Part shown: positions 1 through 64,000 of the stretch, piece after piece | Numbering within the stretch: position 1 is the stretch's first letter | Layout: the number at the start of each line of letters is the position of its first letter | From: Eubacteriales bacterium | Lineage (GTDB): Bacteria; Bacillota; Clostridia; Oscillospirales; CAG-272 | Direction: 5' to 3' | Assembly (NCBI GenBank): GCA_045613985.1 | Contig: JAZLCA010000064.1 | Coordinates: 13,837-77,836, forward strand | Length of the DNA: 64,000 nt | The notes under the pieces: model-generated | The model's input: only the letters and a program-made list of their open reading frames with translations | Database searches by the model: none | Told to the model about the DNA's origin: nothing | Program-made: the position numbers and the translations under genes

Positions 1-1070
1 GCATTCATGCGGCCGCTGATTTTCTTTAGGGATATGTCGCCGGAGCCTGCGATGCGAAGGGTTGGATTTCCGGCGGTTTTGGCGGTAATCTCCCCCGCGC
101 CGTTGATCGTGGCGTGCAGATTTTGACCGAGACTGTCTGCGCAAACTTCGCCCGAACCGTTGATTTGAATATTGGACGACCCAAGGACGTCCTTGACTTT
201 GATTTCGCTGCTGCCGTTGATGCGAACCTCCAGCGACTCAAAGCAGGTTGCTCTGACGTCGCCCGAGCCGTTGACGGAAATGTGACCTTCGTCAAACGGA
301 GGCTGAATCTCTACGTCACTGCTGCCGCCGATGGCAATCTGCAAGCGGCGCCCGACGGTGTCGCCCGTATAGACGGTCAGCGTGTTTGGGAGGTGGGAGG
401 AATCCCTGCCGTCGTTGGATTTGACGGCAACGGTCAGCTCGTCCCCTTCCTGCTTTGTTTCGATCAAAGAAATAAAGCGCTCCGTGCCCTCGGCGTGAAT
501 GCGGTATTCGCCCGATTTGCCCGGCAGGACGTTGACCTGCACGTGCGGCGCGTAGGAAATATTCAGATTCAGACTTTGGAAAGGGGAAAAAGCTCCGTCA
601 AGCGTAGTGCTTCGCTCTCCCGCCTTCTGGGAAAGCGGCCAATCGACCACGAGAAAGCGCACCTCTCCCGGACCGCGGTTGACAGCGGTCCGTTCCGAAA
701 GATCGGCTTCACTGCCGTCGGAAAAACGGATGAGGTGTCCTTCGAGTGCGTCCACCGCTTTGTTGGAATAACAGCCGACGGTTCCGTCCTGCCCTGCCAG
801 ACTCATGCCTAGGTACTGCGCGGGAAGCTTAATGGTGTCCCCCTCTTGCGATGCGGGAGTTTCTCCAAACAATTCTCCAATGCTCATGCCCAGCGTTTCT
901 GCGATGGCAGGGAACAAGGTCACGTCGGGCAGTCCCGCGCCCGTTTCCCATTTGGAGATGGCTTGCGGTGTGATGGCGAGGCGTGAGGCAAGCTCGTCTT
1001 GCGTCATGCGGCGGGCGCGTCTGGCGGCCGCGATCCTCTCGCCCAGCTGTTCCATGGAATATTTGCTCAT
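1..1070 (-). CDS. XRE-family HTH protein fused to a periodic beta-strand repeat domain (DUF2807/DUF4097-like); C-terminus lies beyond the window edge
   Basis: Absent from the ORF track because there is no stop inside the window. Hand translation from ATG 1070-1068 (RBS AAAGGAG) stays open to position 3. N-terminus MSKYSMEQLGERIAAARRARRMTQDELASRLAITPQAISKWETGAGLPDV is HTH_3-like. Later repeats read ISVNGSGDV / RINGSSEI / QINGSGEV / TINGAGEI / RIAGSGDI. No TM segment seen. Confidence 0.8.
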   Translation of the reverse strand, partial: MSKYSMEQLGERIAAARRARRMTQDELASRLAITPQAISKWETGAGLPDVTLFPAIAETLGMSIGELFGETPASQEGDTIKLPAQYLGMSLAGQDGTVGCYSNKAVDALEGHLIRFSDGSEADLSERTAVNRGPGEVRFLVVDWPLSQKAGERSTTLDGAFSPFQSLNLNISYAPHVQVNVLPGKSGEYRIHAEGTERFISLIETKQEGDELTVAVKSNDGRDSSHLPNTLTVYTGDTVGRRLQIAIGGSSDVEIQPPFDEGHISVNGSGDVRATCFESLEVRINGSSEIKVKDVLGSSNIQINGSGEVCADSLGQNLHATINGAGEITAKTAGNPTLRIAGSGDISLKKISGRMN

Positions 1071-1108
1071 ATCGTTCTCCTTTTTGCATCGGGTGTGGTA
1101 GTGGCTTT

Positions 1109-1137
1109 ATTATACTTGATTTTTCATCGTTTGACAA
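1109..1137 (-). promoter_or_regulatory. sigma-A-like promoter for the HTH gene (TTGTCA-N17-TATAAT)
   Basis: Minus strand reads TTGTCA (1137-1132), a 17-nt spacer, then TATAAT (1114-1109), about 40 nt upstream of the ATG. Confidence 0.5.
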
Positions 1138-1193
1138 TAACCGCGCAGTTGTTTCGGATCAAAAATTTTTCCGCTCCCATGTATCGGTCCAAC

Positions 1194-1240
1194 CAAAAAA
1201 ACAACGCGGCGTTGATATAACATAACTCAACGCAGCGTTG
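1194..1240 (-). terminator. Rho-independent terminator after the ABC ATPase gene
   Basis: Imperfect 14-bp stem CAACGCGGCGTTGA / TCAACGCAGCGTTG, followed on the minus strand by a T7 run. Confidence 0.6.
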
Positions 1241-1256
1241 TCTTTTGAATGAAAAT

Positions 1257-2081
1257 TTATTCCTCTCCGCCCTCGTATCCCGGCAAAATGCCGTCCAGGC
1301 GGTTGTTCCAGGGACGAAGACGCCCGGCTTCCATTTTGAACACGCGGTCGGCGCGGGCGGCGATGGACAGGTCGTGGGTGACCATGACCAGGGCGCATCC
1401 CAGCTCTTCTCGCGTCTGCAAGAGCAGCTGAAGCACCTCGTCGGCGTTGGCACGGTCCAGGTTTCCCGTCGGCTCGTCGGCAAACAGGATCTGGGGGCGG
1501 TTGATCAGCGCGCGAGCGATGGCCACTCTCTGTTGCTGTCCGCCCGACAATTCGCTTGGCAGGTGGTGCAGACGGTCGGCAATATCCAAGGCGGATACCA
1601 AGTGCTTCAGGTGTTGCTCGTAGGAGATCTCCTCACGGTCGCACATCAGGGTGGGCAGGATGATATTCTCCAGGGCGGTCAACTGGGGAATGAGGTGATG
1701 GCTCTGGAAGATCATGCCAAGGAAATTGCCTCGGAATTCACCCAATTCATCGGCCGTCATATCCTCTAATTTGTAGCCTCGCACCAAAATACTGCCTGAG
1801 TTGGGGCGGTCCAGCCCGGCGCACAGGTGGAGCAGGGTACTTTTACCCGAACCCGACGTGCCAACGATGGCGACGAACTCCCCCGCGAACACCTGCAGAT
1901 TGGCGCGATTGACGGCGGTTACGACCTCATCGTACTGATGATACTGACGGATGACGTCGGTGGTTTGCAGCATCACCTTGCGCCCTTCCACGGTGGGAGC
2001 AAGATCGGCGGTACGATCCTCAATGGATTTTTGCATCATGCGGCGTGCCTTTTCGGCAGCTCTGTCTTTTTTGGGATACAT
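1257..2081 (-). CDS. ABC transporter ATP-binding protein (MacB/LolD-like)
   Basis: Walker [10 protein letters not shown], signature [15 protein letters not shown], Walker [23 protein letters not shown] lies 7 nt upstream. Confidence 0.9.
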
Positions 2082-2106
2082 AGCATAGCTCCTTTCGTCG
2101 GTTGGG

Positions 2107-4374
2107 TCATTGTCCTGCCATCAGGGAGGTGGCGCGGTCGCGGTTTCGGATGCGGAAGGAAAGACCTGAGGCAAGGGGTGGGATCAGGGCGCATAAAAGC
2201 GACACACCGCCCGCGAGCAGGAGAGCTTCCCACGGGACACCGGCATCCAGCACCACCGCATCCATAAAGCCCAGGGCGGGCAGATAGCGATTGAACAGCG
2301 AGAAGACGAGACGGTGTCCGATCAGCATGGCGGGCAGGCAAAGGGCGAGGAACAAAAGTGCCTCGGCGCAGCCCGACATAAGAGACGAGCGGAGCAGTTG
2401 CCCTGACGTCGCGCCCAGCGCCCGCAGCATTTGCCATTCGCTCTCGCGCTTTTTGTAAAACACCAGCTGAGAGAAAACGGATATCAGGGGCATCATGATC
2501 AAAAATCCGGCGGCCAGCAGCTTCATCCGTCCTTCCATGTTGGACAGCGATGCCAGATAACGGTCGAAAAAGACGTCGTGGTCGGTGACGCTACAGCTGT
2601 AATAGTCGAAGCCTGCGGCGTACACAGCCTTCGACACCTGCTCCCAGGTGGCAAAATCGGCATCGCTTTGCAGATAAACGTCGGTCGAATAGCGGATGGG
2701 AGTCTCGGCAGTCAAGGCCTCGTACTGCCCGAAATTGACACCGAACAACAGCTTGGCATCCGGGGTGACGTCGCAAATCACAGCACCGACGGTGAACTCT
2801 TCGTAAGCAAAGGTACCGCTTTCCAGCTGGAACTGAAGGGTTCGCATATCATCGACAACGATACCCTCCACCTCGGCATCCACTGCCGAGACGGCAACAA
2901 GGATCTTGTCGCCCACCGAAAAATCAAACATGGCGGTGCTGTTGACGGATTCGCTGATGAGAATGGTGTGATCGTCCGAAAGGACAGAGTAGGGATCGCC
3001 CTCGACGTTGGGATACCGGGTCAGCAGAGCCCGGATCGCGGCCTCGTCCAATGCGGTGTAAGAATACGCGTTGGTGGCGGCGTGATAGCCCTGTGCGGCG
3101 GCACCGCCGTCGTAATAAACGCTGACAGAGGAGTGCGCGGCGTTGCGATCGGTCAGTAGCATATGTCCGCACACGGCGGTGGCATCGTACGCCAGAGCCT
3201 CGGGCAAGCACAGGGAGATGCCAGGAACGTCCGAAAGACGGTCAGCCAGCGCGGCGGTGTTTTCGTTGAGCGTCTCGGCGTCAACCACGGAGGGATGGAA
3301 GGTCAGGGTAAAATCGGGGGCGGGGGAGGGATGTCTTTGCTCGTAGATATTGGCGATGGTCAAGGCGGCGACGAACAGCACGGGCAGAAGCACGGTGGGA
3401 ATGAGCAACCATGCAAAATAGCGGCGGTAGCGCCACAGACTGAGCAATTCAAAATCGCGGGGGAAGGCGGCTCCGAAAATGCGGCGGGAGCGGCGGGGAG
3501 ACACCACGTGGTTGCTGTTATCACGCGCCCGCAACAGCTCCACCGGTGTCTTTTTTGACAGACGACGCATGGGGAGCTTGACGGCGGTGAGAATGGTCAA
3601 GGCGACAAACAGGGCAACCATGAAGGGAACGATGGGGGCCGTGGCAGGGAACACGCCCCGCGTGGCGTACAAAAGGACGGTCAGACCGCCGCCCAAAAGC
3701 AGGGCGGGGACGAAGGCGAGCGCCGCCAAAACGGCCAATTCGCCGCAGCTTTTGCGATACAAACGGCGATAGCCGGCGCCGCAGGTCATGCAGATGGCGT
3801 AGTCGAAGGTGTCACGGTCCAGGCGCATACGGTACAACTGGATCAGCCAGAAAACGGATAGACCAAACACGACGAGCGTGGCAAGAGTAACGAAGACGAG
3901 AATGTCGGGCAGATATTCCGTTTTGTAGTCGTACAGAGGGGAGTATCCCACCTCTAATCCCTCGATCCCGTGGCGGTAGAGAAAGTTCTCGGCTGCGATA
4001 CGGCGGGTGATCCCCTTCAGGGTTATGTAGGCGTTATAACTGCCGTCCGACATCTTCTCGTAGCGGATGGCAGAATAGGCGGCAGATTTGAGGACGGCTG
4101 CCGGCTCGGTGCCGCAATCATTATAGAGCTGAACGTATTGGGGCTGTGTCATGCCGCGGTATTCCAACTCGTAATCGTAGGTCTCGGTCACCGTTCTTCG
4201 TACGGTGGCAAGATCGGTCGCCGCCGACATAAACAGAACGGTGTACAGTGTTTGGACGATAAGAAGCGCTAACAGAAAGGCGATATGTGACGAAAGGTTA
4301 TGGAGCAGAGTGTCAAAAGCACCGCGTTTGGCTTTTCTTGCGGTTTCTTTTTGGGGGACGTCGCGTTGGGGCAT
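2107..4374 (-). CDS. ABC transporter permease, FtsX/MacB family, with large extracytoplasmic regions
   Basis: 755 aa with multiple TM segments and a C-terminal FtsX-like 4-TM block. Sits immediately upstream of the ATPase gene. RBS AAGGAGG. Confidence 0.8.
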   Translation of the reverse strand: MPQRDVPQKETARKAKRGAFDTLLHNLSSHIAFLLALLIVQTLYTVLFMSAATDLATVRRTVTETYDYELEYRGMTQPQYVQLYNDCGTEPAAVLKSAAYSAIRYEKMSDGSYNAYITLKGITRRIAAENFLYRHGIEGLEVGYSPLYDYKTEYLPDILVFVTLATLVVFGLSVFWLIQLYRMRLDRDTFDYAICMTCGAGYRRLYRKSCGELAVLAALAFVPALLLGGGLTVLLYATRGVFPATAPIVPFMVALFVALTILTAVKLPMRRLSKKTPVELLRARDNSNHVVSPRRSRRIFGAAFPRDFELLSLWRYRRYFAWLLIPTVLLPVLFVAALTIANIYEQRHPSPAPDFTLTFHPSVVDAETLNENTAALADRLSDVPGISLCLPEALAYDATAVCGHMLLTDRNAAHSSVSVYYDGGAAAQGYHAATNAYSYTALDEAAIRALLTRYPNVEGDPYSVLSDDHTILISESVNSTAMFDFSVGDKILVAVSAVDAEVEGIVVDDMRTLQFQLESGTFAYEEFTVGAVICDVTPDAKLLFGVNFGQYEALTAETPIRYSTDVYLQSDADFATWEQVSKAVYAAGFDYYSCSVTDHDVFFDRYLASLSNMEGRMKLLAAGFLIMMPLISVFSQLVFYKKRESEWQMLRALGATSGQLLRSSLMSGCAEALLFLALCLPAMLIGHRLVFSLFNRYLPALGFMDAVVLDAGVPWEALLLAGGVSLLCALIPPLASGLSFRIRNRDRATSLMAGQ

Positions 4375-4709
4375 ACCTTACCTCCTTGTCGTTTACCGTA
4401 TATAACACGATCACTGCATCCATTATAACACGACTTGTGTACCATTGCAATATTTTTTTGTGAACCGAGGGACTCTTTTGCCCCGCGATTTGCATCAAAT
4501 GCGGCACAGACTTTCAATTCTCGCTCTTCATAAGGGGGGAAACCAGCTTGGGAGAAAAGAGAATGTGAACAGTTTGTAACCTTTTTGAAAGATACTTGAA
4601 AAAAAGCGCAGATTGTAGTATTATATAAACTGGGGAACGATTGGGGCATTTTTGCCTCGACGTGACAATCGAAATCTTAAATTTTACATAATAAAGAGAG
4701 GAAAACACC

Positions 4710-6497
4710 ATGACCAAGAATCAGTACGTTCTTTCCTGGATCGAAGAGATGTCTGCGATGACGCAGCCCGATCAGATCGTTTGGATCGACGGCTCCGAGG
4801 AACAGGCAGAGGCCCTTCGCGCCGAGGCTTGCTCGACGGGCGAAATGATCAAGCTCAATCAGGAAAAGCTGCCCGGTTGCTATCTGCACCGCACTGCTGT
4901 CAACGACGTAGCTCGCGTTGAAGGCAGAACCTTCATCTGCACCTCCAAGAAAGAGGACGCAGGTAATATCAACAACTGGATGGATCCTGCCGAGTGCAAG
5001 GAGAAGCTGTCCAAGCTGTATCGCGGCTCCATGAAGGGCCGTACCATGTACGTCATTCCTTACTCCATGTCCGTCGTTGGCTCTCCCTTCGCTAAGTACG
5101 GCATCGAGCTGACCGACTCTATCTACGTCGTTCTGAACATGCTCATCATGACCCGCGTTGGTACCGACGTTCTGGAAGCTCTGGGCGACAGCGCTGACTA
5201 CATCAAGGGTCTGCACGCTCGCGCTGATATCGACGAGGAGAACCGTTACATCGTTCACTTCCCCGAAGAGAACACCATCTGGTCGGTCAACTCCGGCTAC
5301 GGCGGAAACGTTCTGCTGGGTAAGAAGTGCTTCGCTCTGCGTATCGCTTCCTATCTGGGCCGCAAAGAGGGCTGGATGGCTGAGCATATGCTTATTTTGG
5401 GCGTTGAGTTCCCGAACGGTGAGACCAAGTACATCACGGCCGCTTTCCCTTCCGCTTGCGGTAAGACCAACCTGGCAATGCTGATTCCTCCCGAAGTATA
5501 TGCAAAGCAGGGTTACAAGGTATGGTGTGTCGGTGACGATATTGCTTGGCTGCGTGTCGGTGAGGACGGCAGACTTTGGGCCGTCAACCCCGAGAACGGC
5601 TTCTTTGGCGTTGCTCCCGGTACGAACCTCAACTCCAACCCCAACGCTCTGTACACGACCATGAAGAATACCATCTTCACCAACGTCGTTCACAACACGG
5701 CTGAGAACACCGTTTGGTGGGAAGGTCTGGACAAGAATCCTCCCCAGCCCGGTAACGCAATCGACTGGAAGGGCAATCCTTGGGACTGCACCAAGTACGA
5801 CAAGAAGGATAAGTCCACCTGCGGCGCACATCCCAACTCCCGCTTCACTGCAATGGCAACCAACTGCCCCTGCATCTCCAGCGAGTTTGCGAACCCCGCC
5901 GGCGTTCCCGTCTCTGCTATCGTCTTCGGCGGCCGCAGAGCAAGGACCGCTCCCCTGGTATATCAGTCCACCTCTTGGCAGAACGGTGCCTTCGTCGGTT
6001 CCATCATGGCGTCTGAGACGACCGCTGCGGCAGCTGGTGCTGTCGGTGTCGTTCGCCGCGACCCCATGGCAATGCGTCCCTTCGTTGGCTACGACATGGG
6101 TGACTACTGGGCACACTGGCTCGCTATGGGTACCCGCATTCCCAATCCTCCCAAGATCTTCCACGTTAACTGGTTCCGTACCGATGACGAGGGCAACTTC
6201 ATCTGGCCCGGCTTCGGTGACAACATGCGCGTCCTGATGTGGATCCTGGCTCGTTGCGAGGGTAAGGTAGATGCAGATATCACGCCCATCGGTTATGTTC
6301 CCAAGGCAGAGGGTATCAACATTGAGGGCCTGTCCGACGTGACCATTGATACGATCCGTGAGCTGTTGACGGTTGACAATGCGTCTTGGCTGGAAGATAT
6401 CAAGAATATCAAGGACTTCTACGCACAGGTAGGCGAGAGAGTTCCTCAGGCTATGTACGACGAGCTTGCAGCACTGGAAGCAAGACTGTCGAAGTAA
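4710..6497 (+). CDS. pckG: Phosphoenolpyruvate carboxykinase (GTP)
   Basis: 595 aa with GTP-PEPCK hallmarks: FPSACGKTNLAML kinase-1a, WVGDDIAW-like CVGDDIAWL, HPNSRFT, NWFR. RBS AGAGAGGAAAA. Confidence 0.95.
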   Translation: MTKNQYVLSWIEEMSAMTQPDQIVWIDGSEEQAEALRAEACSTGEMIKLNQEKLPGCYLHRTAVNDVARVEGRTFICTSKKEDAGNINNWMDPAECKEKLSKLYRGSMKGRTMYVIPYSMSVVGSPFAKYGIELTDSIYVVLNMLIMTRVGTDVLEALGDSADYIKGLHARADIDEENRYIVHFPEENTIWSVNSGYGGNVLLGKKCFALRIASYLGRKEGWMAEHMLILGVEFPNGETKYITAAFPSACGKTNLAMLIPPEVYAKQGYKVWCVGDDIAWLRVGEDGRLWAVNPENGFFGVAPGTNLNSNPNALYTTMKNTIFTNVVHNTAENTVWWEGLDKNPPQPGNAIDWKGNPWDCTKYDKKDKSTCGAHPNSRFTAMATNCPCISSEFANPAGVPVSAIVFGGRRARTAPLVYQSTSWQNGAFVGSIMASETTAAAAGAVGVVRRDPMAMRPFVGYDMGDYWAHWLAMGTRIPNPPKIFHVNWFRTDDEGNFIWPGFGDNMRVLMWILARCEGKVDADITPIGYVPKAEGINIEGLSDVTIDTIRELLTVDNASWLEDIKNIKDFYAQVGERVPQAMYDELAALEARLSK

Positions 6498-6509
6498 GAG
6501 AAAATATTT

Positions 6510-6546
6510 CGAGGCGAGTTTCAAACGAAACTCGCCTCGGTTTTTG
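6510..6546 (+). terminator. Rho-independent terminator of pckG
   Basis: Perfect 13-bp stem CGAGGCGAGTTTC/GAAACTCGCCTCG, loop AAAC, then G+T5. Confidence 0.85.
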
Positions 6547-6547
6547 T

Positions 6548-6700
6548 TTGGGATTGATTTTTAAACGACTTCGTGTACGGGCTCGCACAGCTTCGCGCGC
6601 TCGCAAAAAGCAAATGGCCCGTTCTTTGCCGCGCGGCAAAGAATGAACACGAAAATCGGAACAGATCAGCGCGCGGCACAGCCGCGCAGTATGATCGTCA
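6548..6700. repeat. Short copy of a mosaic hairpin intergenic repeat (related to 9902-10280 in inverted order)
   Basis: Shares TTTTTGTTTGG..TTTTTA(A/C)A..ACTTCGT, GCGCGAAGCTGT (rc), CGCGCTGATCTGTTC..GTTCATTCTTTGCCGC (rc) and GACGATCATA (rc) with 9902-10280. Contains the perfect palindrome TTCTTTGCCGCGCGGCAAAGAA (6622-6643). Confidence 0.6.
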
Positions 6701-6727
6701 AAAGAAGAAGGTATGAAAAATCCAGCT

Positions 6728-6769
6728 AAACAAAACCCCCGCCGTGGCGATCAAACCGCCACGGCGGGG
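6728..6769 (-). terminator. Rho-independent terminator of the topoisomerase B-like gene
   Basis: 13-bp GC-rich stem CCCCGCCGTGGCG/CGCCACGGCGGGG, followed on the minus strand by TTTTGTTT. Confidence 0.8.
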
Positions 6770-6778
6770 TGCTTTTCG

Positions 6779-8842
6779 TTAAATATCCGCGTCTTTGATA
6801 TACATATTACCGTACTTGGCAATAAACTCCTTACGTGCCGGCAGATTGTTGCCCAGCAGCGTGTCGAAAATCTCCTCCGTTGCTTTTTCGTCGGCGGGAG
6901 AAACCAGCACCAAGCGTCGCGTCGCGGGGTTCATGGTGGTTTCAGACATCATGGTCGCTGTGTTCTCACCCAGACCCTTGGAGCGCTGAAGCGTATACTT
7001 TTTGCCCTCCAGCTTTTTGACGATCTGAGCTCGCTCAAACTCGTCGTATGCGAAATATGTCTTATCCTTGCAGGTGATTTCAAACAGAGGTGTTTCGGCA
7101 ATGTAGATCTTCTTTTCCTTGATCAGCGTGGGAAGCAGACGGTAGAATAGCGTCAGCAGCAGAGTGCGGATCTGGAAGCCGTCCTCATCCGCATCGGTAC
7201 AGATGATGATCTTGGACCAACGCAACGCCGACAGATCAAAGGCAACCATGTCCGTTTTGACCTTTTTGTGGCCCGTCAGCTCGACACCGCAGCCGATGAC
7301 GCGCAATAGGTCGGTAATGATCTCGCTCTTGAAGATCTGCTCATAGTCAGCTTTCATACAGTTGAGCGTCTTACCGCGCACGGGAATGACGGCCTGGAAC
7401 TCGGAATCGCGGCCCAGCTTGACCGAGGTCAATGCCGAGTCACCCTCTACGATGTACAACTCGCGCACGTTGGGATCCTTGGAACGGCAGTTGACGAACT
7501 TTTCGACACGGTTGGTCACGTCAATGGTGCCGCTGAGCTTCTTTTTGATGTTGATACGAGCGCTCTCGGCTTCTTCGCGGCTGCGCTTGTTGACCAGTAC
7601 CTGCGCCGCAAATACGTCGGCGGCGGTGGGGTTTTCAATAAAGTAGATCTCAAGCTGCTTTTTGAGGAAGTCGGTCATGGCCTCGTAGATAAACGAGTTG
7701 TTGATGGCCTTTTTGGTCTGGTTCTCGTAAGAGGTCAACGTCGAGAAGGAGTTGATGACCAGCGCCAGACAATCCGAGACGTCCTGGAAGGTGATCTTGG
7801 ATTCGTTCTTGTTGTATTTGCCCGCGGTCTTGAGATAGCGGTCAAGCGCATAGACGAAGGCGACCTTGACGGCGCGGTCGGGCGAGCCGCCGTGCTCCAA
7901 AAAGCTTGAGTTGTGGTAGTATTCCAGCATTTTGACGGTGTTGGATACGCAGAAGGTAAAGTCGGCCTTGAGGCGGTAGGTGGGTTTGTCCTCGCGGTCG
8001 CGGCCTTGCGTCTCCAGATGCCATTGCACGGGAGCGGTCAGGGCGGCCGAGCCTACCTGCTCGGTAATATAGTCGGAAATGCCGTTTTGATACAGATAGG
8101 AGGACTCCTCAAAGGTGCCGTCCTCTTTTTCAATGCGCAATTCAAACCGCACGCCGGGGTTGACGATGGACTGGCGGCGCATGGTCTCAATGAAAAACTC
8201 GTGGGGAATGGCGATGTCGGTGAATACGTCCAGGTCGGGCAGCCAGTGCTGGACCGTACCCGTCCGCTTTTCGCTTGTCTTGAGCTTGCGGGTGGTCAGG
8301 TTGCCCTTGACCTCGCCCTTTTCAAAGTGAATGGAATATTCGTTGGTGCCGTCGTAAGAATAGACGTGCATAAATTGCGAAGAATACTGTGTTGCGCAAG
8401 CACCCAGACCGTTCAGACCGAGCGAATACTCGTAGGCACCGCCTTCGTTGTTGTTGTCATACTTACCGCCGGCGTACAATTCACAGTAAATAAGATCCCA
8501 GTTCCAGCGTCCCTCGGCCTTGTTGTAGCCCAACGGCACACCGCGGCCGTGGTCGTCGACCGTGATGGGATGATCCTTCCATGCCGTGACGGCAATGACG
8601 TCGCCGTTGCCCTCACGCGCCTCGTCCACCGAGTTGGACAGGATCTCGAAGAAAGCGTGCTCGCAGCCCTCCAGACCGTCCGAACCGAAAATAACGGCGG
8701 GACGCTTGCGGACACGATCGGCACCCTTGAGGGATTTGATACTGCTGTTATCGTATTTCGCGTTGTCTGCCGCTTCGGGGGCAGGTGGCGGGGTGACGAT
8801 GCTGAGCTGTTCGATATCGTTTTCCGTTTTCTTTTTTGCCAT
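6779..8842 (-). CDS. Type IIA DNA topoisomerase subunit B (divergent GyrB/ParE-like)
   Basis: 687 aa. Has a GHKL ATPase region (EILSNSVDEA, DDHGRGVP, GLNGLGA), a TOPRIM region (ELYIVEGDSA, ICTDADEDG) and a C-terminal QRSKGLGE. No A-subunit gene is adjacent. Confidence 0.85.
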   Translation of the reverse strand: MAKKKTENDIEQLSIVTPPPAPEAADNAKYDNSSIKSLKGADRVRKRPAVIFGSDGLEGCEHAFFEILSNSVDEAREGNGDVIAVTAWKDHPITVDDHGRGVPLGYNKAEGRWNWDLIYCELYAGGKYDNNNEGGAYEYSLGLNGLGACATQYSSQFMHVYSYDGTNEYSIHFEKGEVKGNLTTRKLKTSEKRTGTVQHWLPDLDVFTDIAIPHEFFIETMRRQSIVNPGVRFELRIEKEDGTFEESSYLYQNGISDYITEQVGSAALTAPVQWHLETQGRDREDKPTYRLKADFTFCVSNTVKMLEYYHNSSFLEHGGSPDRAVKVAFVYALDRYLKTAGKYNKNESKITFQDVSDCLALVINSFSTLTSYENQTKKAINNSFIYEAMTDFLKKQLEIYFIENPTAADVFAAQVLVNKRSREEAESARINIKKKLSGTIDVTNRVEKFVNCRSKDPNVRELYIVEGDSALTSVKLGRDSEFQAVIPVRGKTLNCMKADYEQIFKSEIITDLLRVIGCGVELTGHKKVKTDMVAFDLSALRWSKIIICTDADEDGFQIRTLLLTLFYRLLPTLIKEKKIYIAETPLFEITCKDKTYFAYDEFERAQIVKKLEGKKYTLQRSKGLGENTATMMSETTMNPATRRLVLVSPADEKATEEIFDTLLGNNLPARKEFIAKYGNMYIKDADI

Positions 8843-8879
8843 AATATCCTCTGTATATAATGTAAATTGATTTCAAAAA

Positions 8880-9881
8880 TTAAAGCACGTCGCGGGCGTA
8901 GACCAGATGAGTCCGGATGCGGTCGGTTGCGGATTCGTCAATCTCAAAGATGCGGGCGCAACGGGAGTGGTCGGCCTCGGTGCCGCGGAAGCCGATGGCA
9001 CCGTCAAAGCACAGCTTGACGCCGCAATAATCGGCGGCGAAATTATCCTCATGCATATGACCGCTGACGATGGTGCGAACGTCGCCGCGTTGCAGAACGG
9101 TCGCAAAAAGGCCCGAATTGAGCGATCCCGAAAACAGCGTCTCGGGCATTTCCCCCTCAAGAGAGGTGCGCTCGGGATTTTTCATGCAGATGCCGAACTC
9201 CAATATAGGAGCGTGCATGAGCATCAGGGCGTTCACGGGAGAGCCGTTGTAGGCTTCCAATGCCTCGGAGGTATCGTAGTACCAACGGAGCTGATTGAAG
9301 CGGATAAAGTCCCAGTGACTGGTGCCGTAGGGCAGGTTGGGTGCCTGATGGGCGTAGCGCAGATTGAGATTGTCGCGCAGTGTTTGACCGTCGGACAAAT
9401 TGTGCGTGTCTAGTCCCCAAACGGCAAAGGCGATTTTTTCTCCGCTTGACGAGCGGATGGGCAAAAGGAAGTTGGACACGCCGTCGATGCCGGAGCCGGT
9501 GTGGTTGGATACACAGTTGGGGTAGGACTCAAACACCGACTGCATGAGCCTGCGATCCATGAGCATGTCATGGTCGTGGTTGCCGTATACGTGTGCCCAC
9601 GGGATGCTTCGTTGCTCCATGGGAGAAGTGAATATATCCAGAAATTCACGCAGCTGTTCGACCGTCGCCTCGGGTACCTCGTTCCAGATGTCGCCGCCGA
9701 GAAGGACCAGATCGGGCTGCTCTTTCTCGATCACGCGGTGCATGGCGGCCAGGGTGTTGGGGTGAAAGTCGGCCGTTTGATGCAGGTCGGAAAAGCAGCA
9801 GATCTTAAAGCTGCCGTCCAAGCGGAATTGGAGATTCTTTTTGGGGGTGATATAAGGTTTTAACAAGTCGGGTGTGGACAT
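8880..9881 (-). CDS. Metallophosphoesterase (calcineurin-like)
   Basis: Motifs FSDLH, GGDIWNE, GNHDHD and SGHMHE. Confidence 0.85.
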   Translation of the reverse strand: MSTPDLLKPYITPKKNLQFRLDGSFKICCFSDLHQTADFHPNTLAAMHRVIEKEQPDLVLLGGDIWNEVPEATVEQLREFLDIFTSPMEQRSIPWAHVYGNHDHDMLMDRRLMQSVFESYPNCVSNHTGSGIDGVSNFLLPIRSSSGEKIAFAVWGLDTHNLSDGQTLRDNLNLRYAHQAPNLPYGTSHWDFIRFNQLRWYYDTSEALEAYNGSPVNALMLMHAPILEFGICMKNPERTSLEGEMPETLFSGSLNSGLFATVLQRGDVRTIVSGHMHEDNFAADYCGVKLCFDGAIGFRGTEADHSRCARIFEIDESATDRIRTHLVYARDVL

Positions 9882-9901
9882 GGTGGCACCTCGGGGGGAT
9901 G

Positions 9902-10280
9902 TTTTTTGTTTGGCTGGGTTTTTTACAACTTCGTAGCCGGACGATCATAACGCGGGTTCTTAATTCAGTGCTTGCAGGGGTTTTCAGTTACCCGCTCCCG
10001 AAGAATTTTGCAAGCAAAATTCTTCCCATAGAAATACAAGTTTCACATCGCGCTGATCTGTTCAGCTTTTGGGATGTTCATTCTTTGCCGCTTGATGGAA
10101 AGCCAACACGAGCGGCAGATATGCCAAAGCAAAAAGTTTGGCGGGTTTCTTAAGGGCATTAAGCCCTTAAGCTGATTTTCTTTCGTCCTTTCTTTGTTCA
10201 GTGACAAAGAAAGGACATAAAAGCCGGTACAGCGCGGCGCGAAGCTGTACGCGCGTCAAGTAGCGGAGTTGCAGAGAGTT
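9902..10280. repeat. Long copy of the mosaic hairpin intergenic repeat (MITE-like; weak terminal inverted similarity)
   Basis: At least 5 stem-loops: 10000-10025 GAAGAATTTTGC/GCAAAATTCTTC, 10086-10117, 10149-10171 CTTAAGGGC/GCCCTTAAG, 10186-10215 TCCTTTCTTTGT/ACAAAGAAAGGA, and 10228-10250. Modules are shared with 6548-6700. Ends TACAACTTCGTAGCCGGAC and rc(CTGCAACTCCGCTACTTGAC) are partly inverted. Confidence 0.55.
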
Positions 10281-10291
10281 CAGCAATACTA

Positions 10292-11053
10292 TTACTTTAT
10301 CTTCTGCTGCTTACACCAAATCTTCATAATCAATTTATGCGGCAAGAACTTAACCAGCGCCACCTGCAAGCGCGGGTACTTGCCGTGAATGGACACGTCC
10401 TTGCCCTTTTTCATGTCGCGAATGGCCTGTTTAACGACACCCGAGGCCTCGTACATATGGCTGTAATAAGAAATGGTATCGTCCGTTTTGGCACGATCGA
10501 AAAATTCGGTTTTGACCCAGTAGGGACAAACGGCCATAACGCGAATGCCGCGCGATTTCCATTCGACGTTCAATGCGCGCGAGAAGGACAGGACGAACGC
10601 CTTGGTCGCGGCGTAGACGTTGATGCAAGGCACGGGCTGGAAGGAGGACAGCGAGCCGAGCTGGTAGACGCGGCTGCCCGACGACAGATAGGGGAGAGTC
10701 GTGTGTGTCATGGCCATCAGTGCGCGAGCGTTGAGATCGATCATGTCGCACTGAGCGTCCAGCGAAATATCGGCAAAAGCATGGAAATGACCAAAGCCCG
10801 CCGCATTGACCAGCACCGCTACCTCGGGCTTGTGCTCCTCAAGCAGTGCCTTGTACTCGTCGATGCTCTCGCGCTTGCCAAGATCCAAGGGGATGGCGCG
10901 CACCTTGGCGCGGACGGAGGCTTGCAGCTCTTCCAATCGATCACGGCGACGGGCGATGAGCCACAGCTCGTCGAACTGCTCGTCTTTGTCCAGCTGGGTG
11001 ACAAACTCGCGTCCCATACCCGAGGACGCACCGGTAATGACGGCGATTTTCAT
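10292..11053 (-). CDS. SDR-family short-chain dehydrogenase/reductase
   Basis: MKIAVITGASSGMGREF (TGxxxGxG) and YAATKAF (YxxxK). Start chosen at 11053 because of RBS AAGGAG; the track ORF starts 33 nt further upstream. Confidence 0.85.
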   Translation of the reverse strand: MKIAVITGASSGMGREFVTQLDKDEQFDELWLIARRRDRLEELQASVRAKVRAIPLDLGKRESIDEYKALLEEHKPEVAVLVNAAGFGHFHAFADISLDAQCDMIDLNARALMAMTHTTLPYLSSGSRVYQLGSLSSFQPVPCINVYAATKAFVLSFSRALNVEWKSRGIRVMAVCPYWVKTEFFDRAKTDDTISYYSHMYEASGVVKQAIRDMKKGKDVSIHGKYPRLQVALVKFLPHKLIMKIWCKQQKIK

Positions 11054-11082
11054 GGTTTGATACTCCTTTGGTAAGTGAAAAA

Positions 11083-12348
11083 TCAATCAAAGCTATAAAA
11101 AGCGGGAAGTCCTCCTACGTAGTCGGGGGTGGCCTCGCCCACGATCAGCGGGGCGAGATAGTGACAGCACTCGTCGGTGACGTTGTTGGCCTCGGCATTG
11201 ATAAACTCATCGGGCACGCGGCGCACCTGATTGGCGATGGCCGCGACGGGCGAGTGACAGATGTAGGATGTGTAGGGATCGTTGGACGCACGGTTGATGG
11301 TCATCATGACTTCGCTCACACCCGCGTCGGCCGCCTTGACGGCGGTCTTACCGGTGCGGAGCGATTCCTCAATATCCACGGCAGAGAGCAGATGAGCGCC
11401 GCAACGCTGGGGAAGATTCAGCTCAACCGAGCGCACCTTACAGCCGATCTGATCCTTGATGGCAAATTCGAGTGCCTTGCCCGCGCCTGCCAGGGCGCTG
11501 TGGCCGAACACGTCGGTGGCCTGTCCTCCGCTCTGTACCGATGCACCAACGGGCGTTCCGTCGGCAAATCGAATGCCCTCGGATACGGCAATGACGACGT
11601 TGGGATGGCGGGCGAGAGCCGCGCGGACGTCATCCATAAAGCCCTCGAGCGAGAAAGGACGCTCGGGGAGATATACGTAATCGGGAGCAAGACCGTTTAC
11701 CACGCGGCCGATGGCGGACGAGGCGGTCAGCCAGCCGGCGTCACGTCCCATGATCTCCACGATGGTGACGGCGGGGATGGTGTACACGGCGCAGTCCTGC
11801 AGGATCTCCTGCATGGTGGTGGCAACAAACTTGGCCGCCGAGCCAAAGCCGGGGGTATGATCGGTGCCCTCCAGATCGTTGTCGATGGTCTTGGGAACGC
11901 CAATGACGTTTAAGGGATAGCCGACACGGCGGGTATAAGCAGACAGCTTGGCAACGGTATCCATCGAGTCATTGCCGCCGATGTAGAAGAAGGTATCAAT
12001 GTTATTTTTCTTGAAAATATCCAATAGCTTTTGGTAAAAGGGCTCGTTTTCCGGCTTGTTCGGGTCGGGCAGCTTGCGGCGGCAAGAGCCGAGAGCGGCG
12101 GCGGGGGTGTGCGTCAGCAACTTGAGCGCGTCCTCGTCGGGTGTTTGGCCGTCCTCAAGGGTAAACCGATCGGTCAGATCGACCATTCTCTCTTCAAGAC
12201 AACCCTCAATGCCGTTTCTCATGCCAAACAGACGATGCTCGGGGGCATGATCCAACATTCCCCGAATGACACCGCAAAGGGTGGCGTTGATGGCGGCGGT
12301 GGGGCCTCCCGATTGACCTACGATAGCGTTTGCTTTGATGGTTCCCAT
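11083..12348 (-). CDS. pfk: 6-phosphofructokinase family, long (about 420 aa) type, possibly PPi-dependent
   Basis: GQSGGPTAAINA, IGGNDSMDT, PKTIDNDL and MGRDAGWL. Phosphoryl-donor specificity is not decidable by eye. Confidence 0.8.
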   Translation of the reverse strand: MGTIKANAIVGQSGGPTAAINATLCGVIRGMLDHAPEHRLFGMRNGIEGCLEERMVDLTDRFTLEDGQTPDEDALKLLTHTPAAALGSCRRKLPDPNKPENEPFYQKLLDIFKKNNIDTFFYIGGNDSMDTVAKLSAYTRRVGYPLNVIGVPKTIDNDLEGTDHTPGFGSAAKFVATTMQEILQDCAVYTIPAVTIVEIMGRDAGWLTASSAIGRVVNGLAPDYVYLPERPFSLEGFMDDVRAALARHPNVVIAVSEGIRFADGTPVGASVQSGGQATDVFGHSALAGAGKALEFAIKDQIGCKVRSVELNLPQRCGAHLLSAVDIEESLRTGKTAVKAADAGVSEVMMTINRASNDPYTSYICHSPVAAIANQVRRVPDEFINAEANNVTDECCHYLAPLIVGEATPDYVGGLPAFYSFD

Positions 12349-12472
12349 AACGAAAATCCTTTCCGAAAGTAGTCATAAATATACATTATAATTATAACAC
12401 GCCGCCCCTTTTTTGTCAAGCATGGCAAGGGCGGGCAAAAGAAAATTTTATGAAATTGCGAATGCGGGATGG

Positions 12473-12501
12473 TTGACAAGGCTATAAATATTTGTTATAA
12501 T
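12473..12501 (+). promoter_or_regulatory. sigma-A consensus promoter (TTGACA-N17-TATAAT) of SBP-like gene 1
   Basis: Perfect -35 and -10 hexamers with a 17-nt spacer. Confidence 0.7.
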
Positions 12502-12589
12502 GCTATCAAAGTGTGGCACTATACCCGTTTGAGACTTCCTTTTTGACACGGTGCTGCGCCGAAAATCTGTTTTCAGAGAGGAAAATATT

Positions 12590-14260
12590 ATGAAAAACAA
12601 CGTTTTTCGTCTGGTAGCTCTCCTTTTGGCGGTGGTTATGTGCTTCAGCCTTTTGATCGCCTGCAGTGATCCCCAGACACCCGATGACAAGCCCGATCAG
12701 CCCGATGAACAACCCGACGAGGGATCCAAGTGCGATGGCAATCACGTCGATGCCGATAACGACGAAAAGTGCGACGCCTGCGGCACGAAGGTAGAGCCCG
12801 GCGAACAGAAGCCCGACTGCAACGGCGATCACACCGACGCCGACAAGGACGGAAAGTGCGATGCTTGCGACGCGGATGTAAAGCCCGAGAAGCAGTACGT
12901 AGAGCACTCCGTTCCCGAAGGAAAGAACTTTGCTTCCGATCCCAAGAACATCGTCAACGTCCTGCACTACACGGATGGCGTCCACGAGTATTATAACCCC
13001 TGGGACGAGATTTGCCCCTCCACCGGTATGGAGGTCAGCCCCGGCGACTACGTCGGTGATATGATCTTTGACCGTACTGCTTGGCTGGAAGAGAATTACG
13101 GCATCGTTATGGGGTGCGTTTATGTCTCTCAAGGTACCAACTTTGTCAACGCGGTTCGTGCCGAGATCGAGACCGGTGCCCGTGACTATCAGATGGTCGA
13201 CTATTTCGCTTTCGGTGCACAGAAGATCATGGGTCAGGAGTACTTCCTGAATATGACAGATATCGAGTACATCGATTTTGAAGATCCTTGGTGGGTCGAC
13301 AGTGCCATCGAGGAGTTCAGCTTGGGTGACTACGTTGAGTTCGGCGCGTCCGATATGCTGCTGCTGGATAAGGGTGCTACGACTCTGGTCTACTACAACA
13401 TCGGCATGGCGGATGACCTTGGCATTTGCGACCTGTACGACATGGTAAGAGATATGGAGTGGACGCTGGATGAGCTGGTTGCGTGCGCAGAGCTGGCCCT
13501 GAAGGACAACGGCGACGACATTTGGGACCACAACGATATTTACGGTGTCTCCAACGGTGACGACCCCGTTCACAACCTGTACATCGCTTCCGGTAACAAG
13601 TTCATCAAGAAGGACGCCTTCGGTGAGTTCTATTACAGCTATTGCACGGACGAAGGAACTGCCGACGTTATGATCGACATTCTGGAGAAGGTCATGTACG
13701 CCGACTGGTTCTGGAATAGCTGGATCAAGAGAGATTTGGGTGGGGACAACCAGCCCAAGTTCGATGCAGGCCAGGCGCTGTTCACCTTCGCTAAGGCAAA
13801 GAACTGTCTGACCCTGCGTGACATGGAGGCAGACTACGGTATTCTGCCCATGCCTATGTATGATCTGGATCAGGAACAGTATTACAGCCAGGTTTCCAAC
13901 TACCACGATTCGCTGTTTGCGATTCCTATCAGTGCGACCGGCAACACCGAGATCATCGGTGCCGCCATCGAGCTGCTCAGCCACTATTCCTACTACAACA
14001 TCTACGACAGCTTCTTTGAGATCATCATTCAGAACCGCGGTTCCCGCGATGCGGAGTCCAAGGAAATGCTGGATATCATCTTTGATACCCGTACCTACGA
14101 TATGGGTCTGTTGTATGCCCCCGTCGGTGTTTCCGATAGAGTTCTGCGTTACACCAGTACCGGTGAGACCGGTGTCGTTTCCTTCTGGGAAGGCTTCAGC
14201 TCCCAGCTGGAGGCCGCCATCGAGGACCTCAACGAGCTGATGCACACCTATAACGACTAA
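12590..14260 (+). CDS. Lipoprotein, family-1 extracellular solute-binding-protein-like, with two Cys-stapled acidic modules in its tether
   Basis: Signal/lipobox MKNNVFRLVALLLAVVMCFSLLIAC. The tether contains CDGNHVDADNDEKCDAC and CNGDHTDADKDGKCDAC. The body has an SBP-like W(T)LDE motif. No ABC importer permease is nearby. Confidence 0.75.
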   Translation: MKNNVFRLVALLLAVVMCFSLLIACSDPQTPDDKPDQPDEQPDEGSKCDGNHVDADNDEKCDACGTKVEPGEQKPDCNGDHTDADKDGKCDACDADVKPEKQYVEHSVPEGKNFASDPKNIVNVLHYTDGVHEYYNPWDEICPSTGMEVSPGDYVGDMIFDRTAWLEENYGIVMGCVYVSQGTNFVNAVRAEIETGARDYQMVDYFAFGAQKIMGQEYFLNMTDIEYIDFEDPWWVDSAIEEFSLGDYVEFGASDMLLLDKGATTLVYYNIGMADDLGICDLYDMVRDMEWTLDELVACAELALKDNGDDIWDHNDIYGVSNGDDPVHNLYIASGNKFIKKDAFGEFYYSYCTDEGTADVMIDILEKVMYADWFWNSWIKRDLGGDNQPKFDAGQALFTFAKAKNCLTLRDMEADYGILPMPMYDLDQEQYYSQVSNYHDSLFAIPISATGNTEIIGAAIELLSHYSYYNIYDSFFEIIIQNRGSRDAESKEMLDIIFDTRTYDMGLLYAPVGVSDRVLRYTSTGETGVVSFWEGFSSQLEAAIEDLNELMHTYND

Positions 14261-14269
14261 TAATACAGC

Positions 14270-14306
14270 AAAAAAGAACCTCCGCCGCGGCGGAGGTTCT
14301 TTTTTG
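14270..14306 (+). terminator. Rho-independent terminator of SBP-like gene 1
   Basis: Palindromic stem GAACCTCCGCCG/CGGCGGAGGTTC, then T6. Confidence 0.85.
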
Positions 14307-14401
14307 TTGAGATTTATGCCCAAGCAGCATTTCGTAAAAAGCCTTGCTGTTGAGGGATCGACGGACAAAAGAAATTTTCTCGATTTGTACCTCTTGGGTG
14401 A

Positions 14402-14430
14402 TTGACAAAGCTATAAATATTTGTTATAAT
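14402..14430 (+). promoter_or_regulatory. sigma-A consensus promoter (TTGACA-N17-TATAAT) of SBP-like gene 2
   Basis: Duplicate of the 12473-12501 promoter. Confidence 0.7.
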
Positions 14431-14518
14431 GCTATTAAGGTGTGGCACTATACCTGTTTGGGATTTTTCTGTTGACATGGTGCTGTGCCGCAAATCTATT
14501 TTCAGAGAGGAAAAGAAT

Positions 14519-16153
14519 ATGAAAAACAACGTTTTTCGTCTGTTGGCTCTCCTTTTGGCGTTGGTTATGTGCTTTGGTCTGATCGCCTGCTCCAATCCCG
14601 ACGAGCTTGACAACGATCCCGACAAGGAAGCCTCCGGCGACAAGCCCGGTGACAAGGACCCGGACGATAAGGAGCCCGATGACAAGCCTCCCGTTGACGA
14701 TCCCACCTGCGACGGCAATCACGTCGATGCGGATGGTGACGGCAAGTGCGACAACTGCGATGCTGAAGTGGAGCCCGAGAAGCAGTACGTAGAGCACTCC
14801 GTTCCCGAAGGAAAGAACTTTGCAGCCGATCCCAAGAACATTGTTAACGTCCTGCACTACACGACGGGCGACCACGAGGCCTACAACCCTTGGGATGAGA
14901 TCTGCCCCTCCACCGGTATGGAGGTCAGCCCCGGCGACTACGTCGGTGATATGATCTTTGACCGTACCGCTTGGTTGGAAGAGAACTACGGCATCATCAT
15001 GGGTTGTGAGTACATTCCCCACGGTACCGAGTTTATCGATGCTGTCCGCGCGGAGATCCAGACCGGTGCTCGCGACTATCAGATGGTCGACTATTTTGCA
15101 TTCGGTGCACAGAAGGTCATGGGTCAGGAGTACTTCCTGAACATGGCGGATATCGAGTACATCGATTTCGAGGATCCTTGGTGGATCGACAGTGCCATCG
15201 AGGAGTTCAGCTTGGGCGATTACGTTGAGTTCGGCGCATCCGATATGCTGCTGCTGGATAAGGGTGCTACCACGCTGATCTACTACAACATCGGCATGGC
15301 TGACGACCTGGGTATCGACAACCTGTACGATATGGTACGAAACAAGGAGTGGACGCTGGACGCACTGGTTGAGTGCGCAGAGCTGGCCCTGAAGGACAAC
15401 GGTGACGACGTTTGGGACCACAACGATATTTACGGTGTCTCCAACGGTGACGACCCCGTTCACAACCTGTACATCGCTTCCGGTAATAAGTTCATCAAGA
15501 AGGACGCCTTTGGTGAGTTCTATTACAGCTATTGCACGGACGAAGGAACTGCTGACGTTATGATCGACATTCTGGAGAAGGTCATGTACGCCGACTGGTT
15601 CTGGAACAGCTGGATCAAGAGAGATCTGGGCAAGGAAAACCAGCCCAAGTTCGATGCAGGCCAGGCACTGTTCAGCTTTAACAAGGCCAAGAGCTGCCTG
15701 ACCCTGCGTGACATGGAGGCAGACTACGGTATTCTGCCCATGCCTATGTATGATCTTGAGCAGGAACAGTATTACAGCCAGGTTTCCAACTACCACGATT
15801 CGCTGTTTGCGGTTCCCATGAGTGCGACCGGCAACACCGAGATCATCGGTGCCGCCATCGAGCTGCTCAGCCACTATTCCTACTACAACATCTACGACAA
15901 TTTCTTTGAGATCATCATTCAGAACCGCGGTTCTCGCGATGCGGAGTCCAAGGAAATGCTGGATATCATCTTTGATACCCGTACCTACGATATGGGTCTG
16001 TTGTATGACCCCGTCGGTGTTTCCGATAGAGTCCTGCGCTACACCAATACCGGTGAGACCGGTGTCGTTTCCTTCTGGGAAGGCTTCAGCTCCCAGCTGG
16101 AGGCCGCCATCGAGGACCTCAACGAGCTGATGTACAGATACAACGACAAATAA
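14519..16153 (+). CDS. Lipoprotein, SBP-like paralogue, with one Cys-stapled acidic module
   Basis: MKNNVFRLLALLLALVMCFGLIAC lipobox. The tether contains CDGNHVDADGDGKCDNC. The remainder is near-identical to the 12590-14260 product. Confidence 0.75.
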   Translation: MKNNVFRLLALLLALVMCFGLIACSNPDELDNDPDKEASGDKPGDKDPDDKEPDDKPPVDDPTCDGNHVDADGDGKCDNCDAEVEPEKQYVEHSVPEGKNFAADPKNIVNVLHYTTGDHEAYNPWDEICPSTGMEVSPGDYVGDMIFDRTAWLEENYGIIMGCEYIPHGTEFIDAVRAEIQTGARDYQMVDYFAFGAQKVMGQEYFLNMADIEYIDFEDPWWIDSAIEEFSLGDYVEFGASDMLLLDKGATTLIYYNIGMADDLGIDNLYDMVRNKEWTLDALVECAELALKDNGDDVWDHNDIYGVSNGDDPVHNLYIASGNKFIKKDAFGEFYYSYCTDEGTADVMIDILEKVMYADWFWNSWIKRDLGKENQPKFDAGQALFSFNKAKSCLTLRDMEADYGILPMPMYDLEQEQYYSQVSNYHDSLFAVPMSATGNTEIIGAAIELLSHYSYYNIYDNFFEIIIQNRGSRDAESKEMLDIIFDTRTYDMGLLYDPVGVSDRVLRYTNTGETGVVSFWEGFSSQLEAAIEDLNELMYRYNDK

Positions 16154-16159
16154 CACAGC

Positions 16160-16198
16160 AAAAAAGAACCTCCACTGCGGTGGAGGTTCTTTTTTTGT
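16160..16198. terminator. Bidirectional terminator (SBP-like gene 2 / ABC exporter operon)
   Basis: Stem GAACCTCCAC/GTGGAGGTTC, flanked by an A-run and a T-run. Convergent genes end on both sides. Confidence 0.8.
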
Positions 16199-18091
16199 TT
16201 ATGATTGCGCGCCGAGCAGCTTCTGCTTTTCAAATTGCATTTTGTACAATTCGTAGTAGCGGCCCTTTTGCTCCAGCAGCGAGGCGTGGTTGCCTTGCTC
16301 GATGATCACGCCGTGGGACAGCACGATAATATTGTCGGCGTGCTGAATGGTGGACAGGCGGTGGGCGACCATAAGCATGGTGCCGATGTTCATCATCTTT
16401 TCAAGCGAATCCTGAATGAGCAGCTCGGTCTCGGTGTCGATGTTGGCCGTTGCCTCGTCAAGGATCATGACCGCCGGCTTATGCACAATGGTACGGGCGA
16501 AGGACAACAGCTGACGCTGACCGGCCGAGAAGTTGTTGCCGCGGTCGCGGACGGGCTCGTCCAGGCCGTCCGCCAGCTTGTCGATGAAGTGGTCGGCGTT
16601 GACGTAGCGGCAGGCTTGCATGACGGCCTCATCGTCCACGCCCTCCAAGCCCAGAAGGATATTGGAGCGGATGGTGCCCGAGAACAGGAACACGTCCTGC
16701 AGCATCTGACCGAAATGGCGGCGGAGGGAGGAGATCTTGATGCTCTTGATGTCGCGGCCGTCGATCAAAATCTGGCCCTTCTGAATGTCGTAGTTGCGGC
16801 AGAGTAGCGACAGGATGGTGGTCTTACCCGAGCCGGTCGAGCCGACGAAGGCAACGATGTCTCCGGCGTTCACCTTGAAGGAAACACCCTTGAGCACCCA
16901 CTCATCCGGCTTGTAGGCAAACCAAACGTCGCGGAATTCGATATTGCCCTCCATGGTTTCCAGTTCGACCGCGTCCTCCTCGTCGGTGACCTCGGGGACC
17001 ATGTCGAAAATGGTGAAGATCTTCTCGGCCGAAGCAAAGGCAGATTGCATCCAGTTGAATTGCTCGGCGAGGTTCTGAATGGGATTGAAGAATTTGTTGA
17101 TGAAGGAATAGAAGGAAACGACGACACCGCTGGTGATGGCCTGACCAAGGAAGGTGACGTCCTTGATATAGCCGCGGCCCGACAGGTACAACAGGCACAA
17201 GACCGAGCTGACGTACAGCATATAAACGAGGGGACGGAAGATACTGAAGACGAACATTTCGCCCATCTTGGATTTGCCCAGGCGTGCGTTCTTTTGATCG
17301 AACTCGTTCTTTTTCCATTCCTCGCGATTGAAGGCCTGGATGATCTTCATGCCCGACAGGTTTTCGGACAGGAAGGTGTTGATGTCCGTCGTCGCGTCCT
17401 TGGTTCGGCGATAGGCTTTACGCGAGAACTTGCGGAAGACGACGGTGAACAGGACGATAAAGGGAACGAAGCACAGCACCATCAGCGTGAGCATATAGTT
17501 GAGACACAGCATGGCGATCAGAACACCCACGATGATGAAGCAGTTTTTGATGAGGTTGACGATGAGGTTGGTGAACATCATCGAAATGGCTCCCGTGTCG
17601 TTGGTCACGCGGGTGACCAGCTTGCCGACGGGAATGGCGTGCAGCTGATTGTGCGAGAGCGATTCGATATGGACGAACAGATCCTCGCGGATACGGGAGA
17701 TGATCTTCTGGCCCGTCTTTTGAAGCACGATGGCTTGGATGTAGGTACTGATCAGAGAGACGATCAGGATGCCGGCGTAGACAATGACCAATCCCAGAAG
17801 ATCGGACATGGCAAAATCCTCTTTGATCATCTCAACGATATTACCCATCAAAATGGGGGCAACGATATCGTAGGAGATGGAGAACAGCATGACGCAAAGC
17901 ACCAAAACGAAGCTCTTCCAGTAGGGCTTGGCGTAGACCAGAAGGCGGCGGGTGATCTCCCCGTCCTTCATGTTGCGGTCAAAACCAATGGCCTCCTTTT
18001 GCTTGCGGATGGTCATGTAAGCAATGATAAATACCGTGGACAGCGCACCAAGCACGCCGCCGACCAAAAGCAGAGGGAAAAACTCATGCAT
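16199..18091 (-). CDS. ABC exporter, fused permease/ATPase half-transporter (ABCB/MsbA-like)
   Basis: N-terminal 6-TM domain, Walker A GSTGSGKTT, signature FSAGQRQLLSFAR, Walker B MILDEATANID. Confidence 0.9.
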   Translation of the reverse strand: MHEFFPLLLVGGVLGALSTVFIIAYMTIRKQKEAIGFDRNMKDGEITRRLLVYAKPYWKSFVLVLCVMLFSISYDIVAPILMGNIVEMIKEDFAMSDLLGLVIVYAGILIVSLISTYIQAIVLQKTGQKIISRIREDLFVHIESLSHNQLHAIPVGKLVTRVTNDTGAISMMFTNLIVNLIKNCFIIVGVLIAMLCLNYMLTLMVLCFVPFIVLFTVVFRKFSRKAYRRTKDATTDINTFLSENLSGMKIIQAFNREEWKKNEFDQKNARLGKSKMGEMFVFSIFRPLVYMLYVSSVLCLLYLSGRGYIKDVTFLGQAITSGVVVSFYSFINKFFNPIQNLAEQFNWMQSAFASAEKIFTIFDMVPEVTDEEDAVELETMEGNIEFRDVWFAYKPDEWVLKGVSFKVNAGDIVAFVGSTGSGKTTILSLLCRNYDIQKGQILIDGRDIKSIKISSLRRHFGQMLQDVFLFSGTIRSNILLGLEGVDDEAVMQACRYVNADHFIDKLADGLDEPVRDRGNNFSAGQRQLLSFARTIVHKPAVMILDEATANIDTETELLIQDSLEKMMNIGTMLMVAHRLSTIQHADNIIVLSHGVIIEQGNHASLLEQKGRYYELYKMQFEKQKLLGAQS

Positions 18092-19895
18092 GAGCGCTCA
18101 CCTCCTTTGCTTGATGTGCGGTGCTCTGCTCGTCGTCCAGACGCTGCAGCTCGACCATGGTGCGGTATTCGGGACAGCCGGCAAACAGCTGCTCGTGAGT
18201 ACCGACCGCCATCAAGCGTCCGTCGTCCAAAAAGACGATCTTGTCCATGGATTCGATGGTGGAGATGCGGTGGGCGATGAGAATGGTGGTCTTACCTGCC
18301 CGCTCGCGGCGCAGGTTTTCAAGAATGACCTTTTCGGTCTTGACGTCGACTGCCGAAACGGCATCGTCCAGAATGAGAAGTCCGGCATCCTTGAGCAGGG
18401 CGCGGGCGATGGAGATGCGCTGCTTCTGACCGCCCGAGACGGTCACGCCGCGCTCGCCCAGCATGGTGTCATAGCCGTCGGCAAACTCGGAAATGTTATC
18501 GTGGATATCGGCCAATCGAGCGGCGTTTTCTACCGTCGCGGCATCGGCCTCGCCGCAAGCAAAGGCGATGTTGTGAGCGATGGTGTCACTGAACAGGAAG
18601 TTATCCTGCGGCACGTAGGCGGCGTATTGACGCACGGTGCGGATGGGCATGGTGTTGACGTCCCGACCGTCCATGAACAGGGTTGCGTCGGGGACGTTGT
18701 AGGTGCGGAGCAAGAGATCGACCAGCGTCGTCTTACCGGCGCCGGTTTTACCGATGATACCCACCTGCTCGCCTGCGTTGATGGTAAAGGAAATATCTTT
18801 CAAGGCGTCGTATTCAGCACCGGGGTGGCGGAAGGTCAGGTTGCGGAATTCGATCGCACCCGTCAGAGTCTGGGGCTCGGTCACGTTTTCGCGGTCGCGG
18901 ACGTCGGGCTCGGATTCGAGCAACTCGCCGATGCGCTTGAGCGAGGCTTTGCCGCGGGAGTGCATTTCGATGAGCTGGGAGACGGCCATGATGGGCCAGA
19001 TGATAGCGGTAAAGTAGCCGATGAACTCGACCAGCTGTCCGGCATCGAAGTCACCCTTGAAAACGAGATAGCCGCCGTAGCCCAAAATGACACAGACGAC
19101 AGACTCGACAAACAGCGTGACGAAGATATGGAGCAGCGTGGAGGCCTTGGTGAAATCCACGTTGGTCTCTTCGTTGTTCTTGTTGAGCTTGCGGAAGGAC
19201 AACAACTCGATCGTTTCCTTGACAAATGCCTTGACGACGGCAATGCCCGAGAAGGACTCTTGCGAAAAATCGGACAGAGAAGAGAAGGCGGCCTGGCGGC
19301 TGTCCCACTTCTTTTCCAGATAGTGATCGAGAATGGCGCCGATGCCCAGCAGCAACGCCATGGGGATCATGGAGAGCAGTGTGAGCAGGGGATCCATTTT
19401 GTACATTTCCACGATGGCCATCGCGCCGAGAAAAACAGCGTCGCAGAACATCATGATGCCCCAGCCGAAGCAGTCCTGCACCGTTTCCAGATCGTTGGTG
19501 AACAGGGCCATCAGGTTACCGACCTTGTTGACCTGATAGTATTGCTGGGAAAGATCCTTGCAGTGATCGAACATTCTGCCTCTCAGGTGCGTCTCCATGC
19601 GAATGGCGGCGGTGCGGAAACAGACGCGCCACAAGAAACGTCCTACGATCAGACACAGAATAACCATGATCATGGGCAGGCAGACCTTGTCCAACAGATA
19701 ATCCATGTCGAACGGAACGGTCACGCCGTCCACTTCGGCGGTTCCGTAGGTCAGACCGTTGACAACGGCACGGTACAACTTGGGCAGGATCAATTGCATA
19801 TAGTCCACCATCAAAAGCGCGGCCAATCCAAACAGAATGGAGGGCAGGTAGCGCAGATAATAGCGGTTGATATGTTTGCCGAACAGCAAGTGCAA
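18084..19895 (-). CDS. ABC exporter, fused permease/ATPase half-transporter (heterodimer partner)
   Basis: GKTGAGKTT, VSGGQKQRISIARAL, LILDDAVSAVD. Has an 8-nt overlap with the downstream partner. Start is non-ATG (TTG at 19895 or 19889) after GAGGTGA, so the exact start is uncertain. Confidence 0.85.
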   Translation of the reverse strand: MHLLFGKHINRYYLRYLPSILFGLAALLMVDYMQLILPKLYRAVVNGLTYGTAEVDGVTVPFDMDYLLDKVCLPMIMVILCLIVGRFLWRVCFRTAAIRMETHLRGRMFDHCKDLSQQYYQVNKVGNLMALFTNDLETVQDCFGWGIMMFCDAVFLGAMAIVEMYKMDPLLTLLSMIPMALLLGIGAILDHYLEKKWDSRQAAFSSLSDFSQESFSGIAVVKAFVKETIELLSFRKLNKNNEETNVDFTKASTLLHIFVTLFVESVVCVILGYGGYLVFKGDFDAGQLVEFIGYFTAIIWPIMAVSQLIEMHSRGKASLKRIGELLESEPDVRDRENVTEPQTLTGAIEFRNLTFRHPGAEYDALKDISFTINAGEQVGIIGKTGAGKTTLVDLLLRTYNVPDATLFMDGRDVNTMPIRTVRQYAAYVPQDNFLFSDTIAHNIAFACGEADAATVENAARLADIHDNISEFADGYDTMLGERGVTVSGGQKQRISIARALLKDAGLLILDDAVSAVDVKTEKVILENLRRERAGKTTILIAHRISTIESMDKIVFLDDGRLMAVGTHEQLFAGCPEYRTMVELQRLDDEQSTAHQAKEVSAHA

Positions 19896-20038
19896 TCACC
19901 TCGATTTCTACAAAATTAAAAGATCATATCATTATAACACATATTCATGCTAAAATCAAGCAAGCGAGAAGATAAATTTTCCGGCGGCAGTATAAATTTA
20001 AGACAAGCGGGCAGACCGGTGAGGTCTGCCCGCGAATG

Positions 20039-23000
20039 TTAATCAACGTAGTAAATTTCAATTTGGCTCAATCCCGTGCCCCAACCGGTGCTTGTGTCGG
20101 CGTTGGCAAAGCGGAGATAGAGATAGTCGCTGTCGGGAGCGTACTTTTGGGCCGCTGCGCCGAGGGTGGTTTGGTTCGAGGCGCCTTCGATACGGTTGCC
20201 GTGAACAGCGGCATAATCCTGAATGGTCGTCCAATTTTTGCCGTCCTTGGACACCTGAACGAAATAGTTCTGGCACACCGTCGCAACGACAACGGCATCC
20301 TTGTACTTGGAAAGATCAAAGCGGTAGATGATCTCATTGGACAGGTCGGTGTATTTCAGATCTGCCGAGGCTGCCGAGGAATCCTTGACGATGAAGGGCT
20401 TGTCGTCCTTGCTTGACGAGTTGATGCTCAAGGTCACCTTTTGGCGATCGGGATACATGGCACCGTAATCTATACCCACGGGCTCGAAGCCTTGCGGCAC
20501 GTCATCCTGGCCCGGAGCGGGCAGAGTGACGGGAGGCTCGTTTTCGTAGCGCTGATAGGTGATGGTCAGCGACTTAATGGTGCCGCCCCAGCCGTCGTAG
20601 GTGTTGCAGTCGGCAATGCGGATGTACAGCACGTCGGGGTTGCCCGCCGCGTTTGCCGAAATGGAGACGATGGTGTTGTTGCCTCCGCCTTGCAGCGTTC
20701 CCGCATACCCTTCCGTCTTGGAGTAGTCGGCTAAAACAGTCCACTTTTTGTTGTCGGTGGAATAGGAAACGAGGTAGTTTTGAAGCACCTCCATGGAGAT
20801 GGTGGCGTTGCGGAACATGGTCAAGTCGATCTTGTAGACGATGCGGTTGATACCGTCGGCGTAGCGGAAGTTTTCGTTGGCACCGCCCGTGTTGCGAAAC
20901 AGCAGCGCGGCATCCAGATTTTCGTTGTTCGTTTTGATCTTCAGCTCCTCCATAACGAAGGTGGGGGAGTCTTGCACAAACTCATCGCCCCACTCGACCG
21001 TAACGGTCGCGCCGTCTACCGAGCCTTGGATCTGAACGAGCAGGGAATCGGTGTCGCCGTCCCAATGGGAAATGACGTTGAGATCGGAGCCGTCCGCACT
21101 CTTGGCAGTGATGCTCTGCGGGTACCATCCGTCGGCGCAGGCAAGACGGGAGGAAATGACGGTGCCGTTGGGACCGGAGATGCAGAACACGGTTTTGTTC
21201 GCCTCTTCGATGGGGGCGTAAGCGTGGGCGCCGCCGCTGTAAAGCAGGCGGGGAACGGACAGATCCGTCCCGGAGATATCGCACAGCAGAGCGTCGGCGC
21301 GGGCGTCGAGCACGATGTGATCGATGATGGGCAGGGTGGGATCAAAAAGGTTGATGAAGGATCCGACCAGCACGCCTCCGTCGGCAAAAGAGTGTGCCGC
21401 AACGATGCGGCCTCGTTTGGTCCAGGTCAGCGTCGTCGGAGCATATTCGTACATCGTGTAATAGTTGCAGGCGTAGGCGACCAGGTCCTGCATGGCGTCA
21501 GTACCGCCTGCCTGCTGGGAGAACATGGCCGAGGGGAGTCCTACGGCGATCAGCGTGCCGTCGCCGGTTGCCTGGCATATGCCGACGTTGTGGACCTTGC
21601 CGTCCGCACCGACTGCCGTGAACAAAGGCTCGGCGTCAGCTCCTTCGAAGGCGGCGTAGTAGTTGTTGTATTTGGAAGAGAGTGACAGCTGTGTCAGGGC
21701 ATTCTTCTCATCCTCCCAGGTGATGCGGGTTCCATTGGTGAAATGCGGCGCGGTGACACTTACATCGAGATCGAGCTTCTCAAACAGAGCCATCAAGGGA
21801 GAGCCCCAAGGAGCCAACCATTCGCCCGCCGAGGTCTCGAAATCGTCGTGACCGCCGACGTACAAGGCGATACCTCCCGCCTTGATCCAGTCGGCAATGG
21901 CGTCCACCACCGTCTCGGACAACGGCTTTTGGCAATCCCAGGAGAGAAGCAAAAGCGTCACGTCCTTCAAATCTTTGGCTGAGGTGATATTTTCCATGGA
22001 CTGCACCCGAACGGGAATACCGTCGCTGACGAGGGGAAGCGTCACGCCGTAGTAACCGTCCTTGGAGGACAGCGACCAATTGCCGGACTGCCAGGACAGT
22101 GAATCGGACAACAGGTAGGTGATGCCGGGGGTACCGGCACTTGTGGTGATGGCCTTACCGCTCATTTCGTTGAGGGCCTCAAAGCAGGAAAGCTGCAGCG
22201 TTCGATAGTCGGGAGAGACTGCCACAAAGCCGCGGGAGGGCCAGACCGATGCTTCAAAGCGGTGAATTTCGGGCTGCATCAAGGCAGATACCAGCGTTGC
22301 GCGGTATTTGGGGAAGCAGACGTCCTCCGTCCAATCGGGAGAGTCCGACATGGTATCGGTGATAGCGAACAGATCCAGATCGCCCGATGCACCTGCGTAC
22401 GAGGCGTAACCGAGATAGGCATTTTCGTATTCGAGCGTTTGCATCTGGCCATCCACAAGCAGTCCCACGCTGGCGGTATTGCTCCAGGTCTGACCGATCA
22501 CACCGTCGATCTTGCCTGTGGCAAGATAAGAGTTGAGCCCCGCCGTGATCGCGATGCTGGTGTAGCTGGCTGTCGAATGGCTGGCGACGTACAATTTGGT
22601 GTTGGGCGAAAGCTCGTGCATACGGTCAGCGATCTCGGACAGCAGGCGATCAAACAGATAGACCTTGAGGCGCATGGTCTTGAGCATGGCTTCGGGAGAG
22701 GCCGTCTGAGGCTGCCAGGCTTCACCGTAGTAGTCTTCCCATTCCTGCTTGAAACCGTCCGAATAACCCGAGGCGTACCACATCTCGGGCTCTTCAAAGG
22801 TGATGGAATCGACGGGATATTTCTCCAGAATATGCTTCACCATTTGCCAGATATATTCGGTCCAACCCGCAGTGGGAACCATGTAATACACCTTGTCGCT
22901 GGTCGAGTGGGTGATGTATTTTCCGTTGGCATCCGTTTGGATGTCACCTAAATTTTCGGGACTTTGAGCGACGTAGTCATGCGAGTCGCGGTTGATAGGC

Positions 23001-23548
23001 ATCATGATATTGATGCTGTAAAAATCCTCGGCGGCGTACCAGGAGGGAATGACGCTGTCAAGCTGCGAGGGGACGGAAACGTAGGCCATGACCGCCTCGG
23101 TGTTGATGCGTTGGCTGTCCTGATAGCGGGAGGAGGTCTGGAAGGTGGTGACCGTTCCGTTTACACCCAGCGAGTCGTAGTGCGTCATGTACTGGTTGAC
23201 GACTTCGGAAAGACCGTCGGGAACGCCTGCAGTGCTTGCTTCGGGCTGAAGAAGGGTGCCCTCGGTGATGGAATATTCCCGCAAAGTGACGCTCGTTTGT
23301 CCATCGGCGCGGCTTGCATGAGGATTGTAGCGGCCGCTCTGGGCGGGGGGATCGCCGGGGCCATCGGGACGGTCGGGGGGATTGTCCGGAGGATTATCGG
23401 GTGGAAGATCTTCGGGGGGCGTATCGTCGACAGGCGGGTCGCCGGCCGGCGGCGTGGGCTTTGAACAGGCCCCAAAGGAGAACAGCATTGTCATAGATAA
23501 AGTAAGAAGTAAAATGCGGCGGAAAAGTACATGGTGTTTTCTCGTCAT
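20039..23548 (-). CDS. Large lipoprotein (1169 aa) of unknown function with a Pro/Asp-rich tether and two C-terminal CBM-like repeats
   Basis: Start moved to MTRKHHVLFRRILLLTLSMTMLFSFGAC (lipobox; RBS GAAAGGAAG). The C-terminus has two related modules of about 130 aa (..RYADGINRIVYKIDL..QNYLVSYSTDNKKWT..YIRIADCNTYDGWGG.. and ..KYTDLSNEIIYRFDL..QNYFVQVSKDGKNWT..YLRFANADTSTGWGT..). Confidence 0.7.
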   Translation of the reverse strand: MTRKHHVLFRRILLLTLSMTMLFSFGACSKPTPPAGDPPVDDTPPEDLPPDNPPDNPPDRPDGPGDPPAQSGRYNPHASRADGQTSVTLREYSITEGTLLQPEASTAGVPDGLSEVVNQYMTHYDSLGVNGTVTTFQTSSRYQDSQRINTEAVMAYVSVPSQLDSVIPSWYAAEDFYSINIMMPINRDSHDYVAQSPENLGDIQTDANGKYITHSTSDKVYYMVPTAGWTEYIWQMVKHILEKYPVDSITFEEPEMWYASGYSDGFKQEWEDYYGEAWQPQTASPEAMLKTMRLKVYLFDRLLSEIADRMHELSPNTKLYVASHSTASYTSIAITAGLNSYLATGKIDGVIGQTWSNTASVGLLVDGQMQTLEYENAYLGYASYAGASGDLDLFAITDTMSDSPDWTEDVCFPKYRATLVSALMQPEIHRFEASVWPSRGFVAVSPDYRTLQLSCFEALNEMSGKAITTSAGTPGITYLLSDSLSWQSGNWSLSSKDGYYGVTLPLVSDGIPVRVQSMENITSAKDLKDVTLLLLSWDCQKPLSETVVDAIADWIKAGGIALYVGGHDDFETSAGEWLAPWGSPLMALFEKLDLDVSVTAPHFTNGTRITWEDEKNALTQLSLSSKYNNYYAAFEGADAEPLFTAVGADGKVHNVGICQATGDGTLIAVGLPSAMFSQQAGGTDAMQDLVAYACNYYTMYEYAPTTLTWTKRGRIVAAHSFADGGVLVGSFINLFDPTLPIIDHIVLDARADALLCDISGTDLSVPRLLYSGGAHAYAPIEEANKTVFCISGPNGTVISSRLACADGWYPQSITAKSADGSDLNVISHWDGDTDSLLVQIQGSVDGATVTVEWGDEFVQDSPTFVMEELKIKTNNENLDAALLFRNTGGANENFRYADGINRIVYKIDLTMFRNATISMEVLQNYLVSYSTDNKKWTVLADYSKTEGYAGTLQGGGNNTIVSISANAAGNPDVLYIRIADCNTYDGWGGTIKSLTITYQRYENEPPVTLPAPGQDDVPQGFEPVGIDYGAMYPDRQKVTLSINSSSKDDKPFIVKDSSAASADLKYTDLSNEIIYRFDLSKYKDAVVVATVCQNYFVQVSKDGKNWTTIQDYAAVHGNRIEGASNQTTLGAAAQKYAPDSDYLYLRFANADTSTGWGTGLSQIEIYYVD

Positions 23549-23903
23549 GGCGGGGGACTTCCTTTCTTGACAAATTGACGCCCGATGCGTCGTCTTGGTA
23601 TTATGATACCATAGCAAAAAAGGAGAGTCAACAATTTTCAAAGGGTAATGTTGCACAAAGTTTATGATGAATGAATGATTGGGGAATCCGACTGCCGCTT
23701 CGCGGCATCGGCGGAGTCTGCCTGTGGTGAACTTGCGGGATATGGATAGTAGAACTTTGGCAAGCTCCGCGAGCTCAAAAAGAATATCTCGCGGGCGGAA
23801 CACCCGCGCCTCGCTTTGCGAGGACGATATTCTTTCGACGGGGTTTTCATCCCGAAAGATAACAACAAAAGGCAAAGCACACGCTGTGTGATCTGCCTTT
23901 TGC

Positions 23904-23929
23904 TGGTGACCCATCGGGGAATCAGAACC
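23904..23929 (-). repeat. Degenerate copy of the tRNA-Lys 3' end (T-loop to CCA)
   Basis: The minus strand reads GGTTCTGATTCCCCGATGGGTCACCA. The last 20 nt are identical to the 3' end of the tRNA at 24071-24146, and the T-loop carries one extra nt (TTCTGATT versus TTCGATT). It is followed by the hairpin CAAAAGGCA..TGCCTTTTG. Confidence 0.8.
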
Positions 23930-24070
23930 TTGTTTTGCGCTCTTACAACTTCAAAATTGTAGCAATAACAAGCGCAAAACGAGCAAATCCTGCGGATTTG
24001 CGAGGCTTCGTTCCATTCAAGGAATCTTCAAAACAAAAACAACCTGCTGTGTAGCAGGTTGTTTTTGTTT

Positions 24071-24146
24071 TGGTGACCCATCGGGGAATCGAACCCCGGA
24101 CACCTTGATTAAAAGTCAAGTGCTCTACCGCCTGAGCTAATGGGTC
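24071..24146 (-). tRNA. tRNA-Lys (anticodon UUU)
   Basis: Hand-folded cloverleaf: acceptor GACCCAT/ATGGGTC, D arm GCTC/GAGC, anticodon arm CTTGA-CTTTTAA-TCAAG, T arm CGGGG-TTCGATT-CCCCG, encoded CCA. Confidence 0.93.
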
Positions 24147-24166
24147 AAATCGGTTTTAACTTGGAT

Positions 24167-24195
24167 AGTATATCACAAAAGTTTTGGCTTGTCAA
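24167..24195 (-). promoter_or_regulatory. sigma-A-like promoter of tRNA-Lys (TTGACA-N17-TATACT)
   Basis: The hexamers sit at 24195-24190 and 24172-24167 on the minus strand, about 20 nt upstream of tRNA position 1. Confidence 0.6.
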
Positions 24196-24339
24196 GGAGT
24201 TTTGGAAAAAAGATGAAAAATCCTTGGTTGCGCGTATTTTCAAGATAGTTTTTGCCTTACGACGGGAGTTTATGCAAAATAAGAAAAGAGCTACCCCGTC
24301 GCCACAATACGGGGAACGGGGTAGCCGGGTTTGATTGGG

Positions 24340-27300
24340 TTATTCGGATCGGAGTGCGATGACGGGATCCTTGCGGGAGGCGATACGGGCAGGAACCAGG
24401 CCTGCGATGAAGGTCAACACCATACTGATGATGACCAGCGCGATGGCGCCGCCCAGCGGCAGGACTGCCGTGATGCTGTCAATTCCCGTGGCCGCACGGA
24501 GGATGAGCGTGATGGGGATGCAGACGAGGGCGGTAAAGCCGATACCGATCGCACCTGCTGCAAAGCCGACGATAAGTGTTTCGGCATTGAACACCCGCGA
24601 GATATCCCGCTTGGATGCGCCGATGGCGCGCAGAATACCGATCTCCTTGATACGTTCCAGCACCGAGATATAGGTGATGATGCCGATCATGATGGAGGAA
24701 ACGACCAGAGAAATGGAAACGAAGGCGATCAACACGTAGGAAATGGCGTCGACAATAATGGTTACCGAGGACATCATGTTACCTACGATATCGGTGTACT
24801 GCAGCTGGTCTTCTTTCTTTACGGAGCCGTTATACTCCGCGATGAAATCTTCCAAGTATGCCTTGGCGTCAAAGTCAACCGCGTAGAAATTGATGGAGGC
24901 GGGATCGCCTTTGACGGAGTCACCCAACAGCGACAGGTTGGAATCGTAGGTCGCGTCGGTCTGGGGCGCGAGATCGTACAGCGTATCCTGCAAGGTGGTG
25001 AACTGCTCGTCGTCCATCATGCGAAGCAGGGTGGGGAAGTTGGTATCATCGACGGACATGAGCAACAGCTGCTCGTTCATAAAGTCGTAGATGCTTGCCA
25101 TGGCTTCCTCGCCGCACATGGCCTGCAAGCCCTTGATATCCATGGGAACCTGTTCGGACTTGGGAATACCGCCGATGGCCACCATGATCTGCTCCAGGGA
25201 CAAGGCGGGCAACAGCGTGACCAAGTTGTCGGGGGTGATTTCGACACCGGGCATCATCTTCGAAAGTGCCATGGTGAGAATGCTCAACGACATGGTATTG
25301 GCGGGATTTGCCTTGGCAATGTCCAACATCTGGGAGATCAGAGCGGTCAATTGCTCGTTGTTCATCATGGCGGCAAAGCCCATAAAGCTATCGGCATTCA
25401 CAGGCGGGTTTGCCACAAACATATCGTGGATCTGCTCGGTCATAAAGGCATACAGCGCATCCAGCGTTTTTCTGTCGATGGTGCGGATGAGCTCATCAAT
25501 GTTTTCCTTGGTGTAAACGGTGCGCTCGAATTTGAGGCCGGTCAGCACGTTGTATTCGGGAGCCGCCTTTTGTTGAGCGATGATCTCGCTCTGTTCATTT
25601 TGCTCCAGAATCAGATCGGTCAGCGCCTTGGTGTAGCCGATGGCACCTGTGATGGAGGTAGCAGCAACGCCCTTCTTGGGACGCACGATGCCGGCGATCT
25701 TGAGCTCCATGCCGTTCTCGGTGACGAATTTTTCCTGGTCATAGTGGAGGGCATCCTCGCGCAGATCCTCCCAAACGGGATAGGTCACACCGTCGACCGT
25801 ATAGGTCATGCCATCCTTTTTGGCAAAGAAATCGGAGGTGTTGACCAGGCGGAAGGTCATGTTAAGGAAATCGTCGTAGGTGTAAGGATCCATGGGCGTG
25901 GTGTCGAGCGTTTTGTTCTCGAGCAGATCCTTCATGATATCCTCCAACTCACTCTGATCCAGTACGCCCAGCATATACAGCGTCATTTTGCTGATTTGGT
26001 TGTTGCTGCTGATGACCAGAACGACCTCGTCCGCCTCTGTGGGCCAGTCACCTGCGACGACCTCGTACTGCTGATCCAAAAGGGTCTGATTGTTGATCAT
26101 TTCGGACAGGATGCCCATGCCGCCCATGGGAGAAGCGGACATCAGCTCGGTCATGCCGGCAAAGGCATCACCCATGTTGTCAAAGATCTCGGTGGGATTG
26201 ACCTGCGTTTTTCCGTCCGAGGTGAAGACCTGCAGATCGAAATCGTAGGTGTACTGAATGTCGTTGATATAGGGGCGGAGCTCATCCATGTGGGCGTCGA
26301 GATAGCTCTTGAAATCGGCCAGGTTGTTCTTGACGGTGGCATTCATGGCCGCCATCATGTTGCCCAGCGAATCGTCCACGTGGATCATACCTGAATTGGA
26401 ATAGTCATGCGAATCATCCACGGCCGTCATAGCACCCAGCATGGCCGAGAAGTCCTGCGTTTCACGTTGGATGGTCAAGGGATAGGTGGACAGCGTGTCT
26501 TCTTGCACGGTGGCGATGAACAGATTGACGCCGTTGGACAGAGCAAGAATGAGCGCGATACCGATGATACCGATACTGCCCGCAAAAGAGGTCAGGAAGG
26601 TGCGTCCCTTTTTGGTCATCAGGTTCTGGAAGGAAAGCGACAGAGCGGTGAAGAAGGACATGGAACGCTTGCCCTTGCCGCTGCCGTCGTCGTGCTTTTT
26701 GGCCTTCTTTTTGGCGTTTGCACGCTGTTCTGCCAGCTTGGCACGATAAGCCGCGGCGTCTTCTTCGGCTTCCTTTTCCTCGTAAGGATTGGAGTCGCCC
26801 GTAACCTTGCCGTCCACCAGCTTGACGATGCGATTGGCGTAGGTATCGGCCAATTCGGGGTTGTGGGTAACCATAATAATGAGCTTATCCTTGGAGATCT
26901 CGCGCAAAATATCCATGATCTGAACGCTGGTCACGGTGTCAAGCGCACCTGTCGGCTCGTCGGCCAAGAGGATATCGGGATCGTTAACGAGGGCGCGGGC
27001 AATAGCTACGCGCTGCATTTGTCCTCCCGACATCTGATTGGGCTTTTTGTGGATCTGGTCGCCAAGGCCTACTTTTTCGAGTGCTTCCTTGGCACGGCGT
27101 CGGCGTTCGGTTCGGGAAACGCCCGACAGCGTCAGGGCCAATTCTACGTTGGCAAGAACGCTTTGGTGAGGGATGAGATTATAGCTCTGAAAGACAAAAC
27201 CGATGGAGTGATTGCGGTAGGTGTCCCAATCGGCGGCCTTGTATTCCTTGGTGGAACGGCCGTTGATGATGAGGTCACCGCTGCTGTAGCGGTCAAGACC

Positions 27301-27459
27301 GCCGAGGATGTTGAGCAACGTCGTCTTGCCGCAACCCGACGGGCCGAGAACGGCCACGAATTCGCTGTCGCGGAAGGCAAGATCCACACCGCGCAGGGCA
27401 GGGACGCTCTCTGCTCCGCCGACGTCGTAGGATTTGACAATGCCTTTTAATTGCAGCAT
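24340..27459 (-). CDS. Fused ABC ATPase + FtsX/MacB-type permease with a very large extracytoplasmic domain
   Basis: 1039 aa. N-terminal [36 protein letters not shown]-terminal FtsX-like TM bundle (..[19 protein letters not shown]..). RBS GAAAGGAG. Confidence 0.85.
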
Positions 27460-27529
27460 AATATGACTCCTTTCAAAAAATAGGAGCGCAAAATCGTGTT
27501 TTGCGCATTCGGTAATTTATGATAGTGCT

Positions 27530-27558
27530 ATTATAAGGAAGTATTTGCCCACTGTCAA
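27530..27558 (-). promoter_or_regulatory. sigma-A consensus promoter (TTGACA-N17-TATAAT) of the fused ABC gene
   Basis: Perfect hexamers on the minus strand. The leader contains the hairpin GCGCAAAA-CACGA-TTTTGCGC. Confidence 0.65.
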
Positions 27559-27669
27559 GAAAAATGCCGCATCGTTTAAAAAAAGTTTTCATTCGTGTCA
27601 TGAAGTCACGGATTTTTACGTTGGTGAAGATATAAAAAGGAGACGTCTGTCGAATCAGACGTCTCCTTT

Positions 27670-27696
27670 TGGCACCCCCCAGCGAGAATCAGAACC
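27670..27696 (-). repeat. Degenerate copy of the tRNA-Arg 3' end (T-loop to CCA)
   Basis: The minus strand reads GGTTCTGATTCTCGCTGGGGGGTGCCA. It matches the tRNA-Arg 3' end apart from one extra G and the same 1-nt T-loop insertion seen in the Lys copy. It is followed by a strong terminator hairpin GGAGACGTCTG/CAGACGTCTCC + T5. Confidence 0.8.
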
Positions 27697-27837
27697 GCGC
27701 CCTCGCCTGCGTCGAGGGCAACAAATCGCGTTTTATAAAGCAAGACTCGTTCTGCTTGCGAGCGATTTGCGGTGAGTTTGATGTGACCCGCTGAAAATGC
27801 AAAACCGACACCTCCGCCAGTGCGGAAATGTCGGTTT

Positions 27838-27912
27838 TGGCACCCCCAGCGAGAATCGAACTCACAACTAACCCTTAGGAGGGGCTTGTTATATCCATTT
27901 AACTATGAGGGC
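27838..27912 (-). tRNA. tRNA-Arg (anticodon CCU)
   Basis: Hand-folded cloverleaf: acceptor GCCCTCA/TGGGGGT (two G:U pairs), D arm GTTA/TAAC, anticodon arm AGCCC-CTCCTAA-GGGTT, T arm GTGAG-TTCGATT-CTCGC, encoded CCA. Confidence 0.9.
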
Positions 27913-27938
27913 GTGCGGGCGCGGGTGCGCCCGATATT

Positions 27939-28718
27939 TTATTGTTGGTCGGCGGTCGCTTGCGCGGCCTTTTTTGCTTTTCTGTCCTTGATGAGCCAGG
28001 GCAGGTAAGACAGGAAAAAGAGCAGGGTAACGGCGGCGGCCATGACGACCAAGCGAAGAACGAAATTGGGAGGCAGGATATCCAGAATGGAGGGGGTATC
28101 CTCGGGCTTGGCCATGAACAGGTAGTTGGCACCGGGGCCGATGATGCGGTTTGCTGCAAAGGCCACTACGGCAAGCACGGTCAGAAGGGAATATGATTTG
28201 ATGGCCGATTTGACGGTCGGACGTATTTTATGTACGAAGATCATGTAGAACACGGCAACGTAGCCCAGCGTATGCTCAAACCAAAACTGATAATAGCGGA
28301 AGCGGGTGGGGCCGGTATAGCTGATGACGGTAGGGGTGATCAAGGCAAAGATGGAGCCCGAAAACAGCCAGAAATACACGATGTCAAACAACGACTGCGA
28401 TTTGGAGACTACCATATAGCTTCCGAACACGATGGCCCAACCGCACACGGTGATGGGCAAGTGGTCTGTGGGGTTCGGACCCAGCTCGGGAATGCCGACC
28501 AGTCGCCAATAATACGACATCTCAGATATGATCATAGCAAAAGCCAACGCCATTCGGACGCTTTTTTCGTGTTTCCAGTCGCGCAGTATGTTGCGATAAC
28601 GATAAATGAGCAGAATGACGGCAACAGTCAGCAAAATAGGCAGAATGTGGGCAAGAGAGAAGTTGCGGAATTCCACCGTTTCGCCTTGGCCGAAGAAGTA
28701 ATGTAAAAAGTTTTTCAT
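27939..28718 (-). CDS. Integral membrane protein, YwaF/TIGR02206-like
   Basis: 259 aa, about 7 TM segments. The N-terminal FSLAHILPILL..RYR and PITVCGW pattern is recalled from YwaF-type proteins. This is a family assignment from memory only. Confidence 0.6.
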   Translation of the reverse strand: MKNFLHYFFGQGETVEFRNFSLAHILPILLTVAVILLIYRYRNILRDWKHEKSVRMALAFAMIISEMSYYWRLVGIPELGPNPTDHLPITVCGWAIVFGSYMVVSKSQSLFDIVYFWLFSGSIFALITPTVISYTGPTRFRYYQFWFEHTLGYVAVFYMIFVHKIRPTVKSAIKSYSLLTVLAVVAFAANRIIGPGANYLFMAKPEDTPSILDILPPNFVLRLVVMAAAVTLLFFLSYLPWLIKDRKAKKAAQATADQQ

Positions 28719-28837
28719 GCGCAGTCTCCTTGCTTATATTACGGAATCTATCGAACAATAAAATCATTATACCACATTCAGTGCGCGAAAACAAGATGAA
28801 AAATCCAAATTATTTCGATAAAAATTTCAAAAAACGC

Positions 28838-28866
28838 TTGACACGGGGGTGGGTTTGTGCTACAAT
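28838..28866 (+). promoter_or_regulatory. sigma-A-like promoter of the rplU operon (TTGACA-N17-TACAAT)
   Basis: Hexamers at 28838-28843 and 28861-28866. Confidence 0.65.
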
Positions 28867-28872
28867 ATACTG

Positions 28873-28952
28873 CCGCATAATGTCGGGCCAAGCGTTTTGG
28901 GCAACCAAAATCCCCGTCCTTAGCGAGACTTTTGTGAAAGAGAGGTGCTTTT
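28873..28952 (+). promoter_or_regulatory. 5' leader of rplU-prp-rpmA (candidate L21-leader-type autoregulatory RNA)
   Basis: An 80-nt leader sits between the promoter and the GTG start. Firmicutes are known to carry an L21 leader in this position. Structure was not verified here. Confidence 0.35.
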
Positions 28953-29265
28953 CGTGTTTGCAATTATCGAAACCGGCGGAAAGCAGTACAAGGTAATCGA
29001 GCAGGACATTATCTTTGTCGAAAAGCTCAATGTCAACGAAGGAGACGAGATCGTTTTCGATCAGGTCGTTGCTCTGTCGAGCGATGACGGCTTCAAGGTT
29101 GGTACTCCTGTTGTCGCAGGTGCCAAGGTTACTGCCCAGGTTCTCAAGCAGGGTAAGAACAAGAAGATCTACATTCTGAAGTACAAGTCCAAGAAGAACG
29201 AGAAGAAGAAGATCGGTCACCGTCAGCCCTACACCAAGGTGCAGATCACCAAGATCGAGGCGTAA
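28953..29265 (+). CDS. rplU: 50S ribosomal protein L21
   Basis: (M)[13 protein letters not shown].. is the canonical L21 N-terminus. GTG start at 28953, after AGAGAGGTG. Confidence 0.95.
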
Positions 29266-29280
29266 GTCCTCCGTTCGCAC

Positions 29281-29643
29281 ATGACGAAAATTGTGTTTTT
29301 CCACAGCGAGGGTCATTTTTATGGCTTCGAGGAGCAGGGGCACACCGGGTTCGGTGAGTCCGGAGAAGACATTCTTTGCTCCGCCATCAGTGCCATGACC
29401 ATGCTGATCATCAACACCGTGTTGGTTTCCTATGCCACCGATTTGGATTACAATATCGATGAGGAAACGACCAACATTTCGGTGCGCTGCCGCGCGGCAC
29501 TGCCCGACTTCGAGGAGGACGAGCGTAAGAGCTACGCCATCTCGGGGCTGTTCCACGGCTACTATCAGCAGATCAAGGACCTGACCGAAGAATACTATCA
29601 GTATCTTGAGGTCGAATTGGTTGAGAAGTCCTTTGACGAATGA
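29281..29643 (+). CDS. prp: Ribosomal-processing cysteine protease Prp
   Basis: Located between rplU and rpmA. Contains GHTGFGESGEDILCSAISAM (catalytic His/Cys context). Confidence 0.9.
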   Translation: MTKIVFFHSEGHFYGFEEQGHTGFGESGEDILCSAISAMTMLIINTVLVSYATDLDYNIDEETTNISVRCRAALPDFEEDERKSYAISGLFHGYYQQIKDLTEEYYQYLEVELVEKSFDE

Positions 29644-29695
29644 CCGCGTCCACCATGCGCCCCCCGGCGCAAACCATTAACATTGGGAGGTAAGA

Positions 29696-29977
29696 ATGAT
29701 GTTGAAGCTCAGTTTACAGTTCTTTGCTCACAAAAAAGGTGTCGGTTCTACCAAGAACGGCCGTGAGAGCGAATCTAAGCGCCTTGGCGTAAAGAAGTCT
29801 GACGGTCAGAAGGTTATCGCCGGCAATATCATCATCAGACAGAGAGGCACCGCAGTTCACCCCGGCAAGAATGTCGGTATCGGTTCTGACGATACTCTGT
29901 TCGCTCTGATCGACGGTAAGGTCAAGTTTGAGCAAAAGGCAAAGGGCAAGAAGCAGGTCAGCGTTTACGCTGAATAA
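29696..29977 (+). CDS. rpmA: 50S ribosomal protein L27 with Prp-cleaved N-terminal extension
   Basis: [33 protein letters not shown]. The LQFF/A cleavage motif precedes the mature AHKKG N-terminus. Confidence 0.95.
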
Positions 29978-29994
29978 TCTGCCCGAACAGAATG

Positions 29995-30029
29995 AGGATG
30001 CAAACGGTTGCATCCTCTTTTGTTTTTTG
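29995..30029 (+). terminator. Rho-independent terminator of the rplU operon
   Basis: Stem GAGGATGCAA/TTGCATCCTC, loop ACGG, then TTTTGTTTTTT. Confidence 0.85.
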
Positions 30030-30041
30030 TGCGTCGGTCCG

Positions 30042-30070
30042 TTGACAGCGCGATCTGAAAATGATATAAT
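30042..30070 (+). promoter_or_regulatory. sigma-A consensus promoter (TTGACA-N17-TATAAT) of the dlt-like operon
   Basis: Perfect hexamers about 40 nt upstream of the ATG at 30111. Confidence 0.65.
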
Positions 30071-30110
30071 AAATCGAATATACCATGCGTTAAGGAGAGG
30101 GGGCACACCG

Positions 30111-31178
30111 ATGAAACGAGTGATATTTGCGTTGGCAACGGCGGTTGTGTGCAGTCTTCTCCTTTTTTGCGCCTGTCGCAAGGAGAACTCGTCCTTTCCT
30201 GCGGATACGGATCTTGCGCCTATCGATCTTCGCGTGGCTTTGAACGGCGAGCGGCCGACGGCCGAGGACTTTCTTTCGGACGAAGCGCGTACCCGCTGTC
30301 AGCAGGAGGGTGTGACGGTTGCATTTGCAGACATCCCCGATTTTGAAACGGTAGGAACGCATAAGGTGACGCTTCTTTTACGCGACAGTGAAGGAAATGA
30401 GAGAGAATTGCCGACGCGCATGGTGGTCGTAGAGGATACGACGCCCCCTGCCTTGATCGGCGTTGGAGAGATTTCCGCCCGGGTGGGCGAGGGATTGATC
30501 TTGCGTGCCGGCGTAAGTGCAACGGACGATTGCTTCGGAGAGGTGGAATGGACGGTTGACTCCTCGGCGGTGGATACGAGCCGCGCGGGGATTTATTCTG
30601 CGACGTATCGCGCGGTCGATGCCGTCGGCAACGTGACCGAACGGACGGTCTACGTGCATATTTACGAGCAAGAAATCACAGAACAGATGTTGTGGGACAA
30701 GCTCGATTCCGTATTGGAGGGATTGGTCGATAAGAATGCCGCCATCGAGCAAAAGTGTCGTGCCATTCACGCCTATGTGCAGTCAACGATCGGCTATTTT
30801 CCCATTTCGGACAAGACCGATCCTTTGCGTGCGGCTTATGACGCTTTGTTTGTCAAAGGAAAAGGGGATTGCTATTCCTATTTTTCGGCTGCCATGATGA
30901 TGCTCCGCCGATGCGGTATTGAATATTTGGAGATCGAGCGGACACATACGGAGGGTGAGGAGACTCACTTTTGGTTGATGGTCAACCTTGCGCCCAAAGG
31001 AAAGGACGCACGTTGGTATCACTTTGATCCGACGTTGGTCGAGGGGGGCGGCGCGGCAGGCAAGGGATGCCTGTTTACCGACACTCAACTGGATGAATAC
31101 AACGCCGTCGATCCCGGCTTTTACGATTACGAAAGAAACGATTATCCGCCCACCGCGACGGATATCATCACTCAATAA
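30111..31178 (+). CDS. Lipoprotein with Ig-like (DUF5011-type) and transglutaminase-like cysteine protease domains
   Basis: Start at MKRVIFALATAVVCSLLLFCAC (lipobox; RBS AAGGAGAGGGGG). DTTPP..ATDDCFGEV..AGIYSATYRAVDAVGN is Ig-like. GKGDCYSYFSAAMMMLR..THFWLMV..WYHFDP gives a transglutaminase-core Cys/His/Asp. Confidence 0.75.
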   Translation: MKRVIFALATAVVCSLLLFCACRKENSSFPADTDLAPIDLRVALNGERPTAEDFLSDEARTRCQQEGVTVAFADIPDFETVGTHKVTLLLRDSEGNERELPTRMVVVEDTTPPALIGVGEISARVGEGLILRAGVSATDDCFGEVEWTVDSSAVDTSRAGIYSATYRAVDAVGNVTERTVYVHIYEQEITEQMLWDKLDSVLEGLVDKNAAIEQKCRAIHAYVQSTIGYFPISDKTDPLRAAYDALFVKGKGDCYSYFSAAMMMLRRCGIEYLEIERTHTEGEETHFWLMVNLAPKGKDARWYHFDPTLVEGGGAAGKGCLFTDTQLDEYNAVDPGFYDYERNDYPPTATDIITQ

Positions 31179-31188
31179 GGAGGACGCC

Positions 31189-32703
31189 ATGCGCATCAAA
31201 AACGTACTGCAATATTTGGAACGAACCGCATTGCGTCTGCCCGATAAGATTGCCTTTTCGGACGGCGAAGGGGGACAAGCGCTGACCTTCCTTGAACTTT
31301 GGGATGCCGCCCGGCGCATCGGTTGCGGACTTTTAGAGCAGCATTTGAGCGGCGCACGGATAGCACTTCTAATGGATCGTCACCCCGCCGCCATCGCCGC
31401 CATGTTGGGAATTTTGTACGCGGGGGCGGTGTACGTTCCTCTCGATGCAACCATGCCCAAGGATCGTATATCCCGCGTTTTGTCCAGCGGTCAAGCGGCG
31501 GCCATCGTGTGCGACGATAAAAACCGCAAAGCCGCGGAAGAATACGGCCTGCCGATATGGCAAGCGGACATACTTGCCAAGTCTTGCGTGAACGAACAAG
31601 CCTTGGCTGCCGTCCGTGCCCGTCAGATCGATACCGATGCTGCGTATATCATCTTTACCTCGGGCTCGACCGGAGAGCCTAAGGGCGTGGTGGGCTGTCA
31701 CCGTGCCGTGATCGACTATGCTCAGGCGCTCATCCCCGCTCTTTCGCTGGATGAGGAGGCGATTTTCGGATGTCAATCGCCGCTGTATTTCGACGCGCCC
31801 CTCAAGGAGATCCTGGGGACGCTGGTGCTGGGCGCGACCACCTACCTGATCCCCCGCACGCTGTTTTCTTTCCCCGTTTTGCTGCTCGATTATTTGAACA
31901 AGCATAAGATAAATACCGTTTGCTGGGTGTCGTCGGCACTGTCAAACGTCTCGTCGCTGGGCGGATTGGACGCCTGCCCGCCCACCACGCTTTGCCGCGT
32001 GGTATTCGGCAGCGAAGCGTTGCCCATGCGGCATTATCTGGCGTGGCGCAATGCCTTGCCGGAGGCAGATTTTTACCAGCTGTACGGTCCGACCGAGGCA
32101 ACGGGAATGTCTTGCGTGTGGCGGGCGGATCGGGAGCTTGCATCGCAGGAGCGTATTCCCATTGGAGCACCGCTGGACAACACCGACCTGATTTTGCTGA
32201 GCGACTCGGGCGAGCGCATTTTGCCCTCGGTGGCGTGCGAGAGCGAGGTGGGCGAAATCTATCTGCGGGGCAGCTGTCTGACGCTGGGTTATGACCATAG
32301 CGACGAGCAAACATTTTGCGCGTTCGTACAAAATCCTCTGCACAATGCGTATCCCGAGACGGTCTATCGCACGGGAGATCTGGCCCGCTACAACGCGCGC
32401 GAGGAGCTGATATTTCTCGGCCGCCGCGACGGTCAGATCAAGCGCATGGGCCACCGCATCGAAACGGCGGAGATTGAGTTTTGTGCAGGCACTTGCGATG
32501 GCGTGGACGGAGCGATATGCCTTTTGACGAGGAAGGACGATCTCGTCTTATACTATACCGGCGCGGCCTGTGAAAATGAAGTACTGGAGACTTTGCGCTC
32601 CCGCCTGCCGCGGTATTATCTGCCCTCACGAGTGAAAAAGCTTGCGGCTTTTCCAAGGACGGACAACGGAAAGATTGACCGCCGGGCGCTGACGGAGGAA
32701 TGA
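31189..32703 (+). CDS. Amino acid adenylation enzyme, DltA-like carrier-protein ligase
   Basis: A-domain core motifs FTSGSTGEPKGV, YGPTE, YRTGD, GRRDGQIKRMGHRIE and NGKIDR. About 504 aa, like DltA. Substrate is not inferable by eye. Confidence 0.85.
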   Translation: MRIKNVLQYLERTALRLPDKIAFSDGEGGQALTFLELWDAARRIGCGLLEQHLSGARIALLMDRHPAAIAAMLGILYAGAVYVPLDATMPKDRISRVLSSGQAAAIVCDDKNRKAAEEYGLPIWQADILAKSCVNEQALAAVRARQIDTDAAYIIFTSGSTGEPKGVVGCHRAVIDYAQALIPALSLDEEAIFGCQSPLYFDAPLKEILGTLVLGATTYLIPRTLFSFPVLLLDYLNKHKINTVCWVSSALSNVSSLGGLDACPPTTLCRVVFGSEALPMRHYLAWRNALPEADFYQLYGPTEATGMSCVWRADRELASQERIPIGAPLDNTDLILLSDSGERILPSVACESEVGEIYLRGSCLTLGYDHSDEQTFCAFVQNPLHNAYPETVYRTGDLARYNAREELIFLGRRDGQIKRMGHRIETAEIEFCAGTCDGVDGAICLLTRKDDLVLYYTGAACENEVLETLRSRLPRYYLPSRVKKLAAFPRTDNGKIDRRALTEE

Positions 32704-32705
32704 TC

Positions 32706-32936
32706 ATGGAACAAAAAATCATGGAAATATTGCAGCAACTGCACCCCGAAATGGATATTTCGGCGGATGTTTGCCTGGTGGACGACGGGGTTCTGGACTC
32801 GTTGGACATCGTTACGCTTGTGACCGAGCTCAATGCGGCGTTTGATATTGCCATTCCGGCGGTGGAGATTCTGCCGACGAATTTCAATTCGGTCGGGGCA
32901 CTTGTCGCAATGATTGAGCGGCTGGAGGATGTGTGA
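32706..32936 (+). CDS. Acyl/D-alanyl carrier protein (DltC-like)
   Basis: About 77 aa, with the DSLD phosphopantetheine-attachment motif. The start overlaps the upstream stop (alternative ATG at 32700). Confidence 0.85.
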   Translation: MEQKIMEILQQLHPEMDISADVCLVDDGVLDSLDIVTLVTELNAAFDIAIPAVEILPTNFNSVGALVAMIERLEDV

Positions 32937-32995
32937 GGGAGAATCGGCACGGTCCTTTTGAAATTTTACTGAAATAATCGGAAAGGAGAGCGGTT

Positions 32996-34570
32996 GTGTC
33001 GCTGTCAATATCGTTTGTATTGTTTCTTGCGGTCATGATACCGCTCTATTTTCTCCTGCCTCGCCGTTGGCAGTGGCAGACCTTGTTGGTGGGGAGCTTG
33101 GTGTTTTACAGCTTCTCCGGTTGGCAAAATTTACTTGTCCTGACGGTCTTGGCAGTCGTAACGTATCTGTTTGGCCGCCTGCTGGGGCGTTCGGTTGAGC
33201 GGCAAACGCAAACGCTGGCTGCCCGTCGTGCCGATGGCTCGTGGGACAAGGCAACGCGCAAAGAGTACCGTGACCGTTGCGTGATCCGTCGCAAGTGGCT
33301 GCTGGCCGCGGGAATCGCCCTGGCCCTTTCTTTGCTTGCCGGTTTCAAATACGAAAGCTTTTTTGTTCGCACCTTCCATATTCCGGCGGGTACCTCCCAC
33401 CTCGGCCCCATGCTCCCGGTGCCGCTCGGCATCTCCTATGTCACGCTCAGCGCCATCAGCTACATGACCGACGTGGCCAGAGGACAGCTGGAGTGTGAAA
33501 AAAAGCCCGCCAAGCTTGCGCTGTACATATTCTATTTTCCCCAGATGTGGCAAGGCCCCATCCATCGCTATGGCGAGCTTGCGCCGAGACTTTTTGCGCC
33601 CCACGCATTTGACTTGCAACGGGCCCTTCGGGGCGGGCTGCGCGCGCTTGGGGGCGGAGTCAAGAAGGTGGTCGTTGCCAATACGGTGGGTGTGGCTGTT
33701 TTGACGATCAAGGAAACGCCCTCGGATCTGGGCGGCACCTGGACGTGGCTGATGATTCTTTTGTACAGCATACAGATCTACGCCGATTTTACGGGCGGCA
33801 TGGACATCGCTCTAGGTGTCTCCCACGCCCTCGGGATCGATCTGTACGAAAACTTCGACCGTCCCTTCGCCGCCTGCTCCGTCGCCGATTATTGGCGGCG
33901 CTGGCACAGATCCATGGGCCGCTTTTTCACCGATTACGTGTTTTATCCGCTGTCGACCAGCCGAGCCGCCGCCAAAATGGCAAGGCTGTTCCGCCGTCTG
34001 CCCTTGTGGTGGGCGACGCTGACCACATGGGTACTGACGGGCCTTTGGCATGGCGCAGGCTGGAATTTTGTCCTTTGGGGGCTTTGCAACGGACTGTTTA
34101 TTCTGCTGTCGCAGGAATTGCGCCCTTTGCGCCGACGCTTGAAAGAAAAATTCCCTCGCATTTGTGCGTCGCGCCTTGGGACATGGCTCTGCTGTGCAGG
34201 CACGCTGTGGACCGTCGGCCTTTTCCGCACGTTGGATATGTATCCCGATGCGGGTGTACCTTTGGCTCTTTGGTGGCGGGCATTCACGCCTGCGGCATTC
34301 GCTCGCTTGTTTGACCTCTCGCTCTGGTCGTCGTTGGGCCTCTCGCTTGCCGAGTGGGTGCTGATCGGTCTGGGCGTCGTTGTCATGTGGCTGGTAGGAC
34401 GTGCGACGCCGCGCGTCGGAGATGCCGATGCCGTATCCCCCGCTGACCGCCTGCTGCGCAAGCCCTTGCTGTTTGCCGTCGTTTGCGCTTTGATGGTGGT
34501 TTGTATTGCCGTATTCGGACATTACGGCATGGGTTATAACGCTATGGACTTTATTTACGGACAATTCTGA
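32996..34570 (+). CDS. MBOAT-family membrane O-acyltransferase (DltB/AlgI-like)
   Basis: Polytopic. Contains YADFTGGMDIALG and the conserved WRRWHRSMGRFFTDYVFYPL His region. GTG start after GAAAGGAGAG. Confidence 0.9.
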   Translation: MSLSISFVLFLAVMIPLYFLLPRRWQWQTLLVGSLVFYSFSGWQNLLVLTVLAVVTYLFGRLLGRSVERQTQTLAARRADGSWDKATRKEYRDRCVIRRKWLLAAGIALALSLLAGFKYESFFVRTFHIPAGTSHLGPMLPVPLGISYVTLSAISYMTDVARGQLECEKKPAKLALYIFYFPQMWQGPIHRYGELAPRLFAPHAFDLQRALRGGLRALGGGVKKVVVANTVGVAVLTIKETPSDLGGTWTWLMILLYSIQIYADFTGGMDIALGVSHALGIDLYENFDRPFAACSVADYWRRWHRSMGRFFTDYVFYPLSTSRAAAKMARLFRRLPLWWATLTTWVLTGLWHGAGWNFVLWGLCNGLFILLSQELRPLRRRLKEKFPRICASRLGTWLCCAGTLWTVGLFRTLDMYPDAGVPLALWWRAFTPAAFARLFDLSLWSSLGLSLAEWVLIGLGVVVMWLVGRATPRVGDADAVSPADRLLRKPLLFAVVCALMVVCIAVFGHYGMGYNAMDFIYGQF

Positions 34571-34618
34571 TGCGTCGCCGCGAGCGATAACTGATTTTTT
34601 ACGAAAGGAGAACGGGCA

Positions 34619-35668
34619 ATGAAAAAGAAAAAATGGATATGGGCCGCGCTTGTTTTTGTTATCCTGACGGGCGGTTTGTTGACCTTGGCGCAGGCGTTGC
34701 TCGTTCCGCACGACAAGTCTGCCAATCCCGAAGCGTTTTTGCTGCAGGACTATTTCGATGCCGACGTGGCTATGGACGAGGTCGTGTTTCTCGGCGACTG
34801 CGAGGTGTACGAGGCCTTCTCGCCTGTCGCTCTGTGGCAGGAGTACGGTATTACCTCCCGCGTGTGCGGCACGCCGCAGCAGCTCTTGTGGCACAGCTAT
34901 GCGATTCTGGAGGAAATCCTGGATCGATCCTCCCCGCGCGTGGTGGTGCTGGGCGTGTACGGCCTGATCTACAACAGCCCGCAGAGCGAGGCCTATAACC
35001 GCATGGTGTTTGATCATCTTCCGGCATCTCCGACCAAATGGAAGGTGTTGGGTGACGCCATGACCGAGGGGGAGAGCCTTGCTTCGTACGTCTTTCCTCT
35101 GTTGCGCTATCACGACCGTTGGTCGGAGCTTACCCGGCGCGACGTGACGACGTTGTTTGAAGCGCAAGAGCCCGCATCGGTGCGGGGATATCGGATGCAG
35201 ACCGACATTGTGCCGGGCGAAGCTCCCAATCACGAGGGCGCCCTGCCGCCGCGCGAGGATGCCTTTGGGGGCATGGCGCTGGATTATTTCGACCGTATCG
35301 TGTCGCTGTGCCGTGATGCGGGAGCGGAACTGGTGCTGGTCAAAGCCCCGACCGACTCCTGGCGTTACCCTTGGCACGACGAATACGAGTCGCAGGTGAT
35401 CAAGCTTGCGGAAAAATATCAACTGCCGTACTACAATTTTTTGAATGATATCGACTCGATCGGCCTTGACTATGCGACCGACACCTACGATGGAGGACTC
35501 CATCTGAACGTGTACGGCGCGGAAAAGCTGTCACACTATTTCGGCAGGATCTTGATGGGAAATTACGAGCTGACCGACGCTCGTGCCGATCGGGATGCGG
35601 CCGCAGATTGGACCGAGGATATTGCCCGTTATGAGCAACAAAAAAACGCAAAGGGGGAAGTAAAATGA
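34619..35668 (+). CDS. Membrane-anchored SGNH/DltD-like acyl-transfer protein
   Basis: N-terminal TM anchor. Block-I-like VVFLGDCEVY (Cys where Ser is usual) and C-terminal DGGLHLN (DxxH-like). Confidence 0.6.
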   Translation: MKKKKWIWAALVFVILTGGLLTLAQALLVPHDKSANPEAFLLQDYFDADVAMDEVVFLGDCEVYEAFSPVALWQEYGITSRVCGTPQQLLWHSYAILEEILDRSSPRVVVLGVYGLIYNSPQSEAYNRMVFDHLPASPTKWKVLGDAMTEGESLASYVFPLLRYHDRWSELTRRDVTTLFEAQEPASVRGYRMQTDIVPGEAPNHEGALPPREDAFGGMALDYFDRIVSLCRDAGAELVLVKAPTDSWRYPWHDEYESQVIKLAEKYQLPYYNFLNDIDSIGLDYATDTYDGGLHLNVYGAEKLSHYFGRILMGNYELTDARADRDAAADWTEDIARYEQQKNAKGEVK

Positions 35669-36141
35669 AGCGAATGATCGCGCTGATCGCCATGGCGCTC
35701 GTCTTACTTTGTGCTTGCACACCCCAACCTGCCCCGGCAGAGCCGATGCCCCTTTTTCTGACCTATCGAGGGGTGGACCTGACGGTCGGCATGGCGGCAC
35801 AGGAGGCGATCGCCGCCCTGGGAAACGACTATACTCTCAAGGAATCCGAGAGCTGCGCGGGCCAGGGGATGGATCGGATGTATACTTACCCCTCGTTGAG
35901 CCTGTACGTGTTTGCCCCGACCAACGGCCAAGCAATCGTGTCGTCCGTGTCGTATACCGACGACGGCGTTCGGACGGCGCAGGGACTTTGCATCGGTTGC
36001 TCTTCGGCAGACGTGATTTCTGCGATGGGAGAGCCGGATGAGAAAAATGACACTCGCTTACTCTATCGTGGCCAGGGGGCAACCTTGACGTTTGGCCTGC
36101 ACGGCGGTGTTGTGGTGAATATCGTGCTGACGGGGGAGTAA
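35665..36141 (+). CDS. Small lipoprotein of unknown function (last gene of the dlt-like operon)
   Basis: MKRMIALIAMALVLLCAC lipobox. ATGA overlap with the upstream stop. Confidence 0.65.
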   Translation: MKRMIALIAMALVLLCACTPQPAPAEPMPLFLTYRGVDLTVGMAAQEAIAALGNDYTLKESESCAGQGMDRMYTYPSLSLYVFAPTNGQAIVSSVSYTDDGVRTAQGLCIGCSSADVISAMGEPDEKNDTRLLYRGQGATLTFGLHGGVVVNIVLTGE

Positions 36142-36237
36142 TGGGAAGCTGAATTTTTTCGCTGCTTCTGTGACCGAATTGCACCGAAGAAGTTGCTTGA
36201 AATTTAGCATAGCCCCATTCTTTCCCCGCCAAATCCC

Positions 36238-36266
36238 TTGACAATCAAGAAAAAATATGCTACAAT
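36238..36266 (+). promoter_or_regulatory. sigma-A-like promoter of T-box/ileS (TTGACA-N17-TACAAT)
   Basis: Hexamers at 36238-36243 and 36261-36266. Confidence 0.65.
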
Positions 36267-36269
36267 AAC

Positions 36270-36590
36270 TTCAAATGCTATGATGAAGAAGCAAAGTGCC
36301 GAAAACTCACAGAGAGCGCGGATTTGGTGAGACCGCGCAGCGGACGACACGGCGTATCCCTTCGGAGCAGGAAGGATCAAATCGCGAGGGGAGAGCCTCC
36401 CGCAAAAGTAATCCGCCCCGTCCCCGCCGCGTTAAGGCGTACGGCGCAGTGCGAAAATCGCATTGACGCCTGAGTGGTGTCCCTGACACAAAATGAGTGG
36501 TACCGCGGAAGATTCTTCCGTCTCATGGTCGCGTGCGGCTGTGGGGCGTTTTTTGTTTCCCGCCGCGAAAATTTATTCGTCAAAAATCAA
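36270..36590 (+). promoter_or_regulatory. T-box leader (Ile-specific candidate) controlling ileS
   Basis: Stem I opening AGAGAG..GGTGAGA (36311-). Candidate specifier ATC followed by A at 36376-36379. T-box core AATGAGTGGTACCGCGG at 36492-36508. T-run at 36549-36554. Confidence 0.8.
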
Positions 36591-36611
36591 AACCAAAGGA
36601 GAAAACAAAAA

Positions 36612-39422
36612 ATGGCCAAAGATTACAAAAACACACTGAATATGCCCACAACGTCGTTCGATATGCGGGCCAATCTTCCCATGCGCGAGCCTAAAATGCT
36701 GGAGTACTGGAACTCCATCCATCTGTACGATCAAATGCTGGAGAACAATGCGGACAAGCCTTTGTTCGTGTTGCACGACGGCCCTCCCTTTTCCAACGGT
36801 AACATCCACATGGGCCACGCCCTGAACAAAACCCTGAAGGATTTCATCAACAAATCCCGCAGCATGATGGGCTATCGCGTCCCCTTCGTTCCCGGCTGGG
36901 ATAACCACGGCATGCCCATCGAGTCTGCCATCATCAAAAAGAACAAGCTCAACCGCAAGGCAATGAGTATTCCCGAATTCCGCAGTGCCTGTGAAGCATT
37001 CGCTCAGGATTTCATCAATATCCAGAAGGAGCAGATGAAGCGTCTGGGTCTGACGGCGGATTGGGAGCATCCCTATACCACTATGGACCCTGCGTTTGAG
37101 GCGCGTGAGGTCAAGGTGTTCGGTGAGATGTTCCGCAAGGGCTATATCTACAAGGGCTTGAAGCCCGTTTACTGGTGCCCCAAGGATGAAACGGCACTGG
37201 CCGAGGCGGAGATCGAATATAAGACGGATAAGTGTACGTCGATCTACGTTAAGTTCCGCGTCAACGATGACAAGGGCGTGTTGGCTGACGTCTGCGATCT
37301 GTCCAAGACCTACTTCATCATCTGGACAACGACCACCTGGACACTGCCCGGCAACCTTGCCATCGCTCTCAATCCCGACGAGAGCTATGCTGTCGTTAAG
37401 GCAAACGACGAATATTATGTGATTGCCGAGGCACTGACCGAAAAGACCATGAGCGAGGGTGGCGTCGAGAGCTACGAGATCGTTGCTACTATGCCCGGCC
37501 GTGAGCTGGAGTTCATCAAGACGCAGCATCCCTTCCTCGACCGTGAGAGCGTCGTGCTGATGGCCGATTACGTCACCATGGACAGCGGTACCGGCTGTGT
37601 TCATACCGCTCCCGGCTTCGGTGCGGACGACTATCAGACCTGCAAGCGCTACGGCATTGATATCATCGTTCCCGTCGACGATCGCGGCTGTCAGACCGAG
37701 GACGCAGGCAAATTTGCCGGTCTTTACTATGAAAAATCCAACGAGGCGATCCTGGCTGACCTGAAGGAAACGGGCGCGCTGTTTGCCTCCAAGGAATTTG
37801 AGCATGAATATCCTCACTGCTGGAGATGTAAGTCTCCCATCATCTTCCGCACAACTCCCCAGTGATTCTGCTCGGTCGATGCCTTCCGCGCTGATGCGGT
37901 CAAGGCCTGCGACGACGTAACCTGGATGCCCGCATGGGGCGGTGAGCGCATGAAGCAGATGCTCGGTGAGCGCGCCGATTGGTGCATCTCGCGTCAGCGT
38001 CATTGGGGTCTGCCCATTCCCGTATTCTACTGCGAGGACTGCAAGGAGACCATCTGCACTCCCGAGACCATCAACAAGGTATCCGCGATGTTTGCACAGC
38101 ACGGCTCCAACTGCTGGTTCTCCATGGATGCCAAGGATCTGTTGCCCGAGGGCTACGTTTGCCCCAAGTGCGGCAAGACCCACTTTGTCAAGGAGCAGAA
38201 TACGCTGGACGGTTGGTTCGATTCGGGTTCCACCCACTTTGCCGTTCTGCAGGACGAGGGTAACAAGGGTTGGCCCGAGCATCATTGGCCGGCAGACCTG
38301 TACCTGGAGGGTGCCGACCAGTATCGCGGTTGGTTCCAGGCATCTTTGCTGACTGCCATCGGTACGGGCGGCGGTACGACCGCTCCCTTCAAGTCCGTTC
38401 TCACCCACGGTTGGGTCGTTGACGGCGAAGGCAGAGCCATGCATAAGTCGCTGGGTAACGGCGTCGATCCTCAGGACATGGTCGCCAAGTACGGCGCCGA
38501 CCTGGTTCGTTTGTGGGTTGCTTCCGCCGACTATCAGGTGGACGTCCGCTGCTCCGATAATATTTTCAAGCAGCTGTCCGAGTCCTACCGTAAGATTCGT
38601 AACACCGCCCGCATCATTCTGGCAAACCTGAACGATTTCGATCCCGACCGCGATATGGTCGCTCCCGAAAATATGCAGGAGATCGACCGGTGGCTGCTCT
38701 CCCGCATGAACGAGTTTGTCCGTCGCAGCCGCGAAAATTACGATAATTACAGCTTCCACAGCATCTCCCGCGACCTGACCAACTTCTGCACGACCGATCT
38801 GTCCAAGCTGTACGTCGATATCACCAAGGACCGCGTCTACACCGAGCGTGCCGATTCGGCCGCCCGCCGCTCCGCACAGAGCGCGATGTATCTGGTGCTG
38901 TCTGCGATGGTACGCGTAATGGCGCCTCTGTTGGCCTTTACCGCCGAGGAGATCTGGCAGGCCATGCCCCACGCGGCATCCGATAACAAGGCGAGCGTTT
39001 TCTTCAATGATATGCCCGCTTGCGACGAGTCGTTGACCTTCCCCGAGCTGGCAGAGCACTGGGATGCGCTGTTTGATCTGCGCGACGACGTTATGAAGGC
39101 ACTCGAGCTTGCTCGTGCCGACAAGAAGATCGGTAAGTCGCTGGATGCCAAGCTGACGATCTATACTGAAAATGAAGAGCAGAAGGCTCTGTTGACCTCC
39201 TTTGGCGACGATCTGAAGACGGTATTTATCGTCTCGGGCGTCAAGGTTGAGAGCGGCAAGGCGCCCGAAGGTGCCCTGACCGAAACCACCGCCGGCATTG
39301 CTGTGCTGGTTGAGGGGGCAGACGGCTGCAAGTGCGACCGTTGCTGGGCTTACTCCACCGAGGGTAAGCAGGACGAGGACGGTTTCCTGTGCGCTCGCTG
39401 CCAAGCCATTCTGGAGGGCTGA
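36612..39422 (+). CDS. ileS: Isoleucine--tRNA ligase, interrupted by a single in-frame TGA at 37863-37865
   Basis: MAKDYKNTLNMPTTSFDMRANLP.., HMGHALNK (HIGH), CWRCKSPIIFRTTPQ*FCSVD, WCISRQRHWG, KMHKSLGN-like AMHKSLGN (KMSKS), and C-terminal CxxC pairs. Both track ORFs (36474-37865 and 37926-39422) are in the same frame. Confidence 0.9.
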
Positions 39423-39425
39423 TGC

Positions 39426-40010
39426 ATGAGCGACTTGACACGCAACGATAAAAGCAGGATCGACCGCGGCCGTCCCTGGTATTGGCTGTTGATCTCGCTG
39501 GCGGGTGTCTTGCTGGACCAGGTGTCTAAATGGCTGTGTATGGCGTATCTGAAGCCGGTCGGAAGCGTTTATATCATTCCGGGGCTTCTCAAATTGACCT
39601 ATCTGGAAAATCGGGGAGCTGCCTTTGGCAGCTTCTCCGATCACCGTTGGGTGTTTATGGTGTTTTCCACCGTTGCCATCGTGGGCGTGACGGTCTACCT
39701 GATCGCCTTTTCCGAGCGGAACCGTTTGCTCCGCTGGGCGCTGGCCCTTATTATCAGCGGCGGCATTGGCAATATGATCGACCGAGTCTCGCTCGGATAC
39801 GTCGTTGACATGATCGACTTTTACGGCATCTGGCCCTACATTTTCAACGTGGCCGACAGCTTCGTTTGTGTTGGTGCCGGTCTTGCGGTGTTGTACTGCT
39901 TGATCGAGATGCAAAAGGAACTGGAACAGCAAAAAGAAAAAAAGGATGCCGACGCTTGTGGTGAAGACGCACCGCAGGCGGCTGACGAAAAAGGAGAGGA
40001 CGAGGCATGA
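39426..40010 (+). CDS. lspA: Lipoprotein signal peptidase II
   Basis: YLENRGAAFG, GGIGNMIDR and FNVADSFVCVG motifs, with 4 TM segments. Confidence 0.9.
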   Translation: MSDLTRNDKSRIDRGRPWYWLLISLAGVLLDQVSKWLCMAYLKPVGSVYIIPGLLKLTYLENRGAAFGSFSDHRWVFMVFSTVAIVGVTVYLIAFSERNRLLRWALALIISGGIGNMIDRVSLGYVVDMIDFYGIWPYIFNVADSFVCVGAGLAVLYCLIEMQKELEQQKEKKDADACGEDAPQAADEKGEDEA

Positions 40011-40945
40011 TCTACCCCGTAGACGCCGCCCATGCGGGTCTTCGCGCTGACGTGTTTGCTGCCGAGGTCGGAGGGGTTTCGCGCTCCGCCGCCGCCCGTT
40101 TGATGGAGGAAGGCTGTATTTTGCTCAACGCTCGTCCCGTCACCAAAAACGTCAAGCTTTGCCAGGGCGACGAACTGACGATCGAGCTGCCTGAGCCCGA
40201 ACCGTGTGAAGCTCTGCCTGAGAATATCCCGTTGGATATCGTTTATGAGGACGATGATATCATCGTGGTAAACAAGCCCGTTGGTATGGTGGTCCATCCC
40301 GCCGCGGGCAATCCGAGCGGCACCCTTGTCAATGCGCTGCTGTACCATTGCGGCGATCAACTTTCGGGTGTTGGCGGAGTTATCCGCCCCGGCATCGTTC
40401 ACCGCATCGATAAGGATACCAGCGGACTGTTGGTCGTTGCCAAAAACGACGCAGCTCACTTGTCTTTGTCGGAGCAGCTCAAAACCCATACGGTCAGCCG
40501 CGTATACGAGGCCATCGCGCTGGGCAACCTGAAGACGGATGCGGGGACGGTCAATGCCCCCATCGGACGCCATCCGACCGATCGCAAGAAAATGGCGGTC
40601 GTGCGAGGGGAAGGCTTGAACGCCCGCGAGGCGATCACGCATTACACGGTCGTGGAGCGATTTGGTCACATGACGCACCTGCGGTGTGAATTGGAAACGG
40701 GACGTACCCATCAGATCCGCGTTCATATGGCAAGCATAGGGCATCCCCTTTTGGGCGACGGCGTGTACGGCGGAGGCAATACCCGCTTTGAAGCCGATCA
40801 CCGCGCCTGGATCACGGGGCAATGCCTGCACGCTGGAAAACTGCGCCTGATCCATCCGAGGACGGGCGAGGCGATGCAATTTGGAGCACCTATGCCGCCC
40901 GAGATGCAAAAAATACTTGATATTTTACGAAGACAAGCACAATAA
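40007..40945 (+). CDS. rluD: RluA-family 23S rRNA pseudouridine synthase (RluD-like)
   Basis: N-terminal S4-like domain. Catalytic HRIDKDTSGLLVVAKN and TGRTHQIRVH. Confidence 0.88.
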   Translation: MIYPVDAAHAGLRADVFAAEVGGVSRSAAARLMEEGCILLNARPVTKNVKLCQGDELTIELPEPEPCEALPENIPLDIVYEDDDIIVVNKPVGMVVHPAAGNPSGTLVNALLYHCGDQLSGVGGVIRPGIVHRIDKDTSGLLVVAKNDAAHLSLSEQLKTHTVSRVYEAIALGNLKTDAGTVNAPIGRHPTDRKKMAVVRGEGLNAREAITHYTVVERFGHMTHLRCELETGRTHQIRVHMASIGHPLLGDGVYGGGNTRFEADHRAWITGQCLHAGKLRLIHPRTGEAMQFGAPMPPEMQKILDILRRQAQ

Positions 40946-40969
40946 ATTTTGATGAAAGGAGATAGGAGC

Positions 40970-41800
40970 ATGAAACGCTATGAGGGAATTATGATCGCGT
41001 CCGACCTGGACGGCACCTTCTTGGATGCCAAAGGGCAGGTCGTGTCTCGCAATATCGAAGCCATCCGCGCTTTTACGGCAGAAGGTGGGCTGTTTACCTT
41101 TGCGACGGGACGCCATCACGATCATCTGCCCGAGGCCGTTCCCGGCGTCGAGGCTTTGGTCAATATGCCCGTTATCGTGGCAAACGGCTCTTATCTTTAC
41201 GATTTTTCCACCGATCGCGTGCTGGCCGAGGTGTTTATGGAGGTGGATATCTCCCGCCGCGTGCTGCAGTACGCTCGCGCCAATTTTCCCCGTGTGGGAT
41301 TCCGCGTGTCCACCCCGCAGGGCTATCTGACGGACGGTCGGACGGAATATATGAAAAAGTTTATCGCTTACAGCAAAAAGCATCGCTCGTATCTGGTGGA
41401 GGTCGCTCCGATCGAAAGCTGGATGCAGCGGCTGTGGCATAAGATCGTTTTTCAAGGCACCTGCGAGGACCTGGACGCGCTGTACGCCGAGCTTAAGGCC
41501 GAGTTTGGCGAGGATACCTTTGAGTATAACAAATCCTCTGCGATACTGTTTGAAATGCAGAAAAAAGGCTGCTCCAAGGGCGGTATGCTGCAAGTGCTCA
41601 AGCAAAGCTATGAGATCTTGACGGGACATTCTATCAAAACGTATGGCGTGGGCGACTACGAAAACGACCTGGCGCTGTTGTCGGCCGCCGACGTGGCCGT
41701 CTGCCCGGCGGGATCCCATCCGGCCGTGCAAAAAATCAGCGATATGGTGCTTTGCTCCAATAACGAGGGCGTCATTGCCGATCTGATCGAGCGGTTGTGA
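40970..41800 (+). CDS. Cof-type HAD-IIB phosphatase
   Basis: IASDLDGTFL (DxD motif) and GVGDYENDLALL. Start chosen at MKRYEG after AAAGGAGATAGGAGC. Confidence 0.8.
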   Translation: MKRYEGIMIASDLDGTFLDAKGQVVSRNIEAIRAFTAEGGLFTFATGRHHDHLPEAVPGVEALVNMPVIVANGSYLYDFSTDRVLAEVFMEVDISRRVLQYARANFPRVGFRVSTPQGYLTDGRTEYMKKFIAYSKKHRSYLVEVAPIESWMQRLWHKIVFQGTCEDLDALYAELKAEFGEDTFEYNKSSAILFEMQKKGCSKGGMLQVLKQSYEILTGHSIKTYGVGDYENDLALLSAADVAVCPAGSHPAVQKISDMVLCSNNEGVIADLIERL

Positions 41801-41807
41801 GGCCAAT

Positions 41808-41841
41808 AAAAAAAGGAGAGTTTCAAACTCTCCTTTTTTTA
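41808..41841. terminator. Bidirectional terminator
   Basis: A7-GGAGAG-TTTCAAA-CTCTCC-T7, between convergent genes. Confidence 0.8.
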
Positions 41842-42243
41842 TTGCGTTCCTCTGCGCTTGAGCGTCATGGTGGCGGCGGGGGCGTTTTTTGTTGCGGGGG
41901 ATTGGATGGTCAGGGTGCCGTCGTCGTTGAAGGTATACGTTTCCTCTACGACTTCAGACTCGCCCTTTCCATAGTCCATGGTTCGTGTCAACTTTCCTTC
42001 CGAGGCAACAAAGGTAAAGGCATTATGAGTGTTACTTCCCGATTTGGTTTCACCGTATCCGCCCTCAAAAAAGGTAATGTACAATTCGTTTTCAATGGTG
42101 GCGGCGGTGCCGTCCTCCAAAACGAAGGAGGTGATCACCCAAGAGCCGGTCAACGACGCCTCCTCTTCGGACTTCGCTCCGCAGGACAGTGCGGTTGCGG
42201 CCATGATCAGTATCAGTATGCAGCACAGTGCTCGTTTTAACAT
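41839..42243 (-). CDS. Small lipoprotein (lipocalin-like, unknown function)
   Basis: MLKRALCCILILIMAATALSC lipobox. LTGSWVITSF.. is a beta-rich pattern. Confidence 0.6.
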   Translation of the reverse strand: MLKRALCCILILIMAATALSCGAKSEEEASLTGSWVITSFVLEDGTAATIENELYITFFEGGYGETKSGSNTHNAFTFVASEGKLTRTMDYGKGESEVVEETYTFNDDGTLTIQSPATKNAPAATMTLKRRGTQ

Positions 42244-42419
42244 ATCAAATCCCCAGCTTTCTTTTTGACGATGTGATAATTATAGCACATTTTGCCTCAA
42301 ATGTACAGGGAATTTTGAAAATTATTGGATGAGGTTGACAAATACCGCCAAAACCAGTATAATGAAATGGAGTAGAAAAGTGACCGGCCCGGGATGCTCC
42401 GGGCGGGAAGGAGCGTAAT

Positions 42420-44156
42420 ATGAAATTCAAGTCGTTGATCGCGCTGATTTTGGCGTTGCTGATGCTTTTGAGCGTTGTTGCCTGCAAGCAACCCGCAACG
42501 GACGATCTGCCGCCGGAAGGGCAGGACAAGGAGCCCGGTACGCCGGATGAAAAGGATCCGACACAGGATCCGTCGGACGATCCCGTCAAAGAGAAGGACC
42601 CCAGTCAGTTGTATGTCGTTTATGATTCTGCGACCGAATATAAGCTGATCCGCGGCGATTCTGCTAAGACGGAGATCAAGAGTGCATTCACCAAGCTCAG
42701 CTCCGCCATCGCGGAAGCAACGGGCGTCTCCGTTCCCATGGAAACCGACTGGGCGGAGGATGGCGAGATGGAGATTTTGGTGGGTAAGACCAACCGTCCC
42801 GAATCCAAGGAAGCGCTGCAGGAGCTGGAGGATCTTCAGATCATCGGGGAGTTGGAGGGAGACGGCTTTCTGATCCGCGTCAAAAAACAGACCATTATCA
42901 TCATTGGCACGACGGATGAAAGTACGGTCATGGGCGTCGATTACTTTATTTCCCGCTACGTAAAGCAGTCGACGGGTGAGTTTTCCATTCCCAAATCGAC
43001 ACTGGTTTATATGTCCCGTACCAAAGTGCTGTTGAATCGAGATTACGTGGGCTCGCCTCTCAAAAAGCAGTACAGCGATTACGTCAGCACTTATGTCGAG
43101 GAACAGCTGCTCAGCTTTGACGAGCTGGATGTGCCCGGTGTACAGCTGTTCGAAAATCATTCCATCGACAACGATTATCAGCGTGAGGGTTACGGTGCCA
43201 CCCGCTTCGTGATGACGACGGGCGAGAGAAAGCTGACCCAGCTGATGTGGGGCAAGGGCGTCGCCTTTGATGCTGCGGTGGAGGATCTGAAGAAGAGCAC
43301 ACTTAAATTGTGGGTATACATCGACAACGACGATATGATCGCCTGCGACCACGACGACGTATACGGAAAAATCCAGAAGGACCAGGCAACGCTGTTCTTC
43401 CGTCTGATGGATAACAAGGGACGCATTCATTCCTGGAACCACACCCTGACGGGAGACGGCTGGCACGAAATCGAGCTGTCCTTCAATATTCACAACGGTG
43501 TGGATGCAAAATTTGATTACAGCCATATTGCCAATTTCGGCGTCATGGTGGCCGCAGACAAGGGAGCCATCATCGAGCTGGATGACTTGCGCTTGGTTAC
43601 TTATGAAAGCGATCACGTGCCGGAAGAATTGCCCGAGGGCGATCGTTTGATCACCGACGGCGAATACGACGCTTTTGACGGCGCGATGATCCAGGAGTGG
43701 TACGGCTGCTCCTACGATCTGGAAAACAAGAAATTCGGCAATTCCTCTTTGCGAAACGAGGGAGATTCGTCCGTCAACGACTTCCGTACCATCATCAGCA
43801 ATCTCAATATTCCCATGAACTATCAGAACGACACTCTGGTATTCTGGCTCAAGGTAGGGCAACTGAAAACGATCAACTACTTCTTCATTGAGCTTAACCA
43901 GGTTCAGGATAATCACGAGTACGAAAATAGCTTCACGGTTGCAGACCTGCAAAAGTATGGCCTTTCCAATGTCGACGATGAATGGTGCGAGATTCGTATT
44001 CCTTTGCGGGAATTCCAGAAGAAGCTGTCGCCGGATAAGTATGGCAATGATGAAAATATCACGCTGTACGCCTTCCGCTTCGTTACCTATTCGGTCGGCA
44101 GTAAGCCCTATGAGATGAATCTGGACCGCGTTTATCTGACCTCGAATGCAGATTAA
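42420..44156 (+). CDS. Lipoprotein of unknown function with Pro/Asp/Glu-rich tether
   Basis: MKFKSLIALILALLMLLSVVAC lipobox. PPEGQDKEPGTPDEKDPTQDPSDDP tether. No motif I can assign. Confidence 0.65.
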   Translation: MKFKSLIALILALLMLLSVVACKQPATDDLPPEGQDKEPGTPDEKDPTQDPSDDPVKEKDPSQLYVVYDSATEYKLIRGDSAKTEIKSAFTKLSSAIAEATGVSVPMETDWAEDGEMEILVGKTNRPESKEALQELEDLQIIGELEGDGFLIRVKKQTIIIIGTTDESTVMGVDYFISRYVKQSTGEFSIPKSTLVYMSRTKVLLNRDYVGSPLKKQYSDYVSTYVEEQLLSFDELDVPGVQLFENHSIDNDYQREGYGATRFVMTTGERKLTQLMWGKGVAFDAAVEDLKKSTLKLWVYIDNDDMIACDHDDVYGKIQKDQATLFFRLMDNKGRIHSWNHTLTGDGWHEIELSFNIHNGVDAKFDYSHIANFGVMVAADKGAIIELDDLRLVTYESDHVPEELPEGDRLITDGEYDAFDGAMIQEWYGCSYDLENKKFGNSSLRNEGDSSVNDFRTIISNLNIPMNYQNDTLVFWLKVGQLKTINYFFIELNQVQDNHEYENSFTVADLQKYGLSNVDDEWCEIRIPLREFQKKLSPDKYGNDENITLYAFRFVTYSVGSKPYEMNLDRVYLTSNAD

Positions 44157-44160
44157 ATAC

Positions 44161-44198
44161 AAAAAAGAAAGCGATGCTTGCATCGCTTTCTTTTTTGT
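44161..44198. terminator. Bidirectional terminator
   Basis: A-run-GAAAGCGATGC-TT-GCATCGCTTTC-T-run, between convergent genes. Confidence 0.85.
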
Positions 44199-44209
44199 AT
44201 GATCTTGGT

Positions 44210-45271
44210 TTAGTGTTCGTCCCCGGAGGAAAGATAGGCACCGATGTTGGAGGACAGAACGATGTGCGGCGGGATCAAGCGGACTCCCTCACATTCGTGC
44301 GAGGTGATATGGTTGTACAGCTGGCGAACGACGTTCTTTCCTTGGCGATAGGGGTTTTGGAAGATTGCCGCGTTCGCAATGCCGCTTTGCAACAGCTCGG
44401 GCGTTTCCGACAAAATATCGGTGGTGATGACGGCGAGATCCCGATGCGCCTCCTTGATGCTGCGACAGGCCAGGGCCGAGCTGGCGGTGGTCATATATAC
44501 ACCGGCGAGGTTGGGATGCTGCTCAAGCATACGCTCGGTGGCTTCCGTTACCCGGTGGGAATCGTCAAAATGCTCGTAGACGTGGATGGCGGAAAAAACG
44601 CCTCGCTCGGCATAAGAGGAAAAACCGTTGATATATTCGACGTTGACGGGAGAATTGCGGGCGGCCACCAGCAAAGCCACTTCTTTTTGGTCACAGCGGA
44701 AGCTAAGCAGCTCAGCGGCCATGCGTCCCGCCATGAAGGCATCGACACCCACGTGGAGGTCGCGGCGAAGATCGGGCAGATCGTTGGCAACGGTAGCAAA
44801 AATGATGCCGCTCTCGGACAGCTCATTGACCAAGGCCGTCAGCTCCTGCGTCTGGTCGGTGGTCGCTGACATAAACAGAATGATGCCCTGATATCCCATA
44901 TGGGCAAAGGAGCGGATCAGATCGCACGTTTGATCCAGACACGCACGGCTATCCGTGTAGGGCAGCTTGCGCACGTCCACGGAGACGTTGTATTTTTCCA
45001 GCTCGCGCCCGGAGGTCGTAATGCCCTCGACGATCGCGTCGACGTATTCCTCGACGGGACAAAACAGGATCGCGCCAATGTGGATTGGCAGGCGGCGCAA
45101 GCATTGGGCGGCGACGTTGACCTTGTATCCCAGATCCTTGGCGGCATCCAGAATGCGTTGCTTGGTGTCGGGACTGATGCGGGCCTTGTCGTTCAGGGCG
45201 CGATGCACCGTTGCGATGGAAACGCCCGTCAACTCGGCAATGTCGTAAATGGTTGCTTTTTTCTCGGCCAT
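44210..45271 (-). CDS. LacI-family transcriptional regulator
   Basis: MAEKKATIYDIAELTGVSIATVHRALND (HTH) plus a periplasmic-binding-like core. Start at 45271 after GGGGAGG. Confidence 0.88.
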   Translation of the reverse strand: MAEKKATIYDIAELTGVSIATVHRALNDKARISPDTKQRILDAAKDLGYKVNVAAQCLRRLPIHIGAILFCPVEEYVDAIVEGITTSGRELEKYNVSVDVRKLPYTDSRACLDQTCDLIRSFAHMGYQGIILFMSATTDQTQELTALVNELSESGIIFATVANDLPDLRRDLHVGVDAFMAGRMAAELLSFRCDQKEVALLVAARNSPVNVEYINGFSSYAERGVFSAIHVYEHFDDSHRVTEATERMLEQHPNLAGVYMTTASSALACRSIKEAHRDLAVITTDILSETPELLQSGIANAAIFQNPYRQGKNVVRQLYNHITSHECEGVRLIPPHIVLSSNIGAYLSSGDEH

Positions 45272-45369
45272 GATCATCCTCCCCGTTTTTTTGCTCTTAT
45301 GATTATACCATTTGTCGCGCCACAATGCAAGTGGTTTGGCAGTTTTTTTTGTTTTTTGTGTCGCATCCC

Positions 45370-45398
45370 TTGACAATGCGGGGAAAAAGACTTATAAT
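45370..45398 (+). promoter_or_regulatory. sigma-A consensus promoter (TTGACA-N17-TATAAT) of the sugar-acid operon
   Basis: Perfect hexamers at 45370-45375 and 45393-45398. Confidence 0.65.
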
Positions 45399-45408
45399 GA
45401 TGCTATAG

Positions 45409-45426
45409 TGCGAAATCGGTTTCGCA
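45409..45426. promoter_or_regulatory. Candidate LacI-family operator (perfect palindrome TGCGAAA-TCGG-TTTCGCA)
   Basis: Inverted repeat 11 nt downstream of the -10 element, between the divergent lacI-family gene and the operon. Confidence 0.55.
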
Positions 45427-45457
45427 ATAGTTCAAACGACGCGCGAGGAGGACAACA

Positions 45458-46519
45458 ATGAGTGAAAAAAGCATGAAGGTTTTTTTGAGTGAAGGCAAGA
45501 GTCGCGGCGGCATCGTTCGCCTTCCCGTGCCGACCCCCACGGGCAACATGGTGCTGGTAAAGGTGGCCTATTGCGGCATCTGCGGCACCGATCAGGACCT
45601 GTTTTCCGGCGAATGCAGCTTCGCTGAAAACGGACAGGTCACGTATCCGGTCCGTTTGGGACACGAGTGGTCGGGCGTAGTGGAAGCGGTTGGCGAGGAC
45701 GTGACGAATTTCGCCAAGGGCGACGGTGTCGTGGGTGACAACGCCGTCAGCTGCGGCAAGTGCGAGGCCTGCCGGGCAGGGGATTTTGCACACTGTGCCC
45801 ATATGCTCAACGTGGGTACCATCGATCCGGTCTACGACGGCGCATTTTGCGAGTACTATATCATTCCCGCGCATCATCTGCATAAGATCCCGGCGGGCAT
45901 CTCGCTCAAAGAGGCGTCGCTGGCCGAGCCTTTGTCGGTGGCGTACGGCGGTATCAAGCACATGAATATTACGAAAAACTCCACCGTTGCCGTCATCGGT
46001 ACGGGATGCATCGGCATGGCTGCCGTCGTGCTGGCCAAGTGCCTGGGCGCTAAGACGGTGTGGATGATCGGCCGCAACGAAAGTAAACTGGCGGCGGCGC
46101 AGGCACTGGGAGCTGAAATCATCAATATCAAACAGTGCGATGCGGTGACCGAGGTTATGGCTCAAACGGGCGGTCGCGGTGCGGACTTCGTGCTGGAATG
46201 CTCGGGTGCCCGCGAGACCTTTAAGCAGGCCATTGACCTGGCCGCATTCCGTGCAACAGTCGCGCTGATCGGCTTCTATGAGCACAAGGAAAACGACGTC
46301 AACGTCGATACCATGGTTGCCAAGGCCCTGACGTTGATCGGTGTCATGGGCGAGATGGGCAACATGGCAGGAGCTCTTAACATTCTGAAGGAGCATCAGC
46401 CCAACCTCCTTCCCATCATCACACACGAATTGGATTTTGACGATTGCATCGTCGGCTTTACCAGAAAGAATTATCCCGACGCGGTCAAGATCGCGGTTAA
46501 GATCGGAGGGGAGAATTGA
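45458..46519 (+). CDS. Zinc-dependent alcohol/polyol dehydrogenase (MDR family)
   Basis: GICGTDQDLFSG, GHEWSGVV, and the structural-Zn CGKCEACRAGDFAHC. Confidence 0.85.
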   Translation: MSEKSMKVFLSEGKSRGGIVRLPVPTPTGNMVLVKVAYCGICGTDQDLFSGECSFAENGQVTYPVRLGHEWSGVVEAVGEDVTNFAKGDGVVGDNAVSCGKCEACRAGDFAHCAHMLNVGTIDPVYDGAFCEYYIIPAHHLHKIPAGISLKEASLAEPLSVAYGGIKHMNITKNSTVAVIGTGCIGMAAVVLAKCLGAKTVWMIGRNESKLAAAQALGAEIINIKQCDAVTEVMAQTGGRGADFVLECSGARETFKQAIDLAAFRATVALIGFYEHKENDVNVDTMVAKALTLIGVMGEMGNMAGALNILKEHQPNLLPIITHELDFDDCIVGFTRKNYPDAVKIAVKIGGEN

Positions 46520-46520
46520 T

Positions 46521-47516
46521 ATGAGCAAAATTGCTATTATCGGAAAACAGCAGCCCTTGGTGATCCGCCAGCGTATCAAGGAGTATTTGGAGTCTGAGGG
46601 ACATACGGCGGACATTCTGTACATGCCCACCCGCAACGCGAGTGAGTGGATTGATGAATTGAAGGGCTACAACGCCATCATTTCGGCGGGCGAAAAATTC
46701 CCGGGTATCGTTTTTGAATCTCTCAAAGGCGACCTCAAGCTTTTGTCGCGCTACGGTGTCGGTACGGATGAGATCGACAAGGTGACGGCGGCAAATTGTG
46801 GCGTGGCGGTCTGCAACGCGGCAGGCTCGCTGTCTACCGCCGTGGCCGAGTGTGCCATGGGAATCATCCTTTCGTTGCTTCGCAGTATCCCCACCTCCGA
46901 CACGGAGGTCAGAGCAGGGGACTGGAGCCGCTTCTTTGAGAGCAAGACGGGCTCGCAGCTGGAGGGCAAAACGGTGGGTATCATCGGCTTCGGCGATATC
47001 TCCAAGGCGCTCGCCAAAATGCTGACCGGCTTTGATTGCCGTGTCATTGCCTATGATATTTACTGGGACGAGGAGACCGCCCATCGGCTGAACGTCACCT
47101 ACGCAGATATCCCGACCATTCAAAAAGAGGCCGATATCATCAGCATCCACGTGCCTTCCACTCCTCAAACGGACGGCATGATCAACAAAGAATTTTTGCA
47201 AGGCATGAAGCGCACGGCCTTTTTGGTCAACACCGCAAGAGGCCGCTTGATCGTCGCGCAGGACCTGGCCGACGCGCTCAACAACGGCGTGATCGCGGGC
47301 GCGGGTATGGACGTCTTCTCACCCGAGCCTCCTCTGCCCGATAACCCCCTGCTGACCGCCAAAAACACCGTGCTGTTGCCTCATACGGGTGCTTGCACCA
47401 TCGAAAGCCATGAGAAAGCGGGTATGATGGCAGCGCGCAACGTCGCAGACTTTTTCGCAGGGCGCACGGTCAAGACCATTCTCAATCCCGACTACAAAAA
47501 TCACACGGAGGTATGA
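46521..47516 (+). CDS. D-isomer-specific 2-hydroxyacid dehydrogenase family protein
   Basis: GIIGFGDISKALA (NAD fold), NTARG, and the MDVFSPEP..LPHTG catalytic region. Confidence 0.85.
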   Translation: MSKIAIIGKQQPLVIRQRIKEYLESEGHTADILYMPTRNASEWIDELKGYNAIISAGEKFPGIVFESLKGDLKLLSRYGVGTDEIDKVTAANCGVAVCNAAGSLSTAVAECAMGIILSLLRSIPTSDTEVRAGDWSRFFESKTGSQLEGKTVGIIGFGDISKALAKMLTGFDCRVIAYDIYWDEETAHRLNVTYADIPTIQKEADIISIHVPSTPQTDGMINKEFLQGMKRTAFLVNTARGRLIVAQDLADALNNGVIAGAGMDVFSPEPPLPDNPLLTAKNTVLLPHTGACTIESHEKAGMMAARNVADFFAGRTVKTILNPDYKNHTEV

Positions 47517-47520
47517 CGAT

Positions 47521-48177
47521 ATGAACGATTGCAGAGAATTGCGCCAGGACGTGATTGATACCTGTCTGTGGTTAAAGGCGAACGGCTTTGTCTTTTCCAC
47601 CTGGGGTAATATCAGCGTGAGATTGGATGACGGAAATATTCTGATCACCCCCTCCAAGGTAGACTATGATACCATGACGCCCGAGGATCTGGTGGTGCTT
47701 GCCCCCGACGGCACGCAGGTGTCGGGTCATCGCCTGTCCACCAGCGAGCGTGAGATCCACCGCCGCGTCATGAATAAGCGTCCCGACGTGGGCGCGATCA
47801 TCCATATGCACTCGCCCTACGGCATGGCGGCATCGGCAAGAGACGAGGGTATCCCCGTCTTTACCGAGGAGATGTGCCAGCTTTTGGGCGGAGCCATCCC
47901 CATGTCCAGCGAGTTCGTGCCCTCGGATATGCATGAAAAATTGGGCATCGTGGTGTCTGAATCGGTGACGGCGGAAGGCAACGCCATTCTCATCCGCAAC
48001 CACGGTCCGATGTGCTTCGGGCGCAATCTTGCGGAGGCAAGAGTGTGCTGTCAGGTCACTGAAAAAACCTGTAAATTGTATCTGCATCTGTTGGCGGCGG
48101 GCGGTATCAAGCTGATCGAAGAGCAGTATATCGCGCGCGGCAGAGATTATTTTCTCAACGGCTACGGAAAATCTTAA
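47521..48177 (+). CDS. Class II aldolase/adducin-family protein
   Basis: 218 aa. WGNISVR, the SSEREIHRRV..IHMHSP His cluster, and IRNHGPMCFG. Confidence 0.8.
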   Translation: MNDCRELRQDVIDTCLWLKANGFVFSTWGNISVRLDDGNILITPSKVDYDTMTPEDLVVLAPDGTQVSGHRLSTSEREIHRRVMNKRPDVGAIIHMHSPYGMAASARDEGIPVFTEEMCQLLGGAIPMSSEFVPSDMHEKLGIVVSESVTAEGNAILIRNHGPMCFGRNLAEARVCCQVTEKTCKLYLHLLAAGGIKLIEEQYIARGRDYFLNGYGKS

Positions 48178-48194
48178 TTTGGGAGGAATAGAAC

Positions 48195-49214
48195 ATGAAA
48201 GTTGTAACCATGGGCGAGATGATGATTCGTTTTATGCCCAAAAACAATCTGCGCTTCGAACAGGCCACCGAGTTTGAGGCCTACTACGGCGGTGACGAGT
48301 CCATTGTGGCAGTATCGCTCTCCCGCTTTGGCCTGGAATCCCGCTACGTCACCAAGCTCCCGCTGAACCCTTTGGGTCAGACGGCACTGAACAAATTGCG
48401 CGAGCAGGGCGTAGATACGTCCTACATCGTACGCGGCGGCGAGCGTCTGGGACTGAACTTCTATGAAAACGGCGCATCGGTGCGTGCATCCAACGTGCTG
48501 TATGACCGCAAGTATTCGGCGATTTCGCAGGCCGACGTCGAGGAGTTTGACTTTGACGGTATTTTCTCGGATGCCGATTGGTTCCACGTTGCAGGCATTA
48601 CCCCTGCCATCAGCCCCAAGGCGGCTTTGCTCGTTGAGGCGGCCATGAAGGCGGCTAAGGCGCACGGCGTGACGGTCAGCGTTGACCTCAACTACCGCGC
48701 CAAGCTGTGGACGCCTGAAGAGGCACAGGCGGTCATGATTCCCCTGATGCAGTACGTCGACGTTTGCATCGGAAACGAGGAGGATGCCGAGAAGGTGTTG
48801 GGCTATAAGCCCGAAAACACCGATATCACCAAGGGCGAGCTGGATATCGAAGCTTACAAAGAGGTATTCATCAAGCTCAAGGAGCGTTTCGGATTTAAGT
48901 ACATCGGCTCCACCCTGCGCGAGAGCTACTCCGCATCGGATAACGGCTGGTCGGCTATGATCTACGACGGCAAAGAATTTTACCGTTCGAGAAATTACAG
49001 CATCCACCTGGTTGACCGAGGCGGCGGAGGTGCATCCTTTGCAGCGGGCATGATCTACGGTCTTCTGAATGGCATGTCCATTGCGGATACCTGCGAGTTT
49101 GCTACGGCCTCCTCGGCCCTCAAGCAGACAATCGTGGGAGATTTTAACCTGGCAACGCTGGACGAAGTTAAAAAGTTGATGGGCGGCGACGCATCGGGCC
49201 GCGTCAACCGATAA
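48195..49214 (+). CDS. kdgK: 2-dehydro-3-deoxygluconokinase (PfkB family)
   Basis: MKVVTMGEMMIRF..YYGGDESIVAV.. and C-terminal DRGGGGASFAAG (PfkB signature 2-like). Confidence 0.8.
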   Translation: MKVVTMGEMMIRFMPKNNLRFEQATEFEAYYGGDESIVAVSLSRFGLESRYVTKLPLNPLGQTALNKLREQGVDTSYIVRGGERLGLNFYENGASVRASNVLYDRKYSAISQADVEEFDFDGIFSDADWFHVAGITPAISPKAALLVEAAMKAAKAHGVTVSVDLNYRAKLWTPEEAQAVMIPLMQYVDVCIGNEEDAEKVLGYKPENTDITKGELDIEAYKEVFIKLKERFGFKYIGSTLRESYSASDNGWSAMIYDGKEFYRSRNYSIHLVDRGGGGASFAAGMIYGLLNGMSIADTCEFATASSALKQTIVGDFNLATLDEVKKLMGGDASGRVNR

Positions 49215-49224
49215 GAGGTGCGAT

Positions 49225-49668
49225 ATGATTATTGATAACATTAAAAATGCGAGCAAATATTTCGGTCTTGGCAAAGGCTTTGAGGCCGCGCTGACCTATC
49301 TTGCCAACTACGAAGGGAAGGCCGATGAAAAAGCGGACATCCCTGTGTGCGAGGGGGTTATGGTCAAGTGCCGCCCCTATATGACCAAGGCCGTCGAGGA
49401 TTGCGCTTTCGAGGCACACGAAAAATACGCCGACATCCATTTCGTCGTATCGGGATGCGAGTGCATCGGCTACGCGCCTACCGATTCCTTGACGGTTGTC
49501 CGCCGCGACGAAGCAAAGGATATGATCTATTTGGAGGGCGAGGGTGTCAATTTGCCCCTCAACGCCGGTGATTTTATGATCACCCTTCCCGACGATGCCC
49601 ATATGCCTTGCATCAAGCAGGACGAGAGCGTATTCTGCGCCAAATTGGTTGCCAAGATTTTACTGTAA
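49225..49668 (+). CDS. YhcH/YjgK/YiaL-family (DUF386) protein
   Basis: 147 aa. MIIDNIKNASKYFGLGKGFEAALTYL.. is the typical N-terminus. Cupin-like. Confidence 0.7.
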   Translation: MIIDNIKNASKYFGLGKGFEAALTYLANYEGKADEKADIPVCEGVMVKCRPYMTKAVEDCAFEAHEKYADIHFVVSGCECIGYAPTDSLTVVRRDEAKDMIYLEGEGVNLPLNAGDFMITLPDDAHMPCIKQDESVFCAKLVAKILL

Positions 49669-49683
49669 GAGAGGAGAACGATT

Positions 49684-50361
49684 ATGTCTTACCAGATGTC
49701 ACTCAAAGAAAAAGTTATCAGCTACACCAAGGAAACGGGTATTCTGCCCTGCATCAAGCTGCACCACAAGGATGACTATATTGCCTATGCCCAGGCGATG
49801 TACGACGGCGGCGCCCGCGTCATTGAGGTTACGATGACCACCCCCGGCGTGCTGGAGGCCATCGAAGCCATTTCGGATCATTTCGGCGACAAGCTGCTGG
49901 TTGCGGCAGGTACGGTGCTGGATCCCACCTCCGCCCGTGAGGTAATTCTGCACGGCGGCAGCATCATCGTCAACCCCTGCGTCATCGAGGACGTTATCGA
50001 CCTGGCCAACCGCTACAACGTGCCCGTATTCAGCGGCGCGTTCAGTGCGACCGAGGTGTTCAACGCCATGCGTGCAGGTGCTACCATGGTCAAGATCTTC
50101 CCGGGTGCTTTGGGCGGTCCCAAGTACATGACCAACCTCAAAATGGTGTTCCCCGAGGTCAACCTCATCCCTTCGGGCGGTATCACCCCCGAGAATGCCG
50201 GCGAGTTTATCCGTTGCGGCGCGTGTGCCGTTTCGGGCGCCCGCACCTTCATGGACTTTGATAAGATCGAGCGCGAGGGCCTCGTCTCGGTCACCAATCA
50301 GGTCAAGAAGTTCATCGATATTATTGCTGAGGCAAAGAAGAACGTGCCGATCATTCCGTAA
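49684..50361 (+). CDS. eda: KDPG / 4-hydroxy-2-oxoglutarate aldolase
   Basis: 225 aa. EVTMTTPG and MVKIFPG (Schiff-base Lys context) motifs. Adjacent to kdgK. Confidence 0.85.
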   Translation: MSYQMSLKEKVISYTKETGILPCIKLHHKDDYIAYAQAMYDGGARVIEVTMTTPGVLEAIEAISDHFGDKLLVAAGTVLDPTSAREVILHGGSIIVNPCVIEDVIDLANRYNVPVFSGAFSATEVFNAMRAGATMVKIFPGALGGPKYMTNLKMVFPEVNLIPSGGITPENAGEFIRCGACAVSGARTFMDFDKIEREGLVSVTNQVKKFIDIIAEAKKNVPIIP

Positions 50362-50376
50362 GGATGACAAGAAAAT

Positions 50377-50420
50377 AAAACAACCGCGGAGTGAATTTCA
50401 CTCCGCGGTTGTTCTTTATA
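50377..50420 (+). terminator. Terminator of the sugar-acid operon
   Basis: 16-17 bp stem AACAACCGCGGAGTGAA/TTCACTCCGCGGTTGTT, then CTTTAT. Confidence 0.75.
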
Positions 50421-50522
50421 AATTCTCATTTTGGGAAATAATCAATTCTATGGAATCATAAAATCGCCCTCTTAAAATTTGTTTTATCATATCCGATTTA
50501 AAAAGTCAATCCTCTTGCAGTC

Positions 50523-50568
50523 AAATCCCCTTGCTTTGCAAATACTAACATCACAAAAGTGTGAAAAA
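50523..50568 (+). repeat. Direct repeat, copy 1 (decayed duplicate of the spoVT promoter/leader segment)
   Basis: Hand alignment with 53161-53206 gives 38/46 identical positions (32 of the first 35). Confidence 0.8.
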
Positions 50569-50569
50569 C

Positions 50570-50598
50570 TTGACATTCTAACGCAAAAATGTTATAAT
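50570..50598 (+). promoter_or_regulatory. sigma-A consensus promoter (TTGACA-N17-TATAAT) of the Cys-repeat protein gene
   Basis: Perfect hexamers at 50570-50575 and 50593-50598. Confidence 0.65.
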
Positions 50599-50661
50599 CA
50601 AAAAAACGACTTTTGTCAGTTGTATTTTCTGCGTTTTTTTAATCAGAAAGGTAACCATGCT

Positions 50662-53151
50662 ATGAAACATATGTTTTTTCGATTGATCGCTGTCATTTTT
50701 GCTCTTATAATAACGTGCAGCATCATTCCGGCCGGATCTGCATTAACAACTGTTAGCAGAATTGATGCACACAAGGCGTATTATGATTATTTAAAGGCAG
50801 AGATAGAGGGACTTGGCGGCCCGGTTCGTGATGAAGACTATTACGAAATGTTTACTGACCACATCAAGCGTCCGGCTATCACGCAGAAGCTCCTCGCCGT
50901 ATATCTTGTAGATGTGACCAATGATGGTATAGAAGAGTTGGTGATCAAGCGCTACGTGACCCATGATTCAAGTGCTATGCTTGATTCTGACGATGCGGAA
51001 TGGGTCTGCATCTATTCCTATGTGAATGGCCAGATTAAACGAATCGGGCAAAATAAACAGTGGATCCGCCCTGCGAATGCAACAGCTTGGTCCTACTATG
51101 AGCCTGATGGCTATATTGGCGATATTCTTAGTTTCTGGCAGAATCCTCATATTTCGAATGATTGTGTCACCCTCTTCTGGGGAAAAGACGGAGAAGTTTT
51201 CTTGTGTGACGGAGAAGTACTCACATCAAGTGAGTGTTCTTTCTCTTTCTATAGCTTTAATGGCACGCACATGGAAAGAGAGGACTGGTTCAATATTATC
51301 TTTGTTCCCGAATGGACCCTCGGGCCTATTCAGTCCTCGTACGGATACCATATCCATGAAATCAACGGTGAGAAGGTTGAACAAAAAGAATTCAAGGCCA
51401 AAGTGGATGACTATACGGCAAGCGGATCCTATAAACTGCAAAATAATGACTATAATGAGGTGCTGAATATTCTCAGCATGACCATCCAGGGAAAGGACGT
51501 GCCTTACGGTGATGCCAATCCTCACTGCCACATTCCATCCGCTGAATGGATCAGTGTGGGCGGTCAGCACTACCGCACATGTCAGAGTGGGTGCGATGTA
51601 AAGCTTGATTTGGATTTTTGCGCCGGCGGCATAGCAACTTGCCTGGAAAAGGCTACATGTTCCGTTTGTCACCAGTATTACGGTGATTTAAAAGAACATT
51701 CTCCGTCATCGGTATATTCCCATGCGGACGGGCAACACTTTTTCAAATGTAGTATCACACCAAACTGTACTGTGGTCTTTGACAAGGAGGACTGCACAGA
51801 TAACAACCGGGATCACAAATGTGATGTCTGCAAAAAAGCCGGTATGGGAACTCATGAAGCTGCTATCGGCACGCATATATGCAATTACTGCGGAAAACGT
51901 GATTCTGATTCTGATTGCGTAGATAATATCCCGGATCATAAATGCGATTACTGCGACACGACTCTCTCACAATGCATAGACGACAACCGAGATCACGAAT
52001 GCGATATCTGCAAAGCCGCCGTAGGCAAACATCAAGCACCTTACGGGAGCCATTCCTGTAGTTACTGCAAGGAATCGATCTCTGAATGCACAGACGACAA
52101 CCGGGATCACAAATGTGATGTCTGCAAAAAAGCCGGCATGGGAACTCATGAAGCCGCTGTCGGCACGCACATATGTAATTACTGTGGAAAACGTGATTAT
52201 GATTCGGAGTGCGTAGATAATATCCCGGATCATAAATGCGATTACTGCGATGCGACTCTCTCTAAATGCACAGACAACAACCGAGATCACGAATGCGATA
52301 TCTGCAAAGCTGCCGTAGGCAAACATCAAGCACCTTACGGGAGTCATTCCTGTAATTACTGCGGCGAACCGCTCTCTGAATGCACAGATGACAACCGGGA
52401 TCACAGGTGTGATGTCTGCCGCGACTATATTAGTAACCATGAAGCTGTCGGCTCGCACATCTGTAGTTATTGTGGTGTTCCTGTTCCTAATTCTGTGTGC
52501 GTGGATAATAACCGAGATCACAAATGTGATATCTGCGGAGATAATGGTTTCGGCACTCATATGTCCGCTACCGGTACGCATATTTGCGATTACTGCAACG
52601 CCCCTGCTTCTGAATGCACGGACAAAAACAAAGATCACAAATGCGATAGGTGCAAAGACAGCGTTGGTGCGCATGAAGCTCCTGCCGGTAAACACGTCTG
52701 TAATTACTGCAACGAATCTATCTCTGAATGTACAGACAAAAACAGCGATCACACGTGCGATATCTGTGGAAAATCTGTCGGCACTCATATGGCCGCTACC
52801 GGTACGCATATTTGTGATTATTGCAACGCCCCTGCTTCTGAATGCACGGACAGAAACAGGGATCACAAATGCGATGCTTGCGGAACCTACCTTGGCACTC
52901 ACGAGGCTGCGGACGGTACCCATCTGTGCGATTACTGCAGTCAACCCATTTCTGAGTGTGAAGACGATAACAAGGATCACAAATGTGATGTTTGCGGAAA
53001 GGACGATGCCTCTTCGTCTGAACATTACCAAGATAATCTCCAAATGGGTTGCAGTGGTACAATTACCGGGATGCTCTTGTTGGAAATTGCTTTGAGCGGT
53101 GTAGTCACTTTTGTTATTGTGAAAAAACGAAAAATAAAGTATCCTCGATAA
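50662..53151 (+). CDS. Membrane-anchored surface protein with 12 Cys/His-rich C-x-D-x-N-x-D-H-x-C-D-x-C modules (unknown family)
   Basis: Start at MKHMFFRLIAVIFALIITCSIIPAGSA (signal peptide; the track ORF starts further upstream). N-terminal domain of about 300 aa. 12 modules such as CTDDNRDHKCDVCKKAGMGTHEAAVGTHICNYCG. C-terminal TM GTITGMLLLEIALSGVVTFVIV + KKRKIKYPR. Confidence 0.8.
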   Translation: MKHMFFRLIAVIFALIITCSIIPAGSALTTVSRIDAHKAYYDYLKAEIEGLGGPVRDEDYYEMFTDHIKRPAITQKLLAVYLVDVTNDGIEELVIKRYVTHDSSAMLDSDDAEWVCIYSYVNGQIKRIGQNKQWIRPANATAWSYYEPDGYIGDILSFWQNPHISNDCVTLFWGKDGEVFLCDGEVLTSSECSFSFYSFNGTHMEREDWFNIIFVPEWTLGPIQSSYGYHIHEINGEKVEQKEFKAKVDDYTASGSYKLQNNDYNEVLNILSMTIQGKDVPYGDANPHCHIPSAEWISVGGQHYRTCQSGCDVKLDLDFCAGGIATCLEKATCSVCHQYYGDLKEHSPSSVYSHADGQHFFKCSITPNCTVVFDKEDCTDNNRDHKCDVCKKAGMGTHEAAIGTHICNYCGKRDSDSDCVDNIPDHKCDYCDTTLSQCIDDNRDHECDICKAAVGKHQAPYGSHSCSYCKESISECTDDNRDHKCDVCKKAGMGTHEAAVGTHICNYCGKRDYDSECVDNIPDHKCDYCDATLSKCTDNNRDHECDICKAAVGKHQAPYGSHSCNYCGEPLSECTDDNRDHRCDVCRDYISNHEAVGSHICSYCGVPVPNSVCVDNNRDHKCDICGDNGFGTHMSATGTHICDYCNAPASECTDKNKDHKCDRCKDSVGAHEAPAGKHVCNYCNESISECTDKNSDHTCDICGKSVGTHMAATGTHICDYCNAPASECTDRNRDHKCDACGTYLGTHEAADGTHLCDYCSQPISECEDDNKDHKCDVCGKDDASSSEHYQDNLQMGCSGTITGMLLLEIALSGVVTFVIVKKRKIKYPR
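51793..52380 (+). repeat. In-frame tandem duplication, 2 x 294 bp (98 codons = 3 Cys modules each)
   Basis: TGCACAGA..GGGATCAC at 51793 recurs at 52087, and GATCAC at 51811 versus 52105. The units are near-identical at the nucleotide level. Confidence 0.9.
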
Positions 53152-53156
53152 TACCA

Positions 53157-53185
53157 GTATAAATCTCCTTGTTTTGCAGATACTA
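53157..53185 (+). promoter_or_regulatory. Forespore-type (sigma-G/F-like) promoter candidate of spoVT: GTATA-N17-GATACTA
   Basis: Resembles the published GHATR-N18-CATxHTA sigma-G pattern. spoVT is sigma-G dependent in Bacillus. Spacing and the first -10 base deviate from consensus. Confidence 0.45.
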
Positions 53186-53206
53186 ACATCACAAATCTGT
53201 AAACAC
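53161..53206 (+). repeat. Direct repeat, copy 2 (functional spoVT promoter/leader)
   Basis: See 50523-50568. Directly followed by RBS AAGGAG and the spoVT ATG. Confidence 0.8.
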
Positions 53207-53224
53207 AAGGAGATTTTTATATAT

Positions 53225-53788
53225 ATGAAAGCCACAGGAATAGTAAGAAGAATCGACGACCTCGGGCGCGTTGTCATTCCCAAAGAAATAAGAAGAACCA
53301 TGCGCATCCGCGAGGGGGATCCTTTGGAGATCTACACCGACCGCGAGGGTGAGGTGATCTTTAAAAAGTATTCGCCCATTGGCGAATTGGCAGGCTTTGC
53401 TTCGCAATATGCGGAGACGCTGCACAAGACATGCTCGCTCTCGATAGTCATTTGTGACCGCGACGCGGTGATTGCCTGCTCGGGCGTTCCCCGCAGAGAA
53501 TACAGCGATAAGCCCTTGTCGGACGAGCTGGAGGCTATCATCAACAGCCGTTCCTTGTACGTTTGGCACGAGGGCGAGGAGAAGCTGCCTGTACTGTCCA
53601 CATCGGGCGAGGCGGGGCATTTTGTCAGCTGTGCCATGCCCATCCTGAGCGAGGGTGATATTATCGGCTGTGTGGTATCGGTACAGCCGATGGAGGGGGC
53701 GCGCGGCGCCGGCGTGCCGACGGGCGACGTGGAAGTCAAGCTCATTCAGACAGCCGCAGGGTTTCTCGGCAAACAACTGGAAAGCTGA
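53225..53788 (+). CDS. spoVT: Stage V sporulation protein T (AbrB-family regulator with GAF-like domain)
   Basis: MKATGIVRRIDDLGRVVIPKEIRRTMRIREGDPLEIYTDREGEVIFKKYSPI is the canonical SpoVT/AbrB swapped-hairpin N-terminus. 187 aa. Confidence 0.92.
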   Translation: MKATGIVRRIDDLGRVVIPKEIRRTMRIREGDPLEIYTDREGEVIFKKYSPIGELAGFASQYAETLHKTCSLSIVICDRDAVIACSGVPRREYSDKPLSDELEAIINSRSLYVWHEGEEKLPVLSTSGEAGHFVSCAMPILSEGDIIGCVVSVQPMEGARGAGVPTGDVEVKLIQTAAGFLGKQLES

Positions 53789-53798
53789 ACGAAACAAA

Positions 53799-53838
53799 AA
53801 ACGGGAGAAGCCTAAAGGCTGCTCCCATTTTTTTTGTT
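53799..53838. terminator. Bidirectional terminator
   Basis: A-run-GGGAGAAGCC-TAAA-GGCTGCTCCC-A-T8, between convergent genes. Confidence 0.8.
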
Positions 53839-53839
53839 A

Positions 53840-54298
53840 TCACAAATATGCTTTGAGCCGTTCGACGTTTTGTTCTTCGAAGCGAATGATATCTCGGGCG
53901 AGAGTAAGTGTGTCCTCACCGGCATTGCTGTTCTCAAATTGACGCAACAGCGTGATGGTCTCGTTCATATTCATGGTCGAGCCCTGAATCACCATATCGG
54001 CCAAGTGGCTGACGGTGGTGTCCAGTATGGTTTCCATGGCAGTGCCTGCTTTGGCGGTCATTTTGTTCCACAAACTGTCGTCGCAGGGGTTCTCCCCGCC
54101 CTGACGAAACAGCGTATTGATGCGATTGGCGTAGCGCTCGTAGCCGTCCAACTGCAATGTCAGATCGCTTTTGAAAGCGCCGTTCTCCCGCTCGATCTTG
54201 GGAAGCAGGGACAGGATCGAATCACTTCCCATTTTGACGTTGTTGTACAGTTGCTTGAGCAGCTCTGCGGTGCTGCTTTTCATGGTTGCGCAAGACAT
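53840..54298 (-). CDS. Hypothetical helical protein (152 aa)
   Basis: Start at MSCATMKSS.. after GGAAAGGA. Predicted all-helical by eye. No motif recognised. Confidence 0.5.
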   Translation of the reverse strand: MSCATMKSSTAELLKQLYNNVKMGSDSILSLLPKIERENGAFKSDLTLQLDGYERYANRINTLFRQGGENPCDDSLWNKMTAKAGTAMETILDTTVSHLADMVIQGSTMNMNETITLLRQFENSNAGEDTLTLARDIIRFEEQNVERLKAYL

Positions 54299-54416
54299 AC
54301 GATATCCTTTCCTTGCCACGCTTGGAGTGGTGGCGGTCATACAATATAAAGCGGGCATTGCCCGCTTTGGTAGTATGTGCAATGCCCGTTTAGGTATTCG
54401 GTTAAGTAAGGATTTA

Positions 54417-55427
54417 TCACAGACCCTTGCGGATCTTTTGAGCGCGGACGTCGGTGCCGAGAAAGAGCAGCACGCGGTACTCGCCAAACAAGCGGCTGGT
54501 AATGCGGTCCCAGTAACGGCGGCGAAGCTCTTCTTGCATCAGATTGGTATTGATGATGGTCGGACGGCGCAGGTTCATGCGGGTGTTGATGACGTTGTAG
54601 AGGGCCGAGACGGTAAACTGGTTGGCTACCTCGGTGCCCAGATCGTCGATGATCAACAGATCGACGTTGTAATAGCGGTCGAGATTGGATTCGTCCGAAG
54701 GGCCGATGCTGTTGCCGAAGCGCTCGGCTTCAAAGGCAGACACCATGCCGACAGCGGTGGTGTACAGTACGTCGTGGCCGTTATCCAGCACCGTTTTCGC
54801 GACGGCAGTGGACAGATGGGTCTTGCCCAGTCCCGTGCCGCCGATGAGAAGCAAGTTGTCGCTGGCGGGGTGGGTGGCATCTCCCAGCGTGAAGGTGGCC
54901 GCCCAATGCTGCAGCATACGCAGAATGGCGGACATGGTGCGAAAAGTGCGCTCGTCGTTTTTGAAATAGTCGAGCGAGTAGTTGTCAAAGCTTTGGGTGC
55001 GCAGCAGATTGCCCAGCCCCGAGGTCTGATAGCCTGCCATGCGAAGCTGTGCCTTCATACAATCGCACATGGAGGTGTCGTCCAAAAAACCGGTGTCACT
55101 GCATTTGTCACATTCGTAGCGCAGCTCGGTATAATTGGCGGGATAGCCTGCGGCGGTCAGCAGTGCGGTGCGGCGGGCAAGCAATGCCTCGTTCTTTCTT
55201 CGCAGAGCCACGATGGCAGCTTCGCGAGCGGCATCGTCTCCGGCATTTTCCAAGGAGGCGCGCATGATGTCCAATCCCACGTGCGACAGCGCGCGGTGAA
55301 TGTCAGCTATCTCGGGAATGAGCAGCTCGATCTCGCGGCGGCGGCGCTCGGCGTCCTCGCGGGCGCGCAGATATTTGGTTTCATATTCTTGCCGAATGCG
55401 GCGGTAATTTTGCTGATTGTAAGGCAT
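54417..55427 (-). CDS. DnaC/DnaI-like AAA+ helicase loader
   Basis: Start at MPYNQQNY.. (RBS AGGAGG). Zn-like CDKCSDTGF..CDC, Walker A GGTGLGKTHL, Walker B DLLIIDDLG. Confidence 0.8.
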   Translation of the reverse strand: MPYNQQNYRRIRQEYETKYLRAREDAERRRREIELLIPEIADIHRALSHVGLDIMRASLENAGDDAAREAAIVALRRKNEALLARRTALLTAAGYPANYTELRYECDKCSDTGFLDDTSMCDCMKAQLRMAGYQTSGLGNLLRTQSFDNYSLDYFKNDERTFRTMSAILRMLQHWAATFTLGDATHPASDNLLLIGGTGLGKTHLSTAVAKTVLDNGHDVLYTTAVGMVSAFEAERFGNSIGPSDESNLDRYYNVDLLIIDDLGTEVANQFTVSALYNVINTRMNLRRPTIINTNLMQEELRRRYWDRITSRLFGEYRVLLFLGTDVRAQKIRKGL

Positions 55428-55595
55428 GAGAACCTCCTGTGATGTTTGTCTGCAAGCTTCTCGAATAACCAAAGGCCTCCGCCTTTGTGGAGCGAGTGGG
55501 TAGGACCTCACGAGCTTGCGGTAGCTGTTGTGCGGGCGAGCGAAAGAACTTTCCACTTTGCCCTGATAATTTCACTTTTAAAGTTTTTGAAGATC

Positions 55596-55627
55596 CTTAA
55601 GAAACTTTTTTCAAAAAGTTTCTTAAG
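55596..55627. repeat. Perfect AT-rich palindrome CTTAAGAAACTTTTT-TC-AAAAAGTTTCTTAAG
   Basis: 15-bp arms that are exactly complementary, inside the 214-nt dnaD-dnaC spacer. Confidence 0.85.
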
Positions 55628-55641
55628 CCGCCGGAGGCACT

Positions 55642-56676
55642 TCAACGCTCCTGTTTCTTTCCCGCCTCGTAGTCTTCCCCAAAACTGCGCTTGAGCGCGG
55701 CATCGAAAAAGGCGTCGGTGTCAAAGCTGTTACCGGGCTCACTCTTGGCTTGTCCTGCGGTGGCGCGGCTTTGCTCGGCGGCCTTAATATCGTCCAGCGT
55801 GTGCAGATCGGAGGCCGCCCAACGCTCCAGGATGGAGTTGGTGTAAGGAATGGAGGACTTGCCGATGGCATCCACCGCGATCTCGTAGGCGAGGGTAATG
55901 ATATCCATGCCGTAGCGATAGGTAAACAGCCAAGTGTCGATGTGCTTGCGCTCTTTGGTCGTCAGGGCGCGGCTGTTCATGCCGAACAGCGTGCGGATCT
56001 TGCCCTCCATCTCATTGAGCTCTTGTCTCTTTTTGAGGCACTCTTGCAGTGCGGGAAGAGAGGTGATGCCTTCGTCGTACAAGGAGAAGGCCAGTTTTTC
56101 GGCGTAGCGGACGCTCTTTTTGCCGACCTTGACGCAGTGAGCTAACAAGAGCAGTAAATATTCGCTGTCCACGCCGAGATAATCGACGATGCCCAACAGA
56201 ATGCTCGTTTCATGCGTGCTGAATACCTTGCCGAGTATGCGGGAGCACTCGTCGACCAAAGAGGCCAGCTCGCGCCGCTTTTCCAACAGCGCAACCAGCT
56301 CCTCGGTTGAATAGCGCGGGAGAGATGCCGGGGAGGGAGTGACGGCCGCGGCGGAATCCACGGTAACGACGGGGGCGGGAGCCGGCACCGCGACAGGCGC
56401 AGGTTCGGTCGGTTCCGCGGGCTTGGCCGCACTCTTTTTTTGTGCCGGAGCGTCGGTGATCTTCAAAATGCCCGCTCCTTCAAAATAGGCAAGCGCCCGT
56501 TCTACCGTCAATGCATCGCACCCTGTGTCGGCGGTCAGCTTTTCCTTGGAAGGATTTTTGCCGGCGGCAATGCAGATCAATATTTTGAGAAGATCGCCGT
56601 TCATGTCGGACAGACGGGCGAGGATCGCCTCGGGAAGATTGATGACACCGGTCCCAAATTGTAATTGATACTTCAT
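55642..56676 (-). CDS. DnaD-domain replication protein (DnaB/DnaD-like)
   Basis: Start at MKYQLQFG.. (RBS AAGGAG). C-terminal ..RYGMDIITLAYEIAVD..SIPYTNSILERW is a DnaD-domain pattern. Upstream of the dnaC-like gene. Confidence 0.75.
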   Translation of the reverse strand: MKYQLQFGTGVINLPEAILARLSDMNGDLLKILICIAAGKNPSKEKLTADTGCDALTVERALAYFEGAGILKITDAPAQKKSAAKPAEPTEPAPVAVPAPAPVVTVDSAAAVTPSPASLPRYSTEELVALLEKRRELASLVDECSRILGKVFSTHETSILLGIVDYLGVDSEYLLLLLAHCVKVGKKSVRYAEKLAFSLYDEGITSLPALQECLKKRQELNEMEGKIRTLFGMNSRALTTKERKHIDTWLFTYRYGMDIITLAYEIAVDAIGKSSIPYTNSILERWAASDLHTLDDIKAAEQSRATAGQAKSEPGNSFDTDAFFDAALKRSFGEDYEAGKKQER

Positions 56677-56693
56677 CCGGGTTCTCCTTGTCC

Positions 56694-57413
56694 TCATCCC
56701 TGATCCGCGTGATCGCGGCCGTGGGCGCACAGCTTGTAATTGAGCGTCATGAGAGAGTCGCCCAAGTGGACGTTTTCAACGATGATGGTGTCGTCGTCAA
56801 AGGGAAGCTCCGCTCCCGTGAAGTTCCAAAGTCCCCGTACCCCCAGTGCTACCAGCTGGTCGGATACCTCTTGCGTAGCCTCCTTGGGCATGGTCAGCAC
56901 GGCGAAATCAACGCAGTTTTCTTCGCAGAACTGGGCAAGCGTATCCATGTGACGGACGGCAAGCGATCCAAAGGGCTTGCCGATCAGATCAGGATTGATG
57001 TCGAATAGTCCAATGATATCCACACCCCGCTTTTCAAACATGGTTGAGCGGACGAGGGCACGGCCGAGGTCACCGATGCCGATGACAATGGCGTTCAGTC
57101 CCGCGCCAACACCCAGGATATCACAGATCTTGGCGTACAGATAGTTGACGTTGTAGCCGTAACCCTGCTGACCAAAGCCGCCGAAGCAGTTGAGGTCCTG
57201 TCGGATCTGAGAAGCCGTGACGTTCATGCGGGCGGACAGCTCTCCCGAGCTGATGCGCATCTTGCCCTCTCGCAACAGCTCCCGCAGATAGCGGAAATAG
57301 CGGGGCAGACGCTTGATGACGGCCTGGGAGACGTTGGGGCGCTCGGTTTCCTGAATATTATTTTCGGAAGAGGGGAGCAACTGCTCCTCCTTGAAATTGG
57401 TTTCGTTATTCAT
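56694..57413 (-). CDS. rex: Redox-sensing transcriptional repressor Rex
   Basis: RLPRYFRYLREL, SSGELSARMNVTASQIRQDLNCFGGFGQQGYGYNV, and the Rossmann motif IGIGDLG. Start at MNNETNF (9 nt after GAAAGGAG). Confidence 0.92.
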   Translation of the reverse strand: MNNETNFKEEQLLPSSENNIQETERPNVSQAVIKRLPRYFRYLRELLREGKMRISSGELSARMNVTASQIRQDLNCFGGFGQQGYGYNVNYLYAKICDILGVGAGLNAIVIGIGDLGRALVRSTMFEKRGVDIIGLFDINPDLIGKPFGSLAVRHMDTLAQFCEENCVDFAVLTMPKEATQEVSDQLVALGVRGLWNFTGAELPFDDDTIIVENVHLGDSLMTLNYKLCAHGRDHADQG

Positions 57414-57449
57414 GATTGGCATCTCCTTTCAAAAACAGAGGGGGGATGA

Positions 57450-58469
57450 TTATTCACCTGCCATGACGTCGCAAGCGCTGGCGTTGAGCGAGGTGTCGGC
57501 GGTGCGACCGGCGGCATACTGGAAATAGCCCGCCGCGGCGACCATGGCACCGTTGTCACCGCACAGAGAAAGCGGCGGAGCGATCAGCTTGACCTTCCGC
57601 TTTTGGCACAATTGCCCCAGGGCCGTGCGCAGGTGTGAGTTGGCGGCAACACCACCGGCCATAACCAGCGTCTTCTCGCCCGTCTGGGTGATTGCCTGGT
57701 CGACTTTTTTCTCGATGGCTTGTACGATGGTAGAGGTATAAGACGCGGCCAGATCGGCGCGGTCGATGCTCTCTCCGCGCTGATTTGCCGAATTGATCAA
57801 ATTGAGGGCGGCTGTCTTCAGGCCGCTGAAGGAAAAGGCCAGCTCCTCGCCGGCAATGGCGGGAGAGGGCAGAGCGAAGGCCTTTTTGTTGCCTTCGTAA
57901 GCGAGTTTATCCAGTGCTGCGCCGCCGGGATAAGGCAGACCAATCACGCGTCCGATCTTGTCAAACGCCTCGCCTGCCGCGTCGTCGCGGGTGGCACCGA
58001 TCTCCTCGAAGGTAATCTCGTCGCGCACGCGATACAAAGACGTGTGTCCGCCCGAGACAACCAGCGCCAAAAAGGGCGGGCGCAGGGTAGGATCGGAGAG
58101 ATAGGCCGCCGCTACGTGAGCGTGAATATGGTTGACGGATACCAGCGGGATGTTGTGCGAGAAGGCCAACGATTTGGCAAAATTGACGCCGACAAGCAAC
58201 GCACCGATCAATCCGGGGTGGGTGGTTACAGCCACAGCGCCAATGTCGGACAGCGACAGTCCGGCCGTCTGGAGAGCCTCGTAGGTGATACGGCTGATGG
58301 CCTCCACGTGAGCGCGGCTGGCAATTTCGGGGACAACACCGCCGTACAAACGGTGGGTATCGATTTGAGAGGCGACGATGTTGGCGCAGATTTCACGCCG
58401 TTCGCCGTCCATGCGCACGATGGCGGCGGACGTTTCGTCGCAAGAGCTTTCCATTCCCAATACGTACAT
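57450..58469 (-). CDS. tsaD: tRNA N6-adenosine threonylcarbamoyltransferase
   Basis: MYVLGMESSCDETSAAIV, HVEAI, the H-x-x-x-H (NHIHAHV) metal site, and GGVAAN. Confidence 0.93.
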   Translation of the reverse strand: MYVLGMESSCDETSAAIVRMDGERREICANIVASQIDTHRLYGGVVPEIASRAHVEAISRITYEALQTAGLSLSDIGAVAVTTHPGLIGALLVGVNFAKSLAFSHNIPLVSVNHIHAHVAAAYLSDPTLRPPFLALVVSGGHTSLYRVRDEITFEEIGATRDDAAGEAFDKIGRVIGLPYPGGAALDKLAYEGNKKAFALPSPAIAGEELAFSFSGLKTAALNLINSANQRGESIDRADLAASYTSTIVQAIEKKVDQAITQTGEKTLVMAGGVAANSHLRTALGQLCQKRKVKLIAPPLSLCGDNGAMVAAAGYFQYAAGRTADTSLNASACDVMAGE

Positions 58470-58474
58470 AAAAA

Positions 58475-58939
58475 TCAATCCTTTGTCGGTTGTGTGCCGC
58501 CCTCGAGAGAGGCGCGCATCAGAAGCGCATCTTCGGTCGGATGGCGGTAGAAATTTTTGCGCCTGCCCACGGTCTCAAATCCAGCGGACTCGTACAGGGC
58601 AATGGCAGAGGTGTTGGAGGGGCGAACCTCCAAAAATACGAAAGCAAGGTGCAAACGTGCAGTCTCCTCGAGCAAGGCCGATACCACGGCGCGTCCCAGT
58701 CCTTGACGGCGGGCGTCGGGGTGAGTGGCGACGTTAGTGATGGAGCCTTCATCGGCGGCGTAAGTCATGCCGACGTAGGCCAAAACGTCCCCCTGCTCGT
58801 TCACGGCGGCAAAGCCGATGCCGTGGTCACGGCAGAGTGTCTGCAAAGCCTGCTCGCTCCAGGGCTCATGGGGAAAGCACAGCTGTTCCAGCACGGCCGC
58901 TCCCGCAAGATGCTCGGGCATCAAACGAACGACCTTCAT
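58475..58939 (-). CDS. rimI: Ribosomal-protein-alanine N-acetyltransferase (GNAT)
   Basis: Start at MKVVRLMPEH... GNAT motif A RRQGLGRAVV. Position is immediately upstream of tsaD. Confidence 0.8.
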   Translation of the reverse strand: MKVVRLMPEHLAGAAVLEQLCFPHEPWSEQALQTLCRDHGIGFAAVNEQGDVLAYVGMTYAADEGSITNVATHPDARRQGLGRAVVSALLEETARLHLAFVFLEVRPSNTSAIALYESAGFETVGRRKNFYRHPTEDALLMRASLEGGTQPTKD

Positions 58940-59682
58940 GCGGCGGGCTTCTCCTCTTGACCTGCGGTGGTGCCGCCGTCGATCAGACGGAAAATATCGT
59001 TCGATATTACGACGCAACGCTTGCTGTAACGATCATACAGGAAATAACGGCCGAGGTTAACCTCAAGCTCCTCGCCCGCCTCGGTCATTACCACGTCATA
59101 CACGTCCTCGCCGTATTCCAACAGCTTGATGGTGTAATACAAACCGGGAACGGTATCGCTGGTGAAACGCAAGGTATAGATGCGAGCGGGATCCAAATAG
59201 GAGGGGTAGGTGACGGCGGTGTTGTCGTCCCAGCATTGCTTGAGATCGTTCAGAATGGGGGCGTGCTGCTCGTTGGTCGCGTTCAGGGTCAGTAGCGAAA
59301 CAACGATGGCGGTGTCGTTGCAGACGATGGCCGAGGACAATTCCCACTGATCAAATGTGGGGAAGTCGATGTCCTTGTCGTGATAAACGTCGCCGTAGAC
59401 GGAGCACAAATAGTCGGTGGGCGCAAGGCCGGCGATCTCATACAAAATATAGGTCATACCCGACAGATCCAACTCGCCGTATTCGTCGCCGCTTGCGATG
59501 GGCTCGTAGGAGGCGGGGAGAGCTTGGTAGGTCGTGTCGGTCTTTTTATCAAAATAGTCACTGCCCTCGGTCGTCATGACGTGCAGCTTTTTGCCACAGG
59601 AAAACAGAGACAAAAGGCAACTCAAGACCAAGACAAGTGCGATGGCTGTGCGCAGGGCGCGGGAGGAAGGGTGAGAAAACAT
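58936..59682 (-). CDS. Lipoprotein of unknown function, translationally coupled to rimI
   Basis: MFSHPSSRALRTAIALVLVLSCLLSLFSC lipobox. The stop overlaps the rimI ATG (ATGA). Confidence 0.6.
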   Translation of the reverse strand: MFSHPSSRALRTAIALVLVLSCLLSLFSCGKKLHVMTTEGSDYFDKKTDTTYQALPASYEPIASGDEYGELDLSGMTYILYEIAGLAPTDYLCSVYGDVYHDKDIDFPTFDQWELSSAIVCNDTAIVVSLLTLNATNEQHAPILNDLKQCWDDNTAVTYPSYLDPARIYTLRFTSDTVPGLYYTIKLLEYGEDVYDVVMTEAGEELEVNLGRYFLYDRYSKRCVVISNDIFRLIDGGTTAGQEEKPAA

Positions 59683-59705
59683 AATGATCCTTTCTGTGTG
59701 AGGGC

Positions 59706-60194
59706 TCAATAGCCGAATTTTCCGCTCAACGAGTCGTCATCTTCGATCCAATCCTGGACGTTGACAATGTGAAAATCATCCTTGGTATCACGGAAAATGA
59801 CGGTGGTGATGCCGGCGTTAATGACCATGCGCTTGCACATCATGCAAGAGCAGATGTTGCCGATGATGTCGCCGCTTGAGGGATCAACGCAAGTCTGATA
59901 CAAGGTTGCGCCCAGCATCTGATCGCGGGGGGCGGCGATGATGGCGTTGGCCTCAGCGTGTACCGAGCGGCACATCTCGTAGCGTTCGCCGCGGGGAATC
60001 TGCAATTTTTCACGCATACAGAAATTCAGGTCGGTGCAATTCTGACGGCCGCGGGGAGCGCCGTTGTAGCCGGTGGCAATGATGACGTCGTCCTTGACAA
60101 TGATGGCGCCGTATTTCTTGCGCATGCAGGTGCTTCTCTCGGCGACGGTCTGGGCGATATCAAGATAATAATTATGTTTGGAAACGCGTTGCAT
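59706..60194 (-). CDS. comEB: dCMP deaminase (ComEB-type)
   Basis: Start at MQRVSKHNYYLDIA.. (RBS AAGGAG). VHAEANAI and PCxxC-like CMMCKRMV zinc site. Confidence 0.85.
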   Translation of the reverse strand: MQRVSKHNYYLDIAQTVAERSTCMRKKYGAIIVKDDVIIATGYNGAPRGRQNCTDLNFCMREKLQIPRGERYEMCRSVHAEANAIIAAPRDQMLGATLYQTCVDPSSGDIIGNICSCMMCKRMVINAGITTVIFRDTKDDFHIVNVQDWIEDDDSLSGKFGY

Positions 60195-60299
60195 GGGTAG
60201 ACTCCTTCCAAAACTCAAATTTGCAGACAGTTAATATAATTATAATATATATATAACGTAAAATCAAGGGGATTTGACAATTTTTTTGTTCTGAACGAA

Positions 60300-60335
60300 A
60301 AAGCACGCCCTGCCTTTTTGGCAGGGCGTGGCATC
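60300..60335. terminator. Terminator hairpin CACGCCCTGCC-TTTTT-GGCAGGGCGTG
   Basis: 11-bp GC-rich stem. On the minus strand it is followed by CTTTTTCG. Confidence 0.75.
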
Positions 60336-60632
60336 TTATTGTTCGGGGTTCTTTTTTGCGGCGATCTTTTGCTCCAGTGCATCAATGTCCGCTTGCAAGG
60401 CGGCGATGTCGGAAAGATGTGACTCAATGCTTAAGGGGGCGTCATCGTCCGTCGAAAGAGATTGCTCGTAAACGGCTTTGCCCAGCGTGATATAGGCTTC
60501 TTCCAAGTCCGCTTTTTTAGCGGAGATCTTCAAACGGATGGCGGCGGTGTCCGAAAGATCCTCGATCTTGCGGCCGGTTTGCTTTGCGAAACCGGAAATG
60601 CTTTTGCAAATATCATCCCACGTACTTGCCAT
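60336..60632 (-). CDS. Small coiled-coil protein (98 aa), unknown function
   Basis: Start at MASTWDDICKSI.. (RBS AAAGGAG). Heptad-like C-terminus ..DIAALQADIDALEQKIAAKK. Confidence 0.55.
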   Translation of the reverse strand: MASTWDDICKSISGFAKQTGRKIEDLSDTAAIRLKISAKKADLEEAYITLGKAVYEQSLSTDDDAPLSIESHLSDIAALQADIDALEQKIAAKKNPEQ

Positions 60633-60783
60633 AAAAACTCCTTTGCTCCTCGCCGTCCGTTGATTGGCGGCGGGAATGGTTTGTGCTACCATTATACTCG
60701 TTTTGGCGGGCGGTGTCAAGCGGTTGCATAAAAAAGACGCTTCACCGCATACTAATCAAGCACGATAAAGGAGGTACGGATAA

Positions 60784-61227
60784 ATGCAAATGGATAAAAA
60801 AAGCTACAAAGCCTTTGCCGAAGCGCATGCGCCGCGTTCGCCCATCGTCCAGGATTGTCTGCGGGCGTTTTTTGTGGGAGGGGCGATCTGCACCGTGGCT
60901 CAGGGGGTGACATTGTTGTATATGACCCTGGGGATGCCCAAAGAGGATGCGGCCACGCTGACTTCGGTGACGTTGGTGGCCCTGGCTGCTCTTTTGACGG
61001 GCCTTGGGTGGTTCGTCAAGCTCGCCAAGTTCGCGGGGGCGGGGACGCTGGTGCCCATCACCGGCTTTGCCAACGCGGTCGTCTCCCCTGCCATCGATTG
61101 CAAAGCGGAGGGCTGGGTACTGGGCGTCGGAGCGAAAATTTTCACCGTCGCAGGCCCGGTGCTGCTCTATGGCACGTTGGCGGGGGCCGTTTGGGGCGTC
61201 ATATACTGGATATGCGGCTTGTTTTAA
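60784..61227 (+). CDS. spoVAC: Stage V sporulation protein AC
   Basis: 147 aa, 4 TM segments. ..FFVGGAICTVAQG..PITGFANAVVSPA..GPVLLYG.. is the typical SpoVAC/AEB pattern. Confidence 0.85.
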   Translation: MQMDKKSYKAFAEAHAPRSPIVQDCLRAFFVGGAICTVAQGVTLLYMTLGMPKEDAATLTSVTLVALAALLTGLGWFVKLAKFAGAGTLVPITGFANAVVSPAIDCKAEGWVLGVGAKIFTVAGPVLLYGTLAGAVWGVIYWICGLF

Positions 61228-61276
61228 GGGGTGGCTCGGCATGAGCCGCCTTTTTAATTTTTGCAATATGTTACGA

Positions 61277-61888
61277 TTACCGAATGATTCGCCGGGCGGC
61301 GTCGATGGCGGCTTCGGTATCGCTTGCCAGGATGAGAAGCACATATTTTCCAATGACGACAACTTGCCCTTTCTCGGTGATCGGCTGCTCTTGTGTACCT
61401 CGGTATTGCTTTTGCAGAGCATTCAAACGTCCCAACAGAAGACGCGCAACCTCCCCGGTGTCTGCTCGACTCACACAGCGAATGACGATGTACTCCTCGG
61501 GAGATGCAGTGGTGCCGAATCGGAAGGCCCCACCGTCTGAAATCCCTTGGGACAGCTGCCAAATCTCGGGCTGCTCGCTTTTGGAATATTCCGGGGAAAA
61601 GGCGGCGGATAACAGCTCGGGCGAGGCCACTCGTACCCGAAGCCCCGATTCCTCCGCTTGCGCAAGACCGTTCGGCGCGGCGGTTCCGGGAAGGAGATAA
61701 AGATCCCCGGCGGCAAGGCTTGGAGAAGCCGCCGTTACGGCGAGAATGATCTCGAGCGTGTCGGGCTGCGGCGCGGGGGCGCAGGAGGCCGTCATGGTGA
61801 TAAGAGAGGAAACAAGCAAAAAGCATAGGATGAATCGAAATATCAATATATTATTTTTTGCAGATGTTTGCAAAAGGCGCTTGGTCAT
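61277..61888 (-). CDS. Lipoprotein, DUF4358-like
   Basis: Lipobox LITMTASC. The C-terminal ..VVVIGKYVLLILASD.. pattern is recalled from DUF4358 proteins. Assignment is from memory only. Confidence 0.5.
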   Translation of the reverse strand: MTKRLLQTSAKNNILIFRFILCFLLVSSLITMTASCAPAPQPDTLEIILAVTAASPSLAAGDLYLLPGTAAPNGLAQAEESGLRVRVASPELLSAAFSPEYSKSEQPEIWQLSQGISDGGAFRFGTTASPEEYIVIRCVSRADTGEVARLLLGRLNALQKQYRGTQEQPITEKGQVVVIGKYVLLILASDTEAAIDAARRIIR

Positions 61889-62008
61889 ATGGGATCACCT
61901 CAAGGTAAGATATGCGGCGCGTCCGTATCTTATGCACACACGGCAAAATGCCCAACAAAAGGGTGAAAAACGGCGCAAAGTACCCGAAGATTTGTGCAGG
62001 ATTTTGTC

Positions 62009-62037
62009 TTTATGGCGATTGACTTTTTGGGAAGTAT
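62009..62037 (+). promoter_or_regulatory. sigma-A-like promoter of the diol dehydratase operon (TTGACT-N17-TATAAT)
   Basis: Hexamers at 62009-62014 and 62032-62037, followed by a leader of about 125 nt. Confidence 0.6.
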
Positions 62038-62167
62038 ATAGTATAATATAAGAGATTAGAATGTTACGATCGGAAATTGTATCCACAAGGGTGCGGTTTC
62101 CGCGACTTCATACGCGCGCGTACGCGTAAGCACGCGCGAGATTTGCAACGGAAAGGAACTGTTCACC

Positions 62168-63832
62168 ATGAAAAGATCCAAGAGATTTGAGGCATTGGAT
62201 GCCCGTCCCGTCAACCTGGACGGCTACATCAGCGAGTGGCCCGAAATGGGCTTCGTCGCCATGCACAGCCCCTATGATCCTAAGCCCTCCATCAAGATCA
62301 GCGGCGGTAAGATCATCGAGCTGGACGGCAAAGCAAGAAAGGACTTCGACTTTATCGATACCTTTATTGCGGATCACGCCATTAACATCCAGCGCGCTCC
62401 CGTATCCATGTCGATTCCCTCGCTCGAGATCGCAAGAAAGATTGTCGATATCCACGTGCCGAGAAAAGAGATTCTGAAGATTTGTTCGGGTATTTCGCCC
62501 GCTAAGATGGCTGAGGTCATCGGACACCTCAACGTGGTTGAATTGATGATGGGTATGCAGAAAATGCGCGCCCGTCTGCGCCCCTTCAATCAGGCGCACA
62601 TCACCAACTTGAAGGATGATCCCGTTCAGCTGGCGGCCGATGCGGCCGAGGGCGCACTTCGCGGCTTTGCCGAGGAGGAGACCACCATGGGTATCGCCCG
62701 TTACGCTCCCTTCTCCGCTATGGCGATTTTGATCGGCTCGCAGGCAGGACGCCCCGGCGTTCTGACTCAGTGCTCCTCGGAGGAGGCGACCGAGCTGGAT
62801 CTGGGTATCCGCGGCTTGACTACTTACGCCGAGACCGTTTCGGTCTACGGTACCGAAAAGGTGTTCGTCGACGGTGACGATACTCCCTATTCCAAGGCGT
62901 TTCTTAACTCCGCGTATGCATCGCGCGGTCTGAAGGTGCGCTTCACTTCGGGTGCCGGTTCCGAGGTGCTCATGGGCTACAGCGAAAAGAAATCCATGCT
63001 GTATCTGGAGTGCCGTTGCCTGTACGTTACCAAGGGTGCCGGCTCGCAGGGAACGCAGAACGGTGCGATCAGCTGTATCGCCGTTCCTGCCTCCGTTCCT
63101 GCCGGTATTCGCGAGGTGCTGGGTGAAAACCTGGTGGCAACCCTGCTCGGTTTGGAATGTGCTTCGGGTAATGACCAGAGCTTTTCCAATTCCCCCGCCC
63201 GCCGCACGACGCGCACCCTCTTGGAGCTGATGCCGGGTACGGACTTCATCTTCTCGGGTTATGCAGCCGAGCCCAACTACGATAATATGTTCGCCGGCTC
63301 CAACTTCGATGCCGAGGACTTTGACGATTACAACGTTCTGCAGCGCGATCTGCAGGTGGACGGCGGTCTTCGCCCCGTCTTGGAAGAGGACGTCATCGCG
63401 GTGCGCCGCAAGGCAGCCAAGGCGGTACAGTCTGTCTTCCGTTACCTTGGCTTGACCGAGATTACGGACGAGCAGGTCGAGGCTGTTGTTTATGCTCACG
63501 GCTCCAAGGACACGCTCAACCGCGACGTTCCTGCCGATCTGATCGCCTGCGAGGATATGCTCAAGCGAGGCATCACGGGCATCGACGTTTGCCGTGCGCT
63601 GGCCGAAACGGGACATGAGGACATCGCGCAAAGAGTTCTTAATATGCTCAAGCAGCGCGTGGTCGGTGACTATATGCAGACCTCGGCGGTGCTGGACGAG
63701 AACTACCGCGTGCTCAGTGCCATCAATACGCCCAACACTTACATGGGCCCCGGCACAGGCTACCGTCTGGACGGCGAGCGTTGGGAGGAAATCAAGGACA
63801 TTCCTCACCAAATCGACCCCCACAATCTTTGA
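62168..63832 (+). CDS. pduC: B12-dependent diol/glycerol dehydratase, large subunit
   Basis: 554 aa. MKRSKRFEALDARPVNLDG.., ..ECASGNDQSFS.. and FAGSNFDAEDFDDYNVLQRDL are hallmark PduC/DhaB1 segments. Confidence 0.92.
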   Translation: MKRSKRFEALDARPVNLDGYISEWPEMGFVAMHSPYDPKPSIKISGGKIIELDGKARKDFDFIDTFIADHAINIQRAPVSMSIPSLEIARKIVDIHVPRKEILKICSGISPAKMAEVIGHLNVVELMMGMQKMRARLRPFNQAHITNLKDDPVQLAADAAEGALRGFAEEETTMGIARYAPFSAMAILIGSQAGRPGVLTQCSSEEATELDLGIRGLTTYAETVSVYGTEKVFVDGDDTPYSKAFLNSAYASRGLKVRFTSGAGSEVLMGYSEKKSMLYLECRCLYVTKGAGSQGTQNGAISCIAVPASVPAGIREVLGENLVATLLGLECASGNDQSFSNSPARRTTRTLLELMPGTDFIFSGYAAEPNYDNMFAGSNFDAEDFDDYNVLQRDLQVDGGLRPVLEEDVIAVRRKAAKAVQSVFRYLGLTEITDEQVEAVVYAHGSKDTLNRDVPADLIACEDMLKRGITGIDVCRALAETGHEDIAQRVLNMLKQRVVGDYMQTSAVLDENYRVLSAINTPNTYMGPGTGYRLDGERWEEIKDIPHQIDPHNL

Positions 63833-63867
63833 TTTGAACTACACCACCAAAACGGAGGATTTTACAT

Positions 63868-64000
63868 ATGCAACTCACTGAAGATATCCGCAAGAAAATA
63901 ACCGAAGCCGTTATCCGCGAATCCGCACAGCTGGACGGCATCCGCCCCGAGGAAATGCTTCACTCGGTCGTTGATTATCTGGAGGGCGCGGAGCCCCGCA
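63868..64000 (+). CDS. pduD: Diol/glycerol dehydratase medium subunit, N-terminal fragment (continues beyond the window)
   Basis: Not in the ORF track (open-ended). ATG at 63868 after GGAGGA. MQLTEDIRKKITEAVIRESAQLDG... The call rests on position directly after pduC. Confidence 0.7.
   Translation, partial: MQLTEDIRKKITEAVIRESAQLDGIRPEEMLHSVVDYLEGAEPR

Follow-up and report, generated by a model that had tools for sequence, protein, structure and literature searches.

A copy of a tRNA 3' end lying behind its own tRNA gene has been described in rather different settings. One of them is the RtT RNA of E. coli (178-bp tyrT-tyrV distal repeats; RF00391; gene rttR), whose layout we examined on NC_000913 at the tyrT/tyrV locus and on the RF00391 consensus structure. 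RtT is reportedly released from the tyrT primary transcript, in work attributed to Bosl and Kersten (1991) and to Rossi et al. (1981). Another is that of the Islander-type islands (PMC4383910) and of the CIMEs with their accretion (PMC5704250), in which, as in the modules described here, an intact tRNA gene is accompanied by a direct 3' fragment with its boundary at the T loop or T stem. Short RNAs are also known from between two terminators: rrA, rrB and rrF arise from transcription that reads past the first of the dual terminators in E. coli rRNA operons (PMC8144298).

The two modules reported here were found in a 64-kb (64,000-nucleotide) stretch of DNA, the window; the host is an uncultured gut Clostridia bacterium. 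As the original prediction held, tRNA-Lys(UUU) (24071..24146) and tRNA-Arg(CCU) (27838..27912) both lie on the minus strand, on which ARAGORN and Rfam agree (71.3 bits by Rfam for tRNA-Lys); the module parts, terminators B and region X given below are likewise on the minus strand. A promoter scan places TTGACA-17-TATACT (24195-24167, minus strand) in front of tRNA-Lys as its own promoter. The tRNA-Arg gene, for which no separate promoter was found, begins 26 nt past the stop codon of a TMEM164-family gene. The sole gene separating the modules is indeed a fused ABC_tran+FtsX (MacB-type) gene, the pseudo-copies of the tRNA ends are borne out at 23904-23929 (Lys) and 27670-27696 (Arg), and folding puts terminator hairpins on either side of each module. 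The distance of exactly 147 nt claimed for both is correct if counted from the tRNA CCA to GATTC, the start of the true tRNA identity; the gap from CCA to GGTTCT is 141 nt in both modules. Since the CCA-to-GATTC spacing varies over 145-149 nt in relatives, the exact match in the present genome is partly luck within a size-conserved family. Both copies carry the identical junction variant, GGTTCT followed directly by GATTC, from which the Arg tRNA differs (AGTTC), and the GGTTCTGATTC junction motif occurs exactly twice in the window, at the two pseudo-copies. Neither ARAGORN nor the Rfam tRNA model calls either module, which agrees with the claim that they are not tRNAs.

The Lys module opens with terminator 1 (24030..24070), which folds into an 18-bp hairpin with a U run behind it. 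It is part of the insert, is missing at the empty sites L002 and L126 of relatives, and differs from that of L125 by a compensatory T-A to C-G change (read by eye). The 5' arm that follows (24003..24029) contains a degenerate inverted T-arm copy (GAATGGAACGAAGCC versus the reverse complement GGAATCGAACCCC), which is marginal in the window (p=0.09) and clearer in L003 (p=0.0045) and L001 (p=0.0075). Helix H1, GCAAATCC-gca-GGATTTGC (23983..24001), is 91-100% identical in four species, and helix H2 (23933..23979) has an invariant stem, TTTTGCGC/GCGCAAAA, closing a 31-nt loop that is free to vary (41-77% identity). The module ends in GGTTCT and the tRNA-Lys end copy from mid T loop to CCA, GATTCCCCGATGGGTCACCA (23904..23929), a part that is invariant in L003, L086 and L125 and truncated in L001. 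Next comes terminator B (23861..23903; from the fold and the comparison with relatives), the older tRNA-Lys terminator, which adjoins the tRNA directly in L002 and L126. It is followed by region X (23744..23860), a second and older cassette type with a small CATC..CGGG/CCCCGATG-type hairpin and a three-way junction (23777-23834). Region X ends in a decayed T-arm copy, GTTCTACTATCC (23744-23755); in its L126 counterpart the unit closes with a perfect GGGTTCGATTCCCCGATGGGTCACCA.

In the Arg module, terminator 1 (27801..27837; fold) is again part of the insert, being missing at the empty site L110, and it has a homologous hairpin with compensatory changes in L103/L106. The 5' arm (27771..27800) carries the T arm and acceptor strand of tRNA-Arg in inverted copy (p=0.005; CAGCGGG..ATCAAACTCAC versus the tRNA reverse complement CAGCGAG-AATCGAACTCAC). 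The statement that the copies have no complementary 5' strand was thus too strong, as a degenerate inverted T-arm copy stands right after the first terminator in each module. Helix H1 (27721..27770) has the stem GCAAATCGC/GCGATTTGT, invariant in three species, around a 32-nt interior of 51-69% identity, and the stem of helix H2, GCCCTCG/CGAGGGC (27699..27719), is invariant as well. GGTTCT and the tRNA-Arg end copy, GATTCTCGCTGGGGGGTGCCA (27670..27696), differ from tRNA-Arg in that G replaces A and one extra G is present in the G run (G6); the corresponding run in the relatives L103 and L106 is G5. Terminator B of this locus (27634..27670) is a homologue of the sole terminator at the L110/L111 empty site, and the promoter of the MacB-type gene (27558-27530) comes after it. 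Tandem duplication of tRNA genes is frequent, but that the modules are chance similarities, or the decayed second copy of such a duplicate, is hardly credible. An exact identity of 20-21 nt stands at the same offset behind two different tRNAs and is repeated in ten copies in relatives; besides the lack of any tRNA call there is no likeness to a tRNA 5' half, and the 5' arm is inverted, not direct. Motif count, spacing and the inverted 5' arm effectively refute this origin.

Both modules are gene-less, structured stretches of 167-168 bp that separate a tRNA gene from its own older terminator. They are insertions, with their left boundary within the T loop-to-CCA segment of the tRNA, because relatives join the tRNA directly to the terminator that here trails the pseudo-copy. 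The comparison of empty and occupied relatives, proposed with the original prediction, was run and gave exact empty sites at both tRNAs: tRNA-Lys, terminator B and region X follow in direct succession in L002 and L126/L127, and in L110/L111 tRNA-Arg is followed by the terminator B homologue and then the MacB promoter. One contig holds both L125 and L110, with Lys occupied and Arg empty, so that the two loci behave independently. L106 and L107 share 3,884 nt without a difference and then split exactly after GCCAAA of the tRNA-Arg 3' end, which is a same-strain polymorphism at that end. The GGTTCT is insert-derived, since it is identical at two different tRNAs and unlike the Arg tRNA; all eight further copies have it too. 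The module is of old date and has been passed on mostly by vertical descent. Within a nine-species group the Lys module occurs in both sub-clades, its loops having diverged along with the hosts, and in the MacB tree occupied sites fall in both sub-clades with the empty sites nested among them; loops and 5' arms have diverged between copies. No integrase, circle junction or autonomous parent element was found.

The modules have been conserved very unevenly. Identity is 91-100% for Lys H1, the Lys H2 stem and the pseudo-copy, 59-78% for the tRNA promoter, and 57-62% for third codon positions of the neighbouring gene; it is 100% for the Arg stems and 51-75% for the Arg loops. Purifying selection preserves the stems and the pseudo-copy and lets the loops drift, and the modules are not neutral scars. 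This weighs on the reading of the modules as plain attachment-site remnants, or miniature CIMEs. Under that reading a larger integrative element would have inserted at each tRNA 3' end and since shed its entire cargo, so that only two arms remain between attL, which is the tRNA end as rebuilt, and attR, which is the end it displaced, with the conserved helices as recombinase or accessory-protein sites that have no cellular function. Much of the evidence suits it: the tRNA 3' end is directly repeated in the correct orientation, the empty sites are exact, and the signature is standard for tRNA-targeting islands (PMC4383910) and for CIMEs and accretion (PMC5704250). Both tRNA-Arg(CCU) and tRNA-Lys are active targets in the clade, as seen from L106/L107, from L113, where a split tRNA-Arg has an element-borne replacement, and from the genes for large serine recombinases next to the arrays of L126 and L118. 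In L126 a second unit has a perfect Lys tail at its end, and the DNA past this tail starts like the terminator 1 of a mini-module and leads into a recombinase-bearing element. We regard this origin as unlikely all the same. A neutral scar should decay as terminator 1' has done in L103/L106 (55-72% identity), but stems and pseudo-copy stay at 91-100% where third codon positions are near 60%. Moreover, the 141 nt hold no gene, the searches gave no parent element that shares the inner helices, and independent internal deletions would have arrived at an equal total length behind both tRNAs only by coincidence. A classical double-stranded attP has no use for an inverted T-arm copy, and no tRNA-like ends were seen in the viral relatives of the L126 recombinase. 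The att-type duplication first suggested therefore survives as far as insertion is concerned (empty sites, L106/L107, GGTTCT), but not as decaying remnants, given the selection on helices and pseudo-copy.

Folding is much stronger in both regions than in shuffled sequence (z = -10 and -7.7, to which the terminators contribute), and a common Y shape is predicted for all copies. A GCAAATC/GATTTG helix is found in both families, although its loop measures 3 nt in the Lys family but about 32 nt in the Arg family; its being kept at such unlike loop sizes points to the paired form as what matters. One-sided changes in the 5' arm mostly preserve pairing, and the inverted T-arm copy is significant in L003, L001, the Arg module of the window, L107, L048 and E. 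coli RtT. The covariance analysis that had been recommended along with folding gave no two-sided compensatory pair inside the modules, because the stems are invariant. Such sequence-invariant stems are as compatible with protein-binding DNA sites as with RNA helices. The Arg modules escape a covariance model built on the Lys modules, and the relation of the two, like the resemblance to RtT, is thus architectural only; of the "one element family" proposed earlier there remain the architecture, the size, the GGTTCT junction and the GCAAATC/GATTTG helix. The outer helix looks weak in the Lys and Arg modules. The duplex energy of 5' arm and pseudo-copy is not better than that with shuffled arms (z +0.5 to -1.5), non-cognate pairs of arm and copy have nearly equal energy, and G-T mismatches outnumber A-C by 20 to 8, about as the G+T-rich tRNA 3' strand predicts.

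A weak outer helix matters for the idea that the modules are gene-less mobile cassettes recombining as folded single-stranded DNA. The inverted T-arm and tail copies would pair into a hairpin that mimics the double-stranded tRNA gene, as in an integron attC or the CTX-phage attP; a recombinase would swap one strand in the T loop, and cassettes would stack and shuffle behind tRNA genes in integron-like fashion. Folded single-strand sites have precedents (PMC3442271, PMC4792948), and the order expected is the one found: the left part of the target, then tail copy, loop (terminator 1), inverted copy, variable hairpins and GGTTCT, then the right part of the target. Units do stack, with three behind tRNA-Leu in L048 and units of 109 nt in L003, and in L126 cassette 1 has its left end behind cassette 2, not at the tRNA, as expected from excision and re-insertion at another T-loop copy. 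Retention of the helix sequence at unlike loop sizes also suits the idea. We still consider it improbable, as the stem complementarity in Lys and Arg is no higher than with shuffled arms, the strand-specific mismatch bias is no more than composition predicts, and GTTCTGA mismatches the attC R' consensus GTTRRRY. Neither an integron-type integrase nor a circle nor a recent transfer was seen, and the modules look vertically inherited.

A host-selected transcription insulator is another reading of the same hairpins. After an insertion event, the double terminator and the hairpins would have been retained solely because they screen the downstream genes (lipoprotein and MacB-type) against the strong tRNA promoter, with the tail copy as a passenger. 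Both modules do have a hairpin cluster between two strong terminators, and the downstream genes in the window are co-oriented and have their own promoters. This is very improbable, however: a single terminator suffices at the empty sites, the L048 units face a convergent gene, and it leaves unexplained why the pseudo-copy and GGTTCT are invariant yet terminator 1 drifts (54-93% identity).

The explanation that we favour, with about even confidence, is that the modules are RtT-like tRNA-tailed cassettes which originated by T-loop recombination and are selected as a single-strand fold, most likely that of a read-through RNA. Recombination inside the T loop would have created them, either when a small circle with a tRNA-end copy integrated site-specifically or in an equivalent duplicative event. 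The insert comprises, in order, a new terminator, the inverted degenerate T-arm copy, two invariant-stem hairpins, GGTTCT and the direct copy of the tRNA end from mid T loop to CCA; precise loss could follow via the 20-nt direct repeat or by excision. The selected feature would be the Y-shaped fold of the tRNA-sense strand, most likely formed when RNA polymerase reads through terminator 1. The tRNA-like tail would then let tRNA 3'-end enzymes set the CCA end, as for RtT freed from the tyrT transcript. By analogy, a transcript between the two terminators is feasible: E. coli rRNA operons have small RNAs in the interval that separates their dual terminators (PMC8144298). Any transcript of the modules would be rare, since both copies of terminator 1 look efficient, and the scan gave no promoter-like sites inside the Lys or Arg modules. 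Among the sequencing runs searched none contains the present organism; X19 contains short pieces of a relative only, at ~87% identity. The original prediction's other option, a family of tRNA-3'-mimic RNAs, seems partly right, with RtT (RF00391) as a precedent of the same architecture.

The comparison with known systems can now be made part by part. Bacterial MITEs (PMC11602168) are, like the modules, small and gene-less, with inverted termini and a long stem-loop fold. The "termini" of the modules are, however, copies of the local target tRNA and not a fixed transposase site; there is no short target-site duplication, and no dispersed copies were found in the window or the loci. Integron attC/CALIN arrays and the CTX phage attP (PMC4792948, PMC3442271) share with them an imperfect long-range inverted repeat around a variable terminal structure, a site that is the 3' boundary of the unit, and arrays beside a fixed primary site. 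The modules lack the R/L box consensus, the IntI/Xer link and cargo genes, and their folding as DNA is hypothetical. With the tRNA-targeting elements they share exact empty sites in relatives and stacked units each closed by a tail copy, and with CIMEs the lack of an integrase. They differ in the 141 nt without a gene between the repeats, in an interior that is under purifying selection instead of decaying, in the inverted T-arm copy, and in that no related autonomous element was identified. Like rrA, rrB and rrF, they are short and structured, and they sit behind a highly expressed gene for a stable RNA, enclosed by two terminators (PMC8144298); those RNAs have no tRNA-tail copy and are unrelated in sequence, and expression is shown for them only.

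The likeness to RtT goes furthest. RtT and the modules lie directly behind the cognate tRNA on the same strand, with a structured part of ~130 nt in a unit of ~170-180 bp. Both end in a copy of their own tRNA 3' end, identical from mid T loop through CCA, both have upstream an inverted copy of the same tRNA segment as the strand of an outer helix, and both have two inner hairpins and stackable units (four for RtT in K-12). The modules, unlike RtT, have their own GGTTCT junction and GCAAATC helix and no Tpr-like reading frame. They belong to different tRNAs (Lys, Arg, Leu) in a different phylum, stand as one unit per tRNA in the window, and have a strong intrinsic terminator as the post-tRNA spacer, so that any transcript needs read-through. 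RF00391 finds no match in the modules even at E<=10; the resemblance is therefore architectural only. Given the layout shared with RtT, tRNA-tailed modules may form a wider class than has been recognised so far.

Judged by their architecture, the gene-less inserts of about 168 bp that lie directly behind tRNA-Lys(UUU) and tRNA-Arg(CCU), here called the Lys and Arg modules, are tRNA-tailed cassettes resembling RtT, the repeat RNA of the E. coli tyrT/tyrV locus (Rfam RF00391). The observation behind them is real and far beyond chance. ARAGORN and Rfam both bear out the two tRNA genes of the original prediction, at 24071-24146 (Lys) and 27838-27912 (Arg) on the minus strand, and the duplicates of each tRNA's own T-loop-to-CCA end that it had described, referred to below as pseudo-copies or tail copies, were found where it had placed them (GGTTCTGATTCCCCGATGGGTCACCA at 23904-23929 and GGTTCTGATTCTCGCTGGGGGGTGCCA at 27670-27696). 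The variant junction that they were said to share, GGTTCTGATTC, occurs exactly twice in the 64-kb window, once per module. The sole gene between the modules does encode a fused ABC_tran and FtsX protein of MacB type, and the pseudo-copies are indeed not tRNAs, since ARAGORN and Rfam RF00005 call the two genuine tRNAs alone. The distance of 147 nt is correct in both modules when measured from CCA to GATTC, because true tRNA identity begins at GATTC; from the CCA of the tRNA to the junction hexamer GGTTCT it is 141 nt in both. The same spacing in the modules of relatives is 145-149 nt, so module size is a property of the family and the exact equality of the Lys and Arg values is partly luck.

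Each insert consists, in order, of a terminator hairpin (terminator 1), a 5' arm of 27-30 nt, two helices named H1 and H2, two or three bases, GGTTCT, and the end of the tRNA itself, starting at the fourth base of the T loop and running to CCA. The hexamer is derived from the insert, because it is common to the two tRNA loci and to each of the ten copies seen, unlike the AGTTC of the Arg tRNA. The G run of the Arg pseudo-copy (27670-27696) has six residues, as against five in the tRNA and in the pseudo-copies of relatives; the sixth may be genuine or may stem from an assembly error in the homopolymer. The tRNA-Arg gene itself begins 26 nt past the stop codon of a TMEM164-family gene, with a GC-rich hairpin between them (27913-27938). 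No promoter-like site for tRNA-Arg was seen, and the tRNA may be co-transcribed with the TMEM164-family gene.

The history of the two sites was read by synteny from the loci of relatives (given L numbers), uncultured Clostridia of gut and rumen that bear the label Oscillospiraceae or Eubacteriales. A homologous module occupies the Lys site in L003, L086, L125 and L001, with a truncated tail copy in L001, and the site is empty in L002 and L126/L127, with the tRNA joined directly to the hairpin found behind the pseudo-copy in the window, and the same downstream region after it. The Arg site is occupied in L103-L105 and L106. It is empty in L110/L111, where the tRNA is followed by a homologue of the window's second terminator and the MacB promoter, and the module is also missing behind the Arg site in L112 and L117. 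L125 and L110 belong to a single contig, with the Lys site occupied and the Arg site empty, and the two sites are therefore independent. The L106 and L107 assemblies, which derive from separate samples, agree at every one of 3,884 nt, a stretch that includes the TMEM164-family gene and tRNA-Arg, and carry wholly different DNA from position 3885 onward, directly past the GCCAAA of tRNA-Arg; the tRNA end is thus a live recombination point in this clade. The L107 contigs stop 355 nt after the divergence point, as they would on reaching a repeat or strain-variable element. Insertion of the modules by recombination in the tRNA T loop is well supported.

One rival reading takes the modules to be recombinase-bound att sites of miniature mobile elements. 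Other elements also use these tRNA genes (L113, L118 and L126), and the serine-recombinase element of L126 has about 19 nt in common with the start of terminator 1. In that locus a perfect Lys tail copy stands after a second cassette, and the next DNA opens like terminator 1 and runs into the recombinase element, an arrangement that hints at a larger relative or at relocation of a cassette. The modules themselves contain no gene, and their stems and tails are conserved in the manner described below.

Several features of the neighborhood deserve a record of their own. The large serine recombinase of L126 (6157-7833, minus strand; 558 aa; Resolvase, Recombinase, Zn_ribbon_recom and DUF4368 domains) adjoins the tRNA-Lys array, and another (L118:5035-6501, minus strand; Resolvase, Recombinase and Zn_ribbon_recom) lies beside the TMEM164-family gene at a locus with no tRNA-Arg. 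In L113 (3800-4070) tRNA-Arg(CCU) is broken just past the anticodon arm, between ..CCTAAGGGGTAGG and CATATCC.., and an intact tRNA-Arg(CCU) of different sequence, apparently brought by the inserted element, lies about 170 nt downstream of the split. Between tRNA-Arg and the MacB-type gene, some relatives have a lipoprotein gene that weakly matches DUF4214/Disaggr_assoc (L103:4134-5993, L106:4130-5983, L112 from 3928 onward, L124:280-2139); it is missing in the window and in L110, and its presence or absence does not track the tree.

The Lys module is old. In the MacB tree it is present in both sub-clades of a nine-species group, with empty sites nested among occupied ones, a pattern consistent with a single old gain followed by two or more precise losses, and the module has diverged together with its hosts. 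Across species, identity falls to 41-77% in the H2 loop, 57-79% in the 5' arm and 54-93% in terminator 1, while H1 with its linker, the H2 stem, and the junction with the tail copy stay 91-100% identical, more than the tRNA promoter at 59-78%. In the Arg module the stems are 100%, the tail copy 97-100% and the loops 51-75% identical, and the third codon positions of the adjacent gene 57-62%. An unselected duplicate at this locus can be recognized in L103 and L106, where a second, decaying copy of terminator 1 follows the tail copy at 55-72% identity. Since stems and tail copy are conserved while loops, promoter and codon positions diverge, the modules are not neutral scars, and their maintenance by selection, as read from these patterns of conservation, is well supported.

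The 5' arm holds an inverted copy of the tRNA T arm, including the 5' strand of the T stem that is missing from the direct copy. It reads ATCGAACCCC in L001 and GAATGGAACCCC in L003, the reverse complement of the tRNA being GGAATCGAACCCC, and CAGCGGG..ATCAAACTCAC in the Arg module of the window, to be compared with CAGCGAG-AATCGAACTCAC. The different insert of L107 opens alike, with a terminator and then TGGCATCCCCAGC..CGAAC. Shuffle tests gave p values of 0.003-0.008 for the inverted copies of L001, L003, the window Arg module and L107, and weaker ones for more decayed homologues. An outer helix enclosing two hairpins is the topology of all minimum-free-energy folds, and of the RNAalifold structure for Arg. 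A second rival reading takes the modules to be folded single-strand recombination sites. The case for the fold is weaker than at first sight. How strongly the 5' arm pairs with the pseudo-copy was dropped as an argument, the duplex energies being no better than those of shuffled arms in either module. The strand-specific excess of wobbles was likewise dropped as proof of RNA folding, because the count of 20 G-T against 8 A-C mismatches is about what base composition predicts. Two-sided covariation is absent from the module stems because the stems never vary, and stems so invariant in sequence would equally suit protein-binding sites in DNA, as the att-site reading proposes.

The organism was absent from the public sequencing runs searched, a bovine run yielding only a 115-nt piece of a relative. 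Terminator 1 is predicted to be strong, and no promoter is predicted inside the modules. In the rRNA operons of E. coli, read-through is known to yield small RNAs between dual terminators (PMC8144298). A putative structured read-through RNA would be the most likely selected form of the module, and we give it roughly an even chance of being the right one.

The Lys and Arg modules agree in total length and in the order of their parts. Both have the GGTTCT junction and contain the helix GCAAATC/GATTTG, which begins 28 nt (Lys) and 30 nt (Arg) into the segment and closes a loop of 3 nt and about 32 nt, respectively. A covariance model built from four Lys modules recovers all Lys copies at 89-146 bits and does not match the Arg copies, all of its matches lying behind tRNA-Lys. 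Homology thus gives no support to a single family, and the relation is either very old or one of shared constraint.

More tRNA-tailed units occur at these and related loci. Terminator B, the older terminator after the Lys pseudo-copy, and the adjoining region X (23744-23860, minus strand) behave as a second, older type of cassette behind tRNA-Lys, which recurs at L126:5890-6065, L003:6215-6370, L002:4390-4560 and L125:6047-6170. It closes with a perfect GGGTTCGATTCCCCGATGGGTCACCA, 154 nt past the tRNA, in L126; the same T arm is joined to other 3' strands in L003, L002 and L125, and has decayed to GTTCTACTATCC in the window. Three to four tandem 109-nt units, each closing with CCCCGCGGCGCA and containing the inverted copy ACGCCGCC, follow at L003:6370-6700, preceded by a 48-nt tRNA-like minihelix, made of an acceptor-like stem and an intact T arm and taken by ARAGORN for a 90-nt "tRNA-Glu". 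The same plan is found behind tRNA-Leu(GAG) at L048:6400-6820 (minus strand), where three units (offsets 134, 270 and 404) each close with the Leu tail. The first unit contains two hairpins along with an inverted copy exact over 11 nt (GAGGAATGGGA); units 2 and 3 differ from it and match each other at 95% identity. A common 9-mer, TACGCCGCC, is the sole basis for a possible homology between units 2-3 and those of L003.

A number of familiar identities were considered and rejected. Neither ARAGORN nor Rfam RF00005 calls a cloverleaf in the modules, which speaks against a tRNA gene or pseudogene, and a decayed tandem tRNA fails for the same reason and because the copy in the 5' arm is inverted. 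A Tpr-like small protein is disfavored since the sole frame, 21 codons in the Lys module counted by eye, is not conserved, has no ribosome-binding site and shifts between species. Four DNA-pattern scans of viral contigs (pseudo-copy, start of the L107 insert, Arg tail and Lys tail) gave no match, nor did a blastn search of 50,697 phage records with the two modules, and the viral relatives of the L126 serine recombinase have no tRNA-like ends. Of 22 metagenome matches to a merged pattern of the Lys and Arg pseudo-copies, only L086 was real.

Among mobile elements, MITEs occur as many dispersed copies whose terminal inverted repeats are common to the family, with a short target duplication. Searched by BLAST against the window, both intergenic regions yield the tRNA tail only, with no recurrence at 6548-6700 or 9902-10280 of DNA downstream of tRNA-Lys, and the covariance-model copies are confined to tRNA-Lys, so this class was rejected. 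The attC sites of integrons have R'' and R' boxes, R' being GTTRRRY, and L boxes with extrahelical bases recognized by IntI. The module junction, GTTCTGA, does not fit GTTRRRY. Genomic islands as defined by Islander have an intact tRNA gene and a displaced cognate fragment in direct orientation marking their ends, with an integrase gene inside the interval (PMC4383910). The modules share the intact tRNA, the direct cognate fragment and the known empty sites, but their interval is 141 nt and has no integrase gene. A CIME keeps attL and attR, has lost the genes for integration and transfer, and is derived from, and mobilizable by, a related ICE or IME (PMC5704250). The modules show attL/attR-like repeats, and the serine-recombinase element of L126 is the sole candidate relative.

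The closest likeness is to RtT. Since about 1980 the tyrT repeats of E. coli have stood as an oddity without an explanation, and Rfam gives RtT as an enterobacterial family only. There are four RtT units in E. coli K-12 tyrT-tyrV, the first separating the two tRNA-Tyr genes and the other three lying past tyrV. Each 178-bp unit closes with TAATCCTTCCCCCACCACCA (offsets 158, 336 and 514), which is the tRNA-Tyr sequence from the middle of the T loop through CCA, and has upstream GGGGAAGGAT, an inverted copy of the same strand (p = 0.003); in the consensus structure of RF00391 these two strands form an outer helix round two hairpins, followed by an unpaired CCA tail. Processing of the tyrT primary transcript releases the RtT RNA, which has no settled function, as is repeated in 10.1101/2024.07.17.603846. 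That gut Clostridia have modules of like architecture, clearly under purifying selection, behind tRNA-Lys, tRNA-Arg and tRNA-Leu suggests a general, functional design, and an RtT-like design is unlikely to be the accident of one operon. The RtT question is thereby opened to comparison: which parts are always kept, which tRNAs carry modules and which enzymes co-occur. Short "displaced tRNA fragments" beside tRNA genes should not be taken automatically for dead integration scars, a caution that bears on genomic-island finders and on tRNA annotation. It is a long shot that E. coli RtT and the Clostridia modules form one unrecognized class of gene-less, structured, T-loop-anchored cassettes, which would move and stack by folded-single-strand recombination, the inverted T-arm copy mimicking a tRNA gene; if so, there would be an integron-like cassette system at tRNA genes without protein genes, and its transcripts would be tRNA-tail mimics. 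Membership of RF00391 requires a covariance-model score of at least 45 bits. The E. coli units score 133-138 bits, but the same search, run over 12 kb at E<=1 and on both modules by themselves at E<=10, found no RtT here, and the modules are therefore analogues or very distant relatives of RtT and not members of its family. Like RtT, they sit behind a cognate tRNA and close with its 3' end from mid T loop to CCA, and the plan of inverted copy, two hairpins and tRNA tail appears to be theirs as well.

Follow-up and report, generated by a model that had tools for sequence, protein, structure and literature searches.

The ileS gene (isoleucyl-tRNA synthetase, IleRS) at 36612..39422 (+; 936 codons) contained one in-frame TGA only, codon 418 at 37863-37865, at a position conserved as tryptophan in its relatives. 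The gene lies in the window, i.e. the whole 64-kb stretch of DNA that was analysed. An artefact is the most likely cause of TGA-418, judging from the sequence comparisons. We lean towards a wrong base from consensus calling, assembly or template damage, or towards a minority variant that is not fixed; only one assembly, of the metagenome type, is involved. The source is probably an uncultured gut Clostridia bacterium (Oscillospiraceae-like) with one, metagenome-derived assembly.

An ileS gene with one in-frame TGA

The ORFs 36474..37865 and 37926..39422 share one frame. Positions 37854-37871 read ACT CCC CAG TGA TTC TGC, within the context ...ACTCCCCAGTGATTCTGC..., and reading straight through gave ..CWRCKSPIIFRTTPQ*FCSVDAF.., with the rest of the 936 codons free of interruption. 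Owing to the TGA at codon 418, the frame of ileS is not uninterrupted, and the NCBI record annotates the 417-aa product (codons 1-417) as a gene. A 1119-aa antisense ORF over ileS was explained as a codon-bias shadow ORF.

Codons 1-417 (36612..37862, +) comprised the HIGH motif (present as HMGH), the first half of the Rossmann fold, the editing domain and the CWRC Zn motif, with matches to PF00133 (positions 1-205) and, for the editing domain, to PF13603. Codons 419-936 with the terminal TGA (37866..39422, +) comprised the second Rossmann half, AMHKS, the anticodon-binding domain and the C-terminal Zn finger, with matches to PF00133 (positions 193-413), PF08264 and PF06827. The Zn finger (PF06827) exceeded its cut-off of 21.3 with 23.3 bits, and AMHKS is the KMSKS-class motif and the norm of the clade (117/133 sequences). 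The TIGR00392 profile matched the upstream half over positions 2-423 (492.7 bits) and the downstream half over positions 425-860 (433.9 bits). Either half alone was below the cut-off of 621.4, but the two halves summed were well above it.

The repaired protein was 91% identical to the 936-aa IleRS of the relatives. The nearest solved structures were 8c9e and 1ffy (917-921 aa, E 1e-76 to 1e-79), followed by the 1032-aa 8c8u (2e-37), and the MupA and MupB profiles scored far under their cut-offs. PF06827 together with the closeness to IleRS1 structures marks the protein as type 1 rather than type 2. By its sequence, the gene is a chromosomal housekeeping type-1 isoleucyl-tRNA synthetase.

Two genes follow on the same strand. 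The signal peptidase II gene lspA (39426..40010, +; TIGR00077, 117.8 bits, and synteny) starts 4 nt past the ileS stop, and its Shine-Dalgarno sequence (GGAGGG) is located within the last ileS codons. The rluD-like pseudouridine synthase gene (40007..40945, +; TIGR00005, 327.6 bits) overlaps the end of lspA and closes a conserved ileS-lspA-rluD block; it was collinear with its relatives over 312/312 residues. The locus belongs to the core of the chromosome and carries L21-Prp-L27, gyrB/parE-like, tsaD and dnaB/dnaI-like genes.

The first in-frame start past the TGA in the ORF list and the sequence was Met439 (37926..37928, +). A C-terminal piece restarted there could assemble non-covalently with residues 1-417 into a two-piece enzyme. 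The in-frame ATG lies 60 nt past the TGA, and the E. coli IleRS can reportedly reassemble in vivo after a split at any of many sites. Such an arrangement is nevertheless highly improbable here: no start codon was found in 37866-37925 and no Shine-Dalgarno sequence ahead of 37926, the restart would drop 21 residues, among them the invariant Trp418-Phe419, and no relative is split at codon 418. A literature search on split IleRS yielded nothing usable.

Conservation and selection around codon 418

Tryptophan occupied position 418 in 157 of the 159 related loci overall. The exceptions were one Phe and one Tyr, both in distant sequences, and a stop was found at this position in none of the 159 loci. 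Trp was present in all genome loci (80/80), in all top database homologues (120/120) and in 130 of 132 loci of the conserved-column comparison, and QWF also occurred in the solved IleRS structures 8c9e, 1ffy and 8wnf. According to the original prediction, a T-box-controlled and otherwise intact ileS is interrupted by a TGA that lies in frame at a conserved Trp. This is borne out by the shared frame, the single TGA and the conserved Trp. A comparison with orthologues, which had been proposed with it, gave the same answer: the codon alignment showed TGG in all four closest relatives. A single G-to-A transition (at 37865; the next base is T) would turn the TGG of essentially all relatives into TGA.

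Codon 414 (37851..37853, +) was ACA (Thr) in the window, and all relatives had Ala (GCN) there. The count was 132/132 for the related loci and 120/120 for the top homologues, which read FRATPQWF or YRATPQWF. The underlying change is a second private G-to-A, at 37851 (A414T), 14 nt upstream of the TGA change. Everything in and around ileS apart from the TGA had been described as intact. This held for the motifs, the promoter, the T-box and the ribosome-binding site (RBS), but Thr at the invariant Ala414 had been missed.

Three highly conserved positions of the window ileS carried a private change (A414T, W418* and L702F), compared with 0-1 in close relatives. Besides W418*, these are 2 private changes among 227 conserved ileS columns, and the post hoc probability that one of the two falls ≤4 codons from 418 was ~0.035. 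The clustering of A414T and W418* suggests one local event in the sequence, because two G-to-A changes lie 14 nt apart at nearly invariant residues. The A414T change would then probably belong to the same event as the TGA change. A local misassembly or recombination was unsupported, as divergence near codon 418 was not raised.

We compared dN/dS with the 85%-identical relatives L001, L161 and L163 and with the outgroup L164. For the whole ileS, the values were 0.06-0.08 and 0.115, respectively. Pairs of intact ileS relatives gave 0.035-0.106, and the window gene was no different. The downstream half gave 0.066-0.10 against L001, L161 and L163 (intact pairs among those three: 0.035-0.086) and 0.148 against L164 (intact pairs: 0.12-0.14). 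Purifying selection is strong both upstream and downstream of the TGA, as in intact pairs, and thus the TGA is either extremely recent or not real. No frameshift and no second stop were found in the 936 codons, and the leader was free of decay. An old or decaying pseudogene was ruled out by dN/dS and by the counts of private substitutions.

A real ileS copy that has only just been inactivated would require a second IleRS elsewhere, e.g. a horizontally acquired type-2, mupirocin-resistant-type ileS. To our knowledge, no ileS1/ileS2 pair has been described in the clade of the window. Pairs occur in some Firmicutes, e.g. Bacillaceae (bioRxiv 10.1101/2022.02.09.479832; PMC10485003), and are a precedent for a back-up IleRS, but there ileS1 is always intact: Bacilli with both genes always retain it (bioRxiv 10.1101/2022.02.09.479832). 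Bacteria generally depend on one ileS (bioRxiv 10.1101/2022.02.09.479832). The three private changes, against 0-1 in relatives, would fit a brief relaxation of constraint. However, neither half showed relaxed dN/dS, so inactivation would have to be extremely recent, and the missing frameshift, second stop or leader decay points the same way. No second ileS was found within the 64-kb window, and the locus is core chromosomal, not spare. We regard a back-up copy as quite unlikely.

Decoding of UGA and the T-box leader

TGA terminates ~19 other predicted genes in the window and ends ~43% of genes. It was located exactly at the last residue of the orthologue in Prp, AMP-binding (dltA-like), PP-binding, MBOAT, the 349-aa gene, ileS, HAD and ADH, i.e. 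TGA stops were matched to orthologue C-termini in at least eight genes, ileS included. The earlier statement that TGA is a normal stop elsewhere, for example in the dltA-like, prp and HAD genes, was correct in all three. Within ileS, 22 TGG codons stood against one internal TGA, and no internal TGA was found in the other genes examined in the 64 kb. The 100 nt past TGA-418 folded no better than shuffled sequences (z = +0.69) and contained no SECIS-like hairpin. The only tRNAs in the window were tRNA-Lys(TTT) and tRNA-Arg(CCT); tRNA-Trp and prfB lie outside.

Use of UGA as a sense codon, either reassigned to Trp (genetic code 4, translation table 4) or read as selenocysteine, has a negligible probability. 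The sole point in its favour is that the stop sits at a Trp position. The genes that end in TGA at the C-termini of their orthologues rule out an alternative code in practice, and the ratio of TGG to internal TGA in ileS and the lack of internal TGA elsewhere also speak against it. Selenocysteine or a read-through-stimulating structure was ruled out by the downstream folding result; moreover, the homologues carry Trp, not Cys or Sec.

The ileS operon is preceded by a strong sigma-70-type promoter (36238..36266, +) with TTGACA, a 17-nt spacer and TACAAT (11/12 consensus, extended -10 TG), whose hexamers were kept in four relatives. The T-box leader (36271..36528, +) matched the full RF00230 model (1-219) with an AUC (Ile) specifier and the T-box sequence AAUGAGUGGUACCGCGG. 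Its score of 81.1 bits (E 5e-18) was below the RF00230 gathering score of 93, because the leader has two insertions, of ~20 and ~27 nt, that the model lacks. Across five aligned leaders, GCGTATCCCTTC was invariant, as was the T-box sequence. The terminator hairpin and T-run (36519..36558, +) consist of a 13-bp stem followed by TTTTTTGTTT and overlap the 3' strand of the antiterminator. CGUCUCAU belongs both to the terminator (36519-36548) and to the antiterminator helix as aligned by Rfam. An AUC specifier that fits ileS, the T-box sequence, and an antiterminator and a terminator that exclude each other were all present and kept in the five leaders. The T-box match is genuine despite the sub-threshold Rfam score. 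As in other Firmicutes T-box ileS genes, promoter, Stem I with AUC, T-box sequence, antiterminator/terminator and ileS were found, and apart from its Rfam score under 93 the window leader is typical. The RBS, AAAGGAG at 36595..36601 (+), was read from the sequence 10 nt before the ATG and is conserved in relatives. Promoter, T-box, terminator and RBS being conserved, the control region is intact, and this counts for an artefact.

The same intact leader and promoter would also provide the feedback loop for a real, leaky nonsense allele. In such an allele, tRNA-Trp (CCA) would sometimes decode UGA-418 as Trp and give wild-type enzyme, with the peptide TTPQWFCSVDAFR expected. Low IleRS would leave tRNA-Ile uncharged, shift the T-box leader to read-through and increase ileS transcription. 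Read-through of UGA-418 plus T-box derepression might then give enough IleRS. It is precisely a Trp codon that the stop has replaced, so the native protein would result from read-through, and the downstream half is free of decay. Of the stops in E. coli, TGA is read through most readily, and Trp is almost always inserted (PMC11126739). This leakiness also counts against an artefact at codon 418, where Trp is the wild-type residue. Bacteria are reported to have widespread in-frame stops under purifying selection (PMC7918605).

Other observations disfavour a leaky allele. The base after the TGA (+4) is T, the commonest base after the terminal TGA stops of the window (8/19), and in E. coli it raises termination efficiency (PMC11126739). 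No stable or unusual RNA structure was found downstream (z as above). The share of genes that end in TGA means that efficient UGA termination is needed, the invariant Ala414 was changed too, and selection would act strongly against a cell whose essential enzyme had dropped to a few percent. The known leaky UGA/tRNA-Trp systems (PMC11126739; the 4-bp anticodon-stem tRNA-Trp, PMC13092985) likewise have UGA at a Trp position, but the window carries no sign of read-through and its +4 T disfavours it in E. coli. On balance, a real leaky allele is possible but unlikely. It is doubtful, too, that a viable gut Clostridia bacterium would live with a genuine UGA in its only ileS, rescued by tRNA-Trp misreading and over-induction through the T-box.

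The internal-stop pseudogenes of Belinky et al. 2021 (PMC7918605) resemble the window ileS in having one nonsense substitution and otherwise low dN/dS. The differences are that the stop in the window occurs in no other genome and that the gene is an essential single-copy aminoacyl-tRNA synthetase. As 0/159 relatives share the stop, a leaky allele lacks the shared orthologous stop by which PMC7918605 excludes artefacts. According to that study, many internal stops are artefacts, and real ones last only as long as polymorphisms within populations do (PMC7918605). Real, short-lived in-frame-stop polymorphisms do occur in bacteria (PMC7918605), which speaks against an artefact in the window.

Assembly quality and origin of the TGA

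We checked the rest of the window for comparable damage. The 26 other syntenic genes at 27.9-49.2 kb were full-length and stop-free in comparison with L163 and L161, Pfam coverage was complete for the family-matching genes (~20 more genes), and no other real gene in the window was split by a single stop. RluD, LspA and HAD had no private changes at conserved columns. A generally error-prone assembly was therefore unsupported, with no other broken gene among the 26 syntenic and ~20 Pfam-covered genes.

No same-species assembly was found in the collections searched (homologue search, GTDB species genomes, metagenome contigs and protein clusters). The best ileS relative was 91% identical both in the homologue search and in the GTDB species genomes, and the best relatives were all MAGs. 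The best metagenome-contig match was partial, at 72% (L154). No identical protein was recorded for the 417-aa fragment, the 498-aa fragment, lspA or rluD, and the RluD, HAD, MBOAT and 349-aa proteins of the window were one-member clusters among 15 billion proteins. Frameshifted ileS occurred in the metagenome assemblies of four relatives (L142, L147, P0127 and P0129), ~2% of the assemblies examined.

An error at codon 418 is favoured by the lack of relaxed selection, by the fact that nothing else is broken in the 64 kb, by the ~2% of frameshifted ileS in relatives and by the nearby A414T. The broken ileS of relatives count towards an error, as real breakage of an essential gene could not be so frequent. 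The singleton status of the genome, with MAGs as its best relatives, counts the same way. Bacteria normally have ileS as an essential gene that stands alone (bioRxiv 10.1101/2022.02.09.479832), and a true null would not be expected as the majority allele. Most likely, the TGA version is not the gene with which a viable cell works. Elsewhere the window is clean, contrary to a generally poor assembly, and this speaks against an artefact. Short-read consensus substitution errors are also rare at normal coverage. The original prediction had named a sequencing or assembly error, UGA read-through and a compensated inactive copy as options. These were the right candidates, but they had been left unranked; the error is now favoured, with read-through as a possible alternative.

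For annotation, the locus should be treated as one ileS in which a base is suspect, neither as a pair of genes nor as a sign that the genetic code is unusual. Where a singleton assembly has an isolated stop within an essential gene, as here, read-level confirmation is needed. Error, leaky allele and back-up copy are all of known kinds, and the TGA is most likely not new biology. If the stop were true, UGA-to-Trp leakiness would rescue an essential enzyme, and T-box autoregulation would buffer loss-of-function mutations. The advance would be modest, as both components are individually well known. Such an allele would show in nature how the feedback of a riboswitch can buffer an essential gene against a nonsense mutation.

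The internal stop and the conserved tryptophan

The ORFs at 36474..37865 and 37926..39422 share one frame. Read from the ATG at 36612 through the terminal TGA (39420-39422), this frame gave a continuous isoleucyl-tRNA synthetase (IleRS) of 936 codons, interrupted only at codon 418. The codons at 37854-37871 (+) are ACT CCC CAG TGA TTC TGC, and in the translation the stop lies between CWRCKSPIIFRTTPQ and FCSVDAF. The original prediction of a TGA dividing a same-frame ileS was thus confirmed by sequence and translation. The two halves matched positions 2-423 and 425-860 of TIGR00392 (the NCBIfam ileS equivalog), meaning that the break corresponds to one missing profile position.

Pfam divides the class I catalytic domain between the two pieces: its first half lies with the editing domain in the N-terminal piece, its second half with the anticodon-binding domain and the C-terminal Zn finger in the C-terminal piece. 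As the catalytic domain is divided and the anticodon-binding domain lies in the C-terminal piece, the 417-residue product, judged by its domains, could not charge tRNA. NCBI had called this 417-aa fragment as a gene on a 102,477-bp contig, and the protein collection includes it. A split enzyme with its C-terminal piece restarted at Met439 is very improbable: a start codon with a Shine-Dalgarno (SD) sequence is lacking at a suitable place, and the restart would remove 21 residues, including the invariant Trp-Phe.

A search with the repaired protein returned thousands of IleRS matches. The best were 91% identical, and every one of these closest homologues was 936 aa long. Trp was found at aligned position 418 in all 80 loci from species-representative genomes, none of which had a stop or frameshift, and in 157 of 159 loci once 80 metagenome loci were included. 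The exceptions (one Phe, one Tyr) were both distant sequences. Codon 418 was TGG in the four closest relatives (L001, L161, L163 and the outgroup L164), and the solved structures 8c9e, 1ffy and 8wnf also carry the QWF motif. The initial identification of a conserved Trp here was correct.

The codon-usage gene map of the window contains 25 TAA and 20 TGA stops, one of the latter being the internal ileS stop. Eight genes terminate with TGA exactly at the ends of their L163 and L161 orthologues: Prp, the AMP-binding (dltA-like) gene, its PP-binding partner, MBOAT, the 349-aa gene, ileS itself, the HAD hydrolase and the alcohol dehydrogenase. Against 22 TGG codons, ileS contains a single internal TGA, and no other real gene in the 64-kb window is divided by a single stop. 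Accordingly, UGA is a terminator here, as had been noted for Prp, dltA-like and HAD genes. The eight genes exclude a code-4-type reassignment, and selenocysteine is excluded as well. The 100 nt 3' of the internal TGA folded no better than shuffled sequence (z = +0.69). Recoding of UGA as a sense codon has next to no probability.

Regulation and gene neighbourhood

A near-consensus promoter (TTGACA, 17 nt, TG-TACAAT; 36238-36266) is followed by a T-box leader at 36271-36528 (RF00230, 81.1 bits, E 5e-18, full model). As this score is lower than the gathering score of 93, a default Rfam scan overlooks the leader; the shortfall is due to insertions of about 20 and 27 nt with respect to the model. 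The specifier position is AUC, the T-box sequence AAUGAGUGGUACCGCGG was found, and the terminator (36519-36548) overlaps the antiterminator 3' strand. Promoter, T-box elements and terminator showed little or no variation across the leaders of the four relatives. With the ribosome-binding site AAAGGAG 10 nt 5' of the ATG, the predicted T-box control, promoter and RBS were borne out.

The lspA start lies 4 nt past the ileS stop, with its SD within the final codons of ileS; lspA is in turn overlapped by rluD. Synteny with the relatives holds for the ileS-lspA-rluD-HAD block and, 5' of it, for the L21-Prp-L27 and dlt-like genes. The window further contains a gyrB/parE-like gene, tsaD and dnaB/dnaI-like genes. 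The ileS locus belongs to the core, housekeeping part of the chromosome and is no spare copy carried by a mobile element.

The dlt-like cluster (30114-36141), directly 5' of the ileS promoter and syntenic in L163, encodes a transglutaminase-core protein, an AMP-binding enzyme, a small PP-binding carrier protein, an MBOAT acyltransferase, and 349-aa and 158-aa proteins with no family match. A sugar-acid utilisation block (45458-49668) comprises a Zn-ADH, a 2-hydroxyacid dehydrogenase, a class II aldolase, a PfkB/KDG-type kinase and DUF386. Its proteins are 90-99% identical to L161 (ileS 91%, several flanking genes 57-85%), and the matching 90% clusters have about 90-100 members. The block is unusually well conserved and may be exchanged between species. 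Four large predicted proteins had no credible Pfam match: 569 aa (12551-14260, +), 574 aa (14429-16153, +) and 578 aa (42420-44156, +; 58-75% identity in relatives), all with strong coding signal, and 890 aa (50479-53151, +), which is absent from the codon-usage gene map. A codon-aligned 1119-aa ORF (36573-39932, -) is antisense to the entire ileS. The lack of TTA, CTA and TCA codons in ileS is all that keeps it open, and it was rejected as a gene, being a codon-bias shadow ORF. Comparable long shadow ORFs face other long genes, e.g. 24331-26394 (+) opposite a 1039-aa ABC/FtsX gene.

Selection and clustered substitutions

We calculated dN/dS by Nei-Gojobori, the window being about 85% identical in nucleotides to L001, L161 and L163. 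Overall ileS values were 0.06-0.08 against these three and 0.115 against L164, compared with 0.035-0.106 among intact relatives. For the part 3' of the stop, values were 0.066-0.10 (intact pairs of the three: 0.035-0.086). In an alignment of 133 sequences with 227 columns at least 97% conserved, ileS had, apart from the stop, only two private deviations (A414T, and L702F at 38715, a C-to-T), compared with 0-1 in close relatives; the window's RluD, LspA and HAD had none at conserved columns. Decay of ileS was rejected on the low dN/dS, both overall and 3' of the stop, and the few private deviations. This leaves three possibilities for the disruption: it arose very recently, it has no functional effect, or it is not real. 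A fresh pseudogene backed by a second ileS is improbable: it would require capture of an ileS immediately after inactivation, and known ileS1/ileS2 pairs keep ileS1 (bioRxiv 10.1101/2022.02.09.479832).

Codon 414 (37851-37853) is ACA (Thr). All 132 related loci and all 120 top homologues have Ala at this position, the latter within FRATPQWF or YRATPQWF, and the relatives have GCA or GCT, which implies a private G-to-A at 37851, 14 nt upstream of the stop-making G-to-A at 37865. The stretch within 4 codons of position 418 has just four further conserved columns; the probability that one of the two other private changes falls there is about 0.035 (a post hoc statistic). Two G-to-A changes on the same strand, no more than 15 nt apart and both at nearly invariant residues, suggest a single correlated local event. 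Candidate causes are low-depth template of poor quality or with damage, a stray read or variant that entered the consensus, and clustered mutation; independent selection of two substitutions is less likely. The initial description was accurate except for A414T, which had been missed, and the T-box score below the Rfam threshold.

Origin of the internal stop

No ileS closer than 91% was found in the protein, species-representative genome or metagenome collections searched, and the window's RluD, HAD, MBOAT and 349-aa proteins form one-member clusters among about 15 billion proteins. Hence, other assemblies offer no cross-check of the allele. The relatives are all metagenome-assembled genomes from the guts of ruminants and other animals, so the source is probably one too. 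Frameshifted ileS genes, recognised by a pair of HSPs in different frames or by a C-terminal tail that is out of frame, occurred in the related loci L142 (about 3599-3606) and L147 (about 1454-1463) and in the IleRS proteins P0127 and P0129 from related metagenome assemblies. Broken ileS thus affected ~2% of the assemblies examined, which is too frequent for true breakage of an essential gene and gives a rough base rate of artefactual disruption.

We lean slightly towards an artefact or unfixed variant. This fits the intact selection signature and regulation, the singleton assembly, the ~2% base rate, the clustered G-to-A pair, and the essential, single-copy nature of ileS (bioRxiv 10.1101/2022.02.09.479832). 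As the rest of the window is clean, this reading is a little better than even and falls short of proof.

A leaky nonsense allele, with UGA-418 read through, is unlikely but deserves some weight. In Escherichia coli, UGA leaks more than the other stops, mostly with Trp inserted (PMC11126739), which here would restore the native residue. The intact T-box would boost transcription at uncharged tRNA-Ile, and in-frame stops under purifying selection are reported to be common but short-lived (PMC7918605). However, the T at +4 strengthens termination in E. coli (PMC11126739) and follows the window's own terminal TGA codons more often than any other base (8/19). Moreover, there is no stimulatory RNA structure 3' of the stop, the genome depends heavily on TGA terminators, no other genome shares the stop allele, and Ala414 is altered as well.

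The options originally listed (error, read-through, second ileS) were the right ones. Under any of the explanations the internal TGA belongs to a familiar category: a 'pseudogene' called for an internal stop in one assembly, a transient nonsense polymorphism that leaks through reading of UGA as Trp, or a newly formed pseudogene. Nothing is unusual about the ileS gene, its T-box control or its linkage to lspA.

Follow-up and report, generated by a model that had tools for sequence, protein, structure and literature searches.

The closest described systems are the periscope and fibrillar-adhesin proteins of Gram-positive bacteria, in which an N-terminal head is carried by a tandem-repeat stalk above a C-terminal anchor, the stalk being built from units such as G5-E in SasG and Aap, Rib, or SHIRT in Sgo_0707 (PMC8201768, PMC9704523, PMC8286594). 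Known stalk folds have 50–165 residues and are mostly beta-sandwiches, their repeats are close to 100% identical in DNA, and repeat number is altered by in-frame DNA duplications. At the level of the single repeat, the zinc knuckles and ribbons (the rubredoxin-type CPxCG knuckle, ribosomal L37Ae and S27ae, RpoP and the C2H2 fingers) belong to proteins that bind nucleic acids intracellularly. Thrombospondin type 3 (TSP3) and LDL-receptor class A modules are short extracellular Cys/Asp-rich tandem units with little secondary structure that hold cations in D-x-D-x-D-type loops; they are disulfide-stapled and have no conserved His, and the TSP3 'wires' lack regular secondary structure. In the ZAS anti-sigma factors the H-x3-C-x2-C motif (zf-HC2) supplies zinc ligands in a cytoplasmic, single-copy and helical context. 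At the level of the locus, single-gene genomic islets, which are indels with short direct repeats at their borders, combine atypical composition, a target-derived direct repeat and presence or absence between close relatives. Here we describe a gene upstream of spoVT whose product has, as predicted from its sequence, the head, stalk and anchor layout of the periscope proteins.

A predicted surface protein encoded upstream of spoVT

The window (the whole 64,000-nt stretch of DNA analysed) shows a drop in GC content from about 0.55–0.60 to 0.37–0.48 over positions 50250–53250, and the eda terminator, a perfect 17–18-bp hairpin (50377–50415, no strand assigned), forms the left boundary of this AT-rich stretch. 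The gene within it (50662–53151, + strand; from the open reading frame list and translation) encodes an 829-residue predicted surface protein and is followed by spoVT (53225–53788, +), a conserved downstream neighbour with an AbrB/MazE-type N-terminal domain and SpoVT_C. Its GC3 of 0.453 is the lowest among the 36 long ORFs of the 64-kb window, the other 35 having 0.648 ± 0.074 (z ≈ −2.6). Both the ORF and the AT-richer stretch had been described in an earlier note on this DNA; the translation bears out the first, and the GC profile and GC3 the second.

The protein begins with a signal-peptide-like N-terminus (MKHMFFRLIAVIFALIITCSIIPAGSA, residues 1–27; 50662–50742, +), recognised from the sequence and modelled by AF2 as a helix over residues 2–20. 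An orphan head domain of about 260 residues follows (28–289; 50743–51528, +), modelled at a pLDDT of 80–97 as beta-rich with flanking helices and containing the nearly invariant motif YLVDVTNDGIEELIIKR (DVTNDGIEELV is nearly invariant across the family); searches found no family or structural match for this domain and no detectable relative of known function. A Cys/His/Trp lead-in (290–377; 51529–51792, +), made of a repeat type distinct from the knuckle unit and present in up to 21 copies in other proteins, connects to an array of 21 knuckles in units of about 19 residues (378–779; 51793–52998, +), comprising 12 acidic-loop and nine H-type units. The C-terminal region (797–829; 53050–53148, +) carries, by sequence, a GCSG motif, a hydrophobic helix and a KKRK tail that together would form the membrane anchor. 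Compared with sorting-signal models (LPXTG and various -CTERM), the tail scored best against Loki-CTERM, at E = 0.18 and under that model's cut-off. In contrast to the periscope proteins, the predicted anchor here is a transmembrane helix with no sortase motif.

The predicted signal-like N-terminus and the C-terminal transmembrane helix with its KKRK tail support the proposal of a secreted, membrane-anchored repeat protein, and would place it at the cell surface. In the wider repeat family, signal-like N-termini are found in 152 of 172 proteins, and a C-terminal transmembrane anchor in 47, with the array ending a median of 62 residues from the C-terminus; in some relatives SLH domains anchor the head domain instead. 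The partner domains of the repeat are of surface and adhesin types (LRR_5, Flg_new, SLH, CW_binding_2, cohesin, dockerin and Big_2).

A widespread 19-residue unit without a named family

The repeat unit is 19 residues long, with the pattern [C/H]-x-D-x-[D/N]-x-[D/N]-H-x-C-D-x-C, and not 38 residues. All 12 of the acidic-loop modules previously counted (C-x-D-x-N-x-D-H-x-C-D-x-C) are present, as is the pairing of a D-x-D-x-D loop with CxxC knuckles in each module, and with nine H-x5/6-H-x-C-x-Y-C units (B-type) they make up the 21 H-x-C-x-x-C knuckles, 20 units matching [C/H]-x6-H-x-C-x2-C exactly. Across 716 modules from 172 proteins, conservation is 92% for Cys1, 99% for Asp3, 99% for His8, 100% for Cys10, 97% for Asp11 and 99% for Cys13, while position 20, the second-half equivalent of position 1, is His in 62% and Cys in 33%. 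At least 1,184 protein clusters contain the repeat, the majority of them made up of giant secreted Clostridia proteins, some exceeding 4,000 residues, and tandem knuckle arrays in relatives reach about 60 units.

Profile searches of Pfam and NCBIfam gave no match to the window protein, even at E = 10. The best match in a PDB profile search was at E = 0.064, the sub-threshold matches being to zinc knuckles and ribbons only, and the best Foldseek match to the PDB was at E = 4.3, a negative to be read as soft evidence because Foldseek performs poorly with folds that are small and irregular. The Pfam models TSP_3, TSP3_bac and Ldl_recept_a matched neither the window protein nor 45 relatives; a few relatives reach the zf-C2H2_6, TRASH and Zn_ribbon models by summing many weak repeats. 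Membership of the TSP3 family was rejected, since its profiles are unmatched and the D-x-D-x-D...D pattern alone is held in common, as was membership of a known zinc-ribbon or zinc-finger family, for which there was no significant sequence or structure match. The statement that the protein belongs to no named family is thus upheld by the Pfam, NCBIfam and PDB searches: the knuckle bead is widespread in gut Clostridia, unnamed in Pfam and NCBIfam, and unmatched among solved structures.

An AF2 model computed with an in-register alignment is confident over the repeat (mean pLDDT 91.2) and contains no helices or strands, with beta-bridges flanking each CxxC. Because the model is helix-free, an EF-hand proper is excluded and the EF-hand-like reading of the module fails; there is also no Glu at loop position 12 and no Pfam match. 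No PDB or Pfam profiles other than those of zinc knuckles and ribbons come close, the best PDB match not being significant, and the likeness extends to the model, where a beta-bridge closes the H-x-C-x-x-C-G turn, the CxxC lies in a tight turn and each putative site has four Cys/His ligands. The repeat differs from them in its predicted extracellular location, in its [C/H]-x6-H-x-C-x2-C spacing with an embedded acidic loop, in its long tandem arrays and in a His8 that appears to serve the next unit. With TSP3 and LDL-receptor class A modules it shares a short Cys/Asp-rich tandem unit, a D-x-D-x-D-type loop and the near absence of secondary structure; it is distinguished by a shorter unit in which Cys and His can replace each other. 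The ZAS motif likewise places a His shortly ahead of a CxxC in a bacterial protein, but the spacing here is H-x-C and the zf-HC2 Pfam model is unmatched.

Metal ligation, disulfides and the role of the array

His8 is present in 94–95% of first and internal units, in 30% of array-last units and in 14% of isolated units, whereas position 1 and the Asp residues do not change in array-last units; the last unit of the window array itself retains His8. As Cys10 and Cys13 belonged to the detection rule in these array-position statistics, the array-end figures are uninformative about their conservation. A metal site can accept His in place of Cys, which a disulfide cannot, and the Cys/His swap at position 1, together with a His8 kept at 95% within arrays and 30% in last units, points to metal ligands that interlock neighbouring units. 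This conservation pattern favours metal ligation over the disulfide stapling that had been offered as an option for the CxxC knuckles. On these statistics, a site would comprise position 1, Cys10 and Cys13 of one unit and His8 of the preceding unit. We infer both the metal, most likely zinc, and its stoichiometry.

Were the units disulfide-stapled calcium-binding loops, like TSP3 and LDL-receptor class A modules, with cystines and no transition metal, this would account for the 97–99% conservation of the D-x-[DN]-x-[DN]...D loop, the predicted extracellular location and the lack of regular secondary structure in the AF2 model. It would not account for a His8 as invariant as the Cys residues (99%), for the interchange of Cys and His at position 1, for entire arrays with just two Cys and two His per unit or for the odd number of Cys, three, per unit, and none of the TSP_3, TSP3_bac or Ldl_recept_a models is matched. 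The hosts, moreover, are strict gut anaerobes, in which extracellular disulfide formation is unusual. The nine B-type units of the window have dropped the acidic residues yet retain H...H-x-C-x-x-C, and since they are without the loop, calcium binding cannot be essential for the fold. We consider disulfide stapling unlikely.

The array could itself be the functional part, serving high-capacity extracellular capture, buffering or detoxification of Zn, Ni, Co, Cu or Fe, or forming a chain of redox centres. With 21 potential four-ligand sites in the window protein and as many as about 60 in its relatives, extreme ligand conservation and arrays paired with very different partner domains, such a role has some appeal. 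It is nonetheless improbable, given that the arrays are placed spacer-like between anchors and globular domains, that unit number varies freely among orthologues, that the His8 coupling of adjacent units reads as a structural feature, and that no metal transporter or regulator adjoins the gene at any locus seen.

Array length differs between species

The array includes an in-frame tandem duplication of 2 × 294 bp (51793–52380, +; repeat finder), which had been called near-perfect. The duplication and its frame are confirmed; 'near-perfect' is an overstatement because 25 of the 294 nucleotides differ (91.5% identity), the codon differences being 11 synonymous and 12 non-synonymous. The event is lineage-specific: the closest orthologue, P0002, does not have it. 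The 114-bp units are 66–78% identical in DNA, compared with the 91.5% of the 294-bp pair. Orthologues have 4, 8, 14 or 21 knuckles, a five-fold difference between species, and the 21 of the window against 4 in most orthologues agrees with the claim of an array expanded in this lineage.

Since stalk length would be set by in-frame duplication (4, 8, 14 or 21 knuckles), the protein would behave like a periscope protein built from a new kind of stalk module. The unit has 19 residues and no regular secondary structure, is apparently metal-organised, and is 66–91% identical between repeats where periscope repeats approach 100%; the variation in unit number is known here between species. As to a rod-like stalk, His8 depends on there being a following unit, which indirectly suggests interlocked beads.

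An old accessory cassette in the spoVT promoter

The surface-protein gene is preceded by a sigma-70-type promoter of its own (50570–50598, +), TTGACA-17-TATAAT preceded at the −10 by a TG extension; the match is perfect, as had been claimed, at 12/12, and a canonical sigma-70 equivalent is present at every orthologue. The native spoVT promoter and leader (53157–53220, +) consist of GTATA (53157–53161), a 17-nt spacer and GATACTA (53179–53185), as previously recognised, and this promoter is kept in about 30 related spoVT loci. Upstream of the gene lies a decayed copy of this forespore-type promoter (50500–50568, +), with AAAAAGTCAAT at 50500–50510, GTCAA at 50520–50524 for the otherwise invariant GTATA, and AATACTA at 50541–50547, confirming the decay already described. 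An exact count over the flanking direct repeat (50523–50568 and 53161–53206) agrees with the 38 of 46 identities obtained by hand; 17% of positions differ, and the 43-nt alignment made by the repeat finder is 86% identical. The retention of AAAAAGTCAAT, an element also found 5' of intact spoVT promoters at loci without the surface-protein gene, fits an insertion into the spoVT promoter that duplicated about 45 bp. The spoVT leader RNA folds into a hairpin of −25.9 kcal/mol in which the promoter region pairs with the spoVT ribosome-binding site. This native anti-RBS hairpin would stop read-through from the surface-protein gene from driving SpoVT translation, which it probably insulates.

On six other contigs, with different upstream neighbours, the same position directly in front of spoVT or its remnant is taken by orthologues of 48–64% identity. 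The gene lies immediately 5' of spoVT in five of the seven loci, the other two retaining a spoVT promoter remnant, and in L005 and L007 spoVT has been deleted and the surface-protein gene kept. It is an accessory gene: none of the 80 species-representative spoVT loci has it, nor does L026, which is closely related to the gene-bearing L003. Gene GC and GC3 are low relative to the neighbours at every orthologue locus, so low GC is a long-standing property of the gene family, and a reading of the AT-richness as a mark of recent arrival is not supported.

The earlier note had taken the gene to be acquired and expanding; in its strongest form this would be a recent horizontal acquisition in the eda–spoVT spacer, not yet adapted to host composition and still expanding. 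Atypical composition and flanking direct repeats, which together would characterise a recent island, are both present (GC3 z ≈ −2.6, the lowest of the 36 long ORFs; repeat identity 38/46), all 80 representative spoVT loci lack the gene, the gene-bearing genomes do not form a clade on the SpoVT tree, and the closest orthologue is without the 294-bp duplication. Set against this are the diverged orthologues at the same site beside unrelated upstream genes and their shared AT-richness. The duplicated copies have already diverged by 8.5% and the flanking copies by 17%, the upstream flanking copy being gone at most orthologue loci. No integrase or transposase adjoins the gene in any locus and tblastn against plasmids and phages gave no matches, leaving a mobile-element link unsupported. 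A recent transfer is accordingly unlikely, and we take the gene to be an accessory cassette of long standing within the spoVT promoter. It resembles single-gene islets in composition, in its target-derived repeat and in its presence or absence between close relatives (L003 and L026); it differs in having no integrase or transposase, in being an old insertion with copies of about 50% identity at the same site across lineages, and in a low GC that has persisted with no drift toward the host value.

A sporulation or spore-envelope role coupled to spoVT, with the adjacency reflecting co-regulation, would suit the conserved position 5' of spoVT or its promoter remnant and the copy of the forespore-type promoter that precedes the gene in the window and, partially, in L007, but is very improbable given the decay of that copy to GTCAA, the canonical sigma-70 promoter at every orthologue, the survival of the gene where spoVT is deleted, its absence from most spoVT loci, the SLH-anchored paralogues that share the head domain and are not near spoVT, and a leader hairpin that would uncouple SpoVT translation from read-through.

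Discussion

We favour, with reasonable though far from complete confidence, a reading in which the protein is a secreted head tethered by a single C-terminal transmembrane helix on a zinc/calcium-knuckle stalk of variable length, encoded by an old accessory cassette in the spoVT promoter. The head domain of about 260 residues would be held off the membrane by the 19-residue-repeat stalk, each unit forming a knuckle around a thiolate/imidazole metal site, and most units would also carry a calcium-type acidic loop (Asp3, Asp5, Asp7 and Asp11). Because His8 would work with the next unit, the beads would interlock into a rod and not a flexible string, giving a stalk that is probably rigid and whose length in-frame duplication would change. 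The cassette, with its own sigma-70 promoter, would have landed in the spoVT promoter region, duplicating about 45 bp, and would since have passed down, with duplications and losses, through a subset of the uncultured Oscillospiraceae-like Clostridia of the gut. More tentatively, the 19-residue unit may represent a new class of extracellular dual-metal bead, combining a zinc-type and a calcium-type site, locked by a shared His, and the smallest known module of a rigid bacterial surface stalk, employed by uncultured gut Clostridia in over a thousand protein clusters.

At this locus an accessory gene has survived for a long time in promoter DNA belonging to a key regulator of sporulation. The locus also brings to light a conserved anti-RBS hairpin in the leader of spoVT, through which SpoVT may be shielded from transcription arriving from upstream. 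If the units do bind metal, they would represent unusual extracellular zinc-finger-like chemistry in strict anaerobes and would extend the idea of the variable-length stalk to a metal-organised module about one third as large as any known stalk domain, with possible use in protein engineering as a compact, rigid and tunable spacer. The repeat would then be an abundant, as yet unannotated component of the cell surface in gut Clostridia, one that would account for long 'hypothetical' stretches in more than 1,000 protein clusters and would merit a new domain family.

A low-GC gene for a predicted surface protein

A single ORF occupies the AT-rich stretch between eda and spoVT, on the forward strand at 50662–53151 (829 aa). 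GC content falls from ~0.55–0.60 in the flanks to 0.37–0.48 over 50250–53250, and the GC3 of the gene (0.453) is the lowest among the 36 long ORFs of the window, the rest of which average 0.648 ± 0.074. The gene has a TTGACA-N17-TATAAT promoter at 50570–50598, a 12/12 match with a TG extension in addition, and is flanked by a direct repeat (50523–50568 versus 53161–53206) in which 38/46 positions are identical. GC, GC3, promoter matching and repeat alignment thus reproduce the ORF, AT-rich dip, promoter and repeat described in an earlier note. The 2 × 294-bp tandem duplication within the gene (51793–52380) also exists, but 'near-perfect' overstated it: the copies are 91.5% identical, with 25 differences that amount to 11 synonymous and 12 non-synonymous codon changes.

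The architecture read earlier from the DNA was confirmed on the sequence. A hydrophobic, signal-like N-terminus is followed by an N-domain of ~260 aa (the 'head', aa 28–289), a Cys/His lead-in, the knuckle array, a C-terminal hydrophobic helix and KKRK. The array comprises the 12 C-x-D-x-N-x-D-H-x-C-D-x-C modules of the earlier note and nine H...H-x-C-x-Y-C units (B-type), giving 21 H-x-C-x-x-C knuckles. A lipoprotein signal was rejected, as orthologues do not keep the Cys of the signal peptide, and a RiPP or SCIFF-type precursor does not fit a protein of 829 aa that is secreted and membrane-anchored. The lead-in (51529–51792, aa 290–377) is a distinct Cys/His/Trp repeat type, also unannotated, with matches in 10–21 stretches of other proteins (e.g. 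P0113, P0142 and P0100). Just before the TM helix and basic tail lies a G-C-[SG]-G motif (53050–53070, aa 797–803), kept in 10/172 family members and seen at the C-termini of P0002–P0009, P0050, P0087 and P0157. It has no match among known sorting-signal models; it may mark a processing or lipidation site of a kind not yet recognised, or supply a terminal metal ligand.

The head is predicted by AF2 to be beta-rich (pLDDT 80–97) and carries a nearly invariant YLVDVTNDGIEELIIKR motif; Pfam, PDB and Foldseek searches returned no relatives of it. Neither Pfam nor NCBIfam gave anything usable for the whole protein, for its N-domain or for the C-terminal tail: a SurA_N_2 match (E = 0.01–0.1, 2/14 members) is weak and was taken as noise, and beta-propeller matches in Foldseek (TM ~0.1) were given no weight. 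The head is confined to ~30 protein clusters and comes in two forms, one with stalk and TM helix, the other of ~450 aa with SLH domains. None of the SLH-fused forms lies near spoVT; adjacency to spoVT is therefore an inherited position and not a functional tie to the head.

The repeat is a widespread 19-residue unit

The earlier note could place the repeat in no named family, and neither could we: even at E = 10 the protein matches nothing in Pfam or NCBIfam, the whole protein, repeat profile and N-domain profile have no significant match among PDB sequences, and literature searches found the repeat nowhere described. It is nevertheless common. An exhaustive phmmer search with aa 290–785 against 1.84 billion cluster representatives recovered 1,184 proteins at E ≤ 1e-3, 148 of them at E ≤ 1e-30, and many of these repeat proteins are 1,000–4,500 aa long. 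Named members of the family are all 'hypothetical protein' from MAGs of uncultured Clostridia, Oscillospiraceae or Ruminococcaceae. Of 189 collected proteins, 172 were matched by a module HMM made from the window sequence, with 1,501 modules in all.

A reading of the modules as 38-aa EF-hand-like or disulfide-stapled units is disfavoured by conservation over 716 modules and by a structural model with neither helices nor strands. Each 38-aa module is in fact made of two copies of one 19-aa unit, [C/H]-x-D-x-[D/N]-x-[D/N]-H-x-C-D-x-C. Across the 716 modules, position 1 is C in 92%, position 3 D in 99%, position 8 H in 99%, position 10 C in 100%, position 11 D in 97% and position 13 C in 99%, while position 20, equivalent to position 1 in the second half, is H in 62% and C in 33%. 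The B-type halves of the window protein retain the four Cys/His positions and have lost the acidic residues. Some arrays, long, regular and built of 19-aa units, carry a knuckle variant in which C-D-Y-G-C (CxxxC) replaces C-D-x-C (e.g. ...DHACDYGCGK...).

With a shallow full-length alignment of 17 sequences, AF2 modelled the repeats at a pLDDT of ~30. An in-register alignment of 36 four-module segments instead gave a mean pLDDT of 91.2, with every residue at or above 70. This second model contains no helices and no strands; beta-bridges flank each C-x-x-C turn, which in the prediction is knuckle geometry. Foldseek found no counterpart of the repeat model in the PDB (best E = 4.3), and neither model had a significant match in the PDB, nor did the first model in BFVD. 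The sub-threshold matches of a PDB profile search are all Zn knuckles or ribbons (C2H2 fingers, L37Ae, S27ae, RpoP, SBP and Fpg), and in a few relatives the arrays sum to matches on the zf-C2H2_6, TRASH and Zn-ribbon Pfam models. A haem CxxCH motif was rejected, since the residues come in the wrong order, with no His after the CxxC.

Metal ligation is favoured over disulfide stapling

The earlier note had left metal binding and disulfide stapling side by side. In the repeat unit the His is conserved as strictly as the Cys residues, position 1 accepts either Cys or His, and certain arrays have only two Cys and two His per unit. The occupancy of position 8 depends on the place of the unit in the array: among units detected without use of positions 1 or 8, His8 is present in 94% of first (n = 197) and 95% of internal units (n = 1,548), in 30% of last units (n = 207) and in 14% of isolated ones (n = 28). 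Last units show no such change at position 1 or at the four acidic positions; therefore His8 is needed only if another unit follows. From these three patterns we favour metal ligation over disulfides. We infer that His8 serves the next bead, either by completing its site or by packing against it, so that successive beads would interlock. D3, D5, D7 and D11 together resemble a Ca-type loop, which the B-type units of the window can do without. Which metal would be bound, in what stoichiometry, and how rigid the stalk would be are likewise things that we infer. Overall, the modules are better read as interlocked 19-aa metal knuckles than as 38-aa EF-hand or disulfide units.

A probable old insertion into the spoVT promoter

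Orthologues of 48–64% identity lie directly 5' of spoVT, on the same strand, in contigs L001, L003, L004 and L006. L004 carries two paralogues in tandem (781–2559, 592 aa, and 2579–4099, 506 aa; 19 bp between), so the family also grows by whole-gene duplication. The genes 5' of the orthologues all differ: eda in the window, and elsewhere ADP-ribosylglycohydrolase, nitroreductase, deaminase and pyrophosphatase genes. At every locus the surface-protein gene is below its neighbours in GC and GC3 (in L003, GC3 of 0.60 versus 0.77–0.79), and the family has therefore long been AT-rich; the composition is no sign of recent arrival. The earlier idea of an acquired insertion thus holds as to accessory and inserted; recency is disfavoured by the 48–64% identical orthologues at the same site, each AT-richer than its neighbours.

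In contigs L005 and L007 spoVT is deleted (at 2350–2500 and 2895–3031, respectively), and the first 15–20 nt of its promoter remain after the stop codon of the orthologue. In L005 this stub is fused to the last ~12 spoVT codons, followed by a homologue of window ORF 53840–54487. These lineages may have lost the sporulation regulator SpoVT yet kept the surface-protein gene. The window ORF itself (reverse strand, 3' of spoVT) is a conserved 215-aa frame of unassigned function, with homologues in L005, right after the spoVT remnant, L008 and L010; DnaD-like and DnaC/DnaI-like genes come next (54417–56730).

The gene is present in 0/80 species-representative spoVT loci (L008–L087), whose SpoVT is 61–78% identical to that of the window. 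No exact empty site was found for the window lineage, whose nearest SpoVT relatives, L008, L010 and L014, do not share the eda side; L026 lacks the gene relative to L003, with flanks of 86–90% DNA identity and 180 bp where L003 has 1,870 bp. L026 also has a gene absent from L003 (304–1080, reverse strand) for a 258-aa membrane protein with a HELSH motif, with the shared promoter on one side and the nitroreductase gene on the other. This is an indel distinct from the one that brings or removes the surface-protein gene. L026 has, in addition, no copy of the motif conserved in spoVT promoters.

The sigma-G-type spoVT promoter, GTATA-N17-GATACTA, is native and is conserved in ~30 loci without the gene. 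Many of these loci have a AAAAGTCAAT element just 5' of it. The upstream repeat copy in the window retains AAAAGTCAAT (50500–50510), the downstream copy adjoins the stop codon of the gene, and L007 too has an upstream promoter copy, in partial form. Within the upstream copy of the window lies a 16-nt tandem repeat, AGTCAATCCTCTTGC / AGTCAAATCCCCTTGC (50504–50534), equivalent to a half-site pair AAAGTCAAT...GTATAAATCCCCTTG of intact spoVT promoters elsewhere; the pair may be a regulator-binding site.

Loci bearing the gene do not form a single clade in the SpoVT tree, and separate transfers into one and the same site across different lineages are conceivable; no mobility genes were seen, and searches against phages and plasmids gave nothing. 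Most simply, a promoter-bearing cassette would have been inserted once, long ago, into the spoVT promoter, with duplication of ~45 bp. Thereafter the gene would have been inherited vertically, duplicated in tandem and repeatedly lost, and recombination between the flanking repeats could promote loss. The surface-protein gene is accessory: inserted, but long ago.

A predicted hairpin upstream of spoVT

The spoVT leader (53157–53220) folds into a predicted hairpin of −25.9 kcal/mol (z-score −6.4; 0/200 shuffles as stable), whose 5' arm, in the −35/spacer region of the promoter, pairs with the spoVT ribosome-binding site. When 34 spoVT leaders were folded one by one, the ribosome-binding site was at least 80% paired in the full-length RNA of 20/34, with partners 5' of the −10 element in 19/20; with the transcript starting just after the −10 element it was paired in only 1/34. 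The design is found in L003, L004 and L006 and in ~30 of L008–L087, hence also at loci without the surface-protein gene, and is native. It matches no Rfam family. RNAalifold returned no consensus fold, as the leaders align with gaps and their RBS arm does not vary; insulation by the hairpin therefore stays a lead. Such a hairpin would stop translation of SpoVT from read-through transcripts and may be an insulator that ties it to the sigma-G promoter. This may explain how the locus tolerates a gene that has a consensus sigma-70 promoter but lacks its own terminator.

A head on a proposed stalk of variable length

Signal-like N-termini are present in 152/172 proteins of the wider family, and 47 family proteins end in a TM helix and basic tail, the array stopping a median of 62 aa short of the C-terminus in these. 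Partner domains are of surface or adhesin types: BspA-type LRR_5, Flg_new, SLH, CW_binding_2, cohesin, dockerin, Big_2 and Laminin_G_3. Most orthologues have 4 knuckles, P0003 has 8, P0002, the closest orthologue, 14, and the window protein 21. Together with the signal-like start and predicted anchor, these counts support the proposal of a cell-surface repeat protein, expanded in this lineage, and the sequences fit a head carried on a stalk of variable length. In Gram-positive bacteria, 'periscope' proteins (PMC8201768, PMC9704523) likewise carry a head on a variable-length stalk, but their stalk folds span 50–165 aa, and the module described here is far smaller and chemically different. A Cys- or Zn-based stalk is mentioned neither in the periscope review (PMC9704523) nor in a survey of fibrillar adhesins (PMC8286594). 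What appears to be new is a surface stalk of variable length, built from a widespread, undescribed and putatively metal-binding bead repeat.
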